Assembly (NCBI GenBank): GCA_002718395.1
Contig: PBEG01000004.1
Coordinates: 1-46,928 of the forward strand
Length of the DNA: 46,928 nt
Source of the DNA: Chloroflexota bacterium
GTDB lineage: Bacteria; Chloroflexota; Dehalococcoidia; UBA2979
Direction of reading: 5' to 3'
Shown here: in pieces, positions 1 to 46,928 of the stretch
Position numbering within the stretch: the first letter of the stretch is position 1
How the letters are laid out: every line of letters starts with the position of its first letter
Position numbers and translations under genes: made by a program
The notes under the pieces: generated by a model
Seen by the model: the letters and a program-made list of their open reading frames with translations, nothing else
What the model was told of the DNA's origin: nothing
Database searches by the model: none

Positions 1-1
1 T

Positions 2-67
2 GATGAAGCACCTGCTGAAGAAGCACCTGCTGAAGAAGCAGGCGAAGAAACTGAAAAAGATAAATAA
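2..67 (+). CDS. 3' end of a window-truncated upstream CDS; by position probably ribosomal protein L10
   Basis: Frame 2 reads ...[21 protein letters not shown], with TAA at 65-67, 19 nt before the rplL ATG. rplJ-rplL adjacency is near-universal. The K/L-rich N-terminal part of track ORF 3..464 is the out-of-frame reading of this tail. Confidence 0.4.
5..34 (+). repeat. Perfect 15-bp tandem duplication (gaagcacctgctgaa x2, then a partial third copy gaagca), in frame, encoding [10 protein letters not shown]
   Basis: Read directly from the sequence: 5-19 is identical to 20-34. Confidence 0.9.
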
Positions 68-86
68 TTTTAGAAAGGAAATTATC

Positions 87-464
87 ATGGCTGATAAAGT
101 TGCAGATCTTTTAGAAACAATAAAATCATTAACAATTATTGAATTAAGAGATCTAAATAAAGCAATGGAAGAGGAATTTGGTGTTGTGGCTGCAGCACCT
201 GTAGCAGCTGCTGCAGGTGGCGGAGCTGCTGCTGAAGAAGGCGGAGCAGAAAAAGATTCATTCACTGTAATGCTAACTGATGCTGGAGCAAACAAAATCA
301 ATGTAATCAAAGCAGTAAGAGGATTAACAACTCTTGGCTTGAAAGATGCAAAAGATTTAGTTGAAAGTGCACCAAAGCCTATTAAAGAAAATGCTAACAA
401 AGATGACGCAGAAGCTGCAAAAGCTGCACTTGAAGAAGCTGGTGCAACTGTTGAGTTGCAATAG
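87..464 (+). CDS. rplL: 50S ribosomal protein L7/L12
   Basis: [33 protein letters not shown], then an Ala/Gly hinge and a C-terminal domain ([18 protein letters not shown]...EAGATVEL). ATG at 87 is preceded by AAAGGAA. Confidence 0.95.
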
Positions 465-467
465 TAT

Positions 468-503
468 TATTTGTTCAATAGACTAATAAATAACGAACAA
501 ATA
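468..503 (+). terminator. Possible weak hairpin after rplL (9-bp stem tatttgttc / gaacaaata, 18-nt loop)
   Basis: Perfect inverted repeat 468-476 / 495-503. The stem is AT-rich and there is no clear U-tract, so terminator function is uncertain. Confidence 0.3.
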
Positions 504-515
504 TAAAGTAATAAT

Positions 516-1109
516 ATGCTATGTCCTCTTTGCAATAATATTGCGACCGTTGAATGCTCAATATGTGAGAAGATGTTTTGTAATGCTTGTTGTGATGTTT
601 TATGCAAAAATTGTTCTACCCCTGATATAAAAGATGATGAAATAATAGTCTATAAGGGCTCATTGTTTCTATTATTAGTAGCTTCAATATTCTTCACATG
701 GTTCATTTTTGATAATCAAAACCTACTTAATAATTCCAATGAAGTGCAACAAAGTATCATTGTCGAAGAAACCAATGAAATCAACCAAGATACAAAAGAT
801 GTTATTGCAATTAATACACCCATTACTATATCTATTCCAGTAACTCAAAAAAGTGAACCAGAAGAAACAACTGATACAAATGATAAAAAAACTGAAGAAG
901 AAATAAAAGTCGAAAAACCAGAACCTGAAAAACCAAAATACGAAATATACACTGTTAAAGAAGGAGACTCTTTATATGCGATTGCTATGGAATATATAGT
1001 TCTAGGGCAAGACATTGATGAATATCTTGAAAAAGTTGCAAATTTGAATGGAATTAATAACCCAAATGATATTCAAATTGGTCAAAAAATTCGTATACCA
1101 ACTGAATAA
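516..1109 (+). CDS. Single-pass membrane protein: N-terminal Cys-rich (9 Cys in 33 aa) zinc-finger-like module, TM helix, E/K/T-rich linker, C-terminal LysM domain
   Basis: MLCPLCNN..CSICEKMFCNACCDVLCKNC (four CxxC pairs). Hydrophobic segment SLFLLLVASIFFTWFIF. C-terminal YTVKEGDSLYAIAMEY...NGINNPNDIQIGQKIRIP matches the LysM pattern. Confidence 0.7.
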   Translation: MLCPLCNNIATVECSICEKMFCNACCDVLCKNCSTPDIKDDEIIVYKGSLFLLLVASIFFTWFIFDNQNLLNNSNEVQQSIIVEETNEINQDTKDVIAINTPITISIPVTQKSEPEETTDTNDKKTEEEIKVEKPEPEKPKYEIYTVKEGDSLYAIAMEYIVLGQDIDEYLEKVANLNGINNPNDIQIGQKIRIPTE

Positions 1110-1133
1110 TAAATTATTAATAAGATATAAAAC

Positions 1134-1532
1134 ATGAACAAAAAACTATCTAGTCTTGAAACATTATTTTATATGGTAATTTTTCTATTGTGTTTGGCAG
1201 GATTTATTTATTTCCTGCTTTCTGTTTTACAAGGTAACACTGGGTCGCTCATTGGTTTAATTTTTACACTTGTACTCGGTGGAGCCAGCTTATATCAATC
1301 ATATATCAATTTCATGGACAATAAAGTTGGTCCACAAACATTAACTGGTAAAATAGATTACATATGGAAAAGTCATGGAATATTTTCTATGGGTAAAAGT
1401 TCTTATTTTAAAATAAACAACAAAATTTTTTTAATTCAAAATGAATTAATTAAAGAAATTTCTAAAGAAAATGATATTAAAATAATCTACATGCCATTTT
1501 CAAAAACAATAATTAGTTTAGAAAAAATTTGA
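1134..1532 (+). CDS. Small membrane protein of unknown function (two N-terminal TM helices plus a soluble C-terminal part)
   Basis: ORF with hydrophobic segments MVIFLLCLAGFIYFLLSVL and LIGLIFTLVLGGASL. It lies 24 nt after the LysM gene and 10 nt before cvpA. No recognisable motif. Confidence 0.55.
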   Translation: MNKKLSSLETLFYMVIFLLCLAGFIYFLLSVLQGNTGSLIGLIFTLVLGGASLYQSYINFMDNKVGPQTLTGKIDYIWKSHGIFSMGKSSYFKINNKIFLIQNELIKEISKENDIKIIYMPFSKTIISLEKI

Positions 1533-1542
1533 TAAGGCGATT

Positions 1543-2040
1543 ATGGAAAACTTATTTGATTATTTCAGCATAGCAACTATAATATTTTTTGTTTTCAAAG
1601 GGTACAAAAATGGGATTATTATTGAAATTGCAACAGGAGTAGGAATATTTGTTGGCTTGATAATTGCAAAATCATTTTATTCTGAATTATCAAATAACAT
1701 CAACTTTTTAATTGAAGAAAAATTATCTAGAGAAATTTTTGCCTTTTTAAGTCTGTTTGTTTCTAGCATAATCCTTGCAAATATTTTAGGGAGAATACTA
1801 AAGCAAATCATAGGATTAATTTTTCTTGGACAATTAGATAAATTTTTAGGAGCTGGTTTTGGTCTATTAAAATCTATTCTAATTCTTAAAATAATCATTT
1901 TGTTAATAAGCAACATACCTTTGGAAAATCAGTTGGTTAATAGTGCTAAAAACAGTTACGTTGAAAATAATATCAACGTTGATCAAAATACCTTATATGA
2001 AAATCTTATAAAAATGCTTCCAGATGAAATTAAAAATTAG
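1543..2040 (+). CDS. cvpA: CvpA-family inner membrane protein (colicin V production protein family)
   Basis: The N-terminal DYFSIATIIFFVFKGYKNGIIIEIATGVGIFVGLIIA and central LGQLDKFLGAGFGLLKSILILKIIILLI resemble E. coli CvpA (...LIRGFVREA..., ...LSGTDRVLGVCFGALRGVLIV...). Confidence 0.7.
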   Translation: MENLFDYFSIATIIFFVFKGYKNGIIIEIATGVGIFVGLIIAKSFYSELSNNINFLIEEKLSREIFAFLSLFVSSIILANILGRILKQIIGLIFLGQLDKFLGAGFGLLKSILILKIIILLISNIPLENQLVNSAKNSYVENNINVDQNTLYENLIKMLPDEIKN

Positions 2041-2801
2041 TAATACGACCCATCTCTTCTATCAGTTATAAGAGTATATGGCCGCATTGCAATTTCATCT
2101 CTAATATCAACCAAACACTTCAAACAAGAATCTATATCATCATATCCAATATCATTAATTATCTCTAAGATTTTTTCACCAGATTGCACAAAAGCAGGAA
2201 AATCTTTTTTTATTGATTTTGAAAGACCTCTCCACATATCGGAGGGATGAAAAAGTGAATATTTGGCATAAATTAATGAAAAGAATTGAAGAGTTGGGTG
2301 ACCTGAATTATTAAAACCATCTTCTTCTTCAGGATTAAGCATTTTTAATAAGTCTTTTAAGCCTTGATGCCTTTGTTCGTCTTCCCAATCCATATTAAAA
2401 TCGATTGATTCCATCGTTTTTTCTGCATGTAAGCTTAATACAAATTCTTTGAGTGTCATTCGTGATAAAACTACTCCATCTGGTTCTTCTTCATCTTCAT
2501 TCTTGACGGCATCAGGGAATTGATCAATTCTTTGCTTAACATGACATAAAGCAGTTCCAAGAATATGGGGTATAGCATGTGTAGGTATATCAGAACGTAA
2601 ATAAATATATGGATTATCATCAACCCATTGAATTCTGGAAAGCAACCCATCGTCTTGCGGTAATATAACTAACTTGCGTTCTAGTTCACTGTCGCCCTTG
2701 GCTTCTTTTGATTTTTCAGAAAACATATTTGCCAAACCAACCACTACAGATTCAAACAAATCATCTAACTGATTACCAATTTCTCGTTCAAGTACTATCA
2801 T
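2037..2801 (-). CDS. Hypothetical acidic cytoplasmic protein, 254 aa, no recognised domain
   Basis: Long ORF with AAGGGA 7 nt upstream of the ATG. No TM segment or known motif seen. Its stop codon overlaps the cvpA stop (TTAG, 2037-2040). Confidence 0.6.
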   Translation of the reverse strand: MIVLEREIGNQLDDLFESVVVGLANMFSEKSKEAKGDSELERKLVILPQDDGLLSRIQWVDDNPYIYLRSDIPTHAIPHILGTALCHVKQRIDQFPDAVKNEDEEEPDGVVLSRMTLKEFVLSLHAEKTMESIDFNMDWEDEQRHQGLKDLLKMLNPEEEDGFNNSGHPTLQFFSLIYAKYSLFHPSDMWRGLSKSIKKDFPAFVQSGEKILEIINDIGYDDIDSCLKCLVDIRDEIAMRPYTLITDRRDGSYY

Positions 2802-2874
2802 TTCAATCCCTTACTAATAAATAAATTATATTAATTAAACTATATTATCTAGCTTTTTATAAAAAAACAGCTAC

Positions 2875-3702
2875 CTAATCAATCATTGGATAAGACCCTA
2901 ATACTTTAATCCAATCTGCAATTTCTGTGATATCTTTGATTACTTTTTTTAAAGGCTCGTTGTCACAATGAGAATAAACATCAACTAGAAAAACATAAGT
3001 TCCTAATTTTGATTTAGTTGGCCTAGATTCAATTTTAGTTAAGTTAAGTTTTTGAGATGAAAATAAGTGTAATATCTCAACTAGAGAACCAGGTTTATCA
3101 TGTTGCGTAGTAAATGCAATAGAAGTTTTGTCATTACCTGAAGGAGAATTTAATGATTTCCCAATTACAACAAATCTAGTAAAATTATCCAAATTATCTG
3201 CAAAATCTTTTTTATAAACTATAGCATTATATTGTTTTGCTGCATGATAGGAGGCAATCGCACAAGCATTATCAATAGACATAGCTGATTCGACTGCAGC
3301 TGCAGTCGAAGTTGATGCTATAAGGTCAATCTGGTTTCCAAGACTAGCTATAGACTCTCTGCATTGTGCTAATGCTTGAGGATGAGAATATATTGCATCA
3401 ATTTGACTTAAATCAATCCCGCTCTTACCTACCAAAAGATGATCAATCTTAATCACAAGTTCGCTAAAAATTTTCAAATCATGTTTAGGATTAATCAAAA
3501 TATCAATTACTTCGTTAACAGATCCTTCTAAAGAATTCTCTATTGCGCAAACAGCAAATTCTGAGATCCCTTTTTCAACATTCATCATAGCCTCAGACAT
3601 AGTATGAGATGAAATTAATTGTGCATTCGGATCATACTCAAGAGCAGCAAATTCAGAATTAGTACCCTGAGGTCCAAGAAAACTAATTTTAGTATCACTC
3701 AT
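2875..3702 (-). CDS. pheA: Prephenate dehydratase (PDT plus ACT domains)
   Basis: ISFLGPQGTNSEFAA, the TRF motif (NFTRFVVIG), the ESRP motif (KIESRPTK), and a C-terminal ACT-like region. Confidence 0.9.
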   Translation of the reverse strand: MSDTKISFLGPQGTNSEFAALEYDPNAQLISSHTMSEAMMNVEKGISEFAVCAIENSLEGSVNEVIDILINPKHDLKIFSELVIKIDHLLVGKSGIDLSQIDAIYSHPQALAQCRESIASLGNQIDLIASTSTAAAVESAMSIDNACAIASYHAAKQYNAIVYKKDFADNLDNFTRFVVIGKSLNSPSGNDKTSIAFTTQHDKPGSLVEILHLFSSQKLNLTKIESRPTKSKLGTYVFLVDVYSHCDNEPLKKVIKDITEIADWIKVLGSYPMID

Positions 3703-4312
3703 GAAGCACCTCTATCCACATATCAAATTCCTTTGAGCCAACAAATTCAATAAAACCAACAGTACCTAACTGTGGATTAAAATTATACGGCAACAATGCA
3801 GAACCAGAATTAATTATATATGAAGAATTTGATATTGACTGCACAACAGGAACATGAGTATCACCGGCAACAACAATATGTACATCTTGACCAAACTTTT
3901 CTTTCATTTGATTGTCCACGCTAATACCTAATCTTGGATCAAAAATGAATGAATGAGTTAAACCAATTGAAAAAGAATTAATATGTATTAACTGATTTAA
4001 ATTAACACTTGGATGGCTAGGCATAATTGGCCTACCACTACTACCATCATCACCGTTTCCACGACAAGCCAAAACAGGAGCAATTGTTTCTAATTCTTTC
4101 AGAACAGACAAATCATGCATGTCGCCTGCATGTAAAATAATGTCTACTTCTTTAAAAGCATTAAAAACTTCAGGCCATAAACTTTTACCAGCTTCAGGTA
4201 TGTGTGTATCAGATATTAATCCAATTAAATTAATATTATTAAGACTGTGAACTCCGATTTTACTCTTCAGATTATCCAAATTATTCTTTCCTATAAGTAT
4301 TAATTTTAACAC
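3695..4312 (-). CDS. Metallophosphoesterase, YfcE/MJ0936-like
   Basis: Motifs GLISDTHIP, ILHAGDMHD, RGNGDD and VVAGDTHVP. Overlaps the pheA start by 8 nt. Confidence 0.8.
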   Translation of the reverse strand: MLKLILIGKNNLDNLKSKIGVHSLNNINLIGLISDTHIPEAGKSLWPEVFNAFKEVDIILHAGDMHDLSVLKELETIAPVLACRGNGDDGSSGRPIMPSHPSVNLNQLIHINSFSIGLTHSFIFDPRLGISVDNQMKEKFGQDVHIVVAGDTHVPVVQSISNSSYIINSGSALLPYNFNPQLGTVGFIEFVGSKEFDMWIEVLHE

Positions 4313-4413
4313 AATATATTTGTATATTAATCTTATAATTTAGTTAGCAATGATATATTTATATTATGTATTTTATATCCTTGATAAAAACATATGCAAA
4401 TTAAGGAAATTTC

Positions 4414-5340
4414 ATGGCGGGTAAAACAAAAAAAAATTCAAAGAATGTAAAAGTTGACCAGCACAAATTAAATATTGGGCTCGCGCAAATGTTAAAAGGC
4501 GGGGTAATAATGGATGTTGTGACACCTGATCAAGCTAAATTAGCAGAAGATGCTGGCGCATGCTCCGTAATGGCCTTAGAAAGGGTCCCGTCAGATATAC
4601 GTGCTGCAGGTGGAGTAGCGAGGATGAGCCACGTAAAACTAATTGAATCAATTTGTAAAGCAGTTAGTATACCTGTAATGGCTAAGGTTAGAATAGGACA
4701 TTTTGTAGAAGCGCAAATCTTAGAATCTATTGGGGTAGATTATATTGATGAATCAGAAGTTTTAACTCCAGCAGATGAACAATTTCATATACAAAAAAAT
4801 AATTTTAAGACGCCTTTTGTTTGTGGCGCACGTAATTTAGGGGAGGCAGTAAGAAGAATTCATGAAGGGGCTGCAATGATTAGAACAAAAGGAGAGGCAG
4901 GAACAGGAGACATTGTTGAAGCCGTACGACATATGCGAACAATTAATGAAGAAATAATTTCTTTAAACAAAATGAGTGCTGTGAAATTAAACAAGAAGGC
5001 AAAAGAAATGAGGGTTCCTATAGCTATATTAAAAGACATACGAAAAAATAAAAAACTTCCTGTAGTCAATTTTGCCGCAGGTGGAATTGCTACGCCAGCT
5101 GATGCAGCCCTTATGATGCAATTAGGTTCAGAAGGTGTTTTTGTAGGCTCAGGGATCTTTAAATCCTCAGAACAATACAGAGAGCAGTTAACCTTAGCAA
5201 AAAGCATTGTTAAGGCTGTAACCAATTATGATAAACCAGATATACTGCGTAACGTCTCTTCAAAAATAACAAGCACAATGAAAGGACAATCAGCAGATAG
5301 TTTAGTAAATAATGAAAAACTTTCTATGAGAGGCAATTAA
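4414..5340 (+). CDS. pdxS: Pyridoxal 5'-phosphate synthase subunit PdxS
   Basis: [50 protein letters not shown]...[23 protein letters not shown]. Confidence 0.95.
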
Positions 5341-5350
5341 GCGAGGAACT

Positions 5351-5944
5351 TTGAAAAAAAATACAAACTATCCAACAATTGGGGTCTTGGGCTTACAAGG
5401 AGATTTTCAAGAGCACATTGAAATATTAACAAAACTACAAATTCCATATATTAAAGTAACAAGTAGTGAAGATTTAGATAAAATTAATGGTTTGATCATT
5501 CCTGGTGGAGAAAGCACAACAATAATTAAACTTTTAAAAACAAATAATATATTTAAAAAGCTGAAAAAGAAAATACAATTAGGTTTACCAACATGGGGGA
5601 CATGTGCAGGTGCAATTGTACTAGCAAAAAAAGTAACTGGCTTAAAATTAGAGACATTAAAAATTTTAGAGATTGATGTTGCCAGAAATGCTTACGGAAG
5701 ACAAAAGGAATCATTTTCTGCAGATGTCAGCATACCCAAATTAAACAAAAACAGATTCCCTGGAATTTTTATTAGAGCTCCAAAAATTAATAAAATTTCA
5801 AGTAAAATAAAACCAATAGCAAAATTAAAAAATGGTGAAATTGTAGGTATAGAAGAAAAAAATATTATAGTAACTACATTTCATCCAGAATTAACACAGG
5901 ATGATAGTTTGCATAAATATTTTTTAAAAAAAATCTCACATTAG
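5351..5944 (+). CDS. pdxT: Pyridoxal 5'-phosphate synthase glutaminase subunit PdxT
   Basis: IGVLGLQGDFQEH, PGGESTT, WGTCAG and FHPELT. TTG start with GAGGAA upstream. Confidence 0.9.
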   Translation: MKKNTNYPTIGVLGLQGDFQEHIEILTKLQIPYIKVTSSEDLDKINGLIIPGGESTTIIKLLKTNNIFKKLKKKIQLGLPTWGTCAGAIVLAKKVTGLKLETLKILEIDVARNAYGRQKESFSADVSIPKLNKNRFPGIFIRAPKINKISSKIKPIAKLKNGEIVGIEEKNIIVTTFHPELTQDDSLHKYFLKKISH

Positions 5945-5951
5945 GAAAAAA

Positions 5952-7322
5952 ATGACATCTGACAAAAACATGGAAAATGAGATTGACAAGTTTATAAAGA
6001 TTTTTCCATTACCAATACAAAAACAAATAAATAAACTAGAAAAGAATGAGCTAATTGAAGTTATTATAGATTTAGGTCGGCCTTTCAAAATCAGACTAAA
6101 AGAAGATGAATTCGAAATTTCTAAAAGAAAAGTAAACGCAAAAGATTTACTTCAGATCACAAAAAAATTATCTGGTTTTGGAGATGATAACCGAGCAGGA
6201 CTAGAAAATACACTACACAGAATATCAGCCATAAGAAACAGGGAACAAAAAATAATTGGAATAACTGCAAGAGTAGGCAGAAGTATTAATGGATCAGCAA
6301 AATTCATTCAAGATTACGCTTCGCTTGGAAAAAGCATTTTGCTGCTTGGGAAACCAGGCATAGGAAAAACAACTATGTTAAGAGAGTTAGCCAGAATTTC
6401 AGCTGAAGATTTAAATAAAAGAGTCATTATAGTAGATACGTCTAATGAAATAGCAGGCGATGGAGATGTGGCTCACTATGGCATTGGTAATGCAAGAAGA
6501 ATGCAAGTTGCATCAACTCATCTACAACACAAAACTATGATTGAAGCAGTAGAAAACCACAATCCGGAAGTGATAGTAATTGATGAAATAAGCACTAAAG
6601 AAGAAACTGAAGCAGCAAGAACTATTGCAGAAAGAGGAGTGCAACTTATTGCTACTGCTCATGGCAATCAATTATCTAATCTTATGCAAAATCCTATTTT
6701 ATGTGATTTAGTTGGCGGCATAGAGCCAGTTACACTAGGAGACGAAGAAGCAAAACGAAGAGGTACGCAAAAAATTGTTCTTGAAAGAAGAAGCCCACCC
6801 ACGTTTGAAACATTAGTGGAAATAAAATCATTTAATAAAGTTGCTGTATACAAAGATACTGCAGCAACTATCGATAAAATTTTACGTGGCAGCAAAATAT
6901 CACCTGAAGTAAGAGAGCTGGACAAAAAAAACAACGTAATGATAAGCAAAAAAACAACTTCAAATGATAAAGTGGAAAACCTGCAAGTAAAAAAAATTCA
7001 TCCTTATGCAATAGATAAAACAAGAGTCCAAGAAGTTATTGATGAGTCTGCCTTGCCTTTCAATGTGACAACAAAAATAGAAGATGCAGACTTAGTAATA
7101 ACTCTACGCCCTCATTTTAGAAGCAAAAAGGGTCCGTTAAAAGAAGCAGAAAACAACAATATTCCTATTCATATTTTACGTAATAATACAAGAACACAAA
7201 TCTTTCAAGTTTTATCAAAAATTGAAATTAGTGATTTAAAGAAAAGACAGAATGATAGTATAAATGCAAAATTAGAAGAAGTATCAGACCTACATGAAGA
7301 GTTAGAAAAACAATATGGTTAA
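5952..7322 (+). CDS. AAA/P-loop ATPase of the Ycf45 / SpoIIIAA-like family, with a long C-terminal extension
   Basis: Walker A GKPGIGKTTMLRELAR; IVDTSNEIAGDGDVAHYGIGNARRMQV; Walker B VIVIDEIST; ATAHG. Confidence 0.7.
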   Translation: MTSDKNMENEIDKFIKIFPLPIQKQINKLEKNELIEVIIDLGRPFKIRLKEDEFEISKRKVNAKDLLQITKKLSGFGDDNRAGLENTLHRISAIRNREQKIIGITARVGRSINGSAKFIQDYASLGKSILLLGKPGIGKTTMLRELARISAEDLNKRVIIVDTSNEIAGDGDVAHYGIGNARRMQVASTHLQHKTMIEAVENHNPEVIVIDEISTKEETEAARTIAERGVQLIATAHGNQLSNLMQNPILCDLVGGIEPVTLGDEEAKRRGTQKIVLERRSPPTFETLVEIKSFNKVAVYKDTAATIDKILRGSKISPEVRELDKKNNVMISKKTTSNDKVENLQVKKIHPYAIDKTRVQEVIDESALPFNVTTKIEDADLVITLRPHFRSKKGPLKEAENNNIPIHILRNNTRTQIFQVLSKIEISDLKKRQNDSINAKLEEVSDLHEELEKQYG

Positions 7323-7938
7323 TAAAGAAAATCTGTTCATAACTTTTGAAGGCGGAGAAGGCGCAGGTAAATCTACACAAGCCAAATTATTAGAAGAGTA
7401 CCTCAAGGGAATAGGCAAACAAACACTTTTAATCAGAGAACCCGGCGCCACAAATATGGGTGAAAAAATAAGAAAAATAATCAGCGAGAATGAAGAAACA
7501 ATTGAACCACTAACAGAATTATTTTTGTTCTCTGCTGCAAGAAAGGAATTAGTTGAAAAAGTTATTCAACCAGCCTTAGCGCAAAATATAACAGTAATAT
7601 GTGATAGGTACATAGATTCTACAATTGCTTACCAACATTTCGGAAGAAATATTGAATTACAAACTGTTTTGTCTGTCATAAAATTAACAACTCTAAATCT
7701 ATTGCCAGATTTAACTATACTGTTAGATATAAACTATAAAGAAATGATTAAGAGAAAAACTAATAATTTAGATTATTTTGAAAGAGAAGAAGAAGAATTC
7801 CATAAAAAAATTCAAAATGGATATAATAAATTAGCAAAACAGGAACCGCAAAGGTGGAAAGTGTTCAGTGCAAATTCAACAGAGATGGAAATTTCTGAAA
7901 AAATTATCGAAACTGTAAATCAAATGGGGATAACGTGA
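7315..7938 (+). CDS. tmk: Thymidylate kinase
   Basis: FITFEGGEGAGKSTQAKLL...REPGAT...DRYIDSTIAYQ. Overlaps the upstream gene by 8 nt. Confidence 0.92.
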   Translation: MVNKENLFITFEGGEGAGKSTQAKLLEEYLKGIGKQTLLIREPGATNMGEKIRKIISENEETIEPLTELFLFSAARKELVEKVIQPALAQNITVICDRYIDSTIAYQHFGRNIELQTVLSVIKLTTLNLLPDLTILLDINYKEMIKRKTNNLDYFEREEEEFHKKIQNGYNKLAKQEPQRWKVFSANSTEMEISEKIIETVNQMGIT

Positions 7939-8801
7939 AGATCAAAATAAAAATTCCGGCAACAAGCGCTAATTTAGGACCAGGCTTTGATACTCTAGGC
8001 ATGGCATTAAGCTGGAAATATGAATACACAATCATGTCAACGCGTAAAGAAAACCAAACTGACATTAAATCAAAAATGGTACAAAAGGGCTTTAATAGTA
8101 TATTCAAAAAATATGGTCAAAAGAAAATTCCGAATATTAAAATTAATACTTCTAAAAACATACTCATAGGTAAAGGGTTAGGTACATCAGCTGCGTGTTA
8201 TTTAGCTGGAATAGAAGCAGCTAATATATTTCTCCAAGACCCATTTAATAAAGAAGAAAAATTAAAGGAAGCGATAGCCATCGAAGGGCACGCTGATAAT
8301 ATTATGCCAGCGTATTATGGAGGATTACAAATAATTGTTAAAAATGAAAATTCTAATGAAATATCAAATTTAAAAATCAAAGTTAATAATAAAATTAAGC
8401 TTCTGGTTCTGGTCCCTTCCTTTTCAATGCCGACAAAAAAAACAAGAAAATCAATTAAGAAAACAGTAGCAATCGAAGATGTTGTGTTTAATATGAGCCG
8501 GTCTATATTATTATCACATGCTCTCGAATCAGGTAAGTATCATTACCTAAATGAGGCAACAAAAGATATGTTACACCAAAAAAATAGAAGTCAATTTTTT
8601 CCTGAGATGTTTCAAGTGTTTGACGCAGGCGTATCAAATGGTGCTCATGGTGTCTATTTATCAGGCGGGGGGCCAACAATAGGTGCCTTTGTAACAAAGA
8701 ACGTGGAAAAAATAGGTCAATCCATGACCAATGCACTAAATGATGCTAATAGTATAATGAAACTATGCACAATCGTGAATTCGGGTATACAGATAGATTA
8801 A
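7935..8801 (+). CDS. thrB: Homoserine kinase
   Basis: PATSANLGPGFD and the GHMP motif GKGLGTSAA. The GTG start overlaps the tmk TGA (GTGA), with GGGGA upstream. Confidence 0.88.
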   Translation: MKIKIKIPATSANLGPGFDTLGMALSWKYEYTIMSTRKENQTDIKSKMVQKGFNSIFKKYGQKKIPNIKINTSKNILIGKGLGTSAACYLAGIEAANIFLQDPFNKEEKLKEAIAIEGHADNIMPAYYGGLQIIVKNENSNEISNLKIKVNNKIKLLVLVPSFSMPTKKTRKSIKKTVAIEDVVFNMSRSILLSHALESGKYHYLNEATKDMLHQKNRSQFFPEMFQVFDAGVSNGAHGVYLSGGGPTIGAFVTKNVEKIGQSMTNALNDANSIMKLCTIVNSGIQID

Positions 8802-8812
8802 TGGCATAAATT

Positions 8813-10033
8813 ATGAAAATAGAAGTAATTAAATTTGGTGGGTCTTCTGTTGCAGATGCAAATAAGATAAAACACGTTGCTAATATCATTAAAGAAAAAG
8901 CAAACAACAATGTAAAAGTAGTTGTAGTTGTCTCAGCAATGGGAGGCTCTACAGATAAACTAATTGCTTTGGCAAATGAAGTAAGTCAAGAACCCAACCC
9001 CCGTGAACTTGATGTTCTTTTATCTACTGGCGAAATTGTTACTTCAACCTTACTATCCATGCAGTTAAATACTATCTCAATACAATCAATAAGCCTTACT
9101 GGTATTCAAGCTGGCATAAGAACTGACGATGCTTATGGGCGTGCTAGAATATCAGAGATCAACACAGGAAGAATAATCAAAGAACTGAAAAATAAGGATG
9201 TGGTTGTTATTGCTGGTTTTCAAGGTTTTTCTGATGAGCAAGACGTAACAACTCTAGGACGAGGAGGAAGTGACACGACGGCCGTAGCACTAGCAGTAGC
9301 CCTAAAAGCTGATACTTGCGAAATATATACTGATGTTTCAGGTGTATATACGGCTGATCCACGATTATGTAACAAGGCGCGCCCATTGACACAAATAGGT
9401 TATGAAGAAATGTTAGAAATGGCAACGACTGGAGCCAAAGTAATTCATTCTAGGGCTGTGGAAGTAGCAGCAATTAATCACATGCCTTTAATAGTAAAAA
9501 ACACTTTCGAACTGTTACAGAAGGGTACTATAATACAGTCAGAGTCAAATATGGAAAATATAAATAAAGTCAGAGGCATAGCACACCAAAATCAGGTTGG
9601 AAAAATAACAATCAAAGGGGTTCCAGATAAACCTGGGATAGCCTCAAGTGTTTTCCAGCCTTTAGCCGAAGCTAATATCCCTGTTGATACAATAGTTCAA
9701 AATTCATCTACAGAAAACCTAACGGACCTCACTTTTACTGTAGCAAATGAAGATTTAAAAAAAGCAATAAAAGTCTCGGAAAAAACCGTCAAAACCATTG
9801 GTGCCGCTGATTTAAATTCCACAAATGAAGTTGGCTCAGTATCTATAATTGGCACCGGAATGACATCTAGTCCCGGTTATGCTGCTAGGATGTTCCAAAC
9901 CTTATTCACTAAAAAAGTCAATATAGAAATTATCTCAACTTCAGAGATTCGGATAACTTGCGTCGTACACAAAGACAGTGTTAAAACAGCCATAAATGCT
10001 CTTCATGATGCTTTTGAATTAGACGTCGAATAA
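8813..10033 (+). CDS. lysC: Aspartate kinase with C-terminal tandem ACT domains
   Basis: VIKFGGSSVAD, VVVVSAMGGSTD, GRGGSDTTA. The ACT region begins at about residue 250. Confidence 0.92.
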   Translation: MKIEVIKFGGSSVADANKIKHVANIIKEKANNNVKVVVVVSAMGGSTDKLIALANEVSQEPNPRELDVLLSTGEIVTSTLLSMQLNTISIQSISLTGIQAGIRTDDAYGRARISEINTGRIIKELKNKDVVVIAGFQGFSDEQDVTTLGRGGSDTTAVALAVALKADTCEIYTDVSGVYTADPRLCNKARPLTQIGYEEMLEMATTGAKVIHSRAVEVAAINHMPLIVKNTFELLQKGTIIQSESNMENINKVRGIAHQNQVGKITIKGVPDKPGIASSVFQPLAEANIPVDTIVQNSSTENLTDLTFTVANEDLKKAIKVSEKTVKTIGAADLNSTNEVGSVSIIGTGMTSSPGYAARMFQTLFTKKVNIEIISTSEIRITCVVHKDSVKTAINALHDAFELDVE

Positions 10034-10135
10034 ATAATAAAACGACTAGAAAATTAACGCTATTTGGTTTAACATTCTATTCCCAAGCAATTGCTATAGC
10101 GTATATACATTTGCACAATTAGTAGTAAGAATTTG

Positions 10136-13100
10136 ATGTTCGTTCATTTACACACTCATACCGAATACTCTTTGCTAGACGGCATGTCAAAAATTAAAGA
10201 CATTGTATCTGCAGCAAAATCACATAAGCAAACAGCCCTAGCAATAACCGATCATGGTGTCATGCACGGAGCTTTAGAATTCTATTTTGAGTGTCAAGCT
10301 CAAGGTATTAAGCCTATTATTGGCCTAGAAGCATATGTTGCCAAAACGAACCTTCGTAACAAAGATAACTCAGAACGCTCACCCTACCATCTAACAATAC
10401 TGGCAAAGAATAATATTGGTTATAAAAACTTACTAAAACTGTCTTCAATATCTCACCTTGAAGGTTTCTATTACCGGCCTAGAATTGATAGAGAGGTTTT
10501 AGAACAACACTGTGAAGGCCTAATAGTTCTTTCCGGTTGTCCCTCTGGTGAATTAATGACATATTTACAAAATGAACAAGAGCAAGATGCAATTGAAACA
10601 ATTAAATGGTATAAAAAAGTTTTTCAGGATAACTACTTTATTGAAATCCAAGAGCACGATCAACAACAATTTTCTAGATTGACACCAAAATTAATTGATC
10701 TGGCAAACACTCATAATATAAAAGTTGTTGCAACTAATGATTCTCATTACACCAACAACGAACAACACAAATTTCATGATCTTCTTTTATGTATTGGAAC
10801 AAATACAACAATCGACGACCCAAAAAGATTTAAACTTGATGGTGATTCCTTTTACTTGAAAACTTCAGAAGAAATGGAAAAATTATTTCAATATATACCA
10901 GAAGCCATAACTAATACGCAACTTATAGCAGATGAAATAGATATTAAATTAGAATTTAATCGAACTTTATTACCTCAGGGAGAGACACAAGAAGGACGTT
11001 CACCAACGGAACAATTAAAGCATCTTTGTCAGGAAGGATTTAAAAAAAGATATAAAGAAAGCAAAGCAACTCAAATAGAGCGATTAGATTATGAGTTAAA
11101 AATAATTGAGGAAACAGGTTTTGTTGAATATATCTTAATTGTCAATGATATTGCGCAATATGCTAAAAGTAAGAAAATCAGAATTGGTGTAAGAGGGTCA
11201 GCTGCTGCTTCAATGATTTTATATTGTCTTGGAGTTACCAACATTGAACCAACTCAATATAATCTTGTTTTTGAAAGATTTTTAAATCCTGAAAGAAAAG
11301 AAATGCCTGATGTTGATTTTGATTTTCCTGACGATAAAAGAGATGAAATAATTCAATATACTGCTGAAAAATATGGACATGATCGTGTTGCTCAAATAAT
11401 CACATTTGGTCGAATGGGAGCGAAAGCATCTATACGTGATGCCGGTCGTGCACTGGGCATGGAATATGACAACGTAGATAAAATTGCTAAACTCGTACCT
11501 GATGTTTTAAATATTTCTATTCAACAAGCATTAGATTCAGCACCTGAAATGAATGATTTGTACAAAAATGATGCCAGCGTGAAGGAATTACTTGACAATG
11601 CACTTGGTATAGAAGGCATAGCACGTCACGCTAGCACACATGCGGCTGGTATAGTTATTTCTGCTGAACCCTTAGAAAAAATAGTTCCTCTTCAACGGCC
11701 AACTTCAACAAAACAGTCCTCTTCTAGTCAAATTGTGCCTACAACACAATTTGCTATGGACGATATAGCAAAAATTGGCCTCTTAAAAATGGATTATCTG
11801 GGCCTAGCTAACCTTGCGGTCTTAGAAAAGGCCTTAAATTTTATTCATGAAACCCAAGGATTAGATTTAGATCTAGACAATTTAGAAGATGGAGATCCGA
11901 AAACTATTGAATTATTTTCTGAAGCTAAAACTTTTGGTATCTTCCAAATGGAGAGCAGTGGAATGAGATCTTATGTTAAAGATTTAAAACCTCAAAACAT
12001 AGTTGAAATTGCTGCAATGGTTGCACTCTATCGACCAGGACCCATGGAGCAAATACCAAATTATATTGATGTTAAACACCAACGATCAACTCCAAAATAT
12101 CTTCATAACGATCTTGCACCAATTTTAGACGAAACTTATGGGGTCATTACTTATCAAGATCAAGTTTTACAAATAGTACGAATATTTGCTGGTTACTCTC
12201 TAGGTCAAGCTGATGTTATGAGAAAAGCAATGGGTAAAAAAATTCCTAAAGTTATGGCTGCTGAAAAAGAAAGATTTATCTCTGGTGCTCTTGATAGGGG
12301 TTATGATGAAAAAATAGCAGAAGAAATTTTTAATTTAATAGAACCGTTTGCCGGTTATGCTTTTAACAAAGCTCACGCCTTTTCTTATGCAACAATTGCT
12401 TATCAAACTGCTTATTTAAAAGCTCATTATCCTGTCGAATTTATGGCTGCTGTTTTATGTACTTCAGGAAACAGCATAGGCAATAATCAAGATAAAATAT
12501 CTCCAACCCTTGCAGAATGTAGAAAACTTGGCATAGACATTCTGCCTCCTGACATTAACAAATCTATAAGTAATTTTTCTATTGAAAAGGACGTCGATGC
12601 TGTTAGTAATATTAGATTTGGTTTAAGCAGGATAAAAAATGTTGGTTCAGCTACTGCTGAACAAATTATTCAAGAAAGAGAATCCAATAAAAATTATATT
12701 TCTTTAGAGGATTTCTCTAGGCGATCTCCAACAAAAGTAATAAATAAACGAGTAATAGAAGCTCTGTCTAAGTGTGGTGCCTTTGATTGTTTAGCGGACC
12801 GCAATGACGTTATAGACAGCACTGAAGAGATAATCAGCCTCAACCACATGGAGAGGAAACTTAAAGATACTGGACAAAAATCTATGTTTGACCTTTTTGG
12901 AGATGAACAAATAATGCCGTTACCAAAACTAGAACTAAAACATAGTAATTATACTAAAGATCAATTTGGTGCATGGGAGAAAGATTTAACTGGATTCTAC
13001 TTTACTGAACACCCTTTCTTAAAAGCTTCTGAAAATATCAGAGATTTTCTTTCTGTTGACATAGCAAATATTAATGAGAGTTTATCAAATTCAAATCAAA

Positions 13101-13744
13101 GAGTTGCTGGTGTATTAAAAAAGGTTGATTTCAGAACAACTAAATATAATAAAAGATTTGCTATATTTGAGCTTGAAGACTTATCAGAAAGCAAAGAGTT
13201 TGTTATGTGGCCAGAAAAATTACAAAATTTTGAACCTCTTTTAGTTCCCGGCAATGTATTATTGATTGATGTTCTGGTTCAAAATAGAAACAGAGGACTA
13301 TCGTTACAAGCTAATGCAGTTTATGCCTATGATCGTGATTCTCAAAAAATTATTGGCTTAGATGAAAAAGATTTAAAAAAAATTCAACCAGTAAAAATTG
13401 ACAATAACACTAATAGACAATTAAAAAATAATAAGATTCAGAGTTTAAATAATTTGGACAACAAATCCCTAAAAAATGAAGGATTAAACATTTATATTGA
13501 CGAAACCAATGATATTCAATCAGATAAAAGGCGTCTTTCTAGAATTTTTAATTTAATTGAGAATGTATCTGGTAACACTCCTGTATACTTACACATAAAC
13601 AGTATTCATGGTCAAAAACAATCTTTATTTCTTCGTAACGTTTCTGTCAATGAACACTTAATTCGCGATATCAAAATTCTTTTAGGTGTTTTAGGTGAAA
13701 TTATTTATGAAAAAGATAGTGCTTCATCAGTATCCGCCGTTTAA
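10136..13744 (+). CDS. dnaE: DNA polymerase III alpha subunit
   Basis: PHP domain MFVHLHTHTEYSLLDG; polymerase core (GVRGSAAAS, PDVDFDF, FNKAHAFSYA); OB fold and C-terminal tail. ATG at 10136 is preferred over the track's TTG at 10133. Confidence 0.95.
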   Translation: MFVHLHTHTEYSLLDGMSKIKDIVSAAKSHKQTALAITDHGVMHGALEFYFECQAQGIKPIIGLEAYVAKTNLRNKDNSERSPYHLTILAKNNIGYKNLLKLSSISHLEGFYYRPRIDREVLEQHCEGLIVLSGCPSGELMTYLQNEQEQDAIETIKWYKKVFQDNYFIEIQEHDQQQFSRLTPKLIDLANTHNIKVVATNDSHYTNNEQHKFHDLLLCIGTNTTIDDPKRFKLDGDSFYLKTSEEMEKLFQYIPEAITNTQLIADEIDIKLEFNRTLLPQGETQEGRSPTEQLKHLCQEGFKKRYKESKATQIERLDYELKIIEETGFVEYILIVNDIAQYAKSKKIRIGVRGSAAASMILYCLGVTNIEPTQYNLVFERFLNPERKEMPDVDFDFPDDKRDEIIQYTAEKYGHDRVAQIITFGRMGAKASIRDAGRALGMEYDNVDKIAKLVPDVLNISIQQALDSAPEMNDLYKNDASVKELLDNALGIEGIARHASTHAAGIVISAEPLEKIVPLQRPTSTKQSSSSQIVPTTQFAMDDIAKIGLLKMDYLGLANLAVLEKALNFIHETQGLDLDLDNLEDGDPKTIELFSEAKTFGIFQMESSGMRSYVKDLKPQNIVEIAAMVALYRPGPMEQIPNYIDVKHQRSTPKYLHNDLAPILDETYGVITYQDQVLQIVRIFAGYSLGQADVMRKAMGKKIPKVMAAEKERFISGALDRGYDEKIAEEIFNLIEPFAGYAFNKAHAFSYATIAYQTAYLKAHYPVEFMAAVLCTSGNSIGNNQDKISPTLAECRKLGIDILPPDINKSISNFSIEKDVDAVSNIRFGLSRIKNVGSATAEQIIQERESNKNYISLEDFSRRSPTKVINKRVIEALSKCGAFDCLADRNDVIDSTEEIISLNHMERKLKDTGQKSMFDLFGDEQIMPLPKLELKHSNYTKDQFGAWEKDLTGFYFTEHPFLKASENIRDFLSVDIANINESLSNSNQRVAGVLKKVDFRTTKYNKRFAIFELEDLSESKEFVMWPEKLQNFEPLLVPGNVLLIDVLVQNRNRGLSLQANAVYAYDRDSQKIIGLDEKDLKKIQPVKIDNNTNRQLKNNKIQSLNNLDNKSLKNEGLNIYIDETNDIQSDKRRLSRIFNLIENVSGNTPVYLHINSIHGQKQSLFLRNVSVNEHLIRDIKILLGVLGEIIYEKDSASSVSAV

Positions 13745-13781
13745 ACTAATAAAATTATAAAAGTTTTTAGAGTAAGTATAG

Positions 13782-14816
13782 ATGAAAAAATTTATTCTAT
13801 TTTTTTTATTGTTTTTATTAACTATTTTATTGCTGTTTGAAATTTTTGATGGGACCTTATCTGATAATTTTGCTAAACCATCTAAAAATATTATTACTCA
13901 AACATCTATTAGTTCTGATGTTTCCCCTAAATCTTCCTCTGTAAATAAAAAAAATCAAAGTAGCCAATCTTCTTTAGATACAAAAGAAATCCCTACAAAA
14001 GCAATCAATATTAATAATAATGTTTATGTATCTATATTTCCTGAAATATTAAATAATGGAGAATTTTTTAAGATAACCCTTAGTTCTAATGTGAACCCTT
14101 TATCTTCTATAAAGTTTCTTCAAAAAACTTATCCAATTTTCAAAGGTGCCAATGGTGTTTTTTCAAGCATCATTCCTGTTCCTCTCGACACCAAAGAAGG
14201 ATTATATAAAATAACCGTTGATTACTTAGAAAAACAAAACATAATTTATGAAAACATTAATGAGATTAAAATATTAAATAAGGACAGAGGTTTTGACTAT
14301 ATTACTTTGTCACAAGAAATAACTAAATCTGCTTTTTCTGAAGAATCAATACACGAAGATGCAGAGATTCGCGCGGAAACTTCGGCGTTGTTTAGTGTTG
14401 GTAATTATTGGAATGGCGCATTTTTAATGCCTTGTGATGGTGAAATATCCACAATTTTTGGTGTTGGGCGTTCTTACAACAACCAGCCTGTTTCTTCATA
14501 TCATCTTGGTTTAGACATAGCTGCAGATATGCACACTAAAATTAATGCTCCTGCTAAAGGTATAATTAAATTGGTCGTTGAATCTCCTTTAAGAGGATTA
14601 ATGGTTTACATTGACCATGGTCTTGGTGTCCAGTCTAGTTTGGCTCATCTAGATTCTGCTTTTATTAAGGCTGGTGATGTTGTTACAAAAGAAACATTGA
14701 TCGGCACAGTAGGTTCTTCCGGTGCTTCTACTGGCCCACATCTTCATTGGGAAGTTTCTGTTTGGGATACTTTAACCGATCCTTTTGTTTGGACAACTAC
14801 ATCTTTATTTGATTAA
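13782..14816 (+). CDS. Secreted/membrane-anchored M23 family metallopeptidase
   Basis: N-terminal hydrophobic anchor. C-terminal HLGLDIAA...YIDHG...GSSGASTGPHLHWEV (M23 HxxxD and HxH motifs). Confidence 0.85.
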   Translation: MKKFILFFLLFLLTILLLFEIFDGTLSDNFAKPSKNIITQTSISSDVSPKSSSVNKKNQSSQSSLDTKEIPTKAININNNVYVSIFPEILNNGEFFKITLSSNVNPLSSIKFLQKTYPIFKGANGVFSSIIPVPLDTKEGLYKITVDYLEKQNIIYENINEIKILNKDRGFDYITLSQEITKSAFSEESIHEDAEIRAETSALFSVGNYWNGAFLMPCDGEISTIFGVGRSYNNQPVSSYHLGLDIAADMHTKINAPAKGIIKLVVESPLRGLMVYIDHGLGVQSSLAHLDSAFIKAGDVVTKETLIGTVGSSGASTGPHLHWEVSVWDTLTDPFVWTTTSLFD

Positions 14817-15528
14817 TTTGATTTATATGTTCTCTCCATATTCCTAAAGAATATATACCAACAACACTGGCTGTCTCTACTCTAAGTATTTGTGAGCCAA
14901 GCGTCACATTAATGGCACCTAACCCTTCGATCTGTCTAATCTCTTGTTCGGTCCAATCTCCTTCTGGTCCAACAAAATAAGTAATTTCATCTACATCTTT
15001 TTTTGGTTGTAACTCTTCTAATTTCTGTTTTATGTGCTCTTTCGCATTAATAACTGCTGCAATTTTGATCCCGTTTATTTGTTCAATTTTTCTCCGTTCA
15101 ATAATAGGTACAGTAACTCTGCCAGATTGTTCTGCAGCTTGTATAGCAATTTGTTTCCATTTATTGATTCTTCCGATCCCAGCATCCATAACTGATCTCT
15201 TTGTCTCTAGGATAAAAATAGAATCTACGCCTAATTCAGTAACTTTTTCAATAATCCAATCTCCTCGTTTCCCTTTTGGAAATGCTGCGGCCAAATTAAT
15301 TTTATATTTTGGTGTGTTTACTTTTCTTTGTTTTAAAATATTTAAGAATATTGTGCTGTCAGTTATTTGTTCAATTTCTGTTATATATTCTTTTGAATAC
15401 TGATCAAAAATTTCTAATTTGTCACCTTTTTGTAATCTAAGTACGTTTTTAATTTTGTGTATTTGTGGTTTTTCTTCAATAATTGCTGAGCCATTCTTAA
15501 AAAAATTGACTACAAAAAATCTATTCAA
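14797..15528 (-). CDS. rsmE: 16S rRNA (uracil1498-N3)-methyltransferase
   Basis: MNRFFV start and GPEGDWTEQE motif. Last gene after dnaJ, as in Firmicute-type dnaK operons. The 3' end overlaps the convergent M23 gene by 20 nt. Confidence 0.85.
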   Translation of the reverse strand: MNRFFVVNFFKNGSAIIEEKPQIHKIKNVLRLQKGDKLEIFDQYSKEYITEIEQITDSTIFLNILKQRKVNTPKYKINLAAAFPKGKRGDWIIEKVTELGVDSIFILETKRSVMDAGIGRINKWKQIAIQAAEQSGRVTVPIIERRKIEQINGIKIAAVINAKEHIKQKLEELQPKKDVDEITYFVGPEGDWTEQEIRQIEGLGAINVTLGSQILRVETASVVGIYSLGIWREHINQINQIKM

Positions 15529-16642
15529 AATCTACACCAAATTTATTTAACACTGAAAGCTCGTCGGGTATTTTTTTTGAATCAACAGTTAGGGTTCCAC
15601 CTAACTCTTGAATTAGCTTCTTTTGTTCGTTTGTAATTTTTTTAGGAATAATAATGTTTGCAACTACAATTAATTCACCAAGTGTATTAGTGTTTAGTCT
15701 CGGCATACCTTTTTTCTTAATTCTAAACAATTGTCCATGTTGAATCCCAGGCTTAAATTTCATTTTATGCTTTTTTTCTTCATTAATTAACGGTATGCCT
15801 TTTTCAAAGCCAATAATTGCATCAGGAACACTAATAGCCATTTCATATATGAGATTATCTTCAATTCTCTTAAAGATATCGTGCTCAATAACAGTTATAT
15901 GAATATATAGATCACCTGGTACACCCCCTCTTATTCCAGAATTACCTTGGTTAGATATTCTAATTTTCTGTCCAGATCTTATACCTTTTGGTATGTCTAT
16001 GTCTTTTGTTGACTCTTCTAGTTTAATTCCAAAACCACTGCAATCTTCACAAGGATCAGTTACTACTTTTCCTTGACCTGTACACATACTGCAACTCATA
16101 ACATTCACAAATTGGCCGAATAATTGCCTTTCCACTCTCCTAATTTCTCCGGTACCATTGCATTCATTGCATTCACCAAGCTGAGCACCGTTTTTTTGTC
16201 CGGTATTCTTGCATTTGGAACATGCAATATTATGTTCAAAATGTATTGTTTTATTAGCGCCTTCATGTACTTCTTCTAAAGAAACTTGAAGTTCAACAGC
16301 TATATCTGTCCCGCGTAAATTAGTTTGTTTTTGTGAAGATGCGGTTCCCTGGAAAAAAGCATCAAATATGTCGCCAAGCCCGCCAAAATTACTGAAATCT
16401 GAATAATTTGCTCCTTCGTTTGCTATGCCTTCCATCCCAAAAGAATCATAACGTGCTTTTTTTTCTGGATCAGAAAGTACATTATAAGCAAATGATACTT
16501 CTTTGAATTTTTCTTCTGCGTCATCTTCTTTATTTTTGTCAGGATGGTATTGCATGGCTAGTCGACGAAAAGACTTTTTAATGTCTTCTGGTGAAGCATC
16601 TCTAGTTAAATCTAAAATAGAATAAAGCTCTTTATTAGTCAT
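15521..16642 (-). CDS. dnaJ: Molecular chaperone DnaJ (type I)
   Basis: J domain with HPD (YHPDKN), a G/F region, and four CxxCxG repeats (CSKCKNTG, CNECNGTG, CSMCTGQG, CEDCSGFG). Confidence 0.96.
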   Translation of the reverse strand: MTNKELYSILDLTRDASPEDIKKSFRRLAMQYHPDKNKEDDAEEKFKEVSFAYNVLSDPEKKARYDSFGMEGIANEGANYSDFSNFGGLGDIFDAFFQGTASSQKQTNLRGTDIAVELQVSLEEVHEGANKTIHFEHNIACSKCKNTGQKNGAQLGECNECNGTGEIRRVERQLFGQFVNVMSCSMCTGQGKVVTDPCEDCSGFGIKLEESTKDIDIPKGIRSGQKIRISNQGNSGIRGGVPGDLYIHITVIEHDIFKRIEDNLIYEMAISVPDAIIGFEKGIPLINEEKKHKMKFKPGIQHGQLFRIKKKGMPRLNTNTLGELIVVANIIIPKKITNEQKKLIQELGGTLTVDSKKIPDELSVLNKFGVDFE

Positions 16643-16652
16643 CTATCCTTAA

Positions 16653-18545
16653 CTATACCTCTCTAAATTCTCCGTCAACCGCTTCTGGTTCCTCTGACTC
16701 TTGATCTTGATCATCGGTTTCTTGTTGTTCTCCTTCAGCTTCTTGTTGTGAATAAACAGCCTGACCAAGATCTTGAATGTCTGTCATAAATTTTTCTAAG
16801 CTATTTTTTATGTTTTCGATATCTTCGCCCTCCAAAACATTTTTTAAATCTGTAATAGACGCTTCAATTTTTGATTTAAGATCGTCTTCAATTTTATCTT
16901 TATTTTCGCTTAGTGTTTTTTCTGTCTGATAAATAGCAGTCTCTGCCTGGTTTCTTACCTCTACAGATTCTTTTCTTTTTTCATCATCACCGGCAAATTT
17001 CTCTGCTTCTTCTCTCATTTTTTGCACTTCATCATCAGACAAACCTGATGCGGCTTGTACTGTAACGTTTTGTTCTTTTCCTGTTCCTTTATCTTTTGCA
17101 GACACCTTTAAAATTCCATTTGCGTCAATATTAAATTCAACTTCAATTTGAGGAACGCCTCTTGGTGCTGGCAATATTCCATCAAGGATAAATCGCGCCA
17201 ATGATTTGTTGTCGCTTGCCATCGATCTTTCACCTTGCAAAACATGAATCTCAACGGACGGTTGATTGTCAGCTGCTGTAGAAAAAACTTGACTTGCAGA
17301 AGTAGGTATAGTTGTATTTCTTTCAATAAGGGCAGTTGAAACACCTCCTAGTGTTTCTATACCCAAAGATAAAGGTGTTACATCTAATAACAATACATCT
17401 TTTACGTCTCCTTTTAATACTCCAGCCTGAATAGCTGCTCCTGCTGCAACAACTTCATCTGGATTAACGCCCCTGTTTGGTTCTTTATTAAAGTGCTCAG
17501 AAACCTTTGCTTGTACGAGGGGCATTCTAGTCATACCCCCTACTAATACAATTTCGTTAATCTCCTCTATTGCAAGACCAGAGTCTTCTATTGCTTTTTT
17601 CATAGGATCTAAAGTTCTCTCAACCAAACCTGAAACCAATTGTTCAAATTTTGATCTTGTAACATTAATTACTAGATGTTTCGGCCCAGATGAATCTGCT
17701 GTAATAAAAGGCAGGTTGACTTCAGTTTGTTGCGCAGAAGACAATTCTATTTTTGCTTTTTCTGCGCCTTCTTTTAATCTCTGAAGAGCCATTCTGTCCT
17801 CTGAAAGATCGATGCCCTGTTCTTTTTTAAATTCATCAACTAAATAATCAATAAGAGTGTTGTCAAAATCATCTCCACCTAAAAACGTATCTCCATTAGT
17901 TGCTTTAACTTGAAAAGTACCATCTCCTATTTCTAAAACGGATACATCAAAAGTACCGCCACCTAAATCATAAACAACAATATTTTGATCTTCCTTTTTA
18001 TCTAAGCCATATGCCAATGATGCAGCAGTTGGTTCGTTGATAATTCTCAAAACTTCAAGACCTGCAATTTGACCAGCATCTTTTGTAGCTTGTCTTTGTG
18101 CATCATTAAAATATGCTGGCACCGTTATAACAGCATCAGTAACTTCGCCATTTAAATATGCTTCTGCATCTGCTTTGAGTTTTTGCAAAATCATTGCACT
18201 AACTTCAGGTGGAGAAAAATCCTTATCTCCCATTTTTATAGCTGCATCACCATTCTTTCTCGCTAAAATTTCAAACGGTGCAATCTTAGCAAAATCTTTA
18301 ATATGAATATCATCAAATTTTCTTCCCATTAATCGTTTAATAGAAAAAATAGTTCCTTCTGGATTGGTTACTGCTTGTCTTTTTGCTAAAGTTCCTACTA
18401 GCCTTTCACCGTCTTTACCTAAAGCAACCATAGAAGGTGTTGTGCGAGTACCTTCTGTGCTATTTATAATATGTGGCTCTCCACCCTCCATAACTGCAAC
18501 TACAGAGTTTGTTGTACCAAGATCAATACCTATTACATATCCCAT
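16653..18545 (-). CDS. dnaK: Molecular chaperone DnaK (Hsp70)
   Basis: [33 protein letters not shown] and an acidic C-terminus. AGGAGG lies upstream. Confidence 0.98.
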
Positions 18546-18559
18546 TTTTTCCTCCTAAT

Positions 18560-19075
18560 TTATTTATTCTTTTTTTGACCAATAATTACTTTTGCTGGTC
18601 TTATAATTAAGTCATCCATGCAAAAACCTTTTTGTATAACTTCTAAAATTTTATTTTCCTTACCATCTATTCTCCCAACTGCTTCATGAAGGCTCGGATC
18701 AAAATCAATTTTTGTATCAATTTCAACAATCCCTTCTTCTTCTAAAATATTTAGAAATTTTTCTTTAATTAATTGAATGCCTTCTAACCATTTTTCTTGT
18801 TTCACGTTTATTTCTTCTCCGTTTTGCATGTCATTATTAGAAGATATTGCTCGTTCTATGTCATCAAGAACAGGCAAAACGCTGCTGATTACATCACTGG
18901 TTATTCTTCTTTGTCTTTCTTTTCTTTCTTCATCAACTCTTCTTTTTAAATTTTGATAGTCAGCAATTGCACGCATTTTTTGATTGGTGCAATCCTCTAG
19001 TTCTTGATTAAGAGCCTCTATTTCATCATTAGAGACATCATCAATATTTTTTTCTTCGTTGTCCTCAATTATCAC
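18560..19075 (-). CDS. grpE: Nucleotide exchange factor GrpE (start revised to the GTG at 19075)
   Basis: GrpE core (ADYQNLKRRVDEE...GFCMDDLIIRPAKV). GGAGG (19084-19080) lies 4 nt upstream of GTG 19075-19073. The track ATG at 19117 would overlap hrcA by 26 nt and has no SD. Confidence 0.85.
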   Translation of the reverse strand: MIIEDNEEKNIDDVSNDEIEALNQELEDCTNQKMRAIADYQNLKRRVDEERKERQRRITSDVISSVLPVLDDIERAISSNNDMQNGEEINVKQEKWLEGIQLIKEKFLNILEEEGIVEIDTKIDFDPSLHEAVGRIDGKENKILEVIQKGFCMDDLIIRPAKVIIGQKKNK

Positions 19076-19091
19076 ATTTCCTCCAATTTTA

Positions 19092-20069
19092 TTAATATGA
19101 AAGTAGTTCTGATACATATCTAACCAAGGGAATAACCTTGCCGTATCGCATCCTTTTGGGCCCTATAACCATAATGTTTCCTGTGGTTACTCCGCGAAGG
19201 GAATAATTTGCTGAAACAATACTAAGATTATCAAAACTTCTTATAGGTATCTCGTCTCCGATAGACACGCTAACAATTTGCTCTGATAAATTATCTTCAA
19301 TTAAAACAGAATTATATTTTATATAATCAAGATTCTCATATATTGAAAGCATCGCTTCTTTTGTTGAAAATTCTGGTTGAGCAATAAGACTAGGTAGGCC
19401 CTCAAGAAATATTTCTTGGTTTATTGCTGCTGTCTCTCCTTCAATAATTGATTTTATAGAACTAACTAAATAATCATGTTCAATTTCTTTTATAGCTTCT
19501 TTGTCTTTAAAAATCTTATTTATTTGATTATTTAAAAAATCTATGTCTGGAGCATTTTTAATTAAATTAGATCTATTTTTATCAACCAATCTCTTTTCAA
19601 CTATGCCATCATTAAATACCACCAAAACTAACAATCTTTCAGGCAAAACATCAAAAAGCTTTATATCATTTAATTTAGCTCTTTCTTGTTTTTTTGTAAT
19701 CAAAACAACATTGCCAATAACTGATGAAAGAGTTGATGCAGTGATTGCTAAGCGGCTATCGATGTTTCCTTGAACTTGAAACATTTGATGCTCAATGGTA
19801 AGACGTTCTTTAAATGAAAGGGCTTCTTCGTTCATTATTGCTTTTACGTAATGCCTGTATCCTAAATCACAAGGAACTCTTCCAGAAGAGGTGTGCATAT
19901 GAGTAATATACCCTTCATGCTCTAAGGTTGCTAAATCATTTCTGATTGTTGCAGATGAAACAGATAGTTCGCTTGATTTGGAAAGCGTATTTGAGCTAAC
20001 AGGTGCTGCTGTGCTAATATAATTCTCGATAACCATGCCTAGTAAGGTGTTTCTTCTTTGAGTTAGCAA
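19092..20069 (-). CDS. hrcA: Heat-inducible transcription repressor HrcA (start revised to the TTG at 20069; the maximal ORF reaches ATG 20099)
   Basis: LTQRRNTLLGMVIENYISTAAPVSSNTLSK...SSATIRNDLATLEHEGYI..HTSSGRVP aligns with B. subtilis HrcA (MLTNRQ...). ATG 20099 is only 3 nt from the CIRCE hairpin and has no SD. TTG 20069 has GGGG 6 nt upstream. Confidence 0.85.
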   Translation of the reverse strand: MLTQRRNTLLGMVIENYISTAAPVSSNTLSKSSELSVSSATIRNDLATLEHEGYITHMHTSSGRVPCDLGYRHYVKAIMNEEALSFKERLTIEHQMFQVQGNIDSRLAITASTLSSVIGNVVLITKKQERAKLNDIKLFDVLPERLLVLVVFNDGIVEKRLVDKNRSNLIKNAPDIDFLNNQINKIFKDKEAIKEIEHDYLVSSIKSIIEGETAAINQEIFLEGLPSLIAQPEFSTKEAMLSIYENLDYIKYNSVLIEDNLSEQIVSVSIGDEIPIRSFDNLSIVSANYSLRGVTTGNIMVIGPKRMRYGKVIPLVRYVSELLSY

Positions 20070-20102
20070 TGTTTTCCCCAATATATTACTATTTAACATT
20101 AG

Positions 20103-20129
20103 TTAGCACTCTAACAGCTAGAGTGCTAA
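20103..20129 (-). promoter_or_regulatory. CIRCE operator (HrcA binding site), perfect consensus
   Basis: TTAGCACTC (20103-20111), 9-nt spacer taacagcta, GAGTGCTAA (20121-20129). This is an exact match to TTAGCACTC-N9-GAGTGCTAA, directly upstream of hrcA. Confidence 0.95.
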
Positions 20130-20134
20130 GTATC

Positions 20135-20164
20135 AAATTACTATAGATTTTATACTTGCGTCAA
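20135..20164 (-). promoter_or_regulatory. Possible sigma-70-type promoter of the hrcA operon
   Basis: On the minus strand: TTGACG (20164-20159), 18-nt spacer, TAATTT (20140-20135). This places the transcription start at the edge of CIRCE. The -10 match is only moderate. Confidence 0.3.
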
Positions 20165-20209
20165 TCCTAATACAAAAATCTATGTACTATTTTATTTATT
20201 TAAGATAAT

Positions 20210-21223
20210 ATGTTAAAAATAACGGAGTACGATTTGCAAACTACTATTACCGGATTAGGATCTTATCTTCCTGAAAAAATATTAACTAATGCTGATTTAG
20301 AAAAAATGGTGGACACCAGTAATGAGTGGATAATTGAAAGGACTGGCGTTTCAGAAAGACGCATTTTAAGTAAAGAAGAGTCTTCTAGTACCATGGGGGC
20401 TGAAGCAGCTCTTGCGGCAATCAGGGCTGCCGATATATCAGTAAAATCTATCGATTTAATTATAGTTGCAACCTGCTCTCCTGATGGCATGTTTCCTTCT
20501 ACAGCAAATAGAATCCAGGCAATTATAGGAGCAAAAAATGCAGTTTGTTTTGATATAAACTCTGCTTGTAATGGTTTTTTGTCTGGATTAATTGTTGGAA
20601 ACAGCTTAATTAATTCAAAGCAATATAATAATGCTTTAATTATCGGTTCTGAGGCGCTTTCTAGGCTTGTAGATTGGTCAGACAGAAATACATGTGTTCT
20701 ATTTGGTGATGGTGCTGGTGCAGTAATACTAGAAAAAAGCAAAAATGATGCTTTTGGTATTGTTGATTTTCAATTTGGTTCAGATGGAAATAATGGAGAT
20801 TTGCTTTTTGCCACTGGTCCTGGTTCAATAAAAAACGAACTGGTTAAAGAAGCTAAAATAATTATGGATGGTCAAAACGTGTTTAAACATGCAGTAAACA
20901 CTATGTCTGCTGTAACAAAAGATCTATTAAAACAAACAAATTTAACAATAGAAGACATTGATCTATGTATTCCACATCAAGCAAATATTCGCATTTTAAA
21001 CGCAATAGCTAAAAACCTATCAATTGATGAAGGGGCTATGTTCTCTAATGTCAACAAATATGGTAATACGTCAGCTGCAAGTATACCTATAGCACTAACT
21101 GAAGCTTTTTATGCTAATATGTTGAACGAAGGTGATACCTTGTTGTTTACAGCATTTGGAGCAGGATTAAATTGGGGATCAGTTATATTAAATTGGGGAC
21201 AAATAAATAAGCCGGAGAAATAA
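20210..21223 (+). CDS. fabH: 3-oxoacyl-ACP synthase III
   Basis: NEWIIERTGVSERR, active-site Cys context NSACNGF, HQANIRIL, GNTSAASIP. Confidence 0.93.
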   Translation: MLKITEYDLQTTITGLGSYLPEKILTNADLEKMVDTSNEWIIERTGVSERRILSKEESSSTMGAEAALAAIRAADISVKSIDLIIVATCSPDGMFPSTANRIQAIIGAKNAVCFDINSACNGFLSGLIVGNSLINSKQYNNALIIGSEALSRLVDWSDRNTCVLFGDGAGAVILEKSKNDAFGIVDFQFGSDGNNGDLLFATGPGSIKNELVKEAKIIMDGQNVFKHAVNTMSAVTKDLLKQTNLTIEDIDLCIPHQANIRILNAIAKNLSIDEGAMFSNVNKYGNTSAASIPIALTEAFYANMLNEGDTLLFTAFGAGLNWGSVILNWGQINKPEK

Positions 21224-21225
21224 TT

Positions 21226-21840
21226 ATGGATATTAATTGGTTTGGTAAATCAGCAACAAGGATTAGAAGCAAAAAGGGTGCAATTATATGTGATCCTTGT
21301 CCAAAAACTAAAACAGAAGACATGAAAAGGCCACTGGCAGATGCTATTACGATTAGTAGTTATGATAAAGAAAAATATTATCTCAAAGGGGTAAAAGGTA
21401 ATCCATTATTAATTGATGCGCCAGGAGAATTTGAAATAGCCGGAATTCAAATACAAGGTTACTCCTCGACAAATTTAAAAAATGAAACAAATTTATTTTA
21501 CTGTTTTGAGGCAGAAGGAATAAGGGTTTTATATATAGGCAGTTTAGCAGAAGCTAACGATTTGTATAATACAGACTCTATAACAAACATTGATATACTA
21601 ATTATATCTTTAGAAGCTAATACTGGAAGCAATATATCTGAACTTGATAAATTAGTAAGAGCAATTGATGCTAAAATTATAATTCCAATAGACTATGTTT
21701 CTAAAGGAGCAAAAAAAACCAACTTAGACGACTTTAAAAAATCACTTAGCCTTGAAATAGAAGAAGTTGATGATAAATTTTCAATCAAAAAAAATGAAAT
21801 TTTGGACAAATCCAAAATTATTTTATTAAAACAAAAATAA
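21226..21840 (+). CDS. MBL-fold (Lactamase_B_3-like) protein with a degenerate metal-binding motif
   Basis: The layout INWFGKS..ICDPC....DAITISSYDKEKY...GNPLLIDAPGEFEIAGIQIQG...LYIGSL...IDILIISL...IIIPIDY parallels UPF0173-type MBL proteins. The HxHxDH position reads SSYDKE. The start is 2 nt after the fabH stop, with GGAG upstream. Confidence 0.55.
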   Translation: MDINWFGKSATRIRSKKGAIICDPCPKTKTEDMKRPLADAITISSYDKEKYYLKGVKGNPLLIDAPGEFEIAGIQIQGYSSTNLKNETNLFYCFEAEGIRVLYIGSLAEANDLYNTDSITNIDILIISLEANTGSNISELDKLVRAIDAKIIIPIDYVSKGAKKTNLDDFKKSLSLEIEEVDDKFSIKKNEILDKSKIILLKQK

Positions 21841-21843
21841 TTT

Positions 21844-22995
21844 CTAACAAAAATCACAAAAAGTAAGGTTAGTTCTCGGAATATAATTTAAAGGGTTTTG
21901 CAAAAGACCATTTCTTCTTAATTCAAAATGAACATGTGGCCCAGTTGATCTTCCTGTAGAGCCATTTAGTCCAATAATCTCTCCTCGACTAACCTGTTGA
22001 CCAGCACTAACCCAAATTTTATTTAAATGGGCAACGCGTGAAACAAACCCCCCAGGATGCCTGATATCTACATAATAGCCATATGAACAACATGGATCGC
22101 CTCCAGCAAATATAACAGTCCCAGAATTTGTAGCAACAACTGGGTCATTCATTAGTGCTCCAATATCAATTCCTGTAGGATGCCAATAAGTCATAACTGA
22201 TGTGATTGGCCCCTCTGCTGGCCAAACAAAACCTGCTGCTGAAGCTTCTTTTTGTAGGATATTATTAGTAATGCCAGAAGTGTCAGTCGCAATTTTTGGC
22301 TGAACACCGTTTACAACCAAAATAGTAACATTTTCTTCTATAAAATTTGGATCATAAATATTATTAGAAGAAAAATCAATAATGTCATCAGAGCTTGCAT
22401 TATACTTCATTGCTATTTCAGAAAGCGTTTCACCAAAAGTAACGTCGTGTAAAATTCCTTCTACAGAGGGGACTCTAACCATATCACCTGGTTGAATAAT
22501 ATCAGTCTTGCTAGTTAGATGTATGTTGTTCCATCTTATATATTTCGCTTCAACATTGAATTTTTCTGCAATACCAATAATAGAATCACCGGCTTGTATT
22601 TTGTATCTAAAATATTTAGGCACCTGATCAGGTTCTTTAACAAACACATTGCTCGCATTCTGGTTTTTCTTTTTTTGCTCTTCTAAAATAATATCGGTTG
22701 TAGATTTTGTAAGATCTAATGTGTTTTCAATATTTTTCATGCTTACTCCAGATGATTCAACAGTTGTTGAAGAAACATTTGGTGTAAGTAAATTATCGGA
22801 ATTATAATCACTTAATTGGTAGACAGAAAAAGGTAATTGTTTTGTTTTGTTATAAAGATTATCTTGTGCGTTAATTTTTTTTATATCAAGTGAATCAAAA
22901 ATGGAAATTAATGATAAAAATAAAATAACAACTGCTAAATGTTTTAATGTATTTAAATCAAAGTAATCGTTAACTATTTTTTTAACAATACTCAA
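21844..22995 (-). CDS. Membrane-anchored peptidoglycan hydrolase: two LysM domains plus an M23 peptidase domain
   Basis: LysM 1: YKIQAGDSIIGIAEKF. LysM 2: HDVTFGETLSEIAMKY. M23: GIDIGA...DIRHPGG...GSTGRSTGPHVHFEL. TTG start with GGGG 7 nt upstream, 13 nt after the rho stop. Confidence 0.88.
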   Translation of the reverse strand: MSIVKKIVNDYFDLNTLKHLAVVILFLSLISIFDSLDIKKINAQDNLYNKTKQLPFSVYQLSDYNSDNLLTPNVSSTTVESSGVSMKNIENTLDLTKSTTDIILEEQKKKNQNASNVFVKEPDQVPKYFRYKIQAGDSIIGIAEKFNVEAKYIRWNNIHLTSKTDIIQPGDMVRVPSVEGILHDVTFGETLSEIAMKYNASSDDIIDFSSNNIYDPNFIEENVTILVVNGVQPKIATDTSGITNNILQKEASAAGFVWPAEGPITSVMTYWHPTGIDIGALMNDPVVATNSGTVIFAGGDPCCSYGYYVDIRHPGGFVSRVAHLNKIWVSAGQQVSRGEIIGLNGSTGRSTGPHVHFELRRNGLLQNPLNYIPRTNLTFCDFC

Positions 22996-23008
22996 TTAAT
23001 AACCCCTA

Positions 23009-24373
23009 TTAAACTTTTTCATCCTTTAATGTCAAAAGAAATTCCGAATTATTCTTTGTTTTGCTCATTCTTTCTAAGACTCTTTCAGTTGCATCACCTG
23101 AATCTTCTTCTAGCATAGCAGCCATTCTCCGTAATAACCAAACAGACTTAAGGTCTTCCTCGGAAAATAATAAATCTTCTCTTCTTGTCGAAGATGCCAA
23201 AACATCAATTGCAGGATATATTCTTTTCTCAGCCAATCGTCTAACTAAACGAACCTCCATATTTCCTGTTCCTTTGAATTCCTCAAAAATAACATCATCC
23301 ATTCTTGACCCGGTTTCAATAAGGCATGTTGCCACAATTGTTAAAGAGCCGCCTTCTTGCGTGTTTCTTGCAGCACCAAAAAACTTTTTAGGTGGGAAAA
23401 GTGCTATTGGATCCATCCCCCCTGACAAAGTCCTACCACTGGTCGGCATAGCTAAGTTATAAGCCCTAGCAAGTCTTGTTACCGAATCCATTAAAATAAC
23501 AACATCTGTACCTGCTTCAACCAAGCGTTTTGCCCTTTCAAGGGCAACTTCTGTTACTCTAGTATGATCTTCAACGGGTTCATCAAATGTGGACGCAATC
23601 ACTTCTCCTTGGACTGATCTTTTCATGTCAGTTACCTCTTCTGGTCGCTCGCCAATTAACAAAACCATAAGGTGTATATCTTTATTATTTGAGGTTATCC
23701 CATTAGCTATAGACTTTAATAGCATTGTCTTACCAGCTTTTGGAGGGGAAACAATTAATGCTCTTTGGCCTTTTCCAACCGGTGAAAAAATATCAACAAT
23801 TCTTTGCGATAAGCTATCTTCTGGCCTGTCTGTTTCTAAGATAATTTTATCATCTGGAAAAATAGGTGTAAGATCTTCAAAATTTGGCCTTCTTTTAGCC
23901 TCTTCTGAAGTCATGTTGTTTACACGTTCAACTCTTAATAAACCGTAATATTTTTCTTGATCCTTAGGAGATCTAACAAGCCCTACAACATAATCACCGC
24001 TTCGTAATCCAAGTTTTCTTATCTGTGACTGAGAAACATATACGTCACTAGGCCCAGGTATCAATTTGTTACTTCTTAAAAAACCAAATCCATCTTCAAC
24101 TACTGTTAGAACCCCGCCTGCAATAATTGCACCGTTGTTTTCACTTTGTTTTTTTAAAATATTATATATTAATTCTTGCTTAGACAAATTTTCTGCAGAA
24201 TCAACTGCTTTCTCTTCGGCGATGGAAATTAATTGATCTCTTTGTGTTTGTTCCAATTCTGAAACATTGATTGGCGTTACCTTAGGATCAATTTCTAAGT
24301 CGTTACTATTGTTGTGCATCTTTTTTTTCCTAGAAATAGATTTTGTTTTCAAGTTATTTTTTTCTGATTCCAT
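23009..24373 (-). CDS. rho: Transcription termination factor Rho
   Basis: Rho N-terminal and cold-shock-like RNA-binding region (GVLTVVEDGFGFLR), P-loop GQRALIVSPPKAGKT, and a C-terminal ATPase core. Confidence 0.96.
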   Translation of the reverse strand: MESEKNNLKTKSISRKKKMHNNSNDLEIDPKVTPINVSELEQTQRDQLISIAEEKAVDSAENLSKQELIYNILKKQSENNGAIIAGGVLTVVEDGFGFLRSNKLIPGPSDVYVSQSQIRKLGLRSGDYVVGLVRSPKDQEKYYGLLRVERVNNMTSEEAKRRPNFEDLTPIFPDDKIILETDRPEDSLSQRIVDIFSPVGKGQRALIVSPPKAGKTMLLKSIANGITSNNKDIHLMVLLIGERPEEVTDMKRSVQGEVIASTFDEPVEDHTRVTEVALERAKRLVEAGTDVVILMDSVTRLARAYNLAMPTSGRTLSGGMDPIALFPPKKFFGAARNTQEGGSLTIVATCLIETGSRMDDVIFEEFKGTGNMEVRLVRRLAEKRIYPAIDVLASSTRREDLLFSEEDLKSVWLLRRMAAMLEEDSGDATERVLERMSKTKNNSEFLLTLKDEKV

Positions 24374-24559
24374 TAATCAAAATCACCCTTCTTTTATTAT
24401 AACTATCTAACTTTGCTTTATTAACTAAAAAAATAAGTTGGGATGTGCCAAAAAGACAGTTATAAACTCTTTATAGATTACTTGGACAATTTAGAGTTTA
24501 CAAATGTTGCTCTTAATAGACAAGCTATAATACTAAATAACAATAAAAAAATTAAATTA

Positions 24560-26197
24560 CTATTTTGATTTATTTTTAACCTTATTTGTTTGCTTTTTTT
24601 CAGAAAACAACACTGCAGCTTCTACAAAAGCTCTAAACAATGGATTTGGTCGATTTGGTCGAGATGTAAATTCTGGATGAAATTGTGCACCAACCATAAA
24701 CGGATGATCTTTTATTTCAACTACTTCAACCAAAGTACCTTCTGTGTTTCTTGCAGCTACAATTAAACCATGTTTCTCCAAGACCTCTAGATAAGTATTG
24801 TTTAATTCATAACGATGTCTATGTCGTTCTCTGATTTTTTTTACTCCGTATGCTTCATATGTTTTTGTGCCTTCAGTTACATTGGAGTCATAACCACCTA
24901 AGCGCATTGTTCCCCCCATGTCCTCTATTTCCTCCTGCTCAGAAAGCAATGAGATAACTGGAAATGGAGTATTAGGATCCAATTCAGTTGTGTTTGCATC
25001 TGGCATGCCTGCAACATTTCGTGCAAATTCACATACTAAAACTTGCATACCAAGACAATCCCCTAAATATGGTATTAGATGTTCTCTAGCATATTGTACA
25101 GCTCGTATTTTTCCTTCAATGCCTCGGTCACCAAAACCAGGACATAATAAGATGCCGTCCACAGCTCCGATAACTTCTTCTGGATCGCTTGATTCAAGAG
25201 CCTCTGAATTAACCCATTTAATTTTTACATTTGCTTTTTGGTCTACCGAAGCATGTATTAGTGCCTCCTTAATGGATAAATATGCGTCCTCTAATTCTGT
25301 ATACTTGCCAACTAAGGCAATATGTATTTCTTTTTGCGCCTCAAGCATTTTTTCTACAAATTGCATCCAAGGATCAAGATCTATAGTTGAATACGATAAA
25401 TTAAGTCTCTTAACAACAACATTTAACAATCCTGCTGAATTTAAGATAACAGGAACTTCATAAATCGAATCCGCTGTTTTCAAGGGAATCACTGCCTCTT
25501 TATCCAAATTACAAAAAAGAGAAATTTTCTCCCTAAGCGCTTCGCTAATTTGCATGTCCGCTCGAGTAACAATAACGTCTGGTTGAACACCAAAAGATCT
25601 AAGTTCCCTAACAGAATGTTGAGTTGGCTTGGTTTTTAACTCTTTTGTTGACTGAATATATGGCAACAAAGTTATATGTACCGACATCGTGTCTTCTCTT
25701 CCTAGAACATGCATCATTCTACTGATTGCTTCTAAAAATGGTTGGCCTTCTAGGTCACCAACTGTACCACCTACTTCTACAATAACAACGTCGGCATTGA
25801 GTTTTTCTCCCGAGTCTTTAATAATCTTTCTAATTTCACTTGTAACATGGGGAATTGCCTGAATGGTGCCCCCCAGGAAATCTCCTCTTCTTTCTTTTCT
25901 GATAACCTCTTCATAAACCTGGCCTGAGGATGCAGAATTTACAGAGCCTAAATTAACATCAAGGAATCGTTCGTAATGTCCAAGATCAAGATCGGTTTCT
26001 GCTCCATCGTCTGTAACAAAAACTTCTCCATGTTGATATGGAGACATTGTTCCTGGATCTACATTAATGTACGGATCGAGTTTTAATACTGAGACAGAAA
26101 ATCCCGCAGACTTTAAGAGTCTACCAAGTGAAGCGGTAACTATTCCCTTACCAACTGAACTTACAACGCCACCAGTTACAAAAATATATTTAGTCAT
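24560..26197 (-). CDS. pyrG: CTP synthase
   Basis: MTKYIFVTGGVVSSVGKG from ATG 26197. GATase domain with GDCLGMQ and FHPEF. The 23-codon upstream extension in the track (to 26266) is hydrophobic junk. Confidence 0.95.
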   Translation of the reverse strand: MTKYIFVTGGVVSSVGKGIVTASLGRLLKSAGFSVSVLKLDPYINVDPGTMSPYQHGEVFVTDDGAETDLDLGHYERFLDVNLGSVNSASSGQVYEEVIRKERRGDFLGGTIQAIPHVTSEIRKIIKDSGEKLNADVVIVEVGGTVGDLEGQPFLEAISRMMHVLGREDTMSVHITLLPYIQSTKELKTKPTQHSVRELRSFGVQPDVIVTRADMQISEALREKISLFCNLDKEAVIPLKTADSIYEVPVILNSAGLLNVVVKRLNLSYSTIDLDPWMQFVEKMLEAQKEIHIALVGKYTELEDAYLSIKEALIHASVDQKANVKIKWVNSEALESSDPEEVIGAVDGILLCPGFGDRGIEGKIRAVQYAREHLIPYLGDCLGMQVLVCEFARNVAGMPDANTTELDPNTPFPVISLLSEQEEIEDMGGTMRLGGYDSNVTEGTKTYEAYGVKKIRERHRHRYELNNTYLEVLEKHGLIVAARNTEGTLVEVVEIKDHPFMVGAQFHPEFTSRPNRPNPLFRAFVEAAVLFSEKKQTNKVKNKSK

Positions 26198-26305
26198 TTT
26201 ACTTACATAAAAAAATATACACAAAATTGTGACATTATCATAGACTATTTTTATGTATATCTTCAATTTGTATTATAAACATCTAAAAATGCAATGGAGC
26301 TTGTT

Positions 26306-26908
26306 ATGAAAAAATTGTTTTTAAAGTTGCTTAATTCAGAATTCGGACAATTTATATTTAATGGAGCAATAATTAGATTACCTGAGGAGATGCATATTGC
26401 TGAACATTCTAAAATACTTAGTGTTGGTCAACACCAAAAGAAACTACTAAAAATTCTTGGTAACAGACTTCACTTAAAAACAGATCAACACACTGTTGCC
26501 ATTGAAGACAATGAATATCTAATCAACACAACCAAAAAAACATATAAGAATTTATCAGAGTTAATTGATTTGATCAAAAAAAATAAATTTGATTTAGTAT
26601 TGTGTGGTCATTACACAAACTTATTAAACAATGAAGAACTCAGAGTGTTTATATCAACCATTTATCAATCAATAAACACTGAAGGCATAGTGATTATTTG
26701 GAATTTTGAACAAACAAATAAAAATTTCTTTAGGTGGTTTTTAAATTTTCCTTTCTCTTTAAACAACTTTACGAAAAATCCTAATAAGAGAATTCTAGAA
26801 GCTGCTAAAGAGACGAATGTTGAATTTATGACAGAAGTGAGTGTGCGTCCTTTTTTATTTCCTTTTATAAAAAGAGAAAGTGTAATCTTGGGCAAGCCAC
26901 CAAAATAA
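26306..26908 (+). CDS. Hypothetical protein with a class I methyltransferase-like layout but a degenerate SAM-binding loop
   Basis: ILSVGQHQK (motif I position), VAIEDNE, FDLVLCGHY, GIVIIWNF. ATG 26306 has GGAG 6 nt upstream. The track start at 26294 lies inside that SD. Confidence 0.45.
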   Translation: MKKLFLKLLNSEFGQFIFNGAIIRLPEEMHIAEHSKILSVGQHQKKLLKILGNRLHLKTDQHTVAIEDNEYLINTTKKTYKNLSELIDLIKKNKFDLVLCGHYTNLLNNEELRVFISTIYQSINTEGIVIIWNFEQTNKNFFRWFLNFPFSLNNFTKNPNKRILEAAKETNVEFMTEVSVRPFLFPFIKRESVILGKPPK

Positions 26909-26912
26909 AAAA

Positions 26913-27509
26913 TTATTCTTCTTTCAAAAAAATATCCAACACATTTTTAGTTATATGTTTTTTTTTATCGGAGCCACAATTTCTTATTTCTGAAGAAGAA
27001 ATATCCAAAATATTTTTTTCAACAAAAATCAATCCACTTAAATTAACCTTTGCCTTGTTTAATTGAAGAACTAAGTCTTTAACAACTGGCCCTGAAGCTC
27101 CCACCCTTGGGAAAACAACAACATTAACCAAATCAAATAACTGTTTGTAATTTTTCCACGACTGAATACTTAAAAAACTATCCATGCCCATAATTACAAA
27201 AAAATTTGCATTTTTATTTTCGTTTTCAATCAAACTGTTGACAGTGTTAAACGTATAAGAGGTTTTTTCGTTCTGCTCCCAATTAACTACTTTTGTTTTT
27301 TGAATCTCAGAAAAAGCCTGAGTTGCCATTTGTAATCTTTTTTTATAACTATTTACCCCCAAACGCTTCTCACCAACAACCCCGCCAGTTGGACAAATAT
27401 AAAGCTTGTCCAACTCAAGCACATCAACAGAAAAAGAGGCAATTTCTTCATGACCTTTATGTGGGGGGTCAAACGCCCCGCCAAAAAAACCTATATTTAA
27501 AACTCCCAA
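26913..27509 (-). CDS. nadD: Nicotinate-nucleotide adenylyltransferase
   Basis: GFFGGAFDPPHKGHEEIA and a C-terminal ISSSEIR motif. TTG start with GGAGGAAAGGAAG upstream. Overlaps the obg 3' end by 13 nt. Confidence 0.88.
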   Translation of the reverse strand: MGVLNIGFFGGAFDPPHKGHEEIASFSVDVLELDKLYICPTGGVVGEKRLGVNSYKKRLQMATQAFSEIQKTKVVNWEQNEKTSYTFNTVNSLIENENKNANFFVIMGMDSFLSIQSWKNYKQLFDLVNVVVFPRVGASGPVVKDLVLQLNKAKVNLSGLIFVEKNILDISSSEIRNCGSDKKKHITKNVLDIFLKEE

Positions 27510-28642
27510 CTAACTTCCTTTCCTCCAACCAAAACAATGTCTCCGTTTTTGGCGCCAGATTTCATCAGATCCCTATTTACCCCCAAAAGCTTCATTCTTC
27601 GAAAAAATTCATATCTAGCCTCACCATTCGACAAATCTAGAGTTTCAGCAAGAAGATTAGGTGTGCTGCCATCTAAAAGAAACTTGTTGCTTTTTTTTAA
27701 AACAACAAACTTGTTTTTCTTGGGTTGTGGTTTTTTTGTCTCTAGGCCTAATTTCTCTTCTGTTTTGCCGGTATCTAGGGTAGAAAAATGATTTTGGAGT
27801 CTTTTTTTTATCTCATTGACCACAACCGTGTTGTTTGTTTGTCCATAAACAATTGTCAAATGGTCTTTTTGCCCGCCAACAACTATTTTAATTATTTCTT
27901 GTTTGTTGTCGCACATGTCAACATATTTTGAAAGAAGAGACTCGGTCTCAACAACACACAACACAACACTCGCCGATCTAATATATTCACTTGTTTGTTT
28001 GGTTTCTGACGCTGGGATGTCGGCCACCACAAGAAGCGTCTTTCCTTCTTCGTATGTACCATAATTTACCGCCTGTGTTGTACCAGGATAAGCGCCAGTT
28101 TTCGCCTTCGACCCACTAAGCGCATTTAGTAGGGTTGTTTTTCCAGAGTTGGGCTCGCCTATTATGATTGCGTCTGCGGTGCTTTTGGGCACAACTTCAA
28201 TTGTGACTGTCTCGCCTTTTTGCCCATTTTGAGAAAAGCGCGGTGTTTTTCTGTTTGGCAACACGAACTTCGTGTTGCCCCAACCACCCTTACCACCTCT
28301 GGCTAACAGGTGTGTGTGTTTGTTTGTGTATTTAATTTCCTTTTTCTCGTTGTTGTTTGTTATCCACAAAGAGTAGTTTTTTGGAACAAGAACCGTGGAG
28401 TGTTCCCCTGCTTTTCCGTTTTTGTTGTTTGTGTCTCCCTTTTGCCCGTTTTGCGCTCTAATAAGAGACCCTGTAGCTTTGTCGAAGTCTGTGGGTTTAT
28501 TTAAAAATTTAGCATATATATTGCCGCCATTGCCGCCATTGCCGCCATCTGGTCCTCCTTTTGGTACCTTGTAAGATCTTTTGAAGGAAACTATTCCATC
28601 TCCGCCTTTGCCTGCGTGCAAGATAATTGTTCTTTTTTTCAT
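27497..28642 (-). CDS. obg: Obg/CgtA-family GTPase homologue with a degenerate G domain
   Basis: Obg fold (GKGGDGIVSFKRSYKVPKGGPDGGNGGNGGN...ARGGKGGWGN), P-loop GEPNSGKTT, G2 PGTT, and a C-terminal OCT domain (EARYEFFRRMKLLGVNRDLMKSGAKNGDIV). G3 reads DIPA, and G4 reads GQKD instead of NKxD. Confidence 0.85.
   Translation of the reverse strand: MKKRTIILHAGKGGDGIVSFKRSYKVPKGGPDGGNGGNGGNIYAKFLNKPTDFDKATGSLIRAQNGQKGDTNNKNGKAGEHSTVLVPKNYSLWITNNNEKKEIKYTNKHTHLLARGGKGGWGNTKFVLPNRKTPRFSQNGQKGETVTIEVVPKSTADAIIIGEPNSGKTTLLNALSGSKAKTGAYPGTTQAVNYGTYEEGKTLLVVADIPASETKQTSEYIRSASVVLCVVETESLLSKYVDMCDNKQEIIKIVVGGQKDHLTIVYGQTNNTVVVNEIKKRLQNHFSTLDTGKTEEKLGLETKKPQPKKNKFVVLKKSNKFLLDGSTPNLLAETLDLSNGEARYEFFRRMKLLGVNRDLMKSGAKNGDIVLVGGKEVSWEF
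28360..28368 (+). promoter_or_regulatory. Perfect DnaA box TTATCCACA inside the obg coding sequence
   Basis: Exact 9-mer read at 28360-28368. On the minus strand it encodes part of LWITN. Confidence 0.6.
28521..28547 (-). repeat. Perfect in-frame 9-bp tandem triplication (ttgccgcca x3) encoding GGN-GGN-GGN of the Obg glycine-rich fold
   Basis: Read directly: 28521-28529, 28530-28538 and 28539-28547 are identical. Confidence 0.9.
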
Positions 28643-28689
28643 CTCTTCTTCTTTATTATATGTTTCTTTTTTATATTATATATCTTTTT
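28643..28689. other. AT-rich tract (7 G/C in 47 bp): candidate DNA unwinding element. It also carries two TATAAT hexamers on the obg strand
   Basis: ctcttcttctttattatatgtttcttttttatattatatatctttttt. The minus strand reads TATAAT at 28680-28675 and 28660-28655. Confidence 0.45.
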
Positions 28690-28704
28690 TAGTAGTAGTA
28701 GTAG
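28690..28704 (+). repeat. (TAG)5 array, DnaA-trio-like (3'-GAT-5' x5), followed by GGG at 28705-28707
   Basis: tagtagtagtagtag ggg, read directly from the sequence. Confidence 0.6.
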
Positions 28705-28707
28705 GGG

Positions 28708-28725
28708 TGTTGATTTTGTTGATAA
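28708..28725 (-). promoter_or_regulatory. Tandem DnaA-box-like 9-mers TGTTGATTT and TGTTGATAA (minus strand: TTATCAACA AAATCAACA)
   Basis: 28717-28725 differs from TGTGGATAA at one position. 28708-28716 differs at three positions. Both abut the G cluster and the TAG array. Confidence 0.5.
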
Positions 28726-28797
28726 GTTGGTTTTTTTAGTTATAAAACGTTGTTTTTTGTGTTGGTGGGTTGTGGGTTTATTGAAAAATGTGTTTGT

Positions 28798-28809
28798 TTG
28801 TTGTTGTTG
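28798..28809 (+). repeat. (TTG)4 microsatellite
   Basis: Read directly from the sequence. Confidence 0.9.
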
Positions 28810-28837
28810 TTTTGATCGCTTGTTGTTTTTAGTTGCT

Positions 28838-28855
28838 GTTGTTGTTGTTGTTGTT
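28838..28855 (+). repeat. (GTT)6 microsatellite, which is (AAC)6 on the transcribed strand
   Basis: Read directly from the sequence. Confidence 0.9.
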
Positions 28856-28878
28856 TTGATGGTTTGTTGTTTTTATGT

Positions 28879-30273
28879 TTATGCTATTTTTCTTTTTCGA
28901 TCGATAAGTTCTTTTAGGTTGGAAACATCTCTTTTGATTTCTTCATCGATAATTTGACCCTTGTCCATTTTTCTCCAACCATGGTGCACGGTTGAGTGGT
29001 CTCTGTTCCCTAGAGAACGGCCGATTTCAACTAGTGAAATGTTTGCAACCTCTCTCAGTAAGTACATGGCCATTTGTCTTGGGTAGGCATATTGTTTTTC
29101 TCTGTTGTTAGAAAGGAGGTCGGTGTTTTGCAGTTTGTAATAGTCACAGACAACTTCAACAATTAAATCAACGGAGGGAGGAGAATAGAGGCTTTCCGAT
29201 GTTTGTAGGTGCCTAAGGGTGTCTTCTACTAAAGCAACATTAATGTCTTCTCCTGTAAGGCGGGATGCAGCCAGTAATCGTGTTAGAGAGCCTTCAAGCT
29301 CCCTGACATTATTTGTGCAAATGTCCGCTATTTTATATAAAACAGCACTTTCAATTTTTACTTGATGTATTTTAATTTTTTCTTTTAAAATTGCCATTCT
29401 AGTTTCAATGTTTGGAACCTGTAAATCTGCTATCATTCCCCACTCAAATCGCGACTGCAACCTTTCTTCTAGTTGTTTAATTTTATTAGGGCTTTTGTCA
29501 GAAGAAATTACAATTTGTTTTCCTGCCTCATAAAGTTCATTAAAGGTATGAAAAAACTCTTCTTGGGTTTGTTCTTTCCCGGCGATGAATTGAATGTCAT
29601 CAATTAGAAGCACGTCAGTTTTCCTGTAAATATTTCTAAAGTTTCTTTGGTTTCTTTTTTGAATAGAAGCAATAAGTCGATTTGTAAATTGTTCTGCGGA
29701 AAGATATACAACATTAAGACCTTGTTCAATACATGAATGACCAATTGCATGTAATAAATGAGTCTTTCCAAGACCTGCTCCTCCATATAAAAACAACGGA
29801 TTAAACTCTTTTCCGGGACTGTTAGAGGCAGATTGCGATGCTGCAAAAGCTAATCTATTAGACGGGCCAACAATAAAATTATTAAAAATGTAATTTTTGC
29901 GTAGGCTTGGTTGATTAGCTGACCAACCTTGTTGTTGTTTTTCTTCTTTTAGATTGTGCTCTGTTGTTTTTTCATATTGTGGTTGAAGAGCAAACACTTT
30001 TTCATTTTTATCTTCTTTTTGAATTGAAACAGTTTTGAATTCAATATCTAATGGTTCATCAGCTCTTTTTGCAACAAGCTTCAGTATAAGCGGCTTAAGC
30101 CTTCTTTCTAGCCACTCATTAACAAATTCAGATCGAGTACCAATAATTAAAGTAGAACCCTGAAACGAAATACCTATTGTGTCTTTTAACCAAGTGTCAT
30201 AGTTAGGTTTTGAAATGTTTTCTGATAAGTCTTCTAAAACTTCTTGCCAGAGATTTGAAGCGTCTAATTTCAC
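28879..30273 (-). CDS. dnaA: Chromosomal replication initiator protein DnaA
   Basis: N-terminal LWQEVLEDL...YDTWLKD, AAA+ GGAGLGKTHLLHAIG, LLIDDIQF, and a C-terminal DNA-binding domain (YPRQMAMYLLRE...GNRDHSTVHH). Confidence 0.97.
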   Translation of the reverse strand: MKLDASNLWQEVLEDLSENISKPNYDTWLKDTIGISFQGSTLIIGTRSEFVNEWLERRLKPLILKLVAKRADEPLDIEFKTVSIQKEDKNEKVFALQPQYEKTTEHNLKEEKQQQGWSANQPSLRKNYIFNNFIVGPSNRLAFAASQSASNSPGKEFNPLFLYGGAGLGKTHLLHAIGHSCIEQGLNVVYLSAEQFTNRLIASIQKRNQRNFRNIYRKTDVLLIDDIQFIAGKEQTQEEFFHTFNELYEAGKQIVISSDKSPNKIKQLEERLQSRFEWGMIADLQVPNIETRMAILKEKIKIHQVKIESAVLYKIADICTNNVRELEGSLTRLLAASRLTGEDINVALVEDTLRHLQTSESLYSPPSVDLIVEVVCDYYKLQNTDLLSNNREKQYAYPRQMAMYLLREVANISLVEIGRSLGNRDHSTVHHGWRKMDKGQIIDEEIKRDVSNLKELIDRKRKIA

Positions 30274-30319
30274 TTTGTCCTCGAGGAAACCTGAATAATA
30301 CTAAATTATAGGCGAGCAG

Positions 30320-30328
30320 TTATCCACA
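30320..30328 (+). promoter_or_regulatory. Perfect DnaA box TTATCCACA
   Basis: Exact consensus 9-mer, 47 nt upstream of the dnaA ATG. Confidence 0.85.
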
Positions 30329-30342
30329 TTTTAGTAACAAAT

Positions 30343-30351
30343 TGTGGATAA
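30343..30351 (-). promoter_or_regulatory. Perfect DnaA box (TGTGGATAA on the + strand), inverted relative to the box at 30320
   Basis: Exact consensus 9-mer, with a 14-bp spacer between the two boxes. Confidence 0.85.
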
Positions 30352-30584
30352 GTATAAATAATATATATACTATTAATTTTTATATTTAGAGAGCGGTCAA
30401 CAAAAAAAAGTTGAAAGATCTCCCCACCGCTTCGTACTTTAACATCTCACATTAAAAAAAAACAAGAACTTTATGTAAGTTAATTTTTATTTTTTTTTAA
30501 AAAAGAAAAAAATAAAGAAACTAACCTATTTTTTTGTAATGTAGTAACCTCATTAATGCAAAAAATAGAAAGAAGTAAAATAAA

Positions 30585-31373
30585 ATGAATAAAATATTTT
30601 GTGTTGATATCGGAAATTCAACAATAGCAATTGGTATTTTTGAAAACAATGAGCTTCTTACTTCATTCAGATTTGCTACTAATAAAGAGTTTTTAGCAAC
30701 CGAATACCAATTAATGATTAATTCTGTTTTACAAAATAAAGAAATTCTAAAATCAGATTTTGACGGAGCAATAATTTCATCAACTGTACCATCTTTATTG
30801 AATAATTTTGAGTTGGCAATTAATGATGTTTTTGGTTTTTCTCCAATGGTTGTTGGTCCTGGAATAAAAACAGGATTAAACATTAAATATGAAAATCCAA
30901 AAGAAATAGGGCCAGACAGAATTCTTCATGCAATTGCTGGTTTAAATATTGCCTCGGCTCCACTAATAATTGTTGATCTTGGTACGGGATTGGTTTTTGA
31001 TGTTATAGACTCAGAAGAAAATTATCTAGGAGGAGCTATTGCTCCAGGAGTTTCTGTTGCTGCGGAGGCTTTGTTCAATAAAGGTTCTATGTTGAATTCA
31101 ATTAATATACAAAAACCAGAATCAGTTATTGGCAAAAATACAAGATCTGCTCTAGAGTCTGGAATTTATTTTGGAAGTCTGGAATTAATTAAAGGAATTA
31201 CAGAAAAAATGAAAGGTGATTTAAAAGGAAAAGCAACTGTTATTGGAACAGGGGGGGATATTAGTATTTTTAAAGATGATTTGAATTTTTTTGATTATGT
31301 TGAGCCCGATCTTAACCTTTATGGCCTTCATTTGTTATACTTAGCCAACGCAAAGGACAAAAATGACAAATAA
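30585..31373 (+). CDS. coaX: Type III pantothenate kinase
   Basis: FCVDIGNSTIAIGIF, GPDRILHA, IVDLGTG, GTGG. Confidence 0.9.
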   Translation: MNKIFCVDIGNSTIAIGIFENNELLTSFRFATNKEFLATEYQLMINSVLQNKEILKSDFDGAIISSTVPSLLNNFELAINDVFGFSPMVVGPGIKTGLNIKYENPKEIGPDRILHAIAGLNIASAPLIIVDLGTGLVFDVIDSEENYLGGAIAPGVSVAAEALFNKGSMLNSINIQKPESVIGKNTRSALESGIYFGSLELIKGITEKMKGDLKGKATVIGTGGDISIFKDDLNFFDYVEPDLNLYGLHLLYLANAKDKNDK

Positions 31374-32556
31374 TTTATTAGAAGACAAATCCGTCCTTCT
31401 TGGCGTTACTGGATCTATAGCCGCTTATAAGGCCGTTGATATTGCTAGTCAGTTAATTAAACTAGGCGCAAATGTAAATGTTGCATTAACTGAAGCAGCA
31501 ACAAAATTCATCACTCCGTTTACATTTAAAACTATAACTGGGAACATGCCTTATTATGATATGTGGGATACCAACGCGAAAGCAAAAGAACAACACATTG
31601 AGCTTGCTCACAATGCAGATTTAATGATTATAGCCCCAGCTACTGCTTCAACTATTGCGACTTTGGCTTATGGGATGGGTGACGACAGCGTTTCGCTTTG
31701 TGCTTTATCAACAGGAGCACCGAAGCTTATTGCTCCTGCAATGGATCATCAAATGTGGAACAACAAAGCAACACAAGAGAATATAAATAAATTGATTGAA
31801 AGAGGCGACACAATAATTTTACCAGAATATGGCAGGCTTGCGTCAGGTGAGTTTGGCTTGGGAAGACTGTCTTCAGTTGATAATATAATAGACGAAATAA
31901 AACGTAAGGCGGGAGATGTCTACGGTGATTTATGTGGCAAACATATAGTAATAACCGCAGGTGGCACTAGAGAGCCACTAGATCCTGTTCGTTTCTTAAG
32001 TAATCGTTCAAGCGGCAAAATGGGATTTGCGTTGGCAGAGGCAGCAAGAAATCGGGGTTCCAGCGTTACTCTTATTTCATCAGTAAAAAGAAACAGTTTG
32101 TCTGGTGTTCATTTTATTGAAACAGAAACTACCGATCAAATGTTTAATGAAGTTAAAAAGGCAACCCAAAAAGCAGATGCTTTAATTATGGCCGCAGCAG
32201 TTAGTGATTTTAAATTTAAAGAAATAAACAAAGATAAAATAAAAGACAAAAACAATGATTTAAGTGTAAATTTAACACCAAACCCAGACATTATAGCTAG
32301 CGTTGAAAAAAACATCATAAAAGTTGCATTTGCAGCTGAAACAAAAGATTTAAAAAAATATGCCGAAAAAAAACTGTTCTCTAAAAATGCCCATTTTATT
32401 GTGGCCAATGATGTTTCTGATCCAAGTATTGGCTTTAATTCAGACAATAATAAAGTAACGATTATTTCAGACAAAGGCAAGGTTATTAATTTGCCTATTA
32501 TGCCAAAAATAGAAGTTAGCCATGCAATTCTTAATTCTTTAAAAGAATATTTTTAA
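31363..32556 (+). CDS. coaBC: Bifunctional phosphopantothenoylcysteine decarboxylase / phosphopantothenate-cysteine ligase
   Basis: LLGVTGSIAAYKAVDIASQL, IAPATASTIA, ITAGGTREPLDPVRFLSNRSSGKMG, AAAVSDF. Confidence 0.93.
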   Translation: MTNNLLEDKSVLLGVTGSIAAYKAVDIASQLIKLGANVNVALTEAATKFITPFTFKTITGNMPYYDMWDTNAKAKEQHIELAHNADLMIIAPATASTIATLAYGMGDDSVSLCALSTGAPKLIAPAMDHQMWNNKATQENINKLIERGDTIILPEYGRLASGEFGLGRLSSVDNIIDEIKRKAGDVYGDLCGKHIVITAGGTREPLDPVRFLSNRSSGKMGFALAEAARNRGSSVTLISSVKRNSLSGVHFIETETTDQMFNEVKKATQKADALIMAAAVSDFKFKEINKDKIKDKNNDLSVNLTPNPDIIASVEKNIIKVAFAAETKDLKKYAEKKLFSKNAHFIVANDVSDPSIGFNSDNNKVTIISDKGKVINLPIMPKIEVSHAILNSLKEYF

Positions 32557-32563
32557 AATTAAA

Positions 32564-34060
32564 TTAATAGTCACAAATCATATGAATTAGGGTTCTAACA
32601 GGGTTGCCAGACATTCCTTTTGTCCATTCGCCTTTTGATTGCTTAATCGTCATTACTCCTGCAATATCCATATGAGCCCATGGGGTTTTGCCAACAAATT
32701 TTTCTAGGAATTTTGCTGCGGTTATAGAACCTGCTTCTCGATCACCAACATTTTTTATATCAGCGACATTAGAAATTATCATTTTTCCATATGCATCATC
32801 TAAAGGCATTCGCCAAATAGGTTCATTAGATTTTTGACTAGCTTTGTTAATTTTTTCAAAAAGGACATCATTGTTTGCAAAAACACCAGTTCTAACTGAT
32901 CCTAATGAAATCATCATTGCTCCTGTTAAGGTTGCAATGTCTACTATTGCAGAACATTTTTCTTTTACAGCGTATGAAATAGCATCTGCAAGAACAAGCC
33001 TGCCTTCTGCGTCAGTGTTTAGAACTTCAATAGATTGTCCGTCCATTGCATAAACAACATCACCAGGTTTAGTCGCTTTTCCACCAGGCATGTTTTCAGT
33101 ACAAGGGGCAATTCCCACAACATTGATTTTTGGTTTAAGTTGCCCAATTGCATTCATAACACCTAAAACTGTTGCAGCACCAGACATATCACCTTTCATT
33201 TCATCCATTCCAGCACTCGGCTTTAAAGATATGCCACCAGTATCAAAAGTAATTCCTTTTCCAATTAAGGCAACTGGTTTGTTTTTAGCACTTTTATGAC
33301 TATATTTTAATATAATAAATTTAGGTTCTTGGTTTGAACCAGCTGCAACAGATAAATATGATCCCATACCAAGTTCTTTTGCTGCTGCCTTATTAATTAT
33401 TTGACAGTCAAGCCCGTGTGAATCAGCTATTTCTAAAGCCGTTTCTGCTAATTTTGTAGGTGTCATATAATTTGCTGGCTCGTTAGCTAGATCTTTTGTT
33501 AGGTTGGCAGATGTTGCAAAGATTTTACCTCTTTCAAGCATTTTTTGAATCAAATTACTATTTTTTTCTCCAGAAACATGAATACTAATGTCTTTGATTG
33601 ATGTGTCTTTGTTGACTATTTTAGTCTTATGTTTTTTAAAAGAGTATTGGCTTAAGAAGACTCCTTCTGATACAGCTTGGTAAGCTTCATTTTTTTTATT
33701 GGTTGAACCCATAATTTCCTCTAAAGAAAATGCAACCGAATTAAGCTTCATTGAATCGATTTTTCTAAATACATTTGCTGTTTGTGTGCGCAAAACATCA
33801 ATATTAAATTGCTTTTTTTCTCCTAATGAAACTACAAAAAGGTAATCTGCGTTTAATTCCCCAGAGACTGGGAATTCACTAATACTTCCAACACTTGTTT
33901 TTAACTTGTTGTCTTTTAGAAGTTTGGTGATTTTGTTGTTTATTTTTTTATCTATCTCTTTAAAAGACTTGTGAATTGTTGACTGTTTATCAAATACAGT
34001 AATAATGTATGCATTTGCTTTTTCTCTTAAGATAGAATTTTTTTTGTGTTGTAATTTCAT
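32564..34060 (-). CDS. pepA: Leucyl aminopeptidase (M17)
   Basis: GKGITFDTGGISLKP, MDEMKGDMSGAA, NTDAEGRLVLADA. Confidence 0.93.
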   Translation of the reverse strand: MKLQHKKNSILREKANAYIITVFDKQSTIHKSFKEIDKKINNKITKLLKDNKLKTSVGSISEFPVSGELNADYLFVVSLGEKKQFNIDVLRTQTANVFRKIDSMKLNSVAFSLEEIMGSTNKKNEAYQAVSEGVFLSQYSFKKHKTKIVNKDTSIKDISIHVSGEKNSNLIQKMLERGKIFATSANLTKDLANEPANYMTPTKLAETALEIADSHGLDCQIINKAAAKELGMGSYLSVAAGSNQEPKFIILKYSHKSAKNKPVALIGKGITFDTGGISLKPSAGMDEMKGDMSGAATVLGVMNAIGQLKPKINVVGIAPCTENMPGGKATKPGDVVYAMDGQSIEVLNTDAEGRLVLADAISYAVKEKCSAIVDIATLTGAMMISLGSVRTGVFANNDVLFEKINKASQKSNEPIWRMPLDDAYGKMIISNVADIKNVGDREAGSITAAKFLEKFVGKTPWAHMDIAGVMTIKQSKGEWTKGMSGNPVRTLIHMICDY

Positions 34061-34201
34061 AGTTGTAACCCCTTAGTCATTTTGTAAGATACGATATTCT
34101 TTAAATAAATTAAATAACTTTATGATTAAATTTCCCATTGCTTCAAAAATCTTACTATGCTAGCCTCAATAAATGAAAGTAGAGGAATAGGAAATAAATA
34201 C

Positions 34202-34468
34202 ATGGTTGATTTGCCAGAGAAAGAAATACAACTTGATGAATTTACCAGGCATGGAAATGATACTGGCTCAGCAGAGTATCAAATAGCACTTTTAACAAAA
34301 AAAATTAATATGTTAACTGGCCATTTAAAAACACATTCTCATGATTACTCAACAAGACGCGGTTTATTGAAAACAGTTGGTAAAAGAAGAAAACTACTTA
34401 AATATTTAAGTGAAAAAGATGTTTCAAGATATAATGATGTTCTATCTAGGCTATCATTAAGAAGATAA
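34202..34468 (+). CDS. rpsO: 30S ribosomal protein S15
   Basis: GNDTGSAEYQIALLTKKINMLTGHLKTHSHDYSTRRGLLKTVGKRRKLLKYL. ATG 34202 gives the usual length of about 88 aa, with GAGGAA upstream. The track start at 34157 adds 15 extra residues. Confidence 0.93.
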   Translation: MVDLPEKEIQLDEFTRHGNDTGSAEYQIALLTKKINMLTGHLKTHSHDYSTRRGLLKTVGKRRKLLKYLSEKDVSRYNDVLSRLSLRR

Positions 34469-34553
34469 TCAATTTTATAAATATTCCTAAATTCCTCTAT
34501 TTTTAAATTAATACACTGATTATATTTTTGGTGTATATCGGAAGGAAATTGAT

Positions 34554-36794
34554 GTGAACAAAATTAAAAATTATGAATTAATGTTAGGTGATAAGAAATT
34601 AGTTATTGAAAAAGGGAGACTAGCACAACAAGCTAATGGTACATGTTTGGTTCGCCTTGAGGATACAGTTGTTCTTGTAACTGCAACTGATGGTGAATCT
34701 AGACCGGGTACGGACTTTTTCCCACTAACTGTTGATTTTGAAGAAAGAATGTATTCAATAGGAAAAATCCCAGGATCTTTTTTTAAACGAGAAGGTCGTC
34801 CAACAACAGACGCAATACTTGCCTCTAGAATGACAGATAGGCCAATTAGACCTATGTTCCCTAAGGGTTATACCAGAGATGTACAGCTTGTTTGTACGGT
34901 TATGTCTTCTGACAGGGAGAACCCAGCAGATGTTTTAGGAACTATTGGGTCTTCGATTGCGCTTGGATTATCTTCTTTGCCATTTGAAGGTCCTGTGTCT
35001 TCAGTGCGCGTAGGAAGAGTTGAAGGAGAGCTGGTTGCTTTCCCAACATATGATGAAATAGAAAAATCAGATATTGATTTAATTGTTTCTGGAAACAAGG
35101 ATTCCATATTAATGATAGAAGCAGGGGCAAATGAGATTTCAGAAGAAGCCATGATCGAAGCAATAGAATTTGCTACAGACATTATCGCTGCTCTTAATAG
35201 TTTTCAAGAAGAAATTTTTAATGATTCGGAAATTACTAAAGATGAGTTTGTGCCCAGTGAGCCGGATCAGGCTTTAGTATCAGTCATTAAAGAGATGCTT
35301 AATAGCGATGATATAGACATGACCTCAATCTTAAACCAAGAGGGATTTAGTGGAATTAATGAGTTGTGTGGCAAAATACATGGTGAGCTCATAACAAATG
35401 AAGATTATTCAGATATTGAATTTAGTCAAGTTAAATCTATAGTTGAAAAAGAATTAAAATCACAAATTCGATCAAAAATTTTGAGTGGCACCAGAGTAGA
35501 CGGAAGAACTGCTGAAGAAATAAGAGATTTAGATGCGGATGTTAGCATTCTTCCAAGGGTCCATGGGACAGGGCTGTTTAGTCGAGGAGCAACACAAGTA
35601 TTGTCTATAGCAACCCTTGGTAATATAGCTGAAAAACAACGACTAGATAATATTTCTCCAGGAGAATATAAAAGATATATGCATCATTATAATTTTCCTG
35701 CTTTTTCAGTAGGTGAAGCAGGATTTATGAGAGGGCCAGGAAGACGAGAAATTGGTCACGGCATGTTAGCAGAGAAGGCTCTTTTACCTGTATTGCCATC
35801 TGAAGAAGATTTTCCTTATGCAATAAGAGTTGTTTCTGATGTTTTGTCTTCAAACGGGTCAACATCTCAAGCTTCGGTTTGTGGCTCTTCTTTAGCATTA
35901 ATGGATGCAGGTGTTCCAATTTCTTCTCCTGTGGCAGGAATAGCAATGGGTCTTATAACAGATGATTCATCAGAAAAATATGTAATATTAACTGATATTG
36001 CAGGTTTAGAAGATGCATTTGGTGATATGGATTTTAAAGTCGCAGGTACAAAAACTGGTATTACTGCGGTACAGCTTGATATCAAATTAAAAAAATTACC
36101 GGATAATTTTTTGAATGATGTTTTTAGCAAAGCAAAACAAGCAAGAGAAAAAATTCTATCAGTGATGAATAAATCAATACAAGCTCCAAGAGATGGGGTA
36201 TCTGAATTTGCTCCAACTATTGAAAAAATTACTATAGATAAAGATAAAATTGGTGCAGTAATTGGGCAAGGTGGAAAAGTTATCCGTGGCATTGAAGAAG
36301 AGTTTGAATGTACGGTTAATATAGAAGACGAAGGCATTATTCATATATCAGGATTAAAAGACAATGCAGCTAAGGCTAAGGATTTTATATTAGTTTTGGT
36401 TACTGATCCTGAAGTCGGTAATGAATATGAAGGAGAAGTTGTAAGAGTAACTGATTTTGGAGCCTTTGTTAATGTTTTGCCTGGTAAAGATGGACTAGTG
36501 CACATTTCTGCTTTAGACAATGATAGAGTTGAAAAGGTAACTGATGTTGTTAATGAAGGAGATATGCTACAAGTCAAGATCATTGAAGTAGATAAAATGG
36601 GCAGGATCAATTTGACACGAATTATTGATGGTGTTCCCGTTGAATCAAACAGAGAAAAAAAATCAAACTCTGGTTTTAAGAATAATAAAGATGGAAACAA
36701 ATTTAGACAAAAAAGATCAAAAAATTTCAGAAAAAATAATCAAAAGGAAACGTCTAATAATGATTCTGAAGAAGGTGAAGAAAGAAGCTGGTAA
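34554..36794 (+). CDS. pnp: Polyribonucleotide nucleotidyltransferase (PNPase) with a K/N-rich C-terminal tail
   Basis: Two RNase PH domains (FGDMDFKVAGT), a KH domain (IGAVIGQGGKVIRGI) and an S1 domain (GEVVRVTDFGAFV). GTG start with GGAAGGAA upstream. Confidence 0.96.
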   Translation: MNKIKNYELMLGDKKLVIEKGRLAQQANGTCLVRLEDTVVLVTATDGESRPGTDFFPLTVDFEERMYSIGKIPGSFFKREGRPTTDAILASRMTDRPIRPMFPKGYTRDVQLVCTVMSSDRENPADVLGTIGSSIALGLSSLPFEGPVSSVRVGRVEGELVAFPTYDEIEKSDIDLIVSGNKDSILMIEAGANEISEEAMIEAIEFATDIIAALNSFQEEIFNDSEITKDEFVPSEPDQALVSVIKEMLNSDDIDMTSILNQEGFSGINELCGKIHGELITNEDYSDIEFSQVKSIVEKELKSQIRSKILSGTRVDGRTAEEIRDLDADVSILPRVHGTGLFSRGATQVLSIATLGNIAEKQRLDNISPGEYKRYMHHYNFPAFSVGEAGFMRGPGRREIGHGMLAEKALLPVLPSEEDFPYAIRVVSDVLSSNGSTSQASVCGSSLALMDAGVPISSPVAGIAMGLITDDSSEKYVILTDIAGLEDAFGDMDFKVAGTKTGITAVQLDIKLKKLPDNFLNDVFSKAKQAREKILSVMNKSIQAPRDGVSEFAPTIEKITIDKDKIGAVIGQGGKVIRGIEEEFECTVNIEDEGIIHISGLKDNAAKAKDFILVLVTDPEVGNEYEGEVVRVTDFGAFVNVLPGKDGLVHISALDNDRVEKVTDVVNEGDMLQVKIIEVDKMGRINLTRIIDGVPVESNREKKSNSGFKNNKDGNKFRQKRSKNFRKNNQKETSNNDSEEGEERSW

Positions 36795-36839
36795 TCGTAT
36801 ACTTGTTTCTATAACAGTTTAGTGATGGAGTAATTTTTT

Positions 36840-37625
36840 TTGAAAGCAGTTGTAGTTTCTGGCTTAGGCAATATGGGCAAAGAGCTCATAAAAACTCTTG
36901 AAAATCATAATGATTTTAAAGTAGCCGGTATAATTGAACCATTAAAAACAAGTGATTATTTTTCAACAGAAAATAGTCAGTATCAAGTTTTTAAAAAACC
37001 CGAAGATGCTCTAAATAAAATAAAAGTCGACATTGTTGTTGATTTTACTAATTCTGAGTTTACTGAAATATTAGCACCAATTGTTTTAAGGGCAGGGATA
37101 AACTTAGTTGTTGGGACGTCTAATCTTTCTGAAAATACACTAAAAACGATACAAGATGAGACAGAAAAAAACGAAGTTGGTTGTGTTGTAGCGCCAAATT
37201 TTGCTTTAGGTGCCGTATTAATGATGTATTTTAGTAAAAAAGCTGCACCATTTTATAATACGGCAGAGATAATTGAAAAACACCATGATCAAAAAGTCGA
37301 CTCTCCTTCTGGTACTGCAATGGAGACAGCAAAGAAAATTTCTGATGCCTCTAAAGAAAAGTATCAGTCTAATGTTTCCGAACAAGAAAAATTAAAGAAT
37401 GCCAGAGGAGCAACCTTTAACGGAATTAATATTCATTCAATAAGGCTGCCAGGAGTGGTTGCTAATCAAGAAGTGATTTTTAGTGCAGAGCAGGAACTTT
37501 TACTTATTGAGCACCAAACCACAGGTAGGAAGTCGTTTATGCCTGGAGTAATTTTAGCACTAGAATATGTTAATAATAATAATGGTTATATTGTTGGCTT
37601 AGAAAAAGTTATAGGTATTGAATAA
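36840..37625 (+). CDS. dapB: 4-hydroxy-tetrahydrodipicolinate reductase
   Basis: GLGNMGKEL, IIEKHHDQKVDSPSGTA. TTG start with GGAG 9 nt upstream. Confidence 0.9.
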   Translation: MKAVVVSGLGNMGKELIKTLENHNDFKVAGIIEPLKTSDYFSTENSQYQVFKKPEDALNKIKVDIVVDFTNSEFTEILAPIVLRAGINLVVGTSNLSENTLKTIQDETEKNEVGCVVAPNFALGAVLMMYFSKKAAPFYNTAEIIEKHHDQKVDSPSGTAMETAKKISDASKEKYQSNVSEQEKLKNARGATFNGINIHSIRLPGVVANQEVIFSAEQELLLIEHQTTGRKSFMPGVILALEYVNNNNGYIVGLEKVIGIE

Positions 37626-37640
37626 TTATAGGACTTTAAA

Positions 37641-38654
37641 ATGTATAACATTGCTATAGTTGGTGTCACTGGCGCTGTTGGTGTTAAAATGTTAGAAGTT
37701 TTAAATACACGTAATTTTCCAATTAAAGAACTGCGAATATTCGCATCAGAAAAATCAAAAGGAAAAAAAATAAGTTTTAGAAATGAAGAGTATGTTGTAG
37801 ATATAATTCAAGAAGACTCATTTAACAATACACATTTTGTTTTTTGCTCTGCTGATTCTTCAATATCAAAGAAAATAGGTCCACTAGTTAGAAAAGCAAA
37901 TTCTATTTTAATTGATGATGGCAATGCATTTAGGATGGAGGAAAATGTACCCTTAGTTGTTCCTGAAGTTAATGAAGAAGACGTAGATTGGCATCAAGGA
38001 ATTGTTTCAATACCAAATTGCACTACAACGCCTCTAGTTATGATTCTCCACGCATTGAATAAGTATGCACAAATTCAAAGGGTAAATGTTTCTACTTATC
38101 AAGCTGTATCAGGTGCAGGCGCACAAGCAGTTCAAGAGTTATTGGAACAAACAGAACAACTTGTACAACATAAACAAATCACCCCTTCTATTTTTTCTGA
38201 ACAAATTATAATGAATGTTATTCCCCAAGTAGATGATTTTGAAAGCAACGGTTATACGAAAGAAGAAATGAAGATTGTTAATGAAACTAGAAAAATTTTA
38301 CACTTAGATAATTTGTCTGTAAGTGCCACCTGTACTAGGGTGCCAACGATGGTAGGTCATTGTGAATCAGTTTTAGTTGACTTTGATCAAGAAGTTGATA
38401 TAGAAGAGGTTATTAAAATTATTTCAAAGCAAGAAGGAGTTGTCTGTCGAGATTTTGACAATATTAATAATTATCCAACACCTTTAAATTCTACATTGGA
38501 TGAAAATGTATATATTGGTAGGATTAGAAAAGATTTATCGAACAAAAATAGCATTTTGTTTTGGTTGGTTTCAGACAATCTCTTAAAGGGAGCAGCGACA
38601 AATGCTGTACAAATTGCTGAATCAATTATTAAGCGAAATAAGTTAGATTATTAG
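37641..38654 (+). CDS. asd: Aspartate-semialdehyde dehydrogenase
   Basis: IAIVGVTGAVG, active-site IPNCTTTP, STYQAVSGAG, DNLLKGAA. Confidence 0.93.
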   Translation: MYNIAIVGVTGAVGVKMLEVLNTRNFPIKELRIFASEKSKGKKISFRNEEYVVDIIQEDSFNNTHFVFCSADSSISKKIGPLVRKANSILIDDGNAFRMEENVPLVVPEVNEEDVDWHQGIVSIPNCTTTPLVMILHALNKYAQIQRVNVSTYQAVSGAGAQAVQELLEQTEQLVQHKQITPSIFSEQIIMNVIPQVDDFESNGYTKEEMKIVNETRKILHLDNLSVSATCTRVPTMVGHCESVLVDFDQEVDIEEVIKIISKQEGVVCRDFDNINNYPTPLNSTLDENVYIGRIRKDLSNKNSILFWLVSDNLLKGAATNAVQIAESIIKRNKLDY

Positions 38655-38661
38655 GTTAAAA

Positions 38662-39558
38662 ATGAAAAATAAAGCTAGATTAATTACAGCAATGGTTACA
38701 CCCATGACAGCTTCTGGAGAAGTAGATCTAGGTGCATGTGCAGAATTGGCAAGGATACTAGTAAACAATGGTTCAGATGGTATTGTTGTAACAGGAACCA
38801 CCGGTGAATCACCAACACTATCAAACGAAGAAAAAGCATCAATATGGGGCTCAGTAAAAGCTGCAGTAGGGGATGATATATTTGTCATTGCCGGCGCAAC
38901 AAACTATTCGACACAAGAATCAATAGCTGGAGCTGATGCAGCATTAAACTCTGGTGCAGACGCTTTATTATTAACAGTGCCTTACTATAACAAACCTAAC
39001 CAGGAAGGCTTGTTTGAACATTTTAAGACTATTGCTGAAGCAACTCCTCTACCTTGTGTTTTATATAATGTTCCATCTAGGACAAGTTTAAATATGAGCG
39101 CAGAAACAACAATTAAATTATCGCAGTTAGATAATATTATTGGAATTAAAGAAGCATCATCAGATATGGATCAAATTGCGAAAATCATTAATTCGACTGA
39201 CGCAGATTTTTTAGTTTGGTCAGGCAACGATGCTGATATTATTTCAGTTATGGCTATGGGGGGAGATGGTGTTGTCTCGGTTGCGTCTCATATAGTTGGC
39301 AATGAATTAAAATCGATAATTAATTTTATTGTTAAAGGGGATATAAATTCTGCTAATAATTTAAATAGCCAATTGTTAGATCTTTACGATGTTTTATTTC
39401 TTGAAAGTAATCCAATGCCTATTAAATGGGCGTTAAACCATCTTGGCTTTGATGCAGGAAAACCAAGGTTGCCTCTAATTGAGCCCAATCAAAATACCAG
39501 GAAAAAACTTGTGAATGAAATAAATAAATTATCGAATAATTATTATTCTGAAAATTAG
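38662..39558 (+). CDS. dapA: 4-hydroxy-tetrahydrodipicolinate synthase
   Basis: ITAMVTPM, VVTGTTGESPTLS, YYNKP, YNVPSRT, GIKEAS. Confidence 0.93.
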   Translation: MKNKARLITAMVTPMTASGEVDLGACAELARILVNNGSDGIVVTGTTGESPTLSNEEKASIWGSVKAAVGDDIFVIAGATNYSTQESIAGADAALNSGADALLLTVPYYNKPNQEGLFEHFKTIAEATPLPCVLYNVPSRTSLNMSAETTIKLSQLDNIIGIKEASSDMDQIAKIINSTDADFLVWSGNDADIISVMAMGGDGVVSVASHIVGNELKSIINFIVKGDINSANNLNSQLLDLYDVLFLESNPMPIKWALNHLGFDAGKPRLPLIEPNQNTRKKLVNEINKLSNNYYSEN

Positions 39559-40049
39559 TTATTATTATCTTTCCATTCAGACCAACGCAGCTCTAATCTA
39601 GATCTACCCTTCTTATAGCCAAGTTGATCACCAATAATTCCACCAAAAATATTGGCGAATAATCTTCCGGTTATTAATAGGTATGCGAATAAAATTATTG
39701 TTCCTAATATTTCATTTGCAAACAAAAAAGTAGTATTGAAAATTATCAAAAAACCTGTAAACAAGCTTAAAAAAATGCCCAAAAAAGCAAATGAAATTAC
39801 GTAAGTTCTTTCTATTTTCCTAACCTCTCTTAAAATAGCAAAAATTTCGTCCGGTACACTTTTAACTGTGTTATTTTTAGTAATATTTTTTTTACAAATT
39901 TCACACTTTTTATTTTTGTTACTTGCTAACTCTACTGGATTAAAACAGAATTTACAAAAATTACCCGCATTGGGCCTTAATCCATTACCAACTTCAACCA
40001 TGTGTAGTTCAAGTTTCTCACTAAATAATGGACATTTTTCTACTGACAT
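39555..40049 (-). CDS. Hypothetical membrane protein: N-terminal zinc-ribbon-like module (CKFC...CEIC) plus hydrophobic helices
   Basis: NFCKFCFNP...KCEICKK, then VISFAFLGIFLSLFTGFLIIF and GTIILFAYLLITGRLFANIFGGIIG. The ATG immediately follows the purA TAA with a 0-nt spacer. Confidence 0.55.
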   Translation of the reverse strand: MSVEKCPLFSEKLELHMVEVGNGLRPNAGNFCKFCFNPVELASNKNKKCEICKKNITKNNTVKSVPDEIFAILREVRKIERTYVISFAFLGIFLSLFTGFLIIFNTTFLFANEILGTIILFAYLLITGRLFANIFGGIIGDQLGYKKGRSRLELRWSEWKDNNN

Positions 40050-41357
<1,308 letters not shown>

Positions 41358-41439
41358 TTATTACTCCAAAGTTTTTAGATAAAATATATAATTATATTAT
41401 TAGTCTTTTCGCAAACCTTATATAATTTACTGTTTTCAA

Positions 41440-43907
<2,468 letters not shown>

Positions 43908-44023
43908 CTATTTGATAAAGATAACTAAAATACGTATATATTGTATCATTATAATGTTGTCTGCTCAAACAAATTAATTTTTCTATTAAAGAACAATCAA
44001 TTAAGTATAGGAGGTCTTTAATC

Positions 44024-44470
44024 ATGGAGATAAAAAATTTCAGCTATAATTTAAATTCAATTGGGCAAATTGTTAATTCTGTTAAGAAGATTCAAGATAT
44101 GCCAACAGCAGGAGTCAGCAGTAAAATAGAAATTCATACAAATCTAAACGATGGCCTTATTGGTCTAGAAGGCTATTCTCATATAATTGTACTAGGATTT
44201 TTACATAAAATGCCAAAACAAAATTTAAATGAATTAAAAATTTTTCCAAGCGGAGACAATGAATTGCCAAAACAGGGGATCTTTGCATTAAGAGGCCAAA
44301 GAACGAATCCTATTTCATTTAATGTTTGTAAAATAAATAAAATAGCTGGTGAATTTATTGAAGTAGAGAAAATTGATTTGGTATCTGGAACACCTGTATT
44401 GGATTTAAAACCATATTTACCATATTATGATACTCCTAATAATGCAACAATACCAAACTGGGCCCAATAA
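44024..44470 (+). CDS. trmO: TsaA/YaeB-family tRNA methyltransferase (TrmO-like)
   Basis: IGQIVNS, GLEGYSHIIVLGFLH, GIFALRGQRTNPI, GTPVLDLKPYLPYYD. Confidence 0.75.
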   Translation: MEIKNFSYNLNSIGQIVNSVKKIQDMPTAGVSSKIEIHTNLNDGLIGLEGYSHIIVLGFLHKMPKQNLNELKIFPSGDNELPKQGIFALRGQRTNPISFNVCKINKIAGEFIEVEKIDLVSGTPVLDLKPYLPYYDTPNNATIPNWAQ

Positions 44471-44483
44471 GGAAGATTTATAT

Positions 44484-45587
44484 ATGGGATTTAAATGCGG
44501 CATAATAGGTTTACCAAATATAGGAAAGTCAACAATATTTAATGCATTGACTCAATCAAAAAATGCACTAGCTGCAAATTATCCATTTGCAACAATAGAA
44601 CCTAATGTTGGACGTGTAGCAGTTCCTGATCATCGATTAAATGATTTGGCTTCTTTAAACGAATCTTTGTCTGTTATACCTACTTATATGGAATTCGTTG
44701 ATATTGCTGGTTTAGTAAAAGGAGCAAATGAAGGAGAAGGGCTTGGTAATAAATTTTTAGGACATATTAGAGAAGTTGATGCGATCGCACATGTTTTAAG
44801 ATGTTTTGAAGACGAAAATATTACACATGTTAATGCTAGGTTGAATCCTGTTGATGATTTAAAAGTGATAGAATCTGAACTTCTTTTATCTGATTTAGAT
44901 ATATTACTTAAACAGCAAGAATTGTATACAAAAAAAATTAAATCTACAGATAAAGAGCTTAAAATTAAATTAGAAATTATTAATCAACTTTTGACTCAAA
45001 TTGATGCTAATCAAGAAATCAACCTAGATGAGATAGATTCCAATTTTATATATTTCGTGGATGAATTAAATTTACTTTCTTTAAAGCCTACTTTTTATAT
45101 TTGTAATGTTGATGAAAATAGCGTTGTTAATGGTAATCAATTTACTAATGATTTAATTAATATTCTTGATAATCAAAAATCAAGAGAAGTGATATTAGTA
45201 TCAGCTAGTATAGAATCAGAAATTTCAAACATTGAGTCTAAAAAGGAACAAAATGAATTCTTAGATGCATTAGGATTAAAAGATACCTCCTTGGACCAAG
45301 TAATTAAAACTGGATATAATTTGTTAGGCTTGTTAACTTTTTTCACAGCAGGTAAAAAAGAAACACGCGCATGGACAATAAAACAAAATACTAATGCTTC
45401 TCAAGCTGCAGGTAAAATACATACAGATTTTGAAAAAGGTTTTATAAGAGCAGAAACAATTTCATATAATGATTATATTGAATTTGGTGGGGAACAGTAT
45501 GCAAAAAATGCAGGGAAAATGCGCCAGGAGGGCAGAGATTATATAGTGCAAGAAGGTGATATTTTTCATTTTTTATTTAATAATTAA
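44484..45587 (+). CDS. ychF: Ribosome-binding ATPase YchF
   Basis: MGFKCGIIGLPNIGKSTIFNALT, FVDIAGLVKGA, a C-terminal TGS-like region (RAWTIKQNTNASQAAGKIHTDFEKGFIRAE). ATG 44484 has AAGGAAG upstream. Confidence 0.93.
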   Translation: MGFKCGIIGLPNIGKSTIFNALTQSKNALAANYPFATIEPNVGRVAVPDHRLNDLASLNESLSVIPTYMEFVDIAGLVKGANEGEGLGNKFLGHIREVDAIAHVLRCFEDENITHVNARLNPVDDLKVIESELLLSDLDILLKQQELYTKKIKSTDKELKIKLEIINQLLTQIDANQEINLDEIDSNFIYFVDELNLLSLKPTFYICNVDENSVVNGNQFTNDLINILDNQKSREVILVSASIESEISNIESKKEQNEFLDALGLKDTSLDQVIKTGYNLLGLLTFFTAGKKETRAWTIKQNTNASQAAGKIHTDFEKGFIRAETISYNDYIEFGGEQYAKNAGKMRQEGRDYIVQEGDIFHFLFNN

Positions 45588-45599
45588 GGAGGGTTATTT

Positions 45600-46442
45600 T
45601 TGAAATTAGATAAAATTTACAACCAAGTTAAATCTTCTTTAGAGGCAGAACTAGCTGTATCTGTTGTTACCTTAATGAACCCGGAAAACAATAGCAATAA
45701 TGTTAAATTAATAATAGATAGTAATAGAAAAATTTCTGGGAATATTGATGTCTCTGATAAAATTATAAATGTTTTAACTGAAAATGTGTATAAAAAAATG
45801 ACTACACATGCGTTCTCAACCATTTTTATTCTAGCAATAGATAAAAAAACACTTACTATTAATGAATACCGAAATAAAAACTTGGCTAAAGATTTAGAAG
45901 ATGATAAAAATACGTTCTTTTTAGTCGAATTATTTTATCCAAAATTGAAATTAATTATTGTTGGAGGAGGTCATGTTGGCTTGGCCTTGGCTCAATTAGC
46001 AGATATTTTGGGTTTTGAGATTATTGTTATTGATGATCGTAAGGATTATGCAAATAATGAGCGGTTTCCAATGGCCCAAAAAATATATAGTGATAAAATT
46101 TCTAATTCATTAAATAACATAACGATAGATCATCTGTCATATGTAGTTTTGGTTTCACGAGGGCATAAATTAGACGAAGAAGCCCTGGAACTTGTCATTG
46201 AGGAGAATCCTAGTTATATCGGAATGATTGGAAGTAAAAGAAGAACAAAAATTGTTTTGGATAATTTATTAGCTAAAGGAATTAGTGCTGAAAATTTAGA
46301 AAAAGTTTATACTCCCGTAGGATTAAATTTAGGCGGGCAAAGTCCAGGAGAGATAGGTTTGTCAATTTTAGCAGAAATTGTTCAGCTTATTCATCAGGGA
46401 GACGGCACTTCCCTGAAAAACTCGCGAAGGGTTAGAGAATAA
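45600..46442 (+). CDS. XdhC/CoxI-family accessory protein (Rossmann domain)
   Basis: LIIVGGGHVGLALAQLADILGFEIIVIDDR...SRGHKLDEEAL...YIGMIGSKRR. TTG start with AAGGAGGG upstream. Confidence 0.8.
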   Translation: MKLDKIYNQVKSSLEAELAVSVVTLMNPENNSNNVKLIIDSNRKISGNIDVSDKIINVLTENVYKKMTTHAFSTIFILAIDKKTLTINEYRNKNLAKDLEDDKNTFFLVELFYPKLKLIIVGGGHVGLALAQLADILGFEIIVIDDRKDYANNERFPMAQKIYSDKISNSLNNITIDHLSYVVLVSRGHKLDEEALELVIEENPSYIGMIGSKRRTKIVLDNLLAKGISAENLEKVYTPVGLNLGGQSPGEIGLSILAEIVQLIHQGDGTSLKNSRRVRE

Positions 46443-46487
46443 GTTAAATTATTTATTTTTTTGTGATTCTTTTGAATTAATTCGTGT

Positions 46488-46826
46488 ATGATCTTAATTA
46501 TGAAAATAAATACTGATAACAATTTTATTGATGAAATGTTGAGTTGTTTTTATAATAATGAATCAGCTGTAGTTGCAACTATTGTTCATACTAGAGGTTC
46601 AACTCCTAGAAAAGAAGGTGCCAAAATGTTGATTAGAAAAGACGGTTCTTTTTCTGGTACTATAGGTGGGGGATGTGGAGAATCTGAAGTTTGGCAGAAA
46701 GCAATGGAAGTATTTGAATTAGGAGAAACAACTTTTTTATCTGTTGATTTAACTGAACCAGTAGATGGCGTTGATAAAGTCTGCGGTGGCGTGATGGACA
46801 TCATGTTAGAAAGACTAGATCCTTAA
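46488..46826 (+). CDS. XdhC/CoxI N-terminal-domain-only protein
   Basis: AVVATIVHTRGSTPRKEGAKMLIRKDGSFSGTIGGGCGE. The start is 46488 or 46500. Confidence 0.75.
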   Translation: MILIMKINTDNNFIDEMLSCFYNNESAVVATIVHTRGSTPRKEGAKMLIRKDGSFSGTIGGGCGESEVWQKAMEVFELGETTFLSVDLTEPVDGVDKVCGGVMDIMLERLDP

Positions 46827-46860
46827 TAAAATATTAGTTTATGAGTGAAAGGTGATTTAA

Positions 46861-46928
46861 ATGATTGGAAGTTTGGGATGGCAAGAGCTATTAATTATTC
46901 TTGTTATATTAGCATTGCTTTTTGGTGC
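46861..46928 (+). CDS. tatA: Twin-arginine translocase subunit TatA/E, 5' end (window-truncated)
   Basis: MIGSLGWQELLIILVILALLFG matches the TatA N-terminal TM helix pattern. AAAGGTGA lies upstream. Confidence 0.75.
   Translation, partial: MIGSLGWQELLIILVILALLFG

Follow-up and report, generated by a model that had tools for sequence, protein, structure and literature searches.

Obg, a member of the TRAFAC GTPases, is regarded as universally conserved and essential; debate continues over the nature of its essential role and over the need for the GTP/GDP/ppGpp cycle in that role. The window analysed here, a stretch of 46,928 nucleotides from a Chloroflexota bacterium of the class Dehalococcoidia, carries a gene of 381 codons plus stop (27497..28642, minus strand), which is the sole Obg orthologue of its genome and has a reduced G domain. 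The original prediction, made from the DNA letters, described an Obg homologue in which the Obg fold, the P-loop, G2 and the OCT domain are intact, and this description was borne out by Pfam and NCBIfam searches and by alignments.

Domains and motifs of the reduced protein

The glycine-rich N-terminal Obg fold covers residues 4-150 (28193..28633; this and all other features of the gene lie on the minus strand) and is matched by GTP1_OBG (PF01018) with 118 bits in Pfam, where the cut-off is 27, and with 120 bits in the genome scan. Next comes the half of the G domain that holds the phosphate-binding elements (residues 151-211; 28010..28192), with G1 GEPNSGKT at residues 162-169 (28136-28159), G2 PGTT (28076-28087; YPGTT at 185-189) and, at the G3 position, DIPA at residues 208-211 (28010-28021). 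A remnant of switch II, SETKQTSEYIRSAS, was delimited by alignments and model at residues 212-225 (27968..28009). Residues 226-290 (27773..27967) form the other half of the G domain, devoted to base recognition, which alignments, identity and model show to be eroded; it runs in the order beta4, short alpha3, beta5, G4 position (VVGGQKD, 27866-27886), beta6, G5 position (YGQTN, 27836-27850) and alpha5, with alpha4 absent. A Lys/Thr-rich linker (residues 291-316; 27695..27772), which is predicted to be disordered, leads to the OCT domain (DUF1967; residues 317-381; 27500..27694), a C-terminal domain also present in Obg of Firmicutes, Thermus and Chloroflexota. The OCT domain is matched by PF09269 (residues 317-379, 34.9 bits, cut-off 27) and by TIGR03595 (41.7 bits, above the cut-off of 37.65), and MMR_HSR1 matches residues 158-251 with 59 bits.

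Curated models of the full-length protein fare differently. All four NCBIfam Obg equivalogs end their alignment at residue 210-211 and score far under their cut-offs (TIGR02729, 168.7 vs 280.25; NF008955, 192.5 vs 406; NF008956, 164 vs 300), and a member of the clade is named at NCBI merely as a 'DUF1967 domain-containing protein'. The YchF/OLA1 model TIGR00092 reaches only 16.6 bits against 279. A domain swap from another GTPase is unsupported, as the G domain alone scores best, among specific families, to positions 157-215 of Obg_CgtA. The N-terminal half of the G domain bears a resemblance to Era and FeoB (GKTTLLN, PGTT).

The placement of the G motifs was taken from three mutually consistent MAFFT alignments. 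When Obg proteins of solved structure (1udx, 5m04 and 1lnz) are searched with phmmer, the match ends at residue 211 with DIPa opposite DIPG, and MAFFT likewise pairs DIPA with DIPG, in agreement with the replacement of the G3 glycine by alanine that had been predicted; members of the clade have A, E or N here, and every one of the family relatives reads DMPG or DIPG. The predicted shortening of switch II by 8-9 residues corresponds to a 9-residue gap in all three alignments and to a deletion of 9-11 residues across the clade, where the glycine-rich motif LIEGAxxGxGLGxxFLRH is missing after G3. As had also been proposed, VVGGQKD occupies the NKxD position and an SA motif is missing; the three alignments place YGQ at the SA position. 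The NKxD column is variable even among near relatives (GG, GE, KE, DI, EE, NE, SG, TI), and the SA position reads G[QSP][TL] in the clade, with G267 as the sole invariant residue. A misaligned DxxG or NKxD had been named as a possible refutation; neither DxxG nor [NT]KxD could be placed anywhere in the G domain in the three alignments, and the only look-alike, NKQE (245-248), was rejected as G4, for it sits before beta5, pairs with canonical 'EKPQ' and is unconserved as a motif in relatives. The motifs of G1 and G2 (GEPNSGKT and YPGTT) are present and invariant in the clade. In addition, a second deletion has removed 12-15 residues after beta4, and a third has taken about 20 residues from the stretch that separates the G4 position from the G5 position, which takes out helix alpha4 in the AlphaFold2 model. 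These two deletions were absent from the original prediction, as was the erosion or deletion of obg in other families.

The AlphaFold2 model of the 381-aa protein has a mean pLDDT of 82.5, and its top structural matches are the Obg structures 1udx, 5m04 and 1lnz. The G domain is predicted to fold as beta1-alpha1-beta2-beta3-(short helix)-beta4-alpha3-beta5-beta6-alpha5 with pLDDT of about 75-87, the switch II remnant being a single 5-residue helix (219-223); the OCT domain is modelled at pLDDT 90-94 and linker residues 291-307 at below 50. PseudoGTPases are G-domain proteins with degenerate G motifs, and the predicted structure resembles them in that the G-domain fold is kept although the G3 glycine, G4 and G5 are gone.

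Compared with canonical Obg/CgtA (B. subtilis 1LNZ, T. thermophilus 1UDX; TIGR02729, TIGR03595), the protein has the same architecture of Obg fold, G domain and OCT and shares the P-loop GxPNxGK[ST], the switch I TT and the G3 Asp. Canonical Obg also provides its best sequence and structural matches, and its chromosomal locus is that of the canonical Obg of its relatives. It departs from canonical Obg in having DIPA for DxPG, in the deletion of LIEGAxxGxGLG, in having neither NKxD nor SA, in a shortened alpha3 and an absent alpha4, and in equivalog scores of about half the cut-offs. As well, it has gained an Asn at K+5 (GKTTLLN), which is absent from the Obgs compared.

Descent and selection in the genus

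The gene lies in a conserved dnaA-obg-nadD locus, with dnaA (28879..30273, minus strand) as its upstream neighbour and a nadD-like gene (CTP_transf_like; 26913..27509, minus strand), whose first 13 nt coincide with the last 13 of obg, downstream. This order is common to the genus, to at least 18 relatives in its family (f1) and to other families of the class. In the DnaA tree, the genus is nested in the family with support of 100, amid genera with canonical Obg. PF01018 scans found a single Obg fold, that of the variant gene, in each of the four genus genomes (G000-G003; 52-88% complete, the window's own genome being about 52% complete by marker count), so that a second copy is improbable at this completeness. 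The gene is thus a vertically inherited orthologue of obg in the genus.

The genomes of the genus, at about 1.1-1.2 Mb and about 33% GC, are those of streamlined marine Dehalococcoidia, probably of the SAR202 type. In the genome that holds the window, G1, G3, G4 and G5 are all present in each of the two domains of Der, and YchF retains DIAGLVKGANEGEGLGNKFL; a canonical YchF is encoded in the window itself (44496-44846 region). Moreover, the Obg of a low-GC 'SAR202 cluster' member (P0113) retains switch II and TKGD. The erosion is therefore specific to Obg in this genome, and low GC or streamlining was rejected as its sole cause, since same-genome Der and YchF and the low-GC SAR202-type Obg are all canonical. 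A tie to loss of the stringent response was also rejected, because RelA/SpoT persists in three of the four genomes of the genus and in those Obg-less genomes that were tested.

The same form of the protein recurs in about 13 protein clusters at 90% identity from independent marine assemblies, sampled through Tara, JGI, ENA, NCBI and Logan, and a set of 1.84 billion proteins contains three representatives of it at 50% identity. With its presence in all four genus genomes, the variant defines a clade, as the original prediction had suggested might be surveyed, and the motif losses are present in every member. The ORFs are intact in every member, representing four species-level lineages, and no frameshifts or stop codons were seen in them. 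Invariant in the clade are G162, N165, G167, K168, T169, T170, L171, N173, Y185, T188, T189, D208 and P210, so that the ligand positions for phosphate, Mg2+ and K+ are unchanged across sequences with only 43-50% identity. Both asparagines, here N165 and N173, have been described in K+-dependent GTPases (PMC3466195). The invariance of K168, T169, T188/T189, D208, N165 and N173 argues for retained phosphate binding.

Conservation is unevenly distributed along the protein. Mean pairwise identity in the clade is 0.64 in the Obg fold, 0.64 in the G1-G3 half and 0.67 in the OCT domain, and falls to 0.29 in residues 212-290, which comprise the switch II remnant and the G4/G5 half, and to 0.35 in the linker. 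Among canonical relatives of the family, the corresponding values are 0.59 for the Obg fold, 0.84 for G1-G3, 0.56 for OCT, 0.63 for G4/G5 and 0.38 for the linker, so the OCT domain is more conserved in the clade than among these relatives. Values of dN/dS are 0.06-0.10 for the Obg fold, 0.04-0.13 for OCT and 0.04-0.20 for the G1-G3 half (0.04-0.13 for most pairs in these three parts, the G1-G3 half reaching 0.20) and 0.15-0.35 for residues 212-290, and they are rough and relative only, since dS is about 1-1.5, near saturation, even in the closest available pairs. The Obg fold, G1-G3 half and OCT are strongly conserved, and the G4/G5 half changes at roughly the pace of the linker. In the Obg tree, the stem to the clade measures 2.59 substitutions per site, a length inflated by strong composition bias (33% GC against a GC-rich family), with ordinary branches within the clade; the stem to the genus in the DnaA tree is 0.63.

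Obg states across the Dehalococcoidia

Several states of Obg occur in the class. Some Dehalococcoidia carry a canonical Obg at the dnaA-obg-nadD locus. One family (f21) has an Obg with eroded G3 and switch II and with G4 and G5 retained, two families (f28 and f30) have a variant G4, and the genus studied here lacks G4, G5 and switch II, with its P-loop under constraint. In another family (f83), the Obg fold and OCT remain, the P-loop is lost, no GTPase motifs are recognisable and Pfam finds no GTPase domain, from which it follows that Obg of this class can persist without any nucleotide site. In at least four families (f48, f46, f56 and f62), obg is cleanly deleted, with dnaA directly beside nadD, so the class may have little need of the gene. 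Five Obg-less or P-loop-less genomes that were tested keep Der (496-530 bits) and RelA/SpoT. Three mid-range outliers of the class survey (G128, G199 and G183) proved to be contig-edge fragments or garbled sequence, with no erosion.

Candidate Phyla Radiation classes such as ABY1 have lost obgE and retained der (PMC12641178), which is similar in that Obg can be dispensable in some small-genome bacteria that keep Der. In contrast, the present lineage lies outside the CPR and seems to be free-living marine plankton, and in the genus the gene has been remodelled and not lost. The class-wide pattern tips the balance slightly towards the guanine switch, and in some lineages Obg itself, being dispensable in free-living non-CPR bacteria.

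Proposed function and alternative readings

In canonical Obg, switch II relays the GTP/GDP/ppGpp state to the N-terminal domain. The retained and lost motifs make it reasonably probable that the protein of the genus is an Obg-derived 50S factor which probably still binds nucleotide phosphate, is no longer specific for guanine and no longer acts as a GTP/GDP/ppGpp switch. On the stem of the genus, three deletions would have trimmed the G domain by the glycine-rich switch II, by part of alpha3 and by alpha4. The G3 glycine would have disappeared as well, along with G4 (NKxD) and G5 (SA), the motifs that recognise guanine. The 50S-docking modules, that is, the Obg fold and OCT, have been held under strong purifying selection, as have the elements for phosphate and Mg2+ (P-loop Lys/Thr, switch I Thr-Thr and G3 Asp). 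We infer that the Obg fold most likely lets the protein act late in 50S assembly or as an anti-association factor, and that its P-loop probably still binds nucleotide phosphates and may hydrolyse the nucleotide. Lacking both guanine specificity and a switch II relay from nucleotide state to N-terminal domain, the protein would be no sensor of guanine nucleotides but an Obg that is hard-wired or indifferent to the base. Retention of the P-loop residues could also mean a structural role or contacts with rRNA phosphates instead of nucleotide binding.

The original prediction had offered altered specificity or hydrolysis, or a pseudo-GTPase retained for ribosome binding, and these are still the two leading readings. 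A nucleotide-free pseudo-GTPase, in which the G domain is a spacer between Obg fold and OCT and the P-loop is kept for folding or rRNA contact, would account for the disappearance of the G3 glycine, switch II, G4 and G5, for the linker-like evolution of the G4/G5 half and for the viability of the architecture without a nucleotide site in family f83. It is, however, hard to square with ten ligand-site residues (G162, N165, G167, K168, T169, T170, N173, T188, T189 and D208) staying invariant at such low overall identity and with a dN/dS that is just as low in the G1-G3 half as in the Obg fold, for a structural role alone is not obviously in need of exactly these ligand residues; complete loss of nucleotide binding is not favoured because G1 and G2 are intact and constrained, and we regard this alternative as possible but unlikely. 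A literature search returned no paper pairing Obg with pseudoGTPases or with Dehalococcoidia, and no example of an Obg-family pseudoGTPase. A shift of specificity to ATP or another NTP would fit the removal of the guanine-specific contact together with the NKxD aspartate and the conservation of the catalytic and phosphate side, and it has precedents. In YchF/OLA1, a member of the Obg family, G4 departs from NKxD, which is thought to underlie ATP use, and nucleotide specificity is relaxed (PMC8779481), and SpoIVA is an ATPase evolved from a TRAFAC GTPase that lost guanine specificity and kept Walker A and B chemistry (PMC7952092). Unlike the variant, YchF has a conserved NxxE replacement, DxxG, a glycine-rich switch II, a coiled-coil insert and a TGS domain, whereas the C-terminal domain of the variant is OCT; SpoIVA differs in family origin, in function (spore coat polymerisation) and in domains, and the variant gives no evidence of polymerising. 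A new base pocket should leave conserved residues in the C-terminal half, but none are there: the G4 position is hypervariable with neither NxxE nor any other conserved replacement motif, and at the G5 position G267 alone is invariant, which makes such a shift rather improbable.

Two further explanations were weighed. That it is decaying, functionally irrelevant and heading for loss would be in line with the families of the class in which dnaA abuts nadD and with the intermediate states of erosion, but intact ORFs in all four species-level lineages, dN/dS of 0.04-0.13 in the Obg fold and OCT and an OCT conservation exceeding that of canonical relatives make decay very improbable. The idea of an artefact, whether of assembly or of sequencing, or of a diverged paralogue alongside a canonical obg elsewhere, had been raised with the original prediction and could draw on the incompleteness of the window's genome; it is largely refuted and hardly credible, since the same form recurs in independent assemblies from five sources, no second obg was found in the four genus genomes (one Obg fold apiece), the gene occupies the orthologous locus and the DnaA tree places the genus within its family. 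The reading as a 50S factor that keeps phosphate binding without a guanine switch thus remains preferred.

Because the curated models fail on the gene, genomes of this kind will look Obg-less, and such apparent absence affects marker-based completeness estimates and comparative surveys. The genus has as its sole Obg a protein without guanine recognition and switch II, yet with ribosome-binding domains and a P-loop under strong purifying selection, and sister lineages are further eroded, as far as full deletion. These natural separation-of-function alleles bear on the parts of Obg that 50S maturation requires and on the relevance of nucleotide sensing, and they also ask what compensates for an absent Obg, Der being retained in every case tested. 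If the guanine switch is indeed dispensable in these bacteria, the essential job of Obg would lie in the Obg fold and OCT, rather than in GTP/ppGpp sensing, and would be fully replaceable.

Domain organization of the window's Obg

The obg homologue (window 27497-28642, minus strand) is an intact open reading frame of 381 codons, in which Pfam places an Obg fold at residues 4-150 (118 bits), a 50S-ribosome-binding GTPase domain at residues 158-251 (59 bits) and the OCT domain DUF1967 at residues 317-379 (34.9 bits). G1 reads GEPNSGKT and G2 reads YPGTT; G3 reads DIPA, switch II is short by 9 residues, and the NKxD and SA positions are occupied by VVGGQKD and YGQ, respectively. These domain matches and alignments bear out the original prediction of an intact Obg fold, P-loop and OCT domain together with degenerate G3, switch II and G4 and no SA motif. 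That reading had also caught the switch II shortening; it overlooked two further deletions, of 12-15 residues after beta4 and of about 20 residues in the G4-to-G5 interval. Misalignment by eye can be set aside, as no alternative DxxG or [NT]KxD is placeable in the protein.

Each of the four NCBIfam equivalog models for Obg matches the protein only as far as residue 210-211 and scores about half of its cut-off, and the phmmer alignment to the solved Obg structures 1udx, 5m04 and 1lnz also stops there, pairing DIPa with DIPG. In the AlphaFold2 model (mean pLDDT 82.5), the G domain runs beta1-alpha1-beta2-beta3-(5-residue helix)-beta4-(short alpha3)-beta5-beta6-alpha5, and alpha4 is missing. The best Foldseek matches of the model are Obg structures (1udx, E 8e-30), and for the isolated G domain the top score among specific families is that of the Obg model, at positions 157-215 only. 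The protein thus departs from the Obg-family GTPases in G3, switch II, G4, G5 and curated score, and we file it as an Obg-derived atypical or pseudo-GTPase.

Descent of the variant within one genus

Among 5.8 billion protein clusters searched, a tight clade stands out, made up of about 13 clusters with 43-100% identity and lengths of 381-392 aa, at whose edge the score drops from 303 to 165 bits, where ordinary Obgs begin; exhaustive phmmer of 1.84 billion representatives placed only three clade representatives above the score jump. The variant does mark out a clade, which corresponds to a single genus whose genomes measure 1.1-1.2 Mb, and clade members come from Tara, JGI, ENA, NCBI and Logan assemblies, whose shared form disposes of sequencing or assembly error. 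NCBI lists them under names such as 'DUF1967 domain-containing protein [Dehalococcoidia bacterium]' and 'Chloroflexi bacterium'. Other members of the family have genomes of 2-3.4 Mb and fully canonical Obg (GLPNAGKST, YPFTT, DMPGLIEGASxGxGLGHEFLRHIERT, NKxD, SA/SG).

Each of the four genus genomes, which like all genomes compared are metagenome-assembled and incomplete, holds exactly one Obg fold, always that of the clade gene, and the second canonical obg once thought possible was not found in them. The dnaA-obg-nadD order is common to the genus, its family and other families of the class. The DnaA tree puts the genus (stem 0.63) inside the family, fully supported and surrounded by genera whose Obg is canonical. 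The Obg tree recovers the clade as monophyletic (support 100) with ordinary internal branch lengths, on a stem of 2.59 substitutions per site versus 0.1-0.3 for other internal branches, a length to which the compositional bias flagged for this tree adds. Since single copy, shared locus, DnaA nesting and an Obg-like G domain coincide, the sole obg gene must have changed into the variant at its own locus, on the genus stem. By descent the window gene is an obg orthologue, and an artefact or a paralogue keeps hardly any weight as an explanation.

The 236 nt between dnaA and obg (window 28643-28878) form a low-complexity tract that, on the coding strand, is rich in C and A, almost devoid of G and marked by caa/aac repeat runs; a purine-rich stretch, gaagaagag, closes it just ahead of the obg ATG. 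The start of a nadD-like gene lies 13 nt into the obg 3' end (window 27497-27509), which suggests translational coupling; in relatives, too, obg and nadD abut closely or overlap.

Obg is the specific target of the erosion. Both domains of Der from this genome still carry G1, G3, G4 and G5, and YchF (window about 44376-45550, plus strand), used as an in-genome control, is canonical, with GLPNIGKST and the family switch II DIAGLVKGANEGEGLGNKFL, so the source organism has no general erosion of the Obg-family switch II. The Obg of a low-GC 'SAR202 cluster' member (P0113) is canonical as well. Genome-streamlined SAR202 have genomes of 1.1-2 Mb with GC below 40% (PMC11994032), a range that fits the genus, which probably belongs to SAR202. 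That paper does not mention Obg, and our literature search did not find Obg paired with 'pseudoGTPase' or with 'Dehalococcoidia'.

Constraint and proposed function

Mean pairwise identity within the clade is 0.64 for the Obg fold, 0.64 for the G1-G3 half, 0.29 for the G4/G5 half, 0.35 for the linker and 0.67 for OCT; the values for canonical family relatives are 0.59, 0.84, 0.63, 0.38 and 0.56. NG86 dN/dS of the closest clade pairs, only relative because dS is about 1-1.5 and near saturation, is 0.06-0.10, 0.04-0.20, 0.15-0.35, 0.1-1.0 and 0.04-0.13 in the same order. The invariant G-domain residues are phosphate, Mg2+ and K+ ligand positions (G162, N165, G167, K168, T169, T170, N173, T188, T189, D208 and P210), with G267 at the G5 position the lone addition. 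N165 and N173 correspond to the pair of asparagines described as hallmarks of K+-dependent GTPases (PMC3466195). N173, five residues past the P-loop Lys (GKTTLLN; P-loop window 28136-28159), is a clade gain, whereas the canonical Obgs compared have R, S or A there; switch I is PGTT rather than PFTT, with Gly gained before TT. The clade G1/G2 region resembles that of Era, Der and FeoB, which are K+-dependent, more than that of canonical Obg.

Guanine specificity comes from the NKxD aspartate, and the gamma-phosphate-dependent conformational change is carried by the DxxG glycine and switch II; in the Obg structures of B. subtilis and T. thermophilus, the switch regions form the interface to the Obg fold. 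Strong selection has kept the ribosome-docking modules (Obg fold and OCT) as well as the G-domain half that binds phosphate, and the base-recognition half survives only as a shortened structural core. From this observed anatomy we infer the biochemistry. Loss of NKxD, the DxxG glycine and switch II should leave the protein unspecific for guanine and unable to pass its nucleotide state on to the N-terminal domain. We therefore favour, as the probable reading, an Obg-derived 50S assembly or anti-association factor that probably holds nucleotide by its phosphates and does not sense GTP, GDP or ppGpp.

A scaffold free of nucleotide would not obviously need these phosphate ligands, and we consider it possible but doubtful. 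Adoption of ATP, as in YchF or SpoIVA, would fit the missing NKxD and is rather unlikely. Decay of the gene seems very improbable for an intact frame with low dN/dS in the Obg fold and OCT.

Other Obg states across the class

Our survey is a sample of 401 class genomes scanned with the Obg equivalog model; 329 exceed its cut-off. One of the 401, the unpublished G260, has a canonical Obg and bears on none of our claims. No Obg fold (PF01018) was detected in 22 of 24 outlier genomes (89-99% complete), among them all 10 tested genomes of family f48; the others without it come from f46, f62, f56, f79, f52, f22, f39, f76, f74 and f16. In four of them, 95-98% complete and from four families (loci L059 of G080, f48; L060 of G121, f56; L061 of G169, f62; L062 of G077, f46), dnaA directly adjoins nadD at about 150-360 bp, so obg appears to have been deleted cleanly from a conserved locus. 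RelA/SpoT, along with Der at full strength, is retained in the tested genomes that lack Obg or its P-loop. The CPR class ABY1 also lacks obgE and keeps der, in a paper that does not mention Chloroflexota (PMC12641178).

Eroded obg genes sit in the full dnaA-obg-nadD locus, except in f83, where dnaA is not beside obg. The f83 protein (G359, 1.2 Mb; L033:1489-2715, plus strand; 409 aa) has an Obg fold (163 bits) and DUF1967/OCT and no GTPase domain by Pfam; its P-loop position reads GDLSGYAKS, G2-G5 are unrecognisable, and from its sequence it looks like an Obg fully lacking a nucleotide site. Lesions elsewhere are EIPD and NKSK in f30 (G110, L034), SKYD in one genome and ELPA and TKSE in another of f30 g50, loss of G4 in f67 (G198, L035), SKVD in f28, and EIPA with an eroded switch II in f21, which keeps NKAD and SA; the loci of these forms include L043/L047 (G053/G407), L044 (G051) and L046 (G044). 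Because lesions differ by lineage and the genus nests among canonical relatives, its erosion is independent of that in other lineages. Another short Obg form, P0170 of a marine 'Chloroflexi bacterium', is annotated 'hypothetical protein'. In the single-contig 2.7 Mb genome G209, the Obg fold is divided between two neighbouring ORFs (G209:C1:561922-562396; L049/L054), possibly by a frameshift or as a pseudogene, and a 15-bit Obg-fold remnant with three stop codons lies at G403:C44:6420-6653 (L039).

P0129 (NCBI MFL2634365.1) and P0306 (MBU93889.1) are named 'DUF1967 domain-containing protein' and 'hypothetical protein', not Obg, and genomes with such unrecognised Obgs may be scored Obg-less in automated surveys and in marker-gene completeness estimates.

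Follow-up and report, generated by a model that had tools for sequence, protein, structure and literature searches.

The DnaA-dependent unwinding module of bacterial replication origins (the basal unwinding system, BUS) has been defined as a run of at least three DnaA-trios, 3'-NAN-5', within 16 bp of a DnaA box (PMC8287927). In the form of the trio criterion applied here, the trios lie on the strand that reads 5'-TGTGGATAA-3', on the 5' side of the box, and 3'-GAT-5' is the preferred trio. Tandem boxes are the most frequent arrangement of these modules: 57% of predicted BUS have a second, co-oriented and abutting box. Of the two boxes, the upstream one is closer to the consensus and the downstream one is more degenerate; the distance from the upstream box to the trios is most often 10-13 bp, and GAT is more frequent than any other trio (PMC8287927). 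By cryo-EM, two co-oriented boxes have been shown to place DnaA such that its oligomer takes hold of the 3'-GA-5' dinucleotide in every trio; the central adenine is read by Asn187, and Ile190, Lys222/Glu223 and Arg264 are required (PMC10721633). In Bacillus subtilis the unwinding layout is contained within the dnaA-dnaN operon, and opening occurs in the trio-bearing half of the origin, downstream of dnaA (PMC6669920). [quoted passage not shown]

Modules of this kind also lie downstream of dnaA in other bacteria. The oriC1-dnaA-oriC2 origin of Helicobacter pylori is split by dnaA, as the origin at the locus described here probably is, and its downstream half contains a box, a GGG cluster and GAT-trios. 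The box consensus of H. pylori is different, and binding at oriC2 depends on supercoiling. The published survey gives the H. pylori module as GGTAAGTGC GGG GATGATGAC... (PMC8287927 supplement). Among the Chloroflexi, the predicted oriC of Dehalococcoides mccartyi (DoriC / Ori-Finder) is also located just downstream of dnaA, and in the part of the survey supplement covered here BUS matches are given for this organism at genome positions ~1.6-1.9 kb (PMC8287927 supplement). In that part of the supplement the D. mccartyi matches consist of a single box with 1-2 mismatches and 3-7 loose A-rich trios with low scores, and the Chloroflexi entries inspected, including those of five D. mccartyi strains, are all weak and low-scoring (PMC8287927 supplement).

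Here, we describe a clean, canonical module of this class in the spacer between dnaA and obg of a Dehalococcoidia contig. The window, that is, the whole stretch of DNA that was analysed, is 46,928 nucleotides long and has ~33% G+C. Along the minus strand, on which dnaA is encoded, the sequence from 28725 to 28643 consists of TTATCAACA, AAATCAACA, CCC, (CTA)5 and a 47-bp tract with only 7 G/C that ends at the obg ATG. DnaA box 1 (28717-28725, minus strand; TGTTGATAA on the plus strand) is the better, upstream member of a tandem pair and has a single mismatch to TTATCCACA, which makes it a near-consensus box. DnaA box 2 (28708-28716, minus strand; TGTTGATTT on the plus strand) is weak, has the same orientation as box 1 and abuts it with a 0-bp gap, as does the second box of a tandem BUS. 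A 3-bp G:C cluster (28705-28707), CCC on the box strand and GGG on the trio strand, lies between box 2 and the first trio and is analogous to the CCGG, CGGG or GGG clusters of published BUS sequences (PMC8287927 supplement). It is followed by five DnaA-trios (28690-28704, plus strand), each of which reads 5'-TAG-3' and thus presents the preferred 3'-GAT-5'; the array begins 3 bp beyond box 2, which puts it 12 bp from box 1, inside the published 10-13 bp peak (PMC8287927), and it has the strand and the polarity specified for a BUS. By analogy with the known systems, the plus strand at 28690-28704 is predicted to be the strand bound by the DnaA-ATP oligomer. These coordinates and strings agree base for base with those of an earlier, sequence-only reading of this DNA, which had considered the trio array unusually regular. 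That description does not hold, as the published BUS table lists (GAT)5 82 times and the box TTATCAACA 174 times (PMC8287927 supplement).

The AT-rich element (28643-28689; 47 bp, 15% G+C) also constitutes the 5' leader of obg. One of its 30-mers ranks fourth in the window for nearest-neighbour instability (99.93 percentile), and the element so provides the easily melted DNA expected of a BUS; it is the predicted zone of initial melting and helicase loading. Within it are a TATAAT-like hexamer on the minus strand (28675-28680), which is kept in relatives, and a purine-rich AAGAAGAAGAG immediately before the obg ATG. On the other side of the boxes, the upstream part of the dnaA-obg spacer (28726-28878, minus strand; 153 nt) is A/C-rich, has 3% G and contains window-specific (CAA)n runs. 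Its composition is conserved and its sequence is not: a low G content (3-8%, versus a background of 16.5%) is found in all low-GC relatives. On the dnaA strand it carries 11 copies of CAACA, a weak co-oriented box core, and the corresponding spacer of high-GC relatives carries CCACA cores, several of them and co-oriented. It is possible, judging from these motifs, that the upstream spacer is an array of weak co-oriented DnaA sites that feeds the oligomer.

The locus resembles B. subtilis incC in its tandem abutting boxes with the better one upstream, its short G:C cluster, its 12-bp gap and its 3'-GAT-5'-type trios followed by AT-rich DNA, all arranged in the direction of dnaA within the dnaA-downstream spacer. 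Both loci have further boxes upstream of dnaA, and the layout is bipartite in B. subtilis and probably so in the window. The DnaA of the window aligns with the B. subtilis DnaA of 8BTG at E=1e-113, and B. subtilis residues N187, I190, K222, E223 and R264 correspond to window residues N198, I201, K233, E234 and R275, all five of which are identical. The two loci differ in the gene that follows, dnaN in B. subtilis and obg in the window, and in their boxes, which are of the TCCACA type in B. subtilis and of the TCAACA type in the window. In addition, B. subtilis has six mixed trios and a large upstream box cluster, whereas the window has five identical trios and two upstream boxes. A further difference is that in the window the AT-rich tract is followed immediately by the next gene's start codon.

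A pattern scan of 80 dnaA loci, serving as a positive control, recovered the module in six Firmicutes, in each case on the dnaA sense strand and with its start ~100-190 bp past dnaA. In Clostridium sulfidigenes (L062) it consists of TTATCAACA, AATCAACA, GCCC and (CTA)6; the window is almost identical and has the module on the same strand and at the same position relative to dnaA. A BUS downstream of dnaA is likewise listed for C. botulinum (PMC8287927 supplement). The clostridial locus differs from the window in phylum (Bacillota versus Chloroflexota), in a DnaA that is only ~42% identical, in the downstream gene, in a box 2 of 8 nt rather than 9, and in a cluster of 4 nt rather than 3.

The dnaA-obg spacer of the window was aligned with those of nine relative contigs (10 sequences). 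These low-GC relatives, marine metagenome contigs (including TARA) and one NCBI MAG, GCA_029246995.1, have DnaA proteins that are 70-93% identical to that of the window and a G+C content of ~33-36%. Invariant columns make up 29 of 36 in the module, 13 of 171 in the upstream spacer and 17 of 49 in the AT tract. In the relatives with DnaA 70-76% identical, the module is still 89-92% identical to that of the window, and the upstream spacer is 36-43% identical. The box 1 core, ATCAACA, is invariant in all 10 aligned sequences, and the CCC/GGG cluster is invariant in all low-GC relatives; box 2 takes the form NNNNNAACA (AAAYYAACA), varying in its 5' half and constant in its 3' half, AACA. A metagenome scan with the pattern ATCAACA-N5-AACACCCCTACTACTA, in which any array of at least three copies was accepted, yielded six further low-GC marine contigs, every one with five copies. 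The sequence-only reading had named absence or length polymorphism of the array in close relatives as evidence against it; the array has exactly five CTA copies in all 15 low-GC relative contigs. Unlike (CTA)5, the (TTG)n arrays of the spacer are not conserved in relatives. This pattern of conservation points to function rather than to a neutral microsatellite.

Within the species-representative collection, the genomes nearest to the window are those of Dehalococcoidia MAGs whose DnaA proteins are 51-56% identical to that of the window and whose G+C content is 66-71%. In these high-GC relatives the order box, box, N3, CTA... recurs 60-130 bp upstream of obg. On the box strand the module reads TTTTCAACG CCGTCCACG CCA (CTA)5 in L002, ACTCCACA CCGTCCACA CCA CTA CTG CTA CTG in L001, CCGTCCACA CGATCCACA CCA CTA ... 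in L006, TTGCCCACA GCGCCCACA GCT CTA CCA CTA in L005, and TTACCCACA CCGCCAACG GCT CTA CCA CTA CGA CTA in L004. In L003, where the module reads ATCTCCACG GGGCCCACA GTC (CTA)3, the coaBC-coaX-dnaA block is inverted relative to the other genomes, yet the module stays upstream of obg, at ~85 bp. Box 2 in this group is NNNTCCACA or NNNCCAACR, and the first CTA is always 3 nt past it, across a spacer of CCA, GCT or GTC. In some of these genomes the trios are degenerate, and L006 has a single canonical one, which counts against the reading of the module as a BUS. Near-consensus boxes occur on both sides of dnaA, with box pairs upstream of dnaA in L002, L004 and L005. The phasing of boxes, cluster and trios is thus kept while the flanks drift at three evolutionary depths, and both this conservation and the geometry of the elements support the proposal of the sequence-only reading that the dnaA-obg spacer contains a B. 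subtilis-type module of boxes, GC cluster, trios and AT-rich DNA.

The genes around the module are arranged similarly across this clade. The dnaA gene (28879-30273, minus strand; Pfam DnaA_N, Bac_DnaA and Bac_DnaA_C), whose stop codon is at 28879, lies between the two box regions; obg, encoding a GTPase (27497-28642, minus strand; Pfam GTP1_OBG, MMR_HSR1 and DUF1967), begins with an ATG at 28642-28640 and is followed by nadD. A divergent coaX-coaBC pair, assigned by Pfam, is found upstream of dnaA. The order coaBC<-coaX<- | ->dnaA->obg->nadD is kept in low-GC and high-GC relatives, and the module is linked to obg in 7 of the 7 lineage groups examined. The presence of obg in place of dnaN, which the sequence-only reading had treated as an anomaly, is therefore the conserved arrangement throughout this Dehalococcoidia clade; dnaN is absent from the 46.9-kb window. 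The window also contains gyrB, dnaE, rho, tmk and hrcA-grpE-dnaK-dnaJ, and we count the proximity of gyrB and dnaE to the module as further support for an origin. It contains no tRNAs, and Rfam gave no match at the gathering threshold over the window, nor at E<=1 over 28600-30650. A terminator scan of 28300-30700, which includes the dnaA-obg spacer, detected nothing terminator-like, and a consensus scan scored no sigma-70-type promoter in the dnaA-obg spacer or its AT tract, so obg is probably co-transcribed with dnaA, being read through from it as dnaN is in B. subtilis. The conserved TATAAT at 28675-28680 may leave room for a promoter consisting only of a -10 element. The overlap of the unwinding element with the obg leader, also raised earlier as an objection, loses its force, as B. 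subtilis has the same layout within the dnaA-dnaN operon (PMC6669920) and the scan of 28300-30700 detected no terminator-like site.

Strand composition was examined for an origin signal within the 47 kb. The plus-strand GC3 skew of 45 genes was regressed on coding strand and on the side of a movable breakpoint. The best breakpoint was at 27.6 kb (residual ratio 0.58), followed by 28.8 kb (0.62) and 26.0-26.9 kb (0.63-0.64); the residual ratio at 30.3 kb was 0.70, and the resolution of the skew does not separate 28.7 from 30.3 kb, the two spacers flanking dnaA. The switch has the sign expected at an origin, in that the strand that leads away from the site is the G-rich one, and no permutation out of 2000 equalled the fit. 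For genes on the plus strand the skew is -0.073 to the left and +0.129 to the right (p=0.003), and for those on the minus strand it is +0.099 to the left and -0.077 to the right (p=0.03). Over these 47 kb, GC3 skew agrees with the position proposed in the sequence-only reading, with origin polarity at 26-29 kb, and TA skew, whose best change-point is at ~10 kb, does not. Forks leaving 28.76 kb would run in the direction of transcription for only 53% of coding bases. The tuf and ribosomal-protein genes that cluster just outside the left end of the window, ~30 kb away, would meet these forks head-on and have no negative GC3 skew; adding them extended the analysis by 7 kb, with G3 and C3 counts that are too small to decide and, if anything, slightly contrary. 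The GC3 skew of the 66-71% GC relatives, computed on 6-13-kb loci, was set aside as uninformative because a codon usage of C3>G3 on nearly every coding strand hides whatever effect replication may have.

Three other accounts of the module must be weighed against an unwinding function. One is that it is a neutral trinucleotide microsatellite beside chance DnaA-box-like 9-mers in an AT-rich, repeat-prone spacer. The window contains five perfect trinucleotide arrays of at least four copies, and three of them (TAG x5, TTG x4 and TGT x6) are in the dnaA-obg spacer, the (TTG)n and (TGT)n arrays 100-180 bp from (TAG)5. Slippage is therefore active in this spacer, and the case for more than a microsatellite is carried by conservation and not by shuffling, although, apart from (TAG)5, the 46.9 kb contain no perfect (CTA/TAG)n array with n>=4, and n=5 was not reached in any of 500 block shuffles. 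Relaxed boxes (two mismatches or fewer) are frequent at 33% GC, with 10.9 per kb, and their density does not mark the region; only perfect boxes do. Three perfect TTATCCACA boxes occur in the 46.9 kb, all less than 2 kb from the module, and by our own estimate from base composition ~0.6 would be expected per whole window; the one inside obg (28360) was discounted, as it is not conserved in relatives. The loose published BUS rule is permissive, being satisfied at 242 sites in the window, which counts against the reading of the module as an unwinding element. An ad hoc BUS score combining box mismatches, trio run length and CTA count ranked the module first, but the top-scoring shuffle out of 200 equalled it, since T-rich DNA gives rise to long NTN runs; the score was therefore dropped as a statistic and array length and conservation were used instead. 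Five copies are fixed in 15 low-GC contigs in spite of changes in the neighbouring (TTG)n arrays and in 158 of the 171 flanking columns, and the module is also present in relatives with twice the G+C. The conservation data already refute the neutral reading, which we regard as extremely improbable. In a second account, the main role of the module would be control of obg, as an operator or promoter on whose two boxes DnaA acts as a transcription factor and in which TATAAT is the -10 element, and replication would start elsewhere; such a regulatory role could also exist alongside that of an origin. A distance of 47 bp separates the end of the module from the obg ATG, the TATAAT of the AT tract is conserved, and the linkage to obg is seen in every lineage group examined, including L003, in which the module is directly upstream of obg though dnaA is no longer its neighbour. 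This account is nevertheless unlikely. Transcriptional control by DnaA needs only double-stranded boxes and leaves unexplained the five invariant trios at the spacing and polarity of a BUS. No acceptable -35 element is present at 17 bp upstream, where TACTAC matches TTGACA at 1 of 6 positions, and the promoter scan scored nothing in the spacer. The same module also precedes unrelated genes, namely the gene after dnaA in the Firmicutes and, at locus L093, ORFs other than obg; the ORFs flanking the L093 module have no Pfam or PHROGs matches. Finally, the GC3-skew switch maps to the region of the module.

The third account concerns the spacer on the other side of dnaA, where two perfect DnaA boxes in inverted orientation (TTATCCACA-N14-TGTGGATAA; 30320-30351) are positioned ~50 bp upstream of the dnaA start. 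These two perfect, invariant boxes had been overlooked in the sequence-only reading. Both are invariant in 9 aligned sequences, and they are two of the only three perfect boxes of the window. The least stable 30-mer of the window, at 30353, adjoins them, and the coaX-dnaA spacer, which holds long invariant AT-rich blocks, has a mean column identity of 78%, versus 69% for the dnaA-obg spacer. RNAalifold gave no covariation support for a structure in the coaX-dnaA spacer (covariation term +1.13). The inverted boxes suggest that the origin is bipartite. The same features would suit an origin at this locus whose duplex opens upstream of dnaA (~30353-30383), with the downstream module serving as an auxiliary DnaA-binding or titration site; the skew cannot tell the two spacers apart, and an origin in the coaX-dnaA spacer would make every flanking gene co-directional with its fork. 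Opening at this position appears quite improbable, however, for several reasons. Neither upstream box has, within 16 bp, a trio run with the required strand and placement. The BUS model requires co-oriented boxes (PMC10721633), and these two are inverted. They sit at the usual position for dnaA autoregulation, and validated bipartite origins, such as that of B. subtilis, open in the trio-bearing half downstream of dnaA (PMC6669920). Because it lacks correctly placed trios and its boxes are inverted rather than tandem, we do not read the upstream region as the unwinding site. By analogy with the bipartite origins of B. subtilis and H. pylori, the upstream boxes, which number only two and whose position would equally suit dnaA autoregulation alone, are probably the second half of a bipartite oriC, acting in DnaA recruitment or DNA looping, and/or elements of dnaA autoregulation.

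Taken together, the arrangement and conservation of its elements make it likely that positions 28643-28725 are a canonical DnaA-dependent unwinding module of the chromosome's replication origin, and the module is probably one half of a bipartite oriC. We infer DnaA binding, unwinding and helicase loading at this site as follows. Domain IV of DnaA would bind the co-oriented boxes TTATCAACA and AAATCAACA, and a DnaA-ATP oligomer would grow from these boxes across the GGG cluster onto the plus strand. At all five 3'-GAT-5' trios the oligomer would capture the 3'-GA-5' dinucleotide, stretching the plus strand, whereupon opening would extend into the 47-bp AT-rich tract at 28643-28689, where the helicase would be loaded. 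The inverted boxes at 30320-30351 may recruit DnaA or loop the DNA, and/or autoregulate dnaA.

This class of module is already known. What is new is the lineage, the dnaA-obg context, which is shared by a clade of 33-71% GC, and the retention of the module beside obg after inversion of dnaA; a search of the literature turned up no account of an origin in this context. Obg is a GTPase that functions as a growth-rate and stringent-response factor. A functional coupling of the unwinding module to obg rather than to dnaA, in which the melting zone doubles as obg leader or promoter, is a doubtful but conceivable extension of these observations. If true, origin firing or DnaA occupancy would be mechanistically linked to expression of the Obg GTPase, and such coupling would explain the adjacency of BUS and obg across Dehalococcoidia of 33-71% GC, including L003 after the inversion of dnaA. 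The conserved linkage of BUS and obg is, in any case, a small, testable oddity.

The analysis supplies a clean BUS for the Chloroflexota, whose entries in the part of the published survey inspected here are all weak. That the box-box-N3-trio geometry persists where genomic G+C has doubled is good evidence from nature in favour of the BUS model. The probable start of replication in an uncultured clade of low-GC marine Dehalococcoidia is narrowed to a few dozen bases, which may be of use in orienting and closing metagenome-assembled genomes, in coverage-based estimates of growth rate, and in replicon design.

In L003, a high-GC Dehalococcoidia relative (66-71% GC; MAG CBDFIB010000004.1, 2400-7400), the coaBC-coaX-dnaA block is inverted with respect to all other relatives, and one of the inversion's breakpoints separates the dnaA stop from the box-trio module, which leaves the module between coaBC and obg. 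L093, a 5.8-kb metagenome contig of 66% GC (Ga0209986_10013941), possesses at 1080-1380 a cluster of seven DnaA boxes (one mismatch or fewer) within 250 bp, most of them of the TTATCAACA type, followed by TTATCAACA CCGCCAACA CCC (CTA)3; judged by its sequence, this region looks like a complete oriC. Neither dnaA nor obg is present on the L093 contig, and its three tandem paralogous ORFs, each of ~230 aa and beginning MAL/MAI...GP..G, are without a match in Pfam or PHROGs. L093 could represent a chromosome origin unlinked to dnaA, or else a mobile element relying on the DnaA of its host.

Within the dnaA-obg spacer, the upstream portion (28726-28878 in the window) is strongly biased on the dnaA strand, where G accounts for 3% and A+C for 87% of the bases. 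Depletion of G to 3-8% in this part of the spacer is common to all low-GC relatives; the sequence itself varies, and the (CAA)n runs are specific to the window. A possible source of this composition is a series of weak DnaA half-sites in a common orientation; another is an mRNA linker that lacks structure. On the other side of dnaA, the coaX-dnaA spacer (30380-30560) contains long blocks that stay invariant even among relatives with DnaA identities as low as 70-76%, examples being, on the dnaA strand, TTACTACATTACAAAAAAATAGGTTAG, AAAAAAATAAAAATTAACTTACATAA and CGGTGGGGAG ... TCTCT. Rfam gives no match here, and covariation lends no support to a structured RNA; the blocks may serve the origin region as promoters or as sites of protein binding.

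A third perfect DnaA box, TTATCCACA, is situated within the obg coding region (28360-28368) and is probably fortuitous, since it is missing from the equivalent obg position in all 11 relative contigs checked. Also within obg is a perfect 9-bp repeat, (ATTGCCGCC) x3.2 (28520-28548), whose coding strand specifies a GGNGGNGGNGG stretch in the glycine-rich N-terminal domain of Obg. Five ORFs of the window, 132-254 aa in length, have no Pfam family: 26294-26908 (+), 39555-40049 (-), 41440-41964 (+), 1134-1532 (+) and 2037-2801 (-). Four of these recur at syntenic positions with equal or near-equal length, where no Pfam family is on record either; the counterparts of the first two are in relative loci, and those of the last two in overlapping contigs whose source population is the same or almost identical.

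The tuf-secE-nusG-rplKAJL cluster and dnaE are encoded on the + strand in window 1-14816 and in L098, a contig extending 7 kb to the left whose overlap with the window is 99.9% identical, and their transcription would thus be head-on to a fork from the proposed origin. Taking all coding bases together, just 53% are co-oriented with forks from this site, so the genome shows essentially no gene-strand bias.
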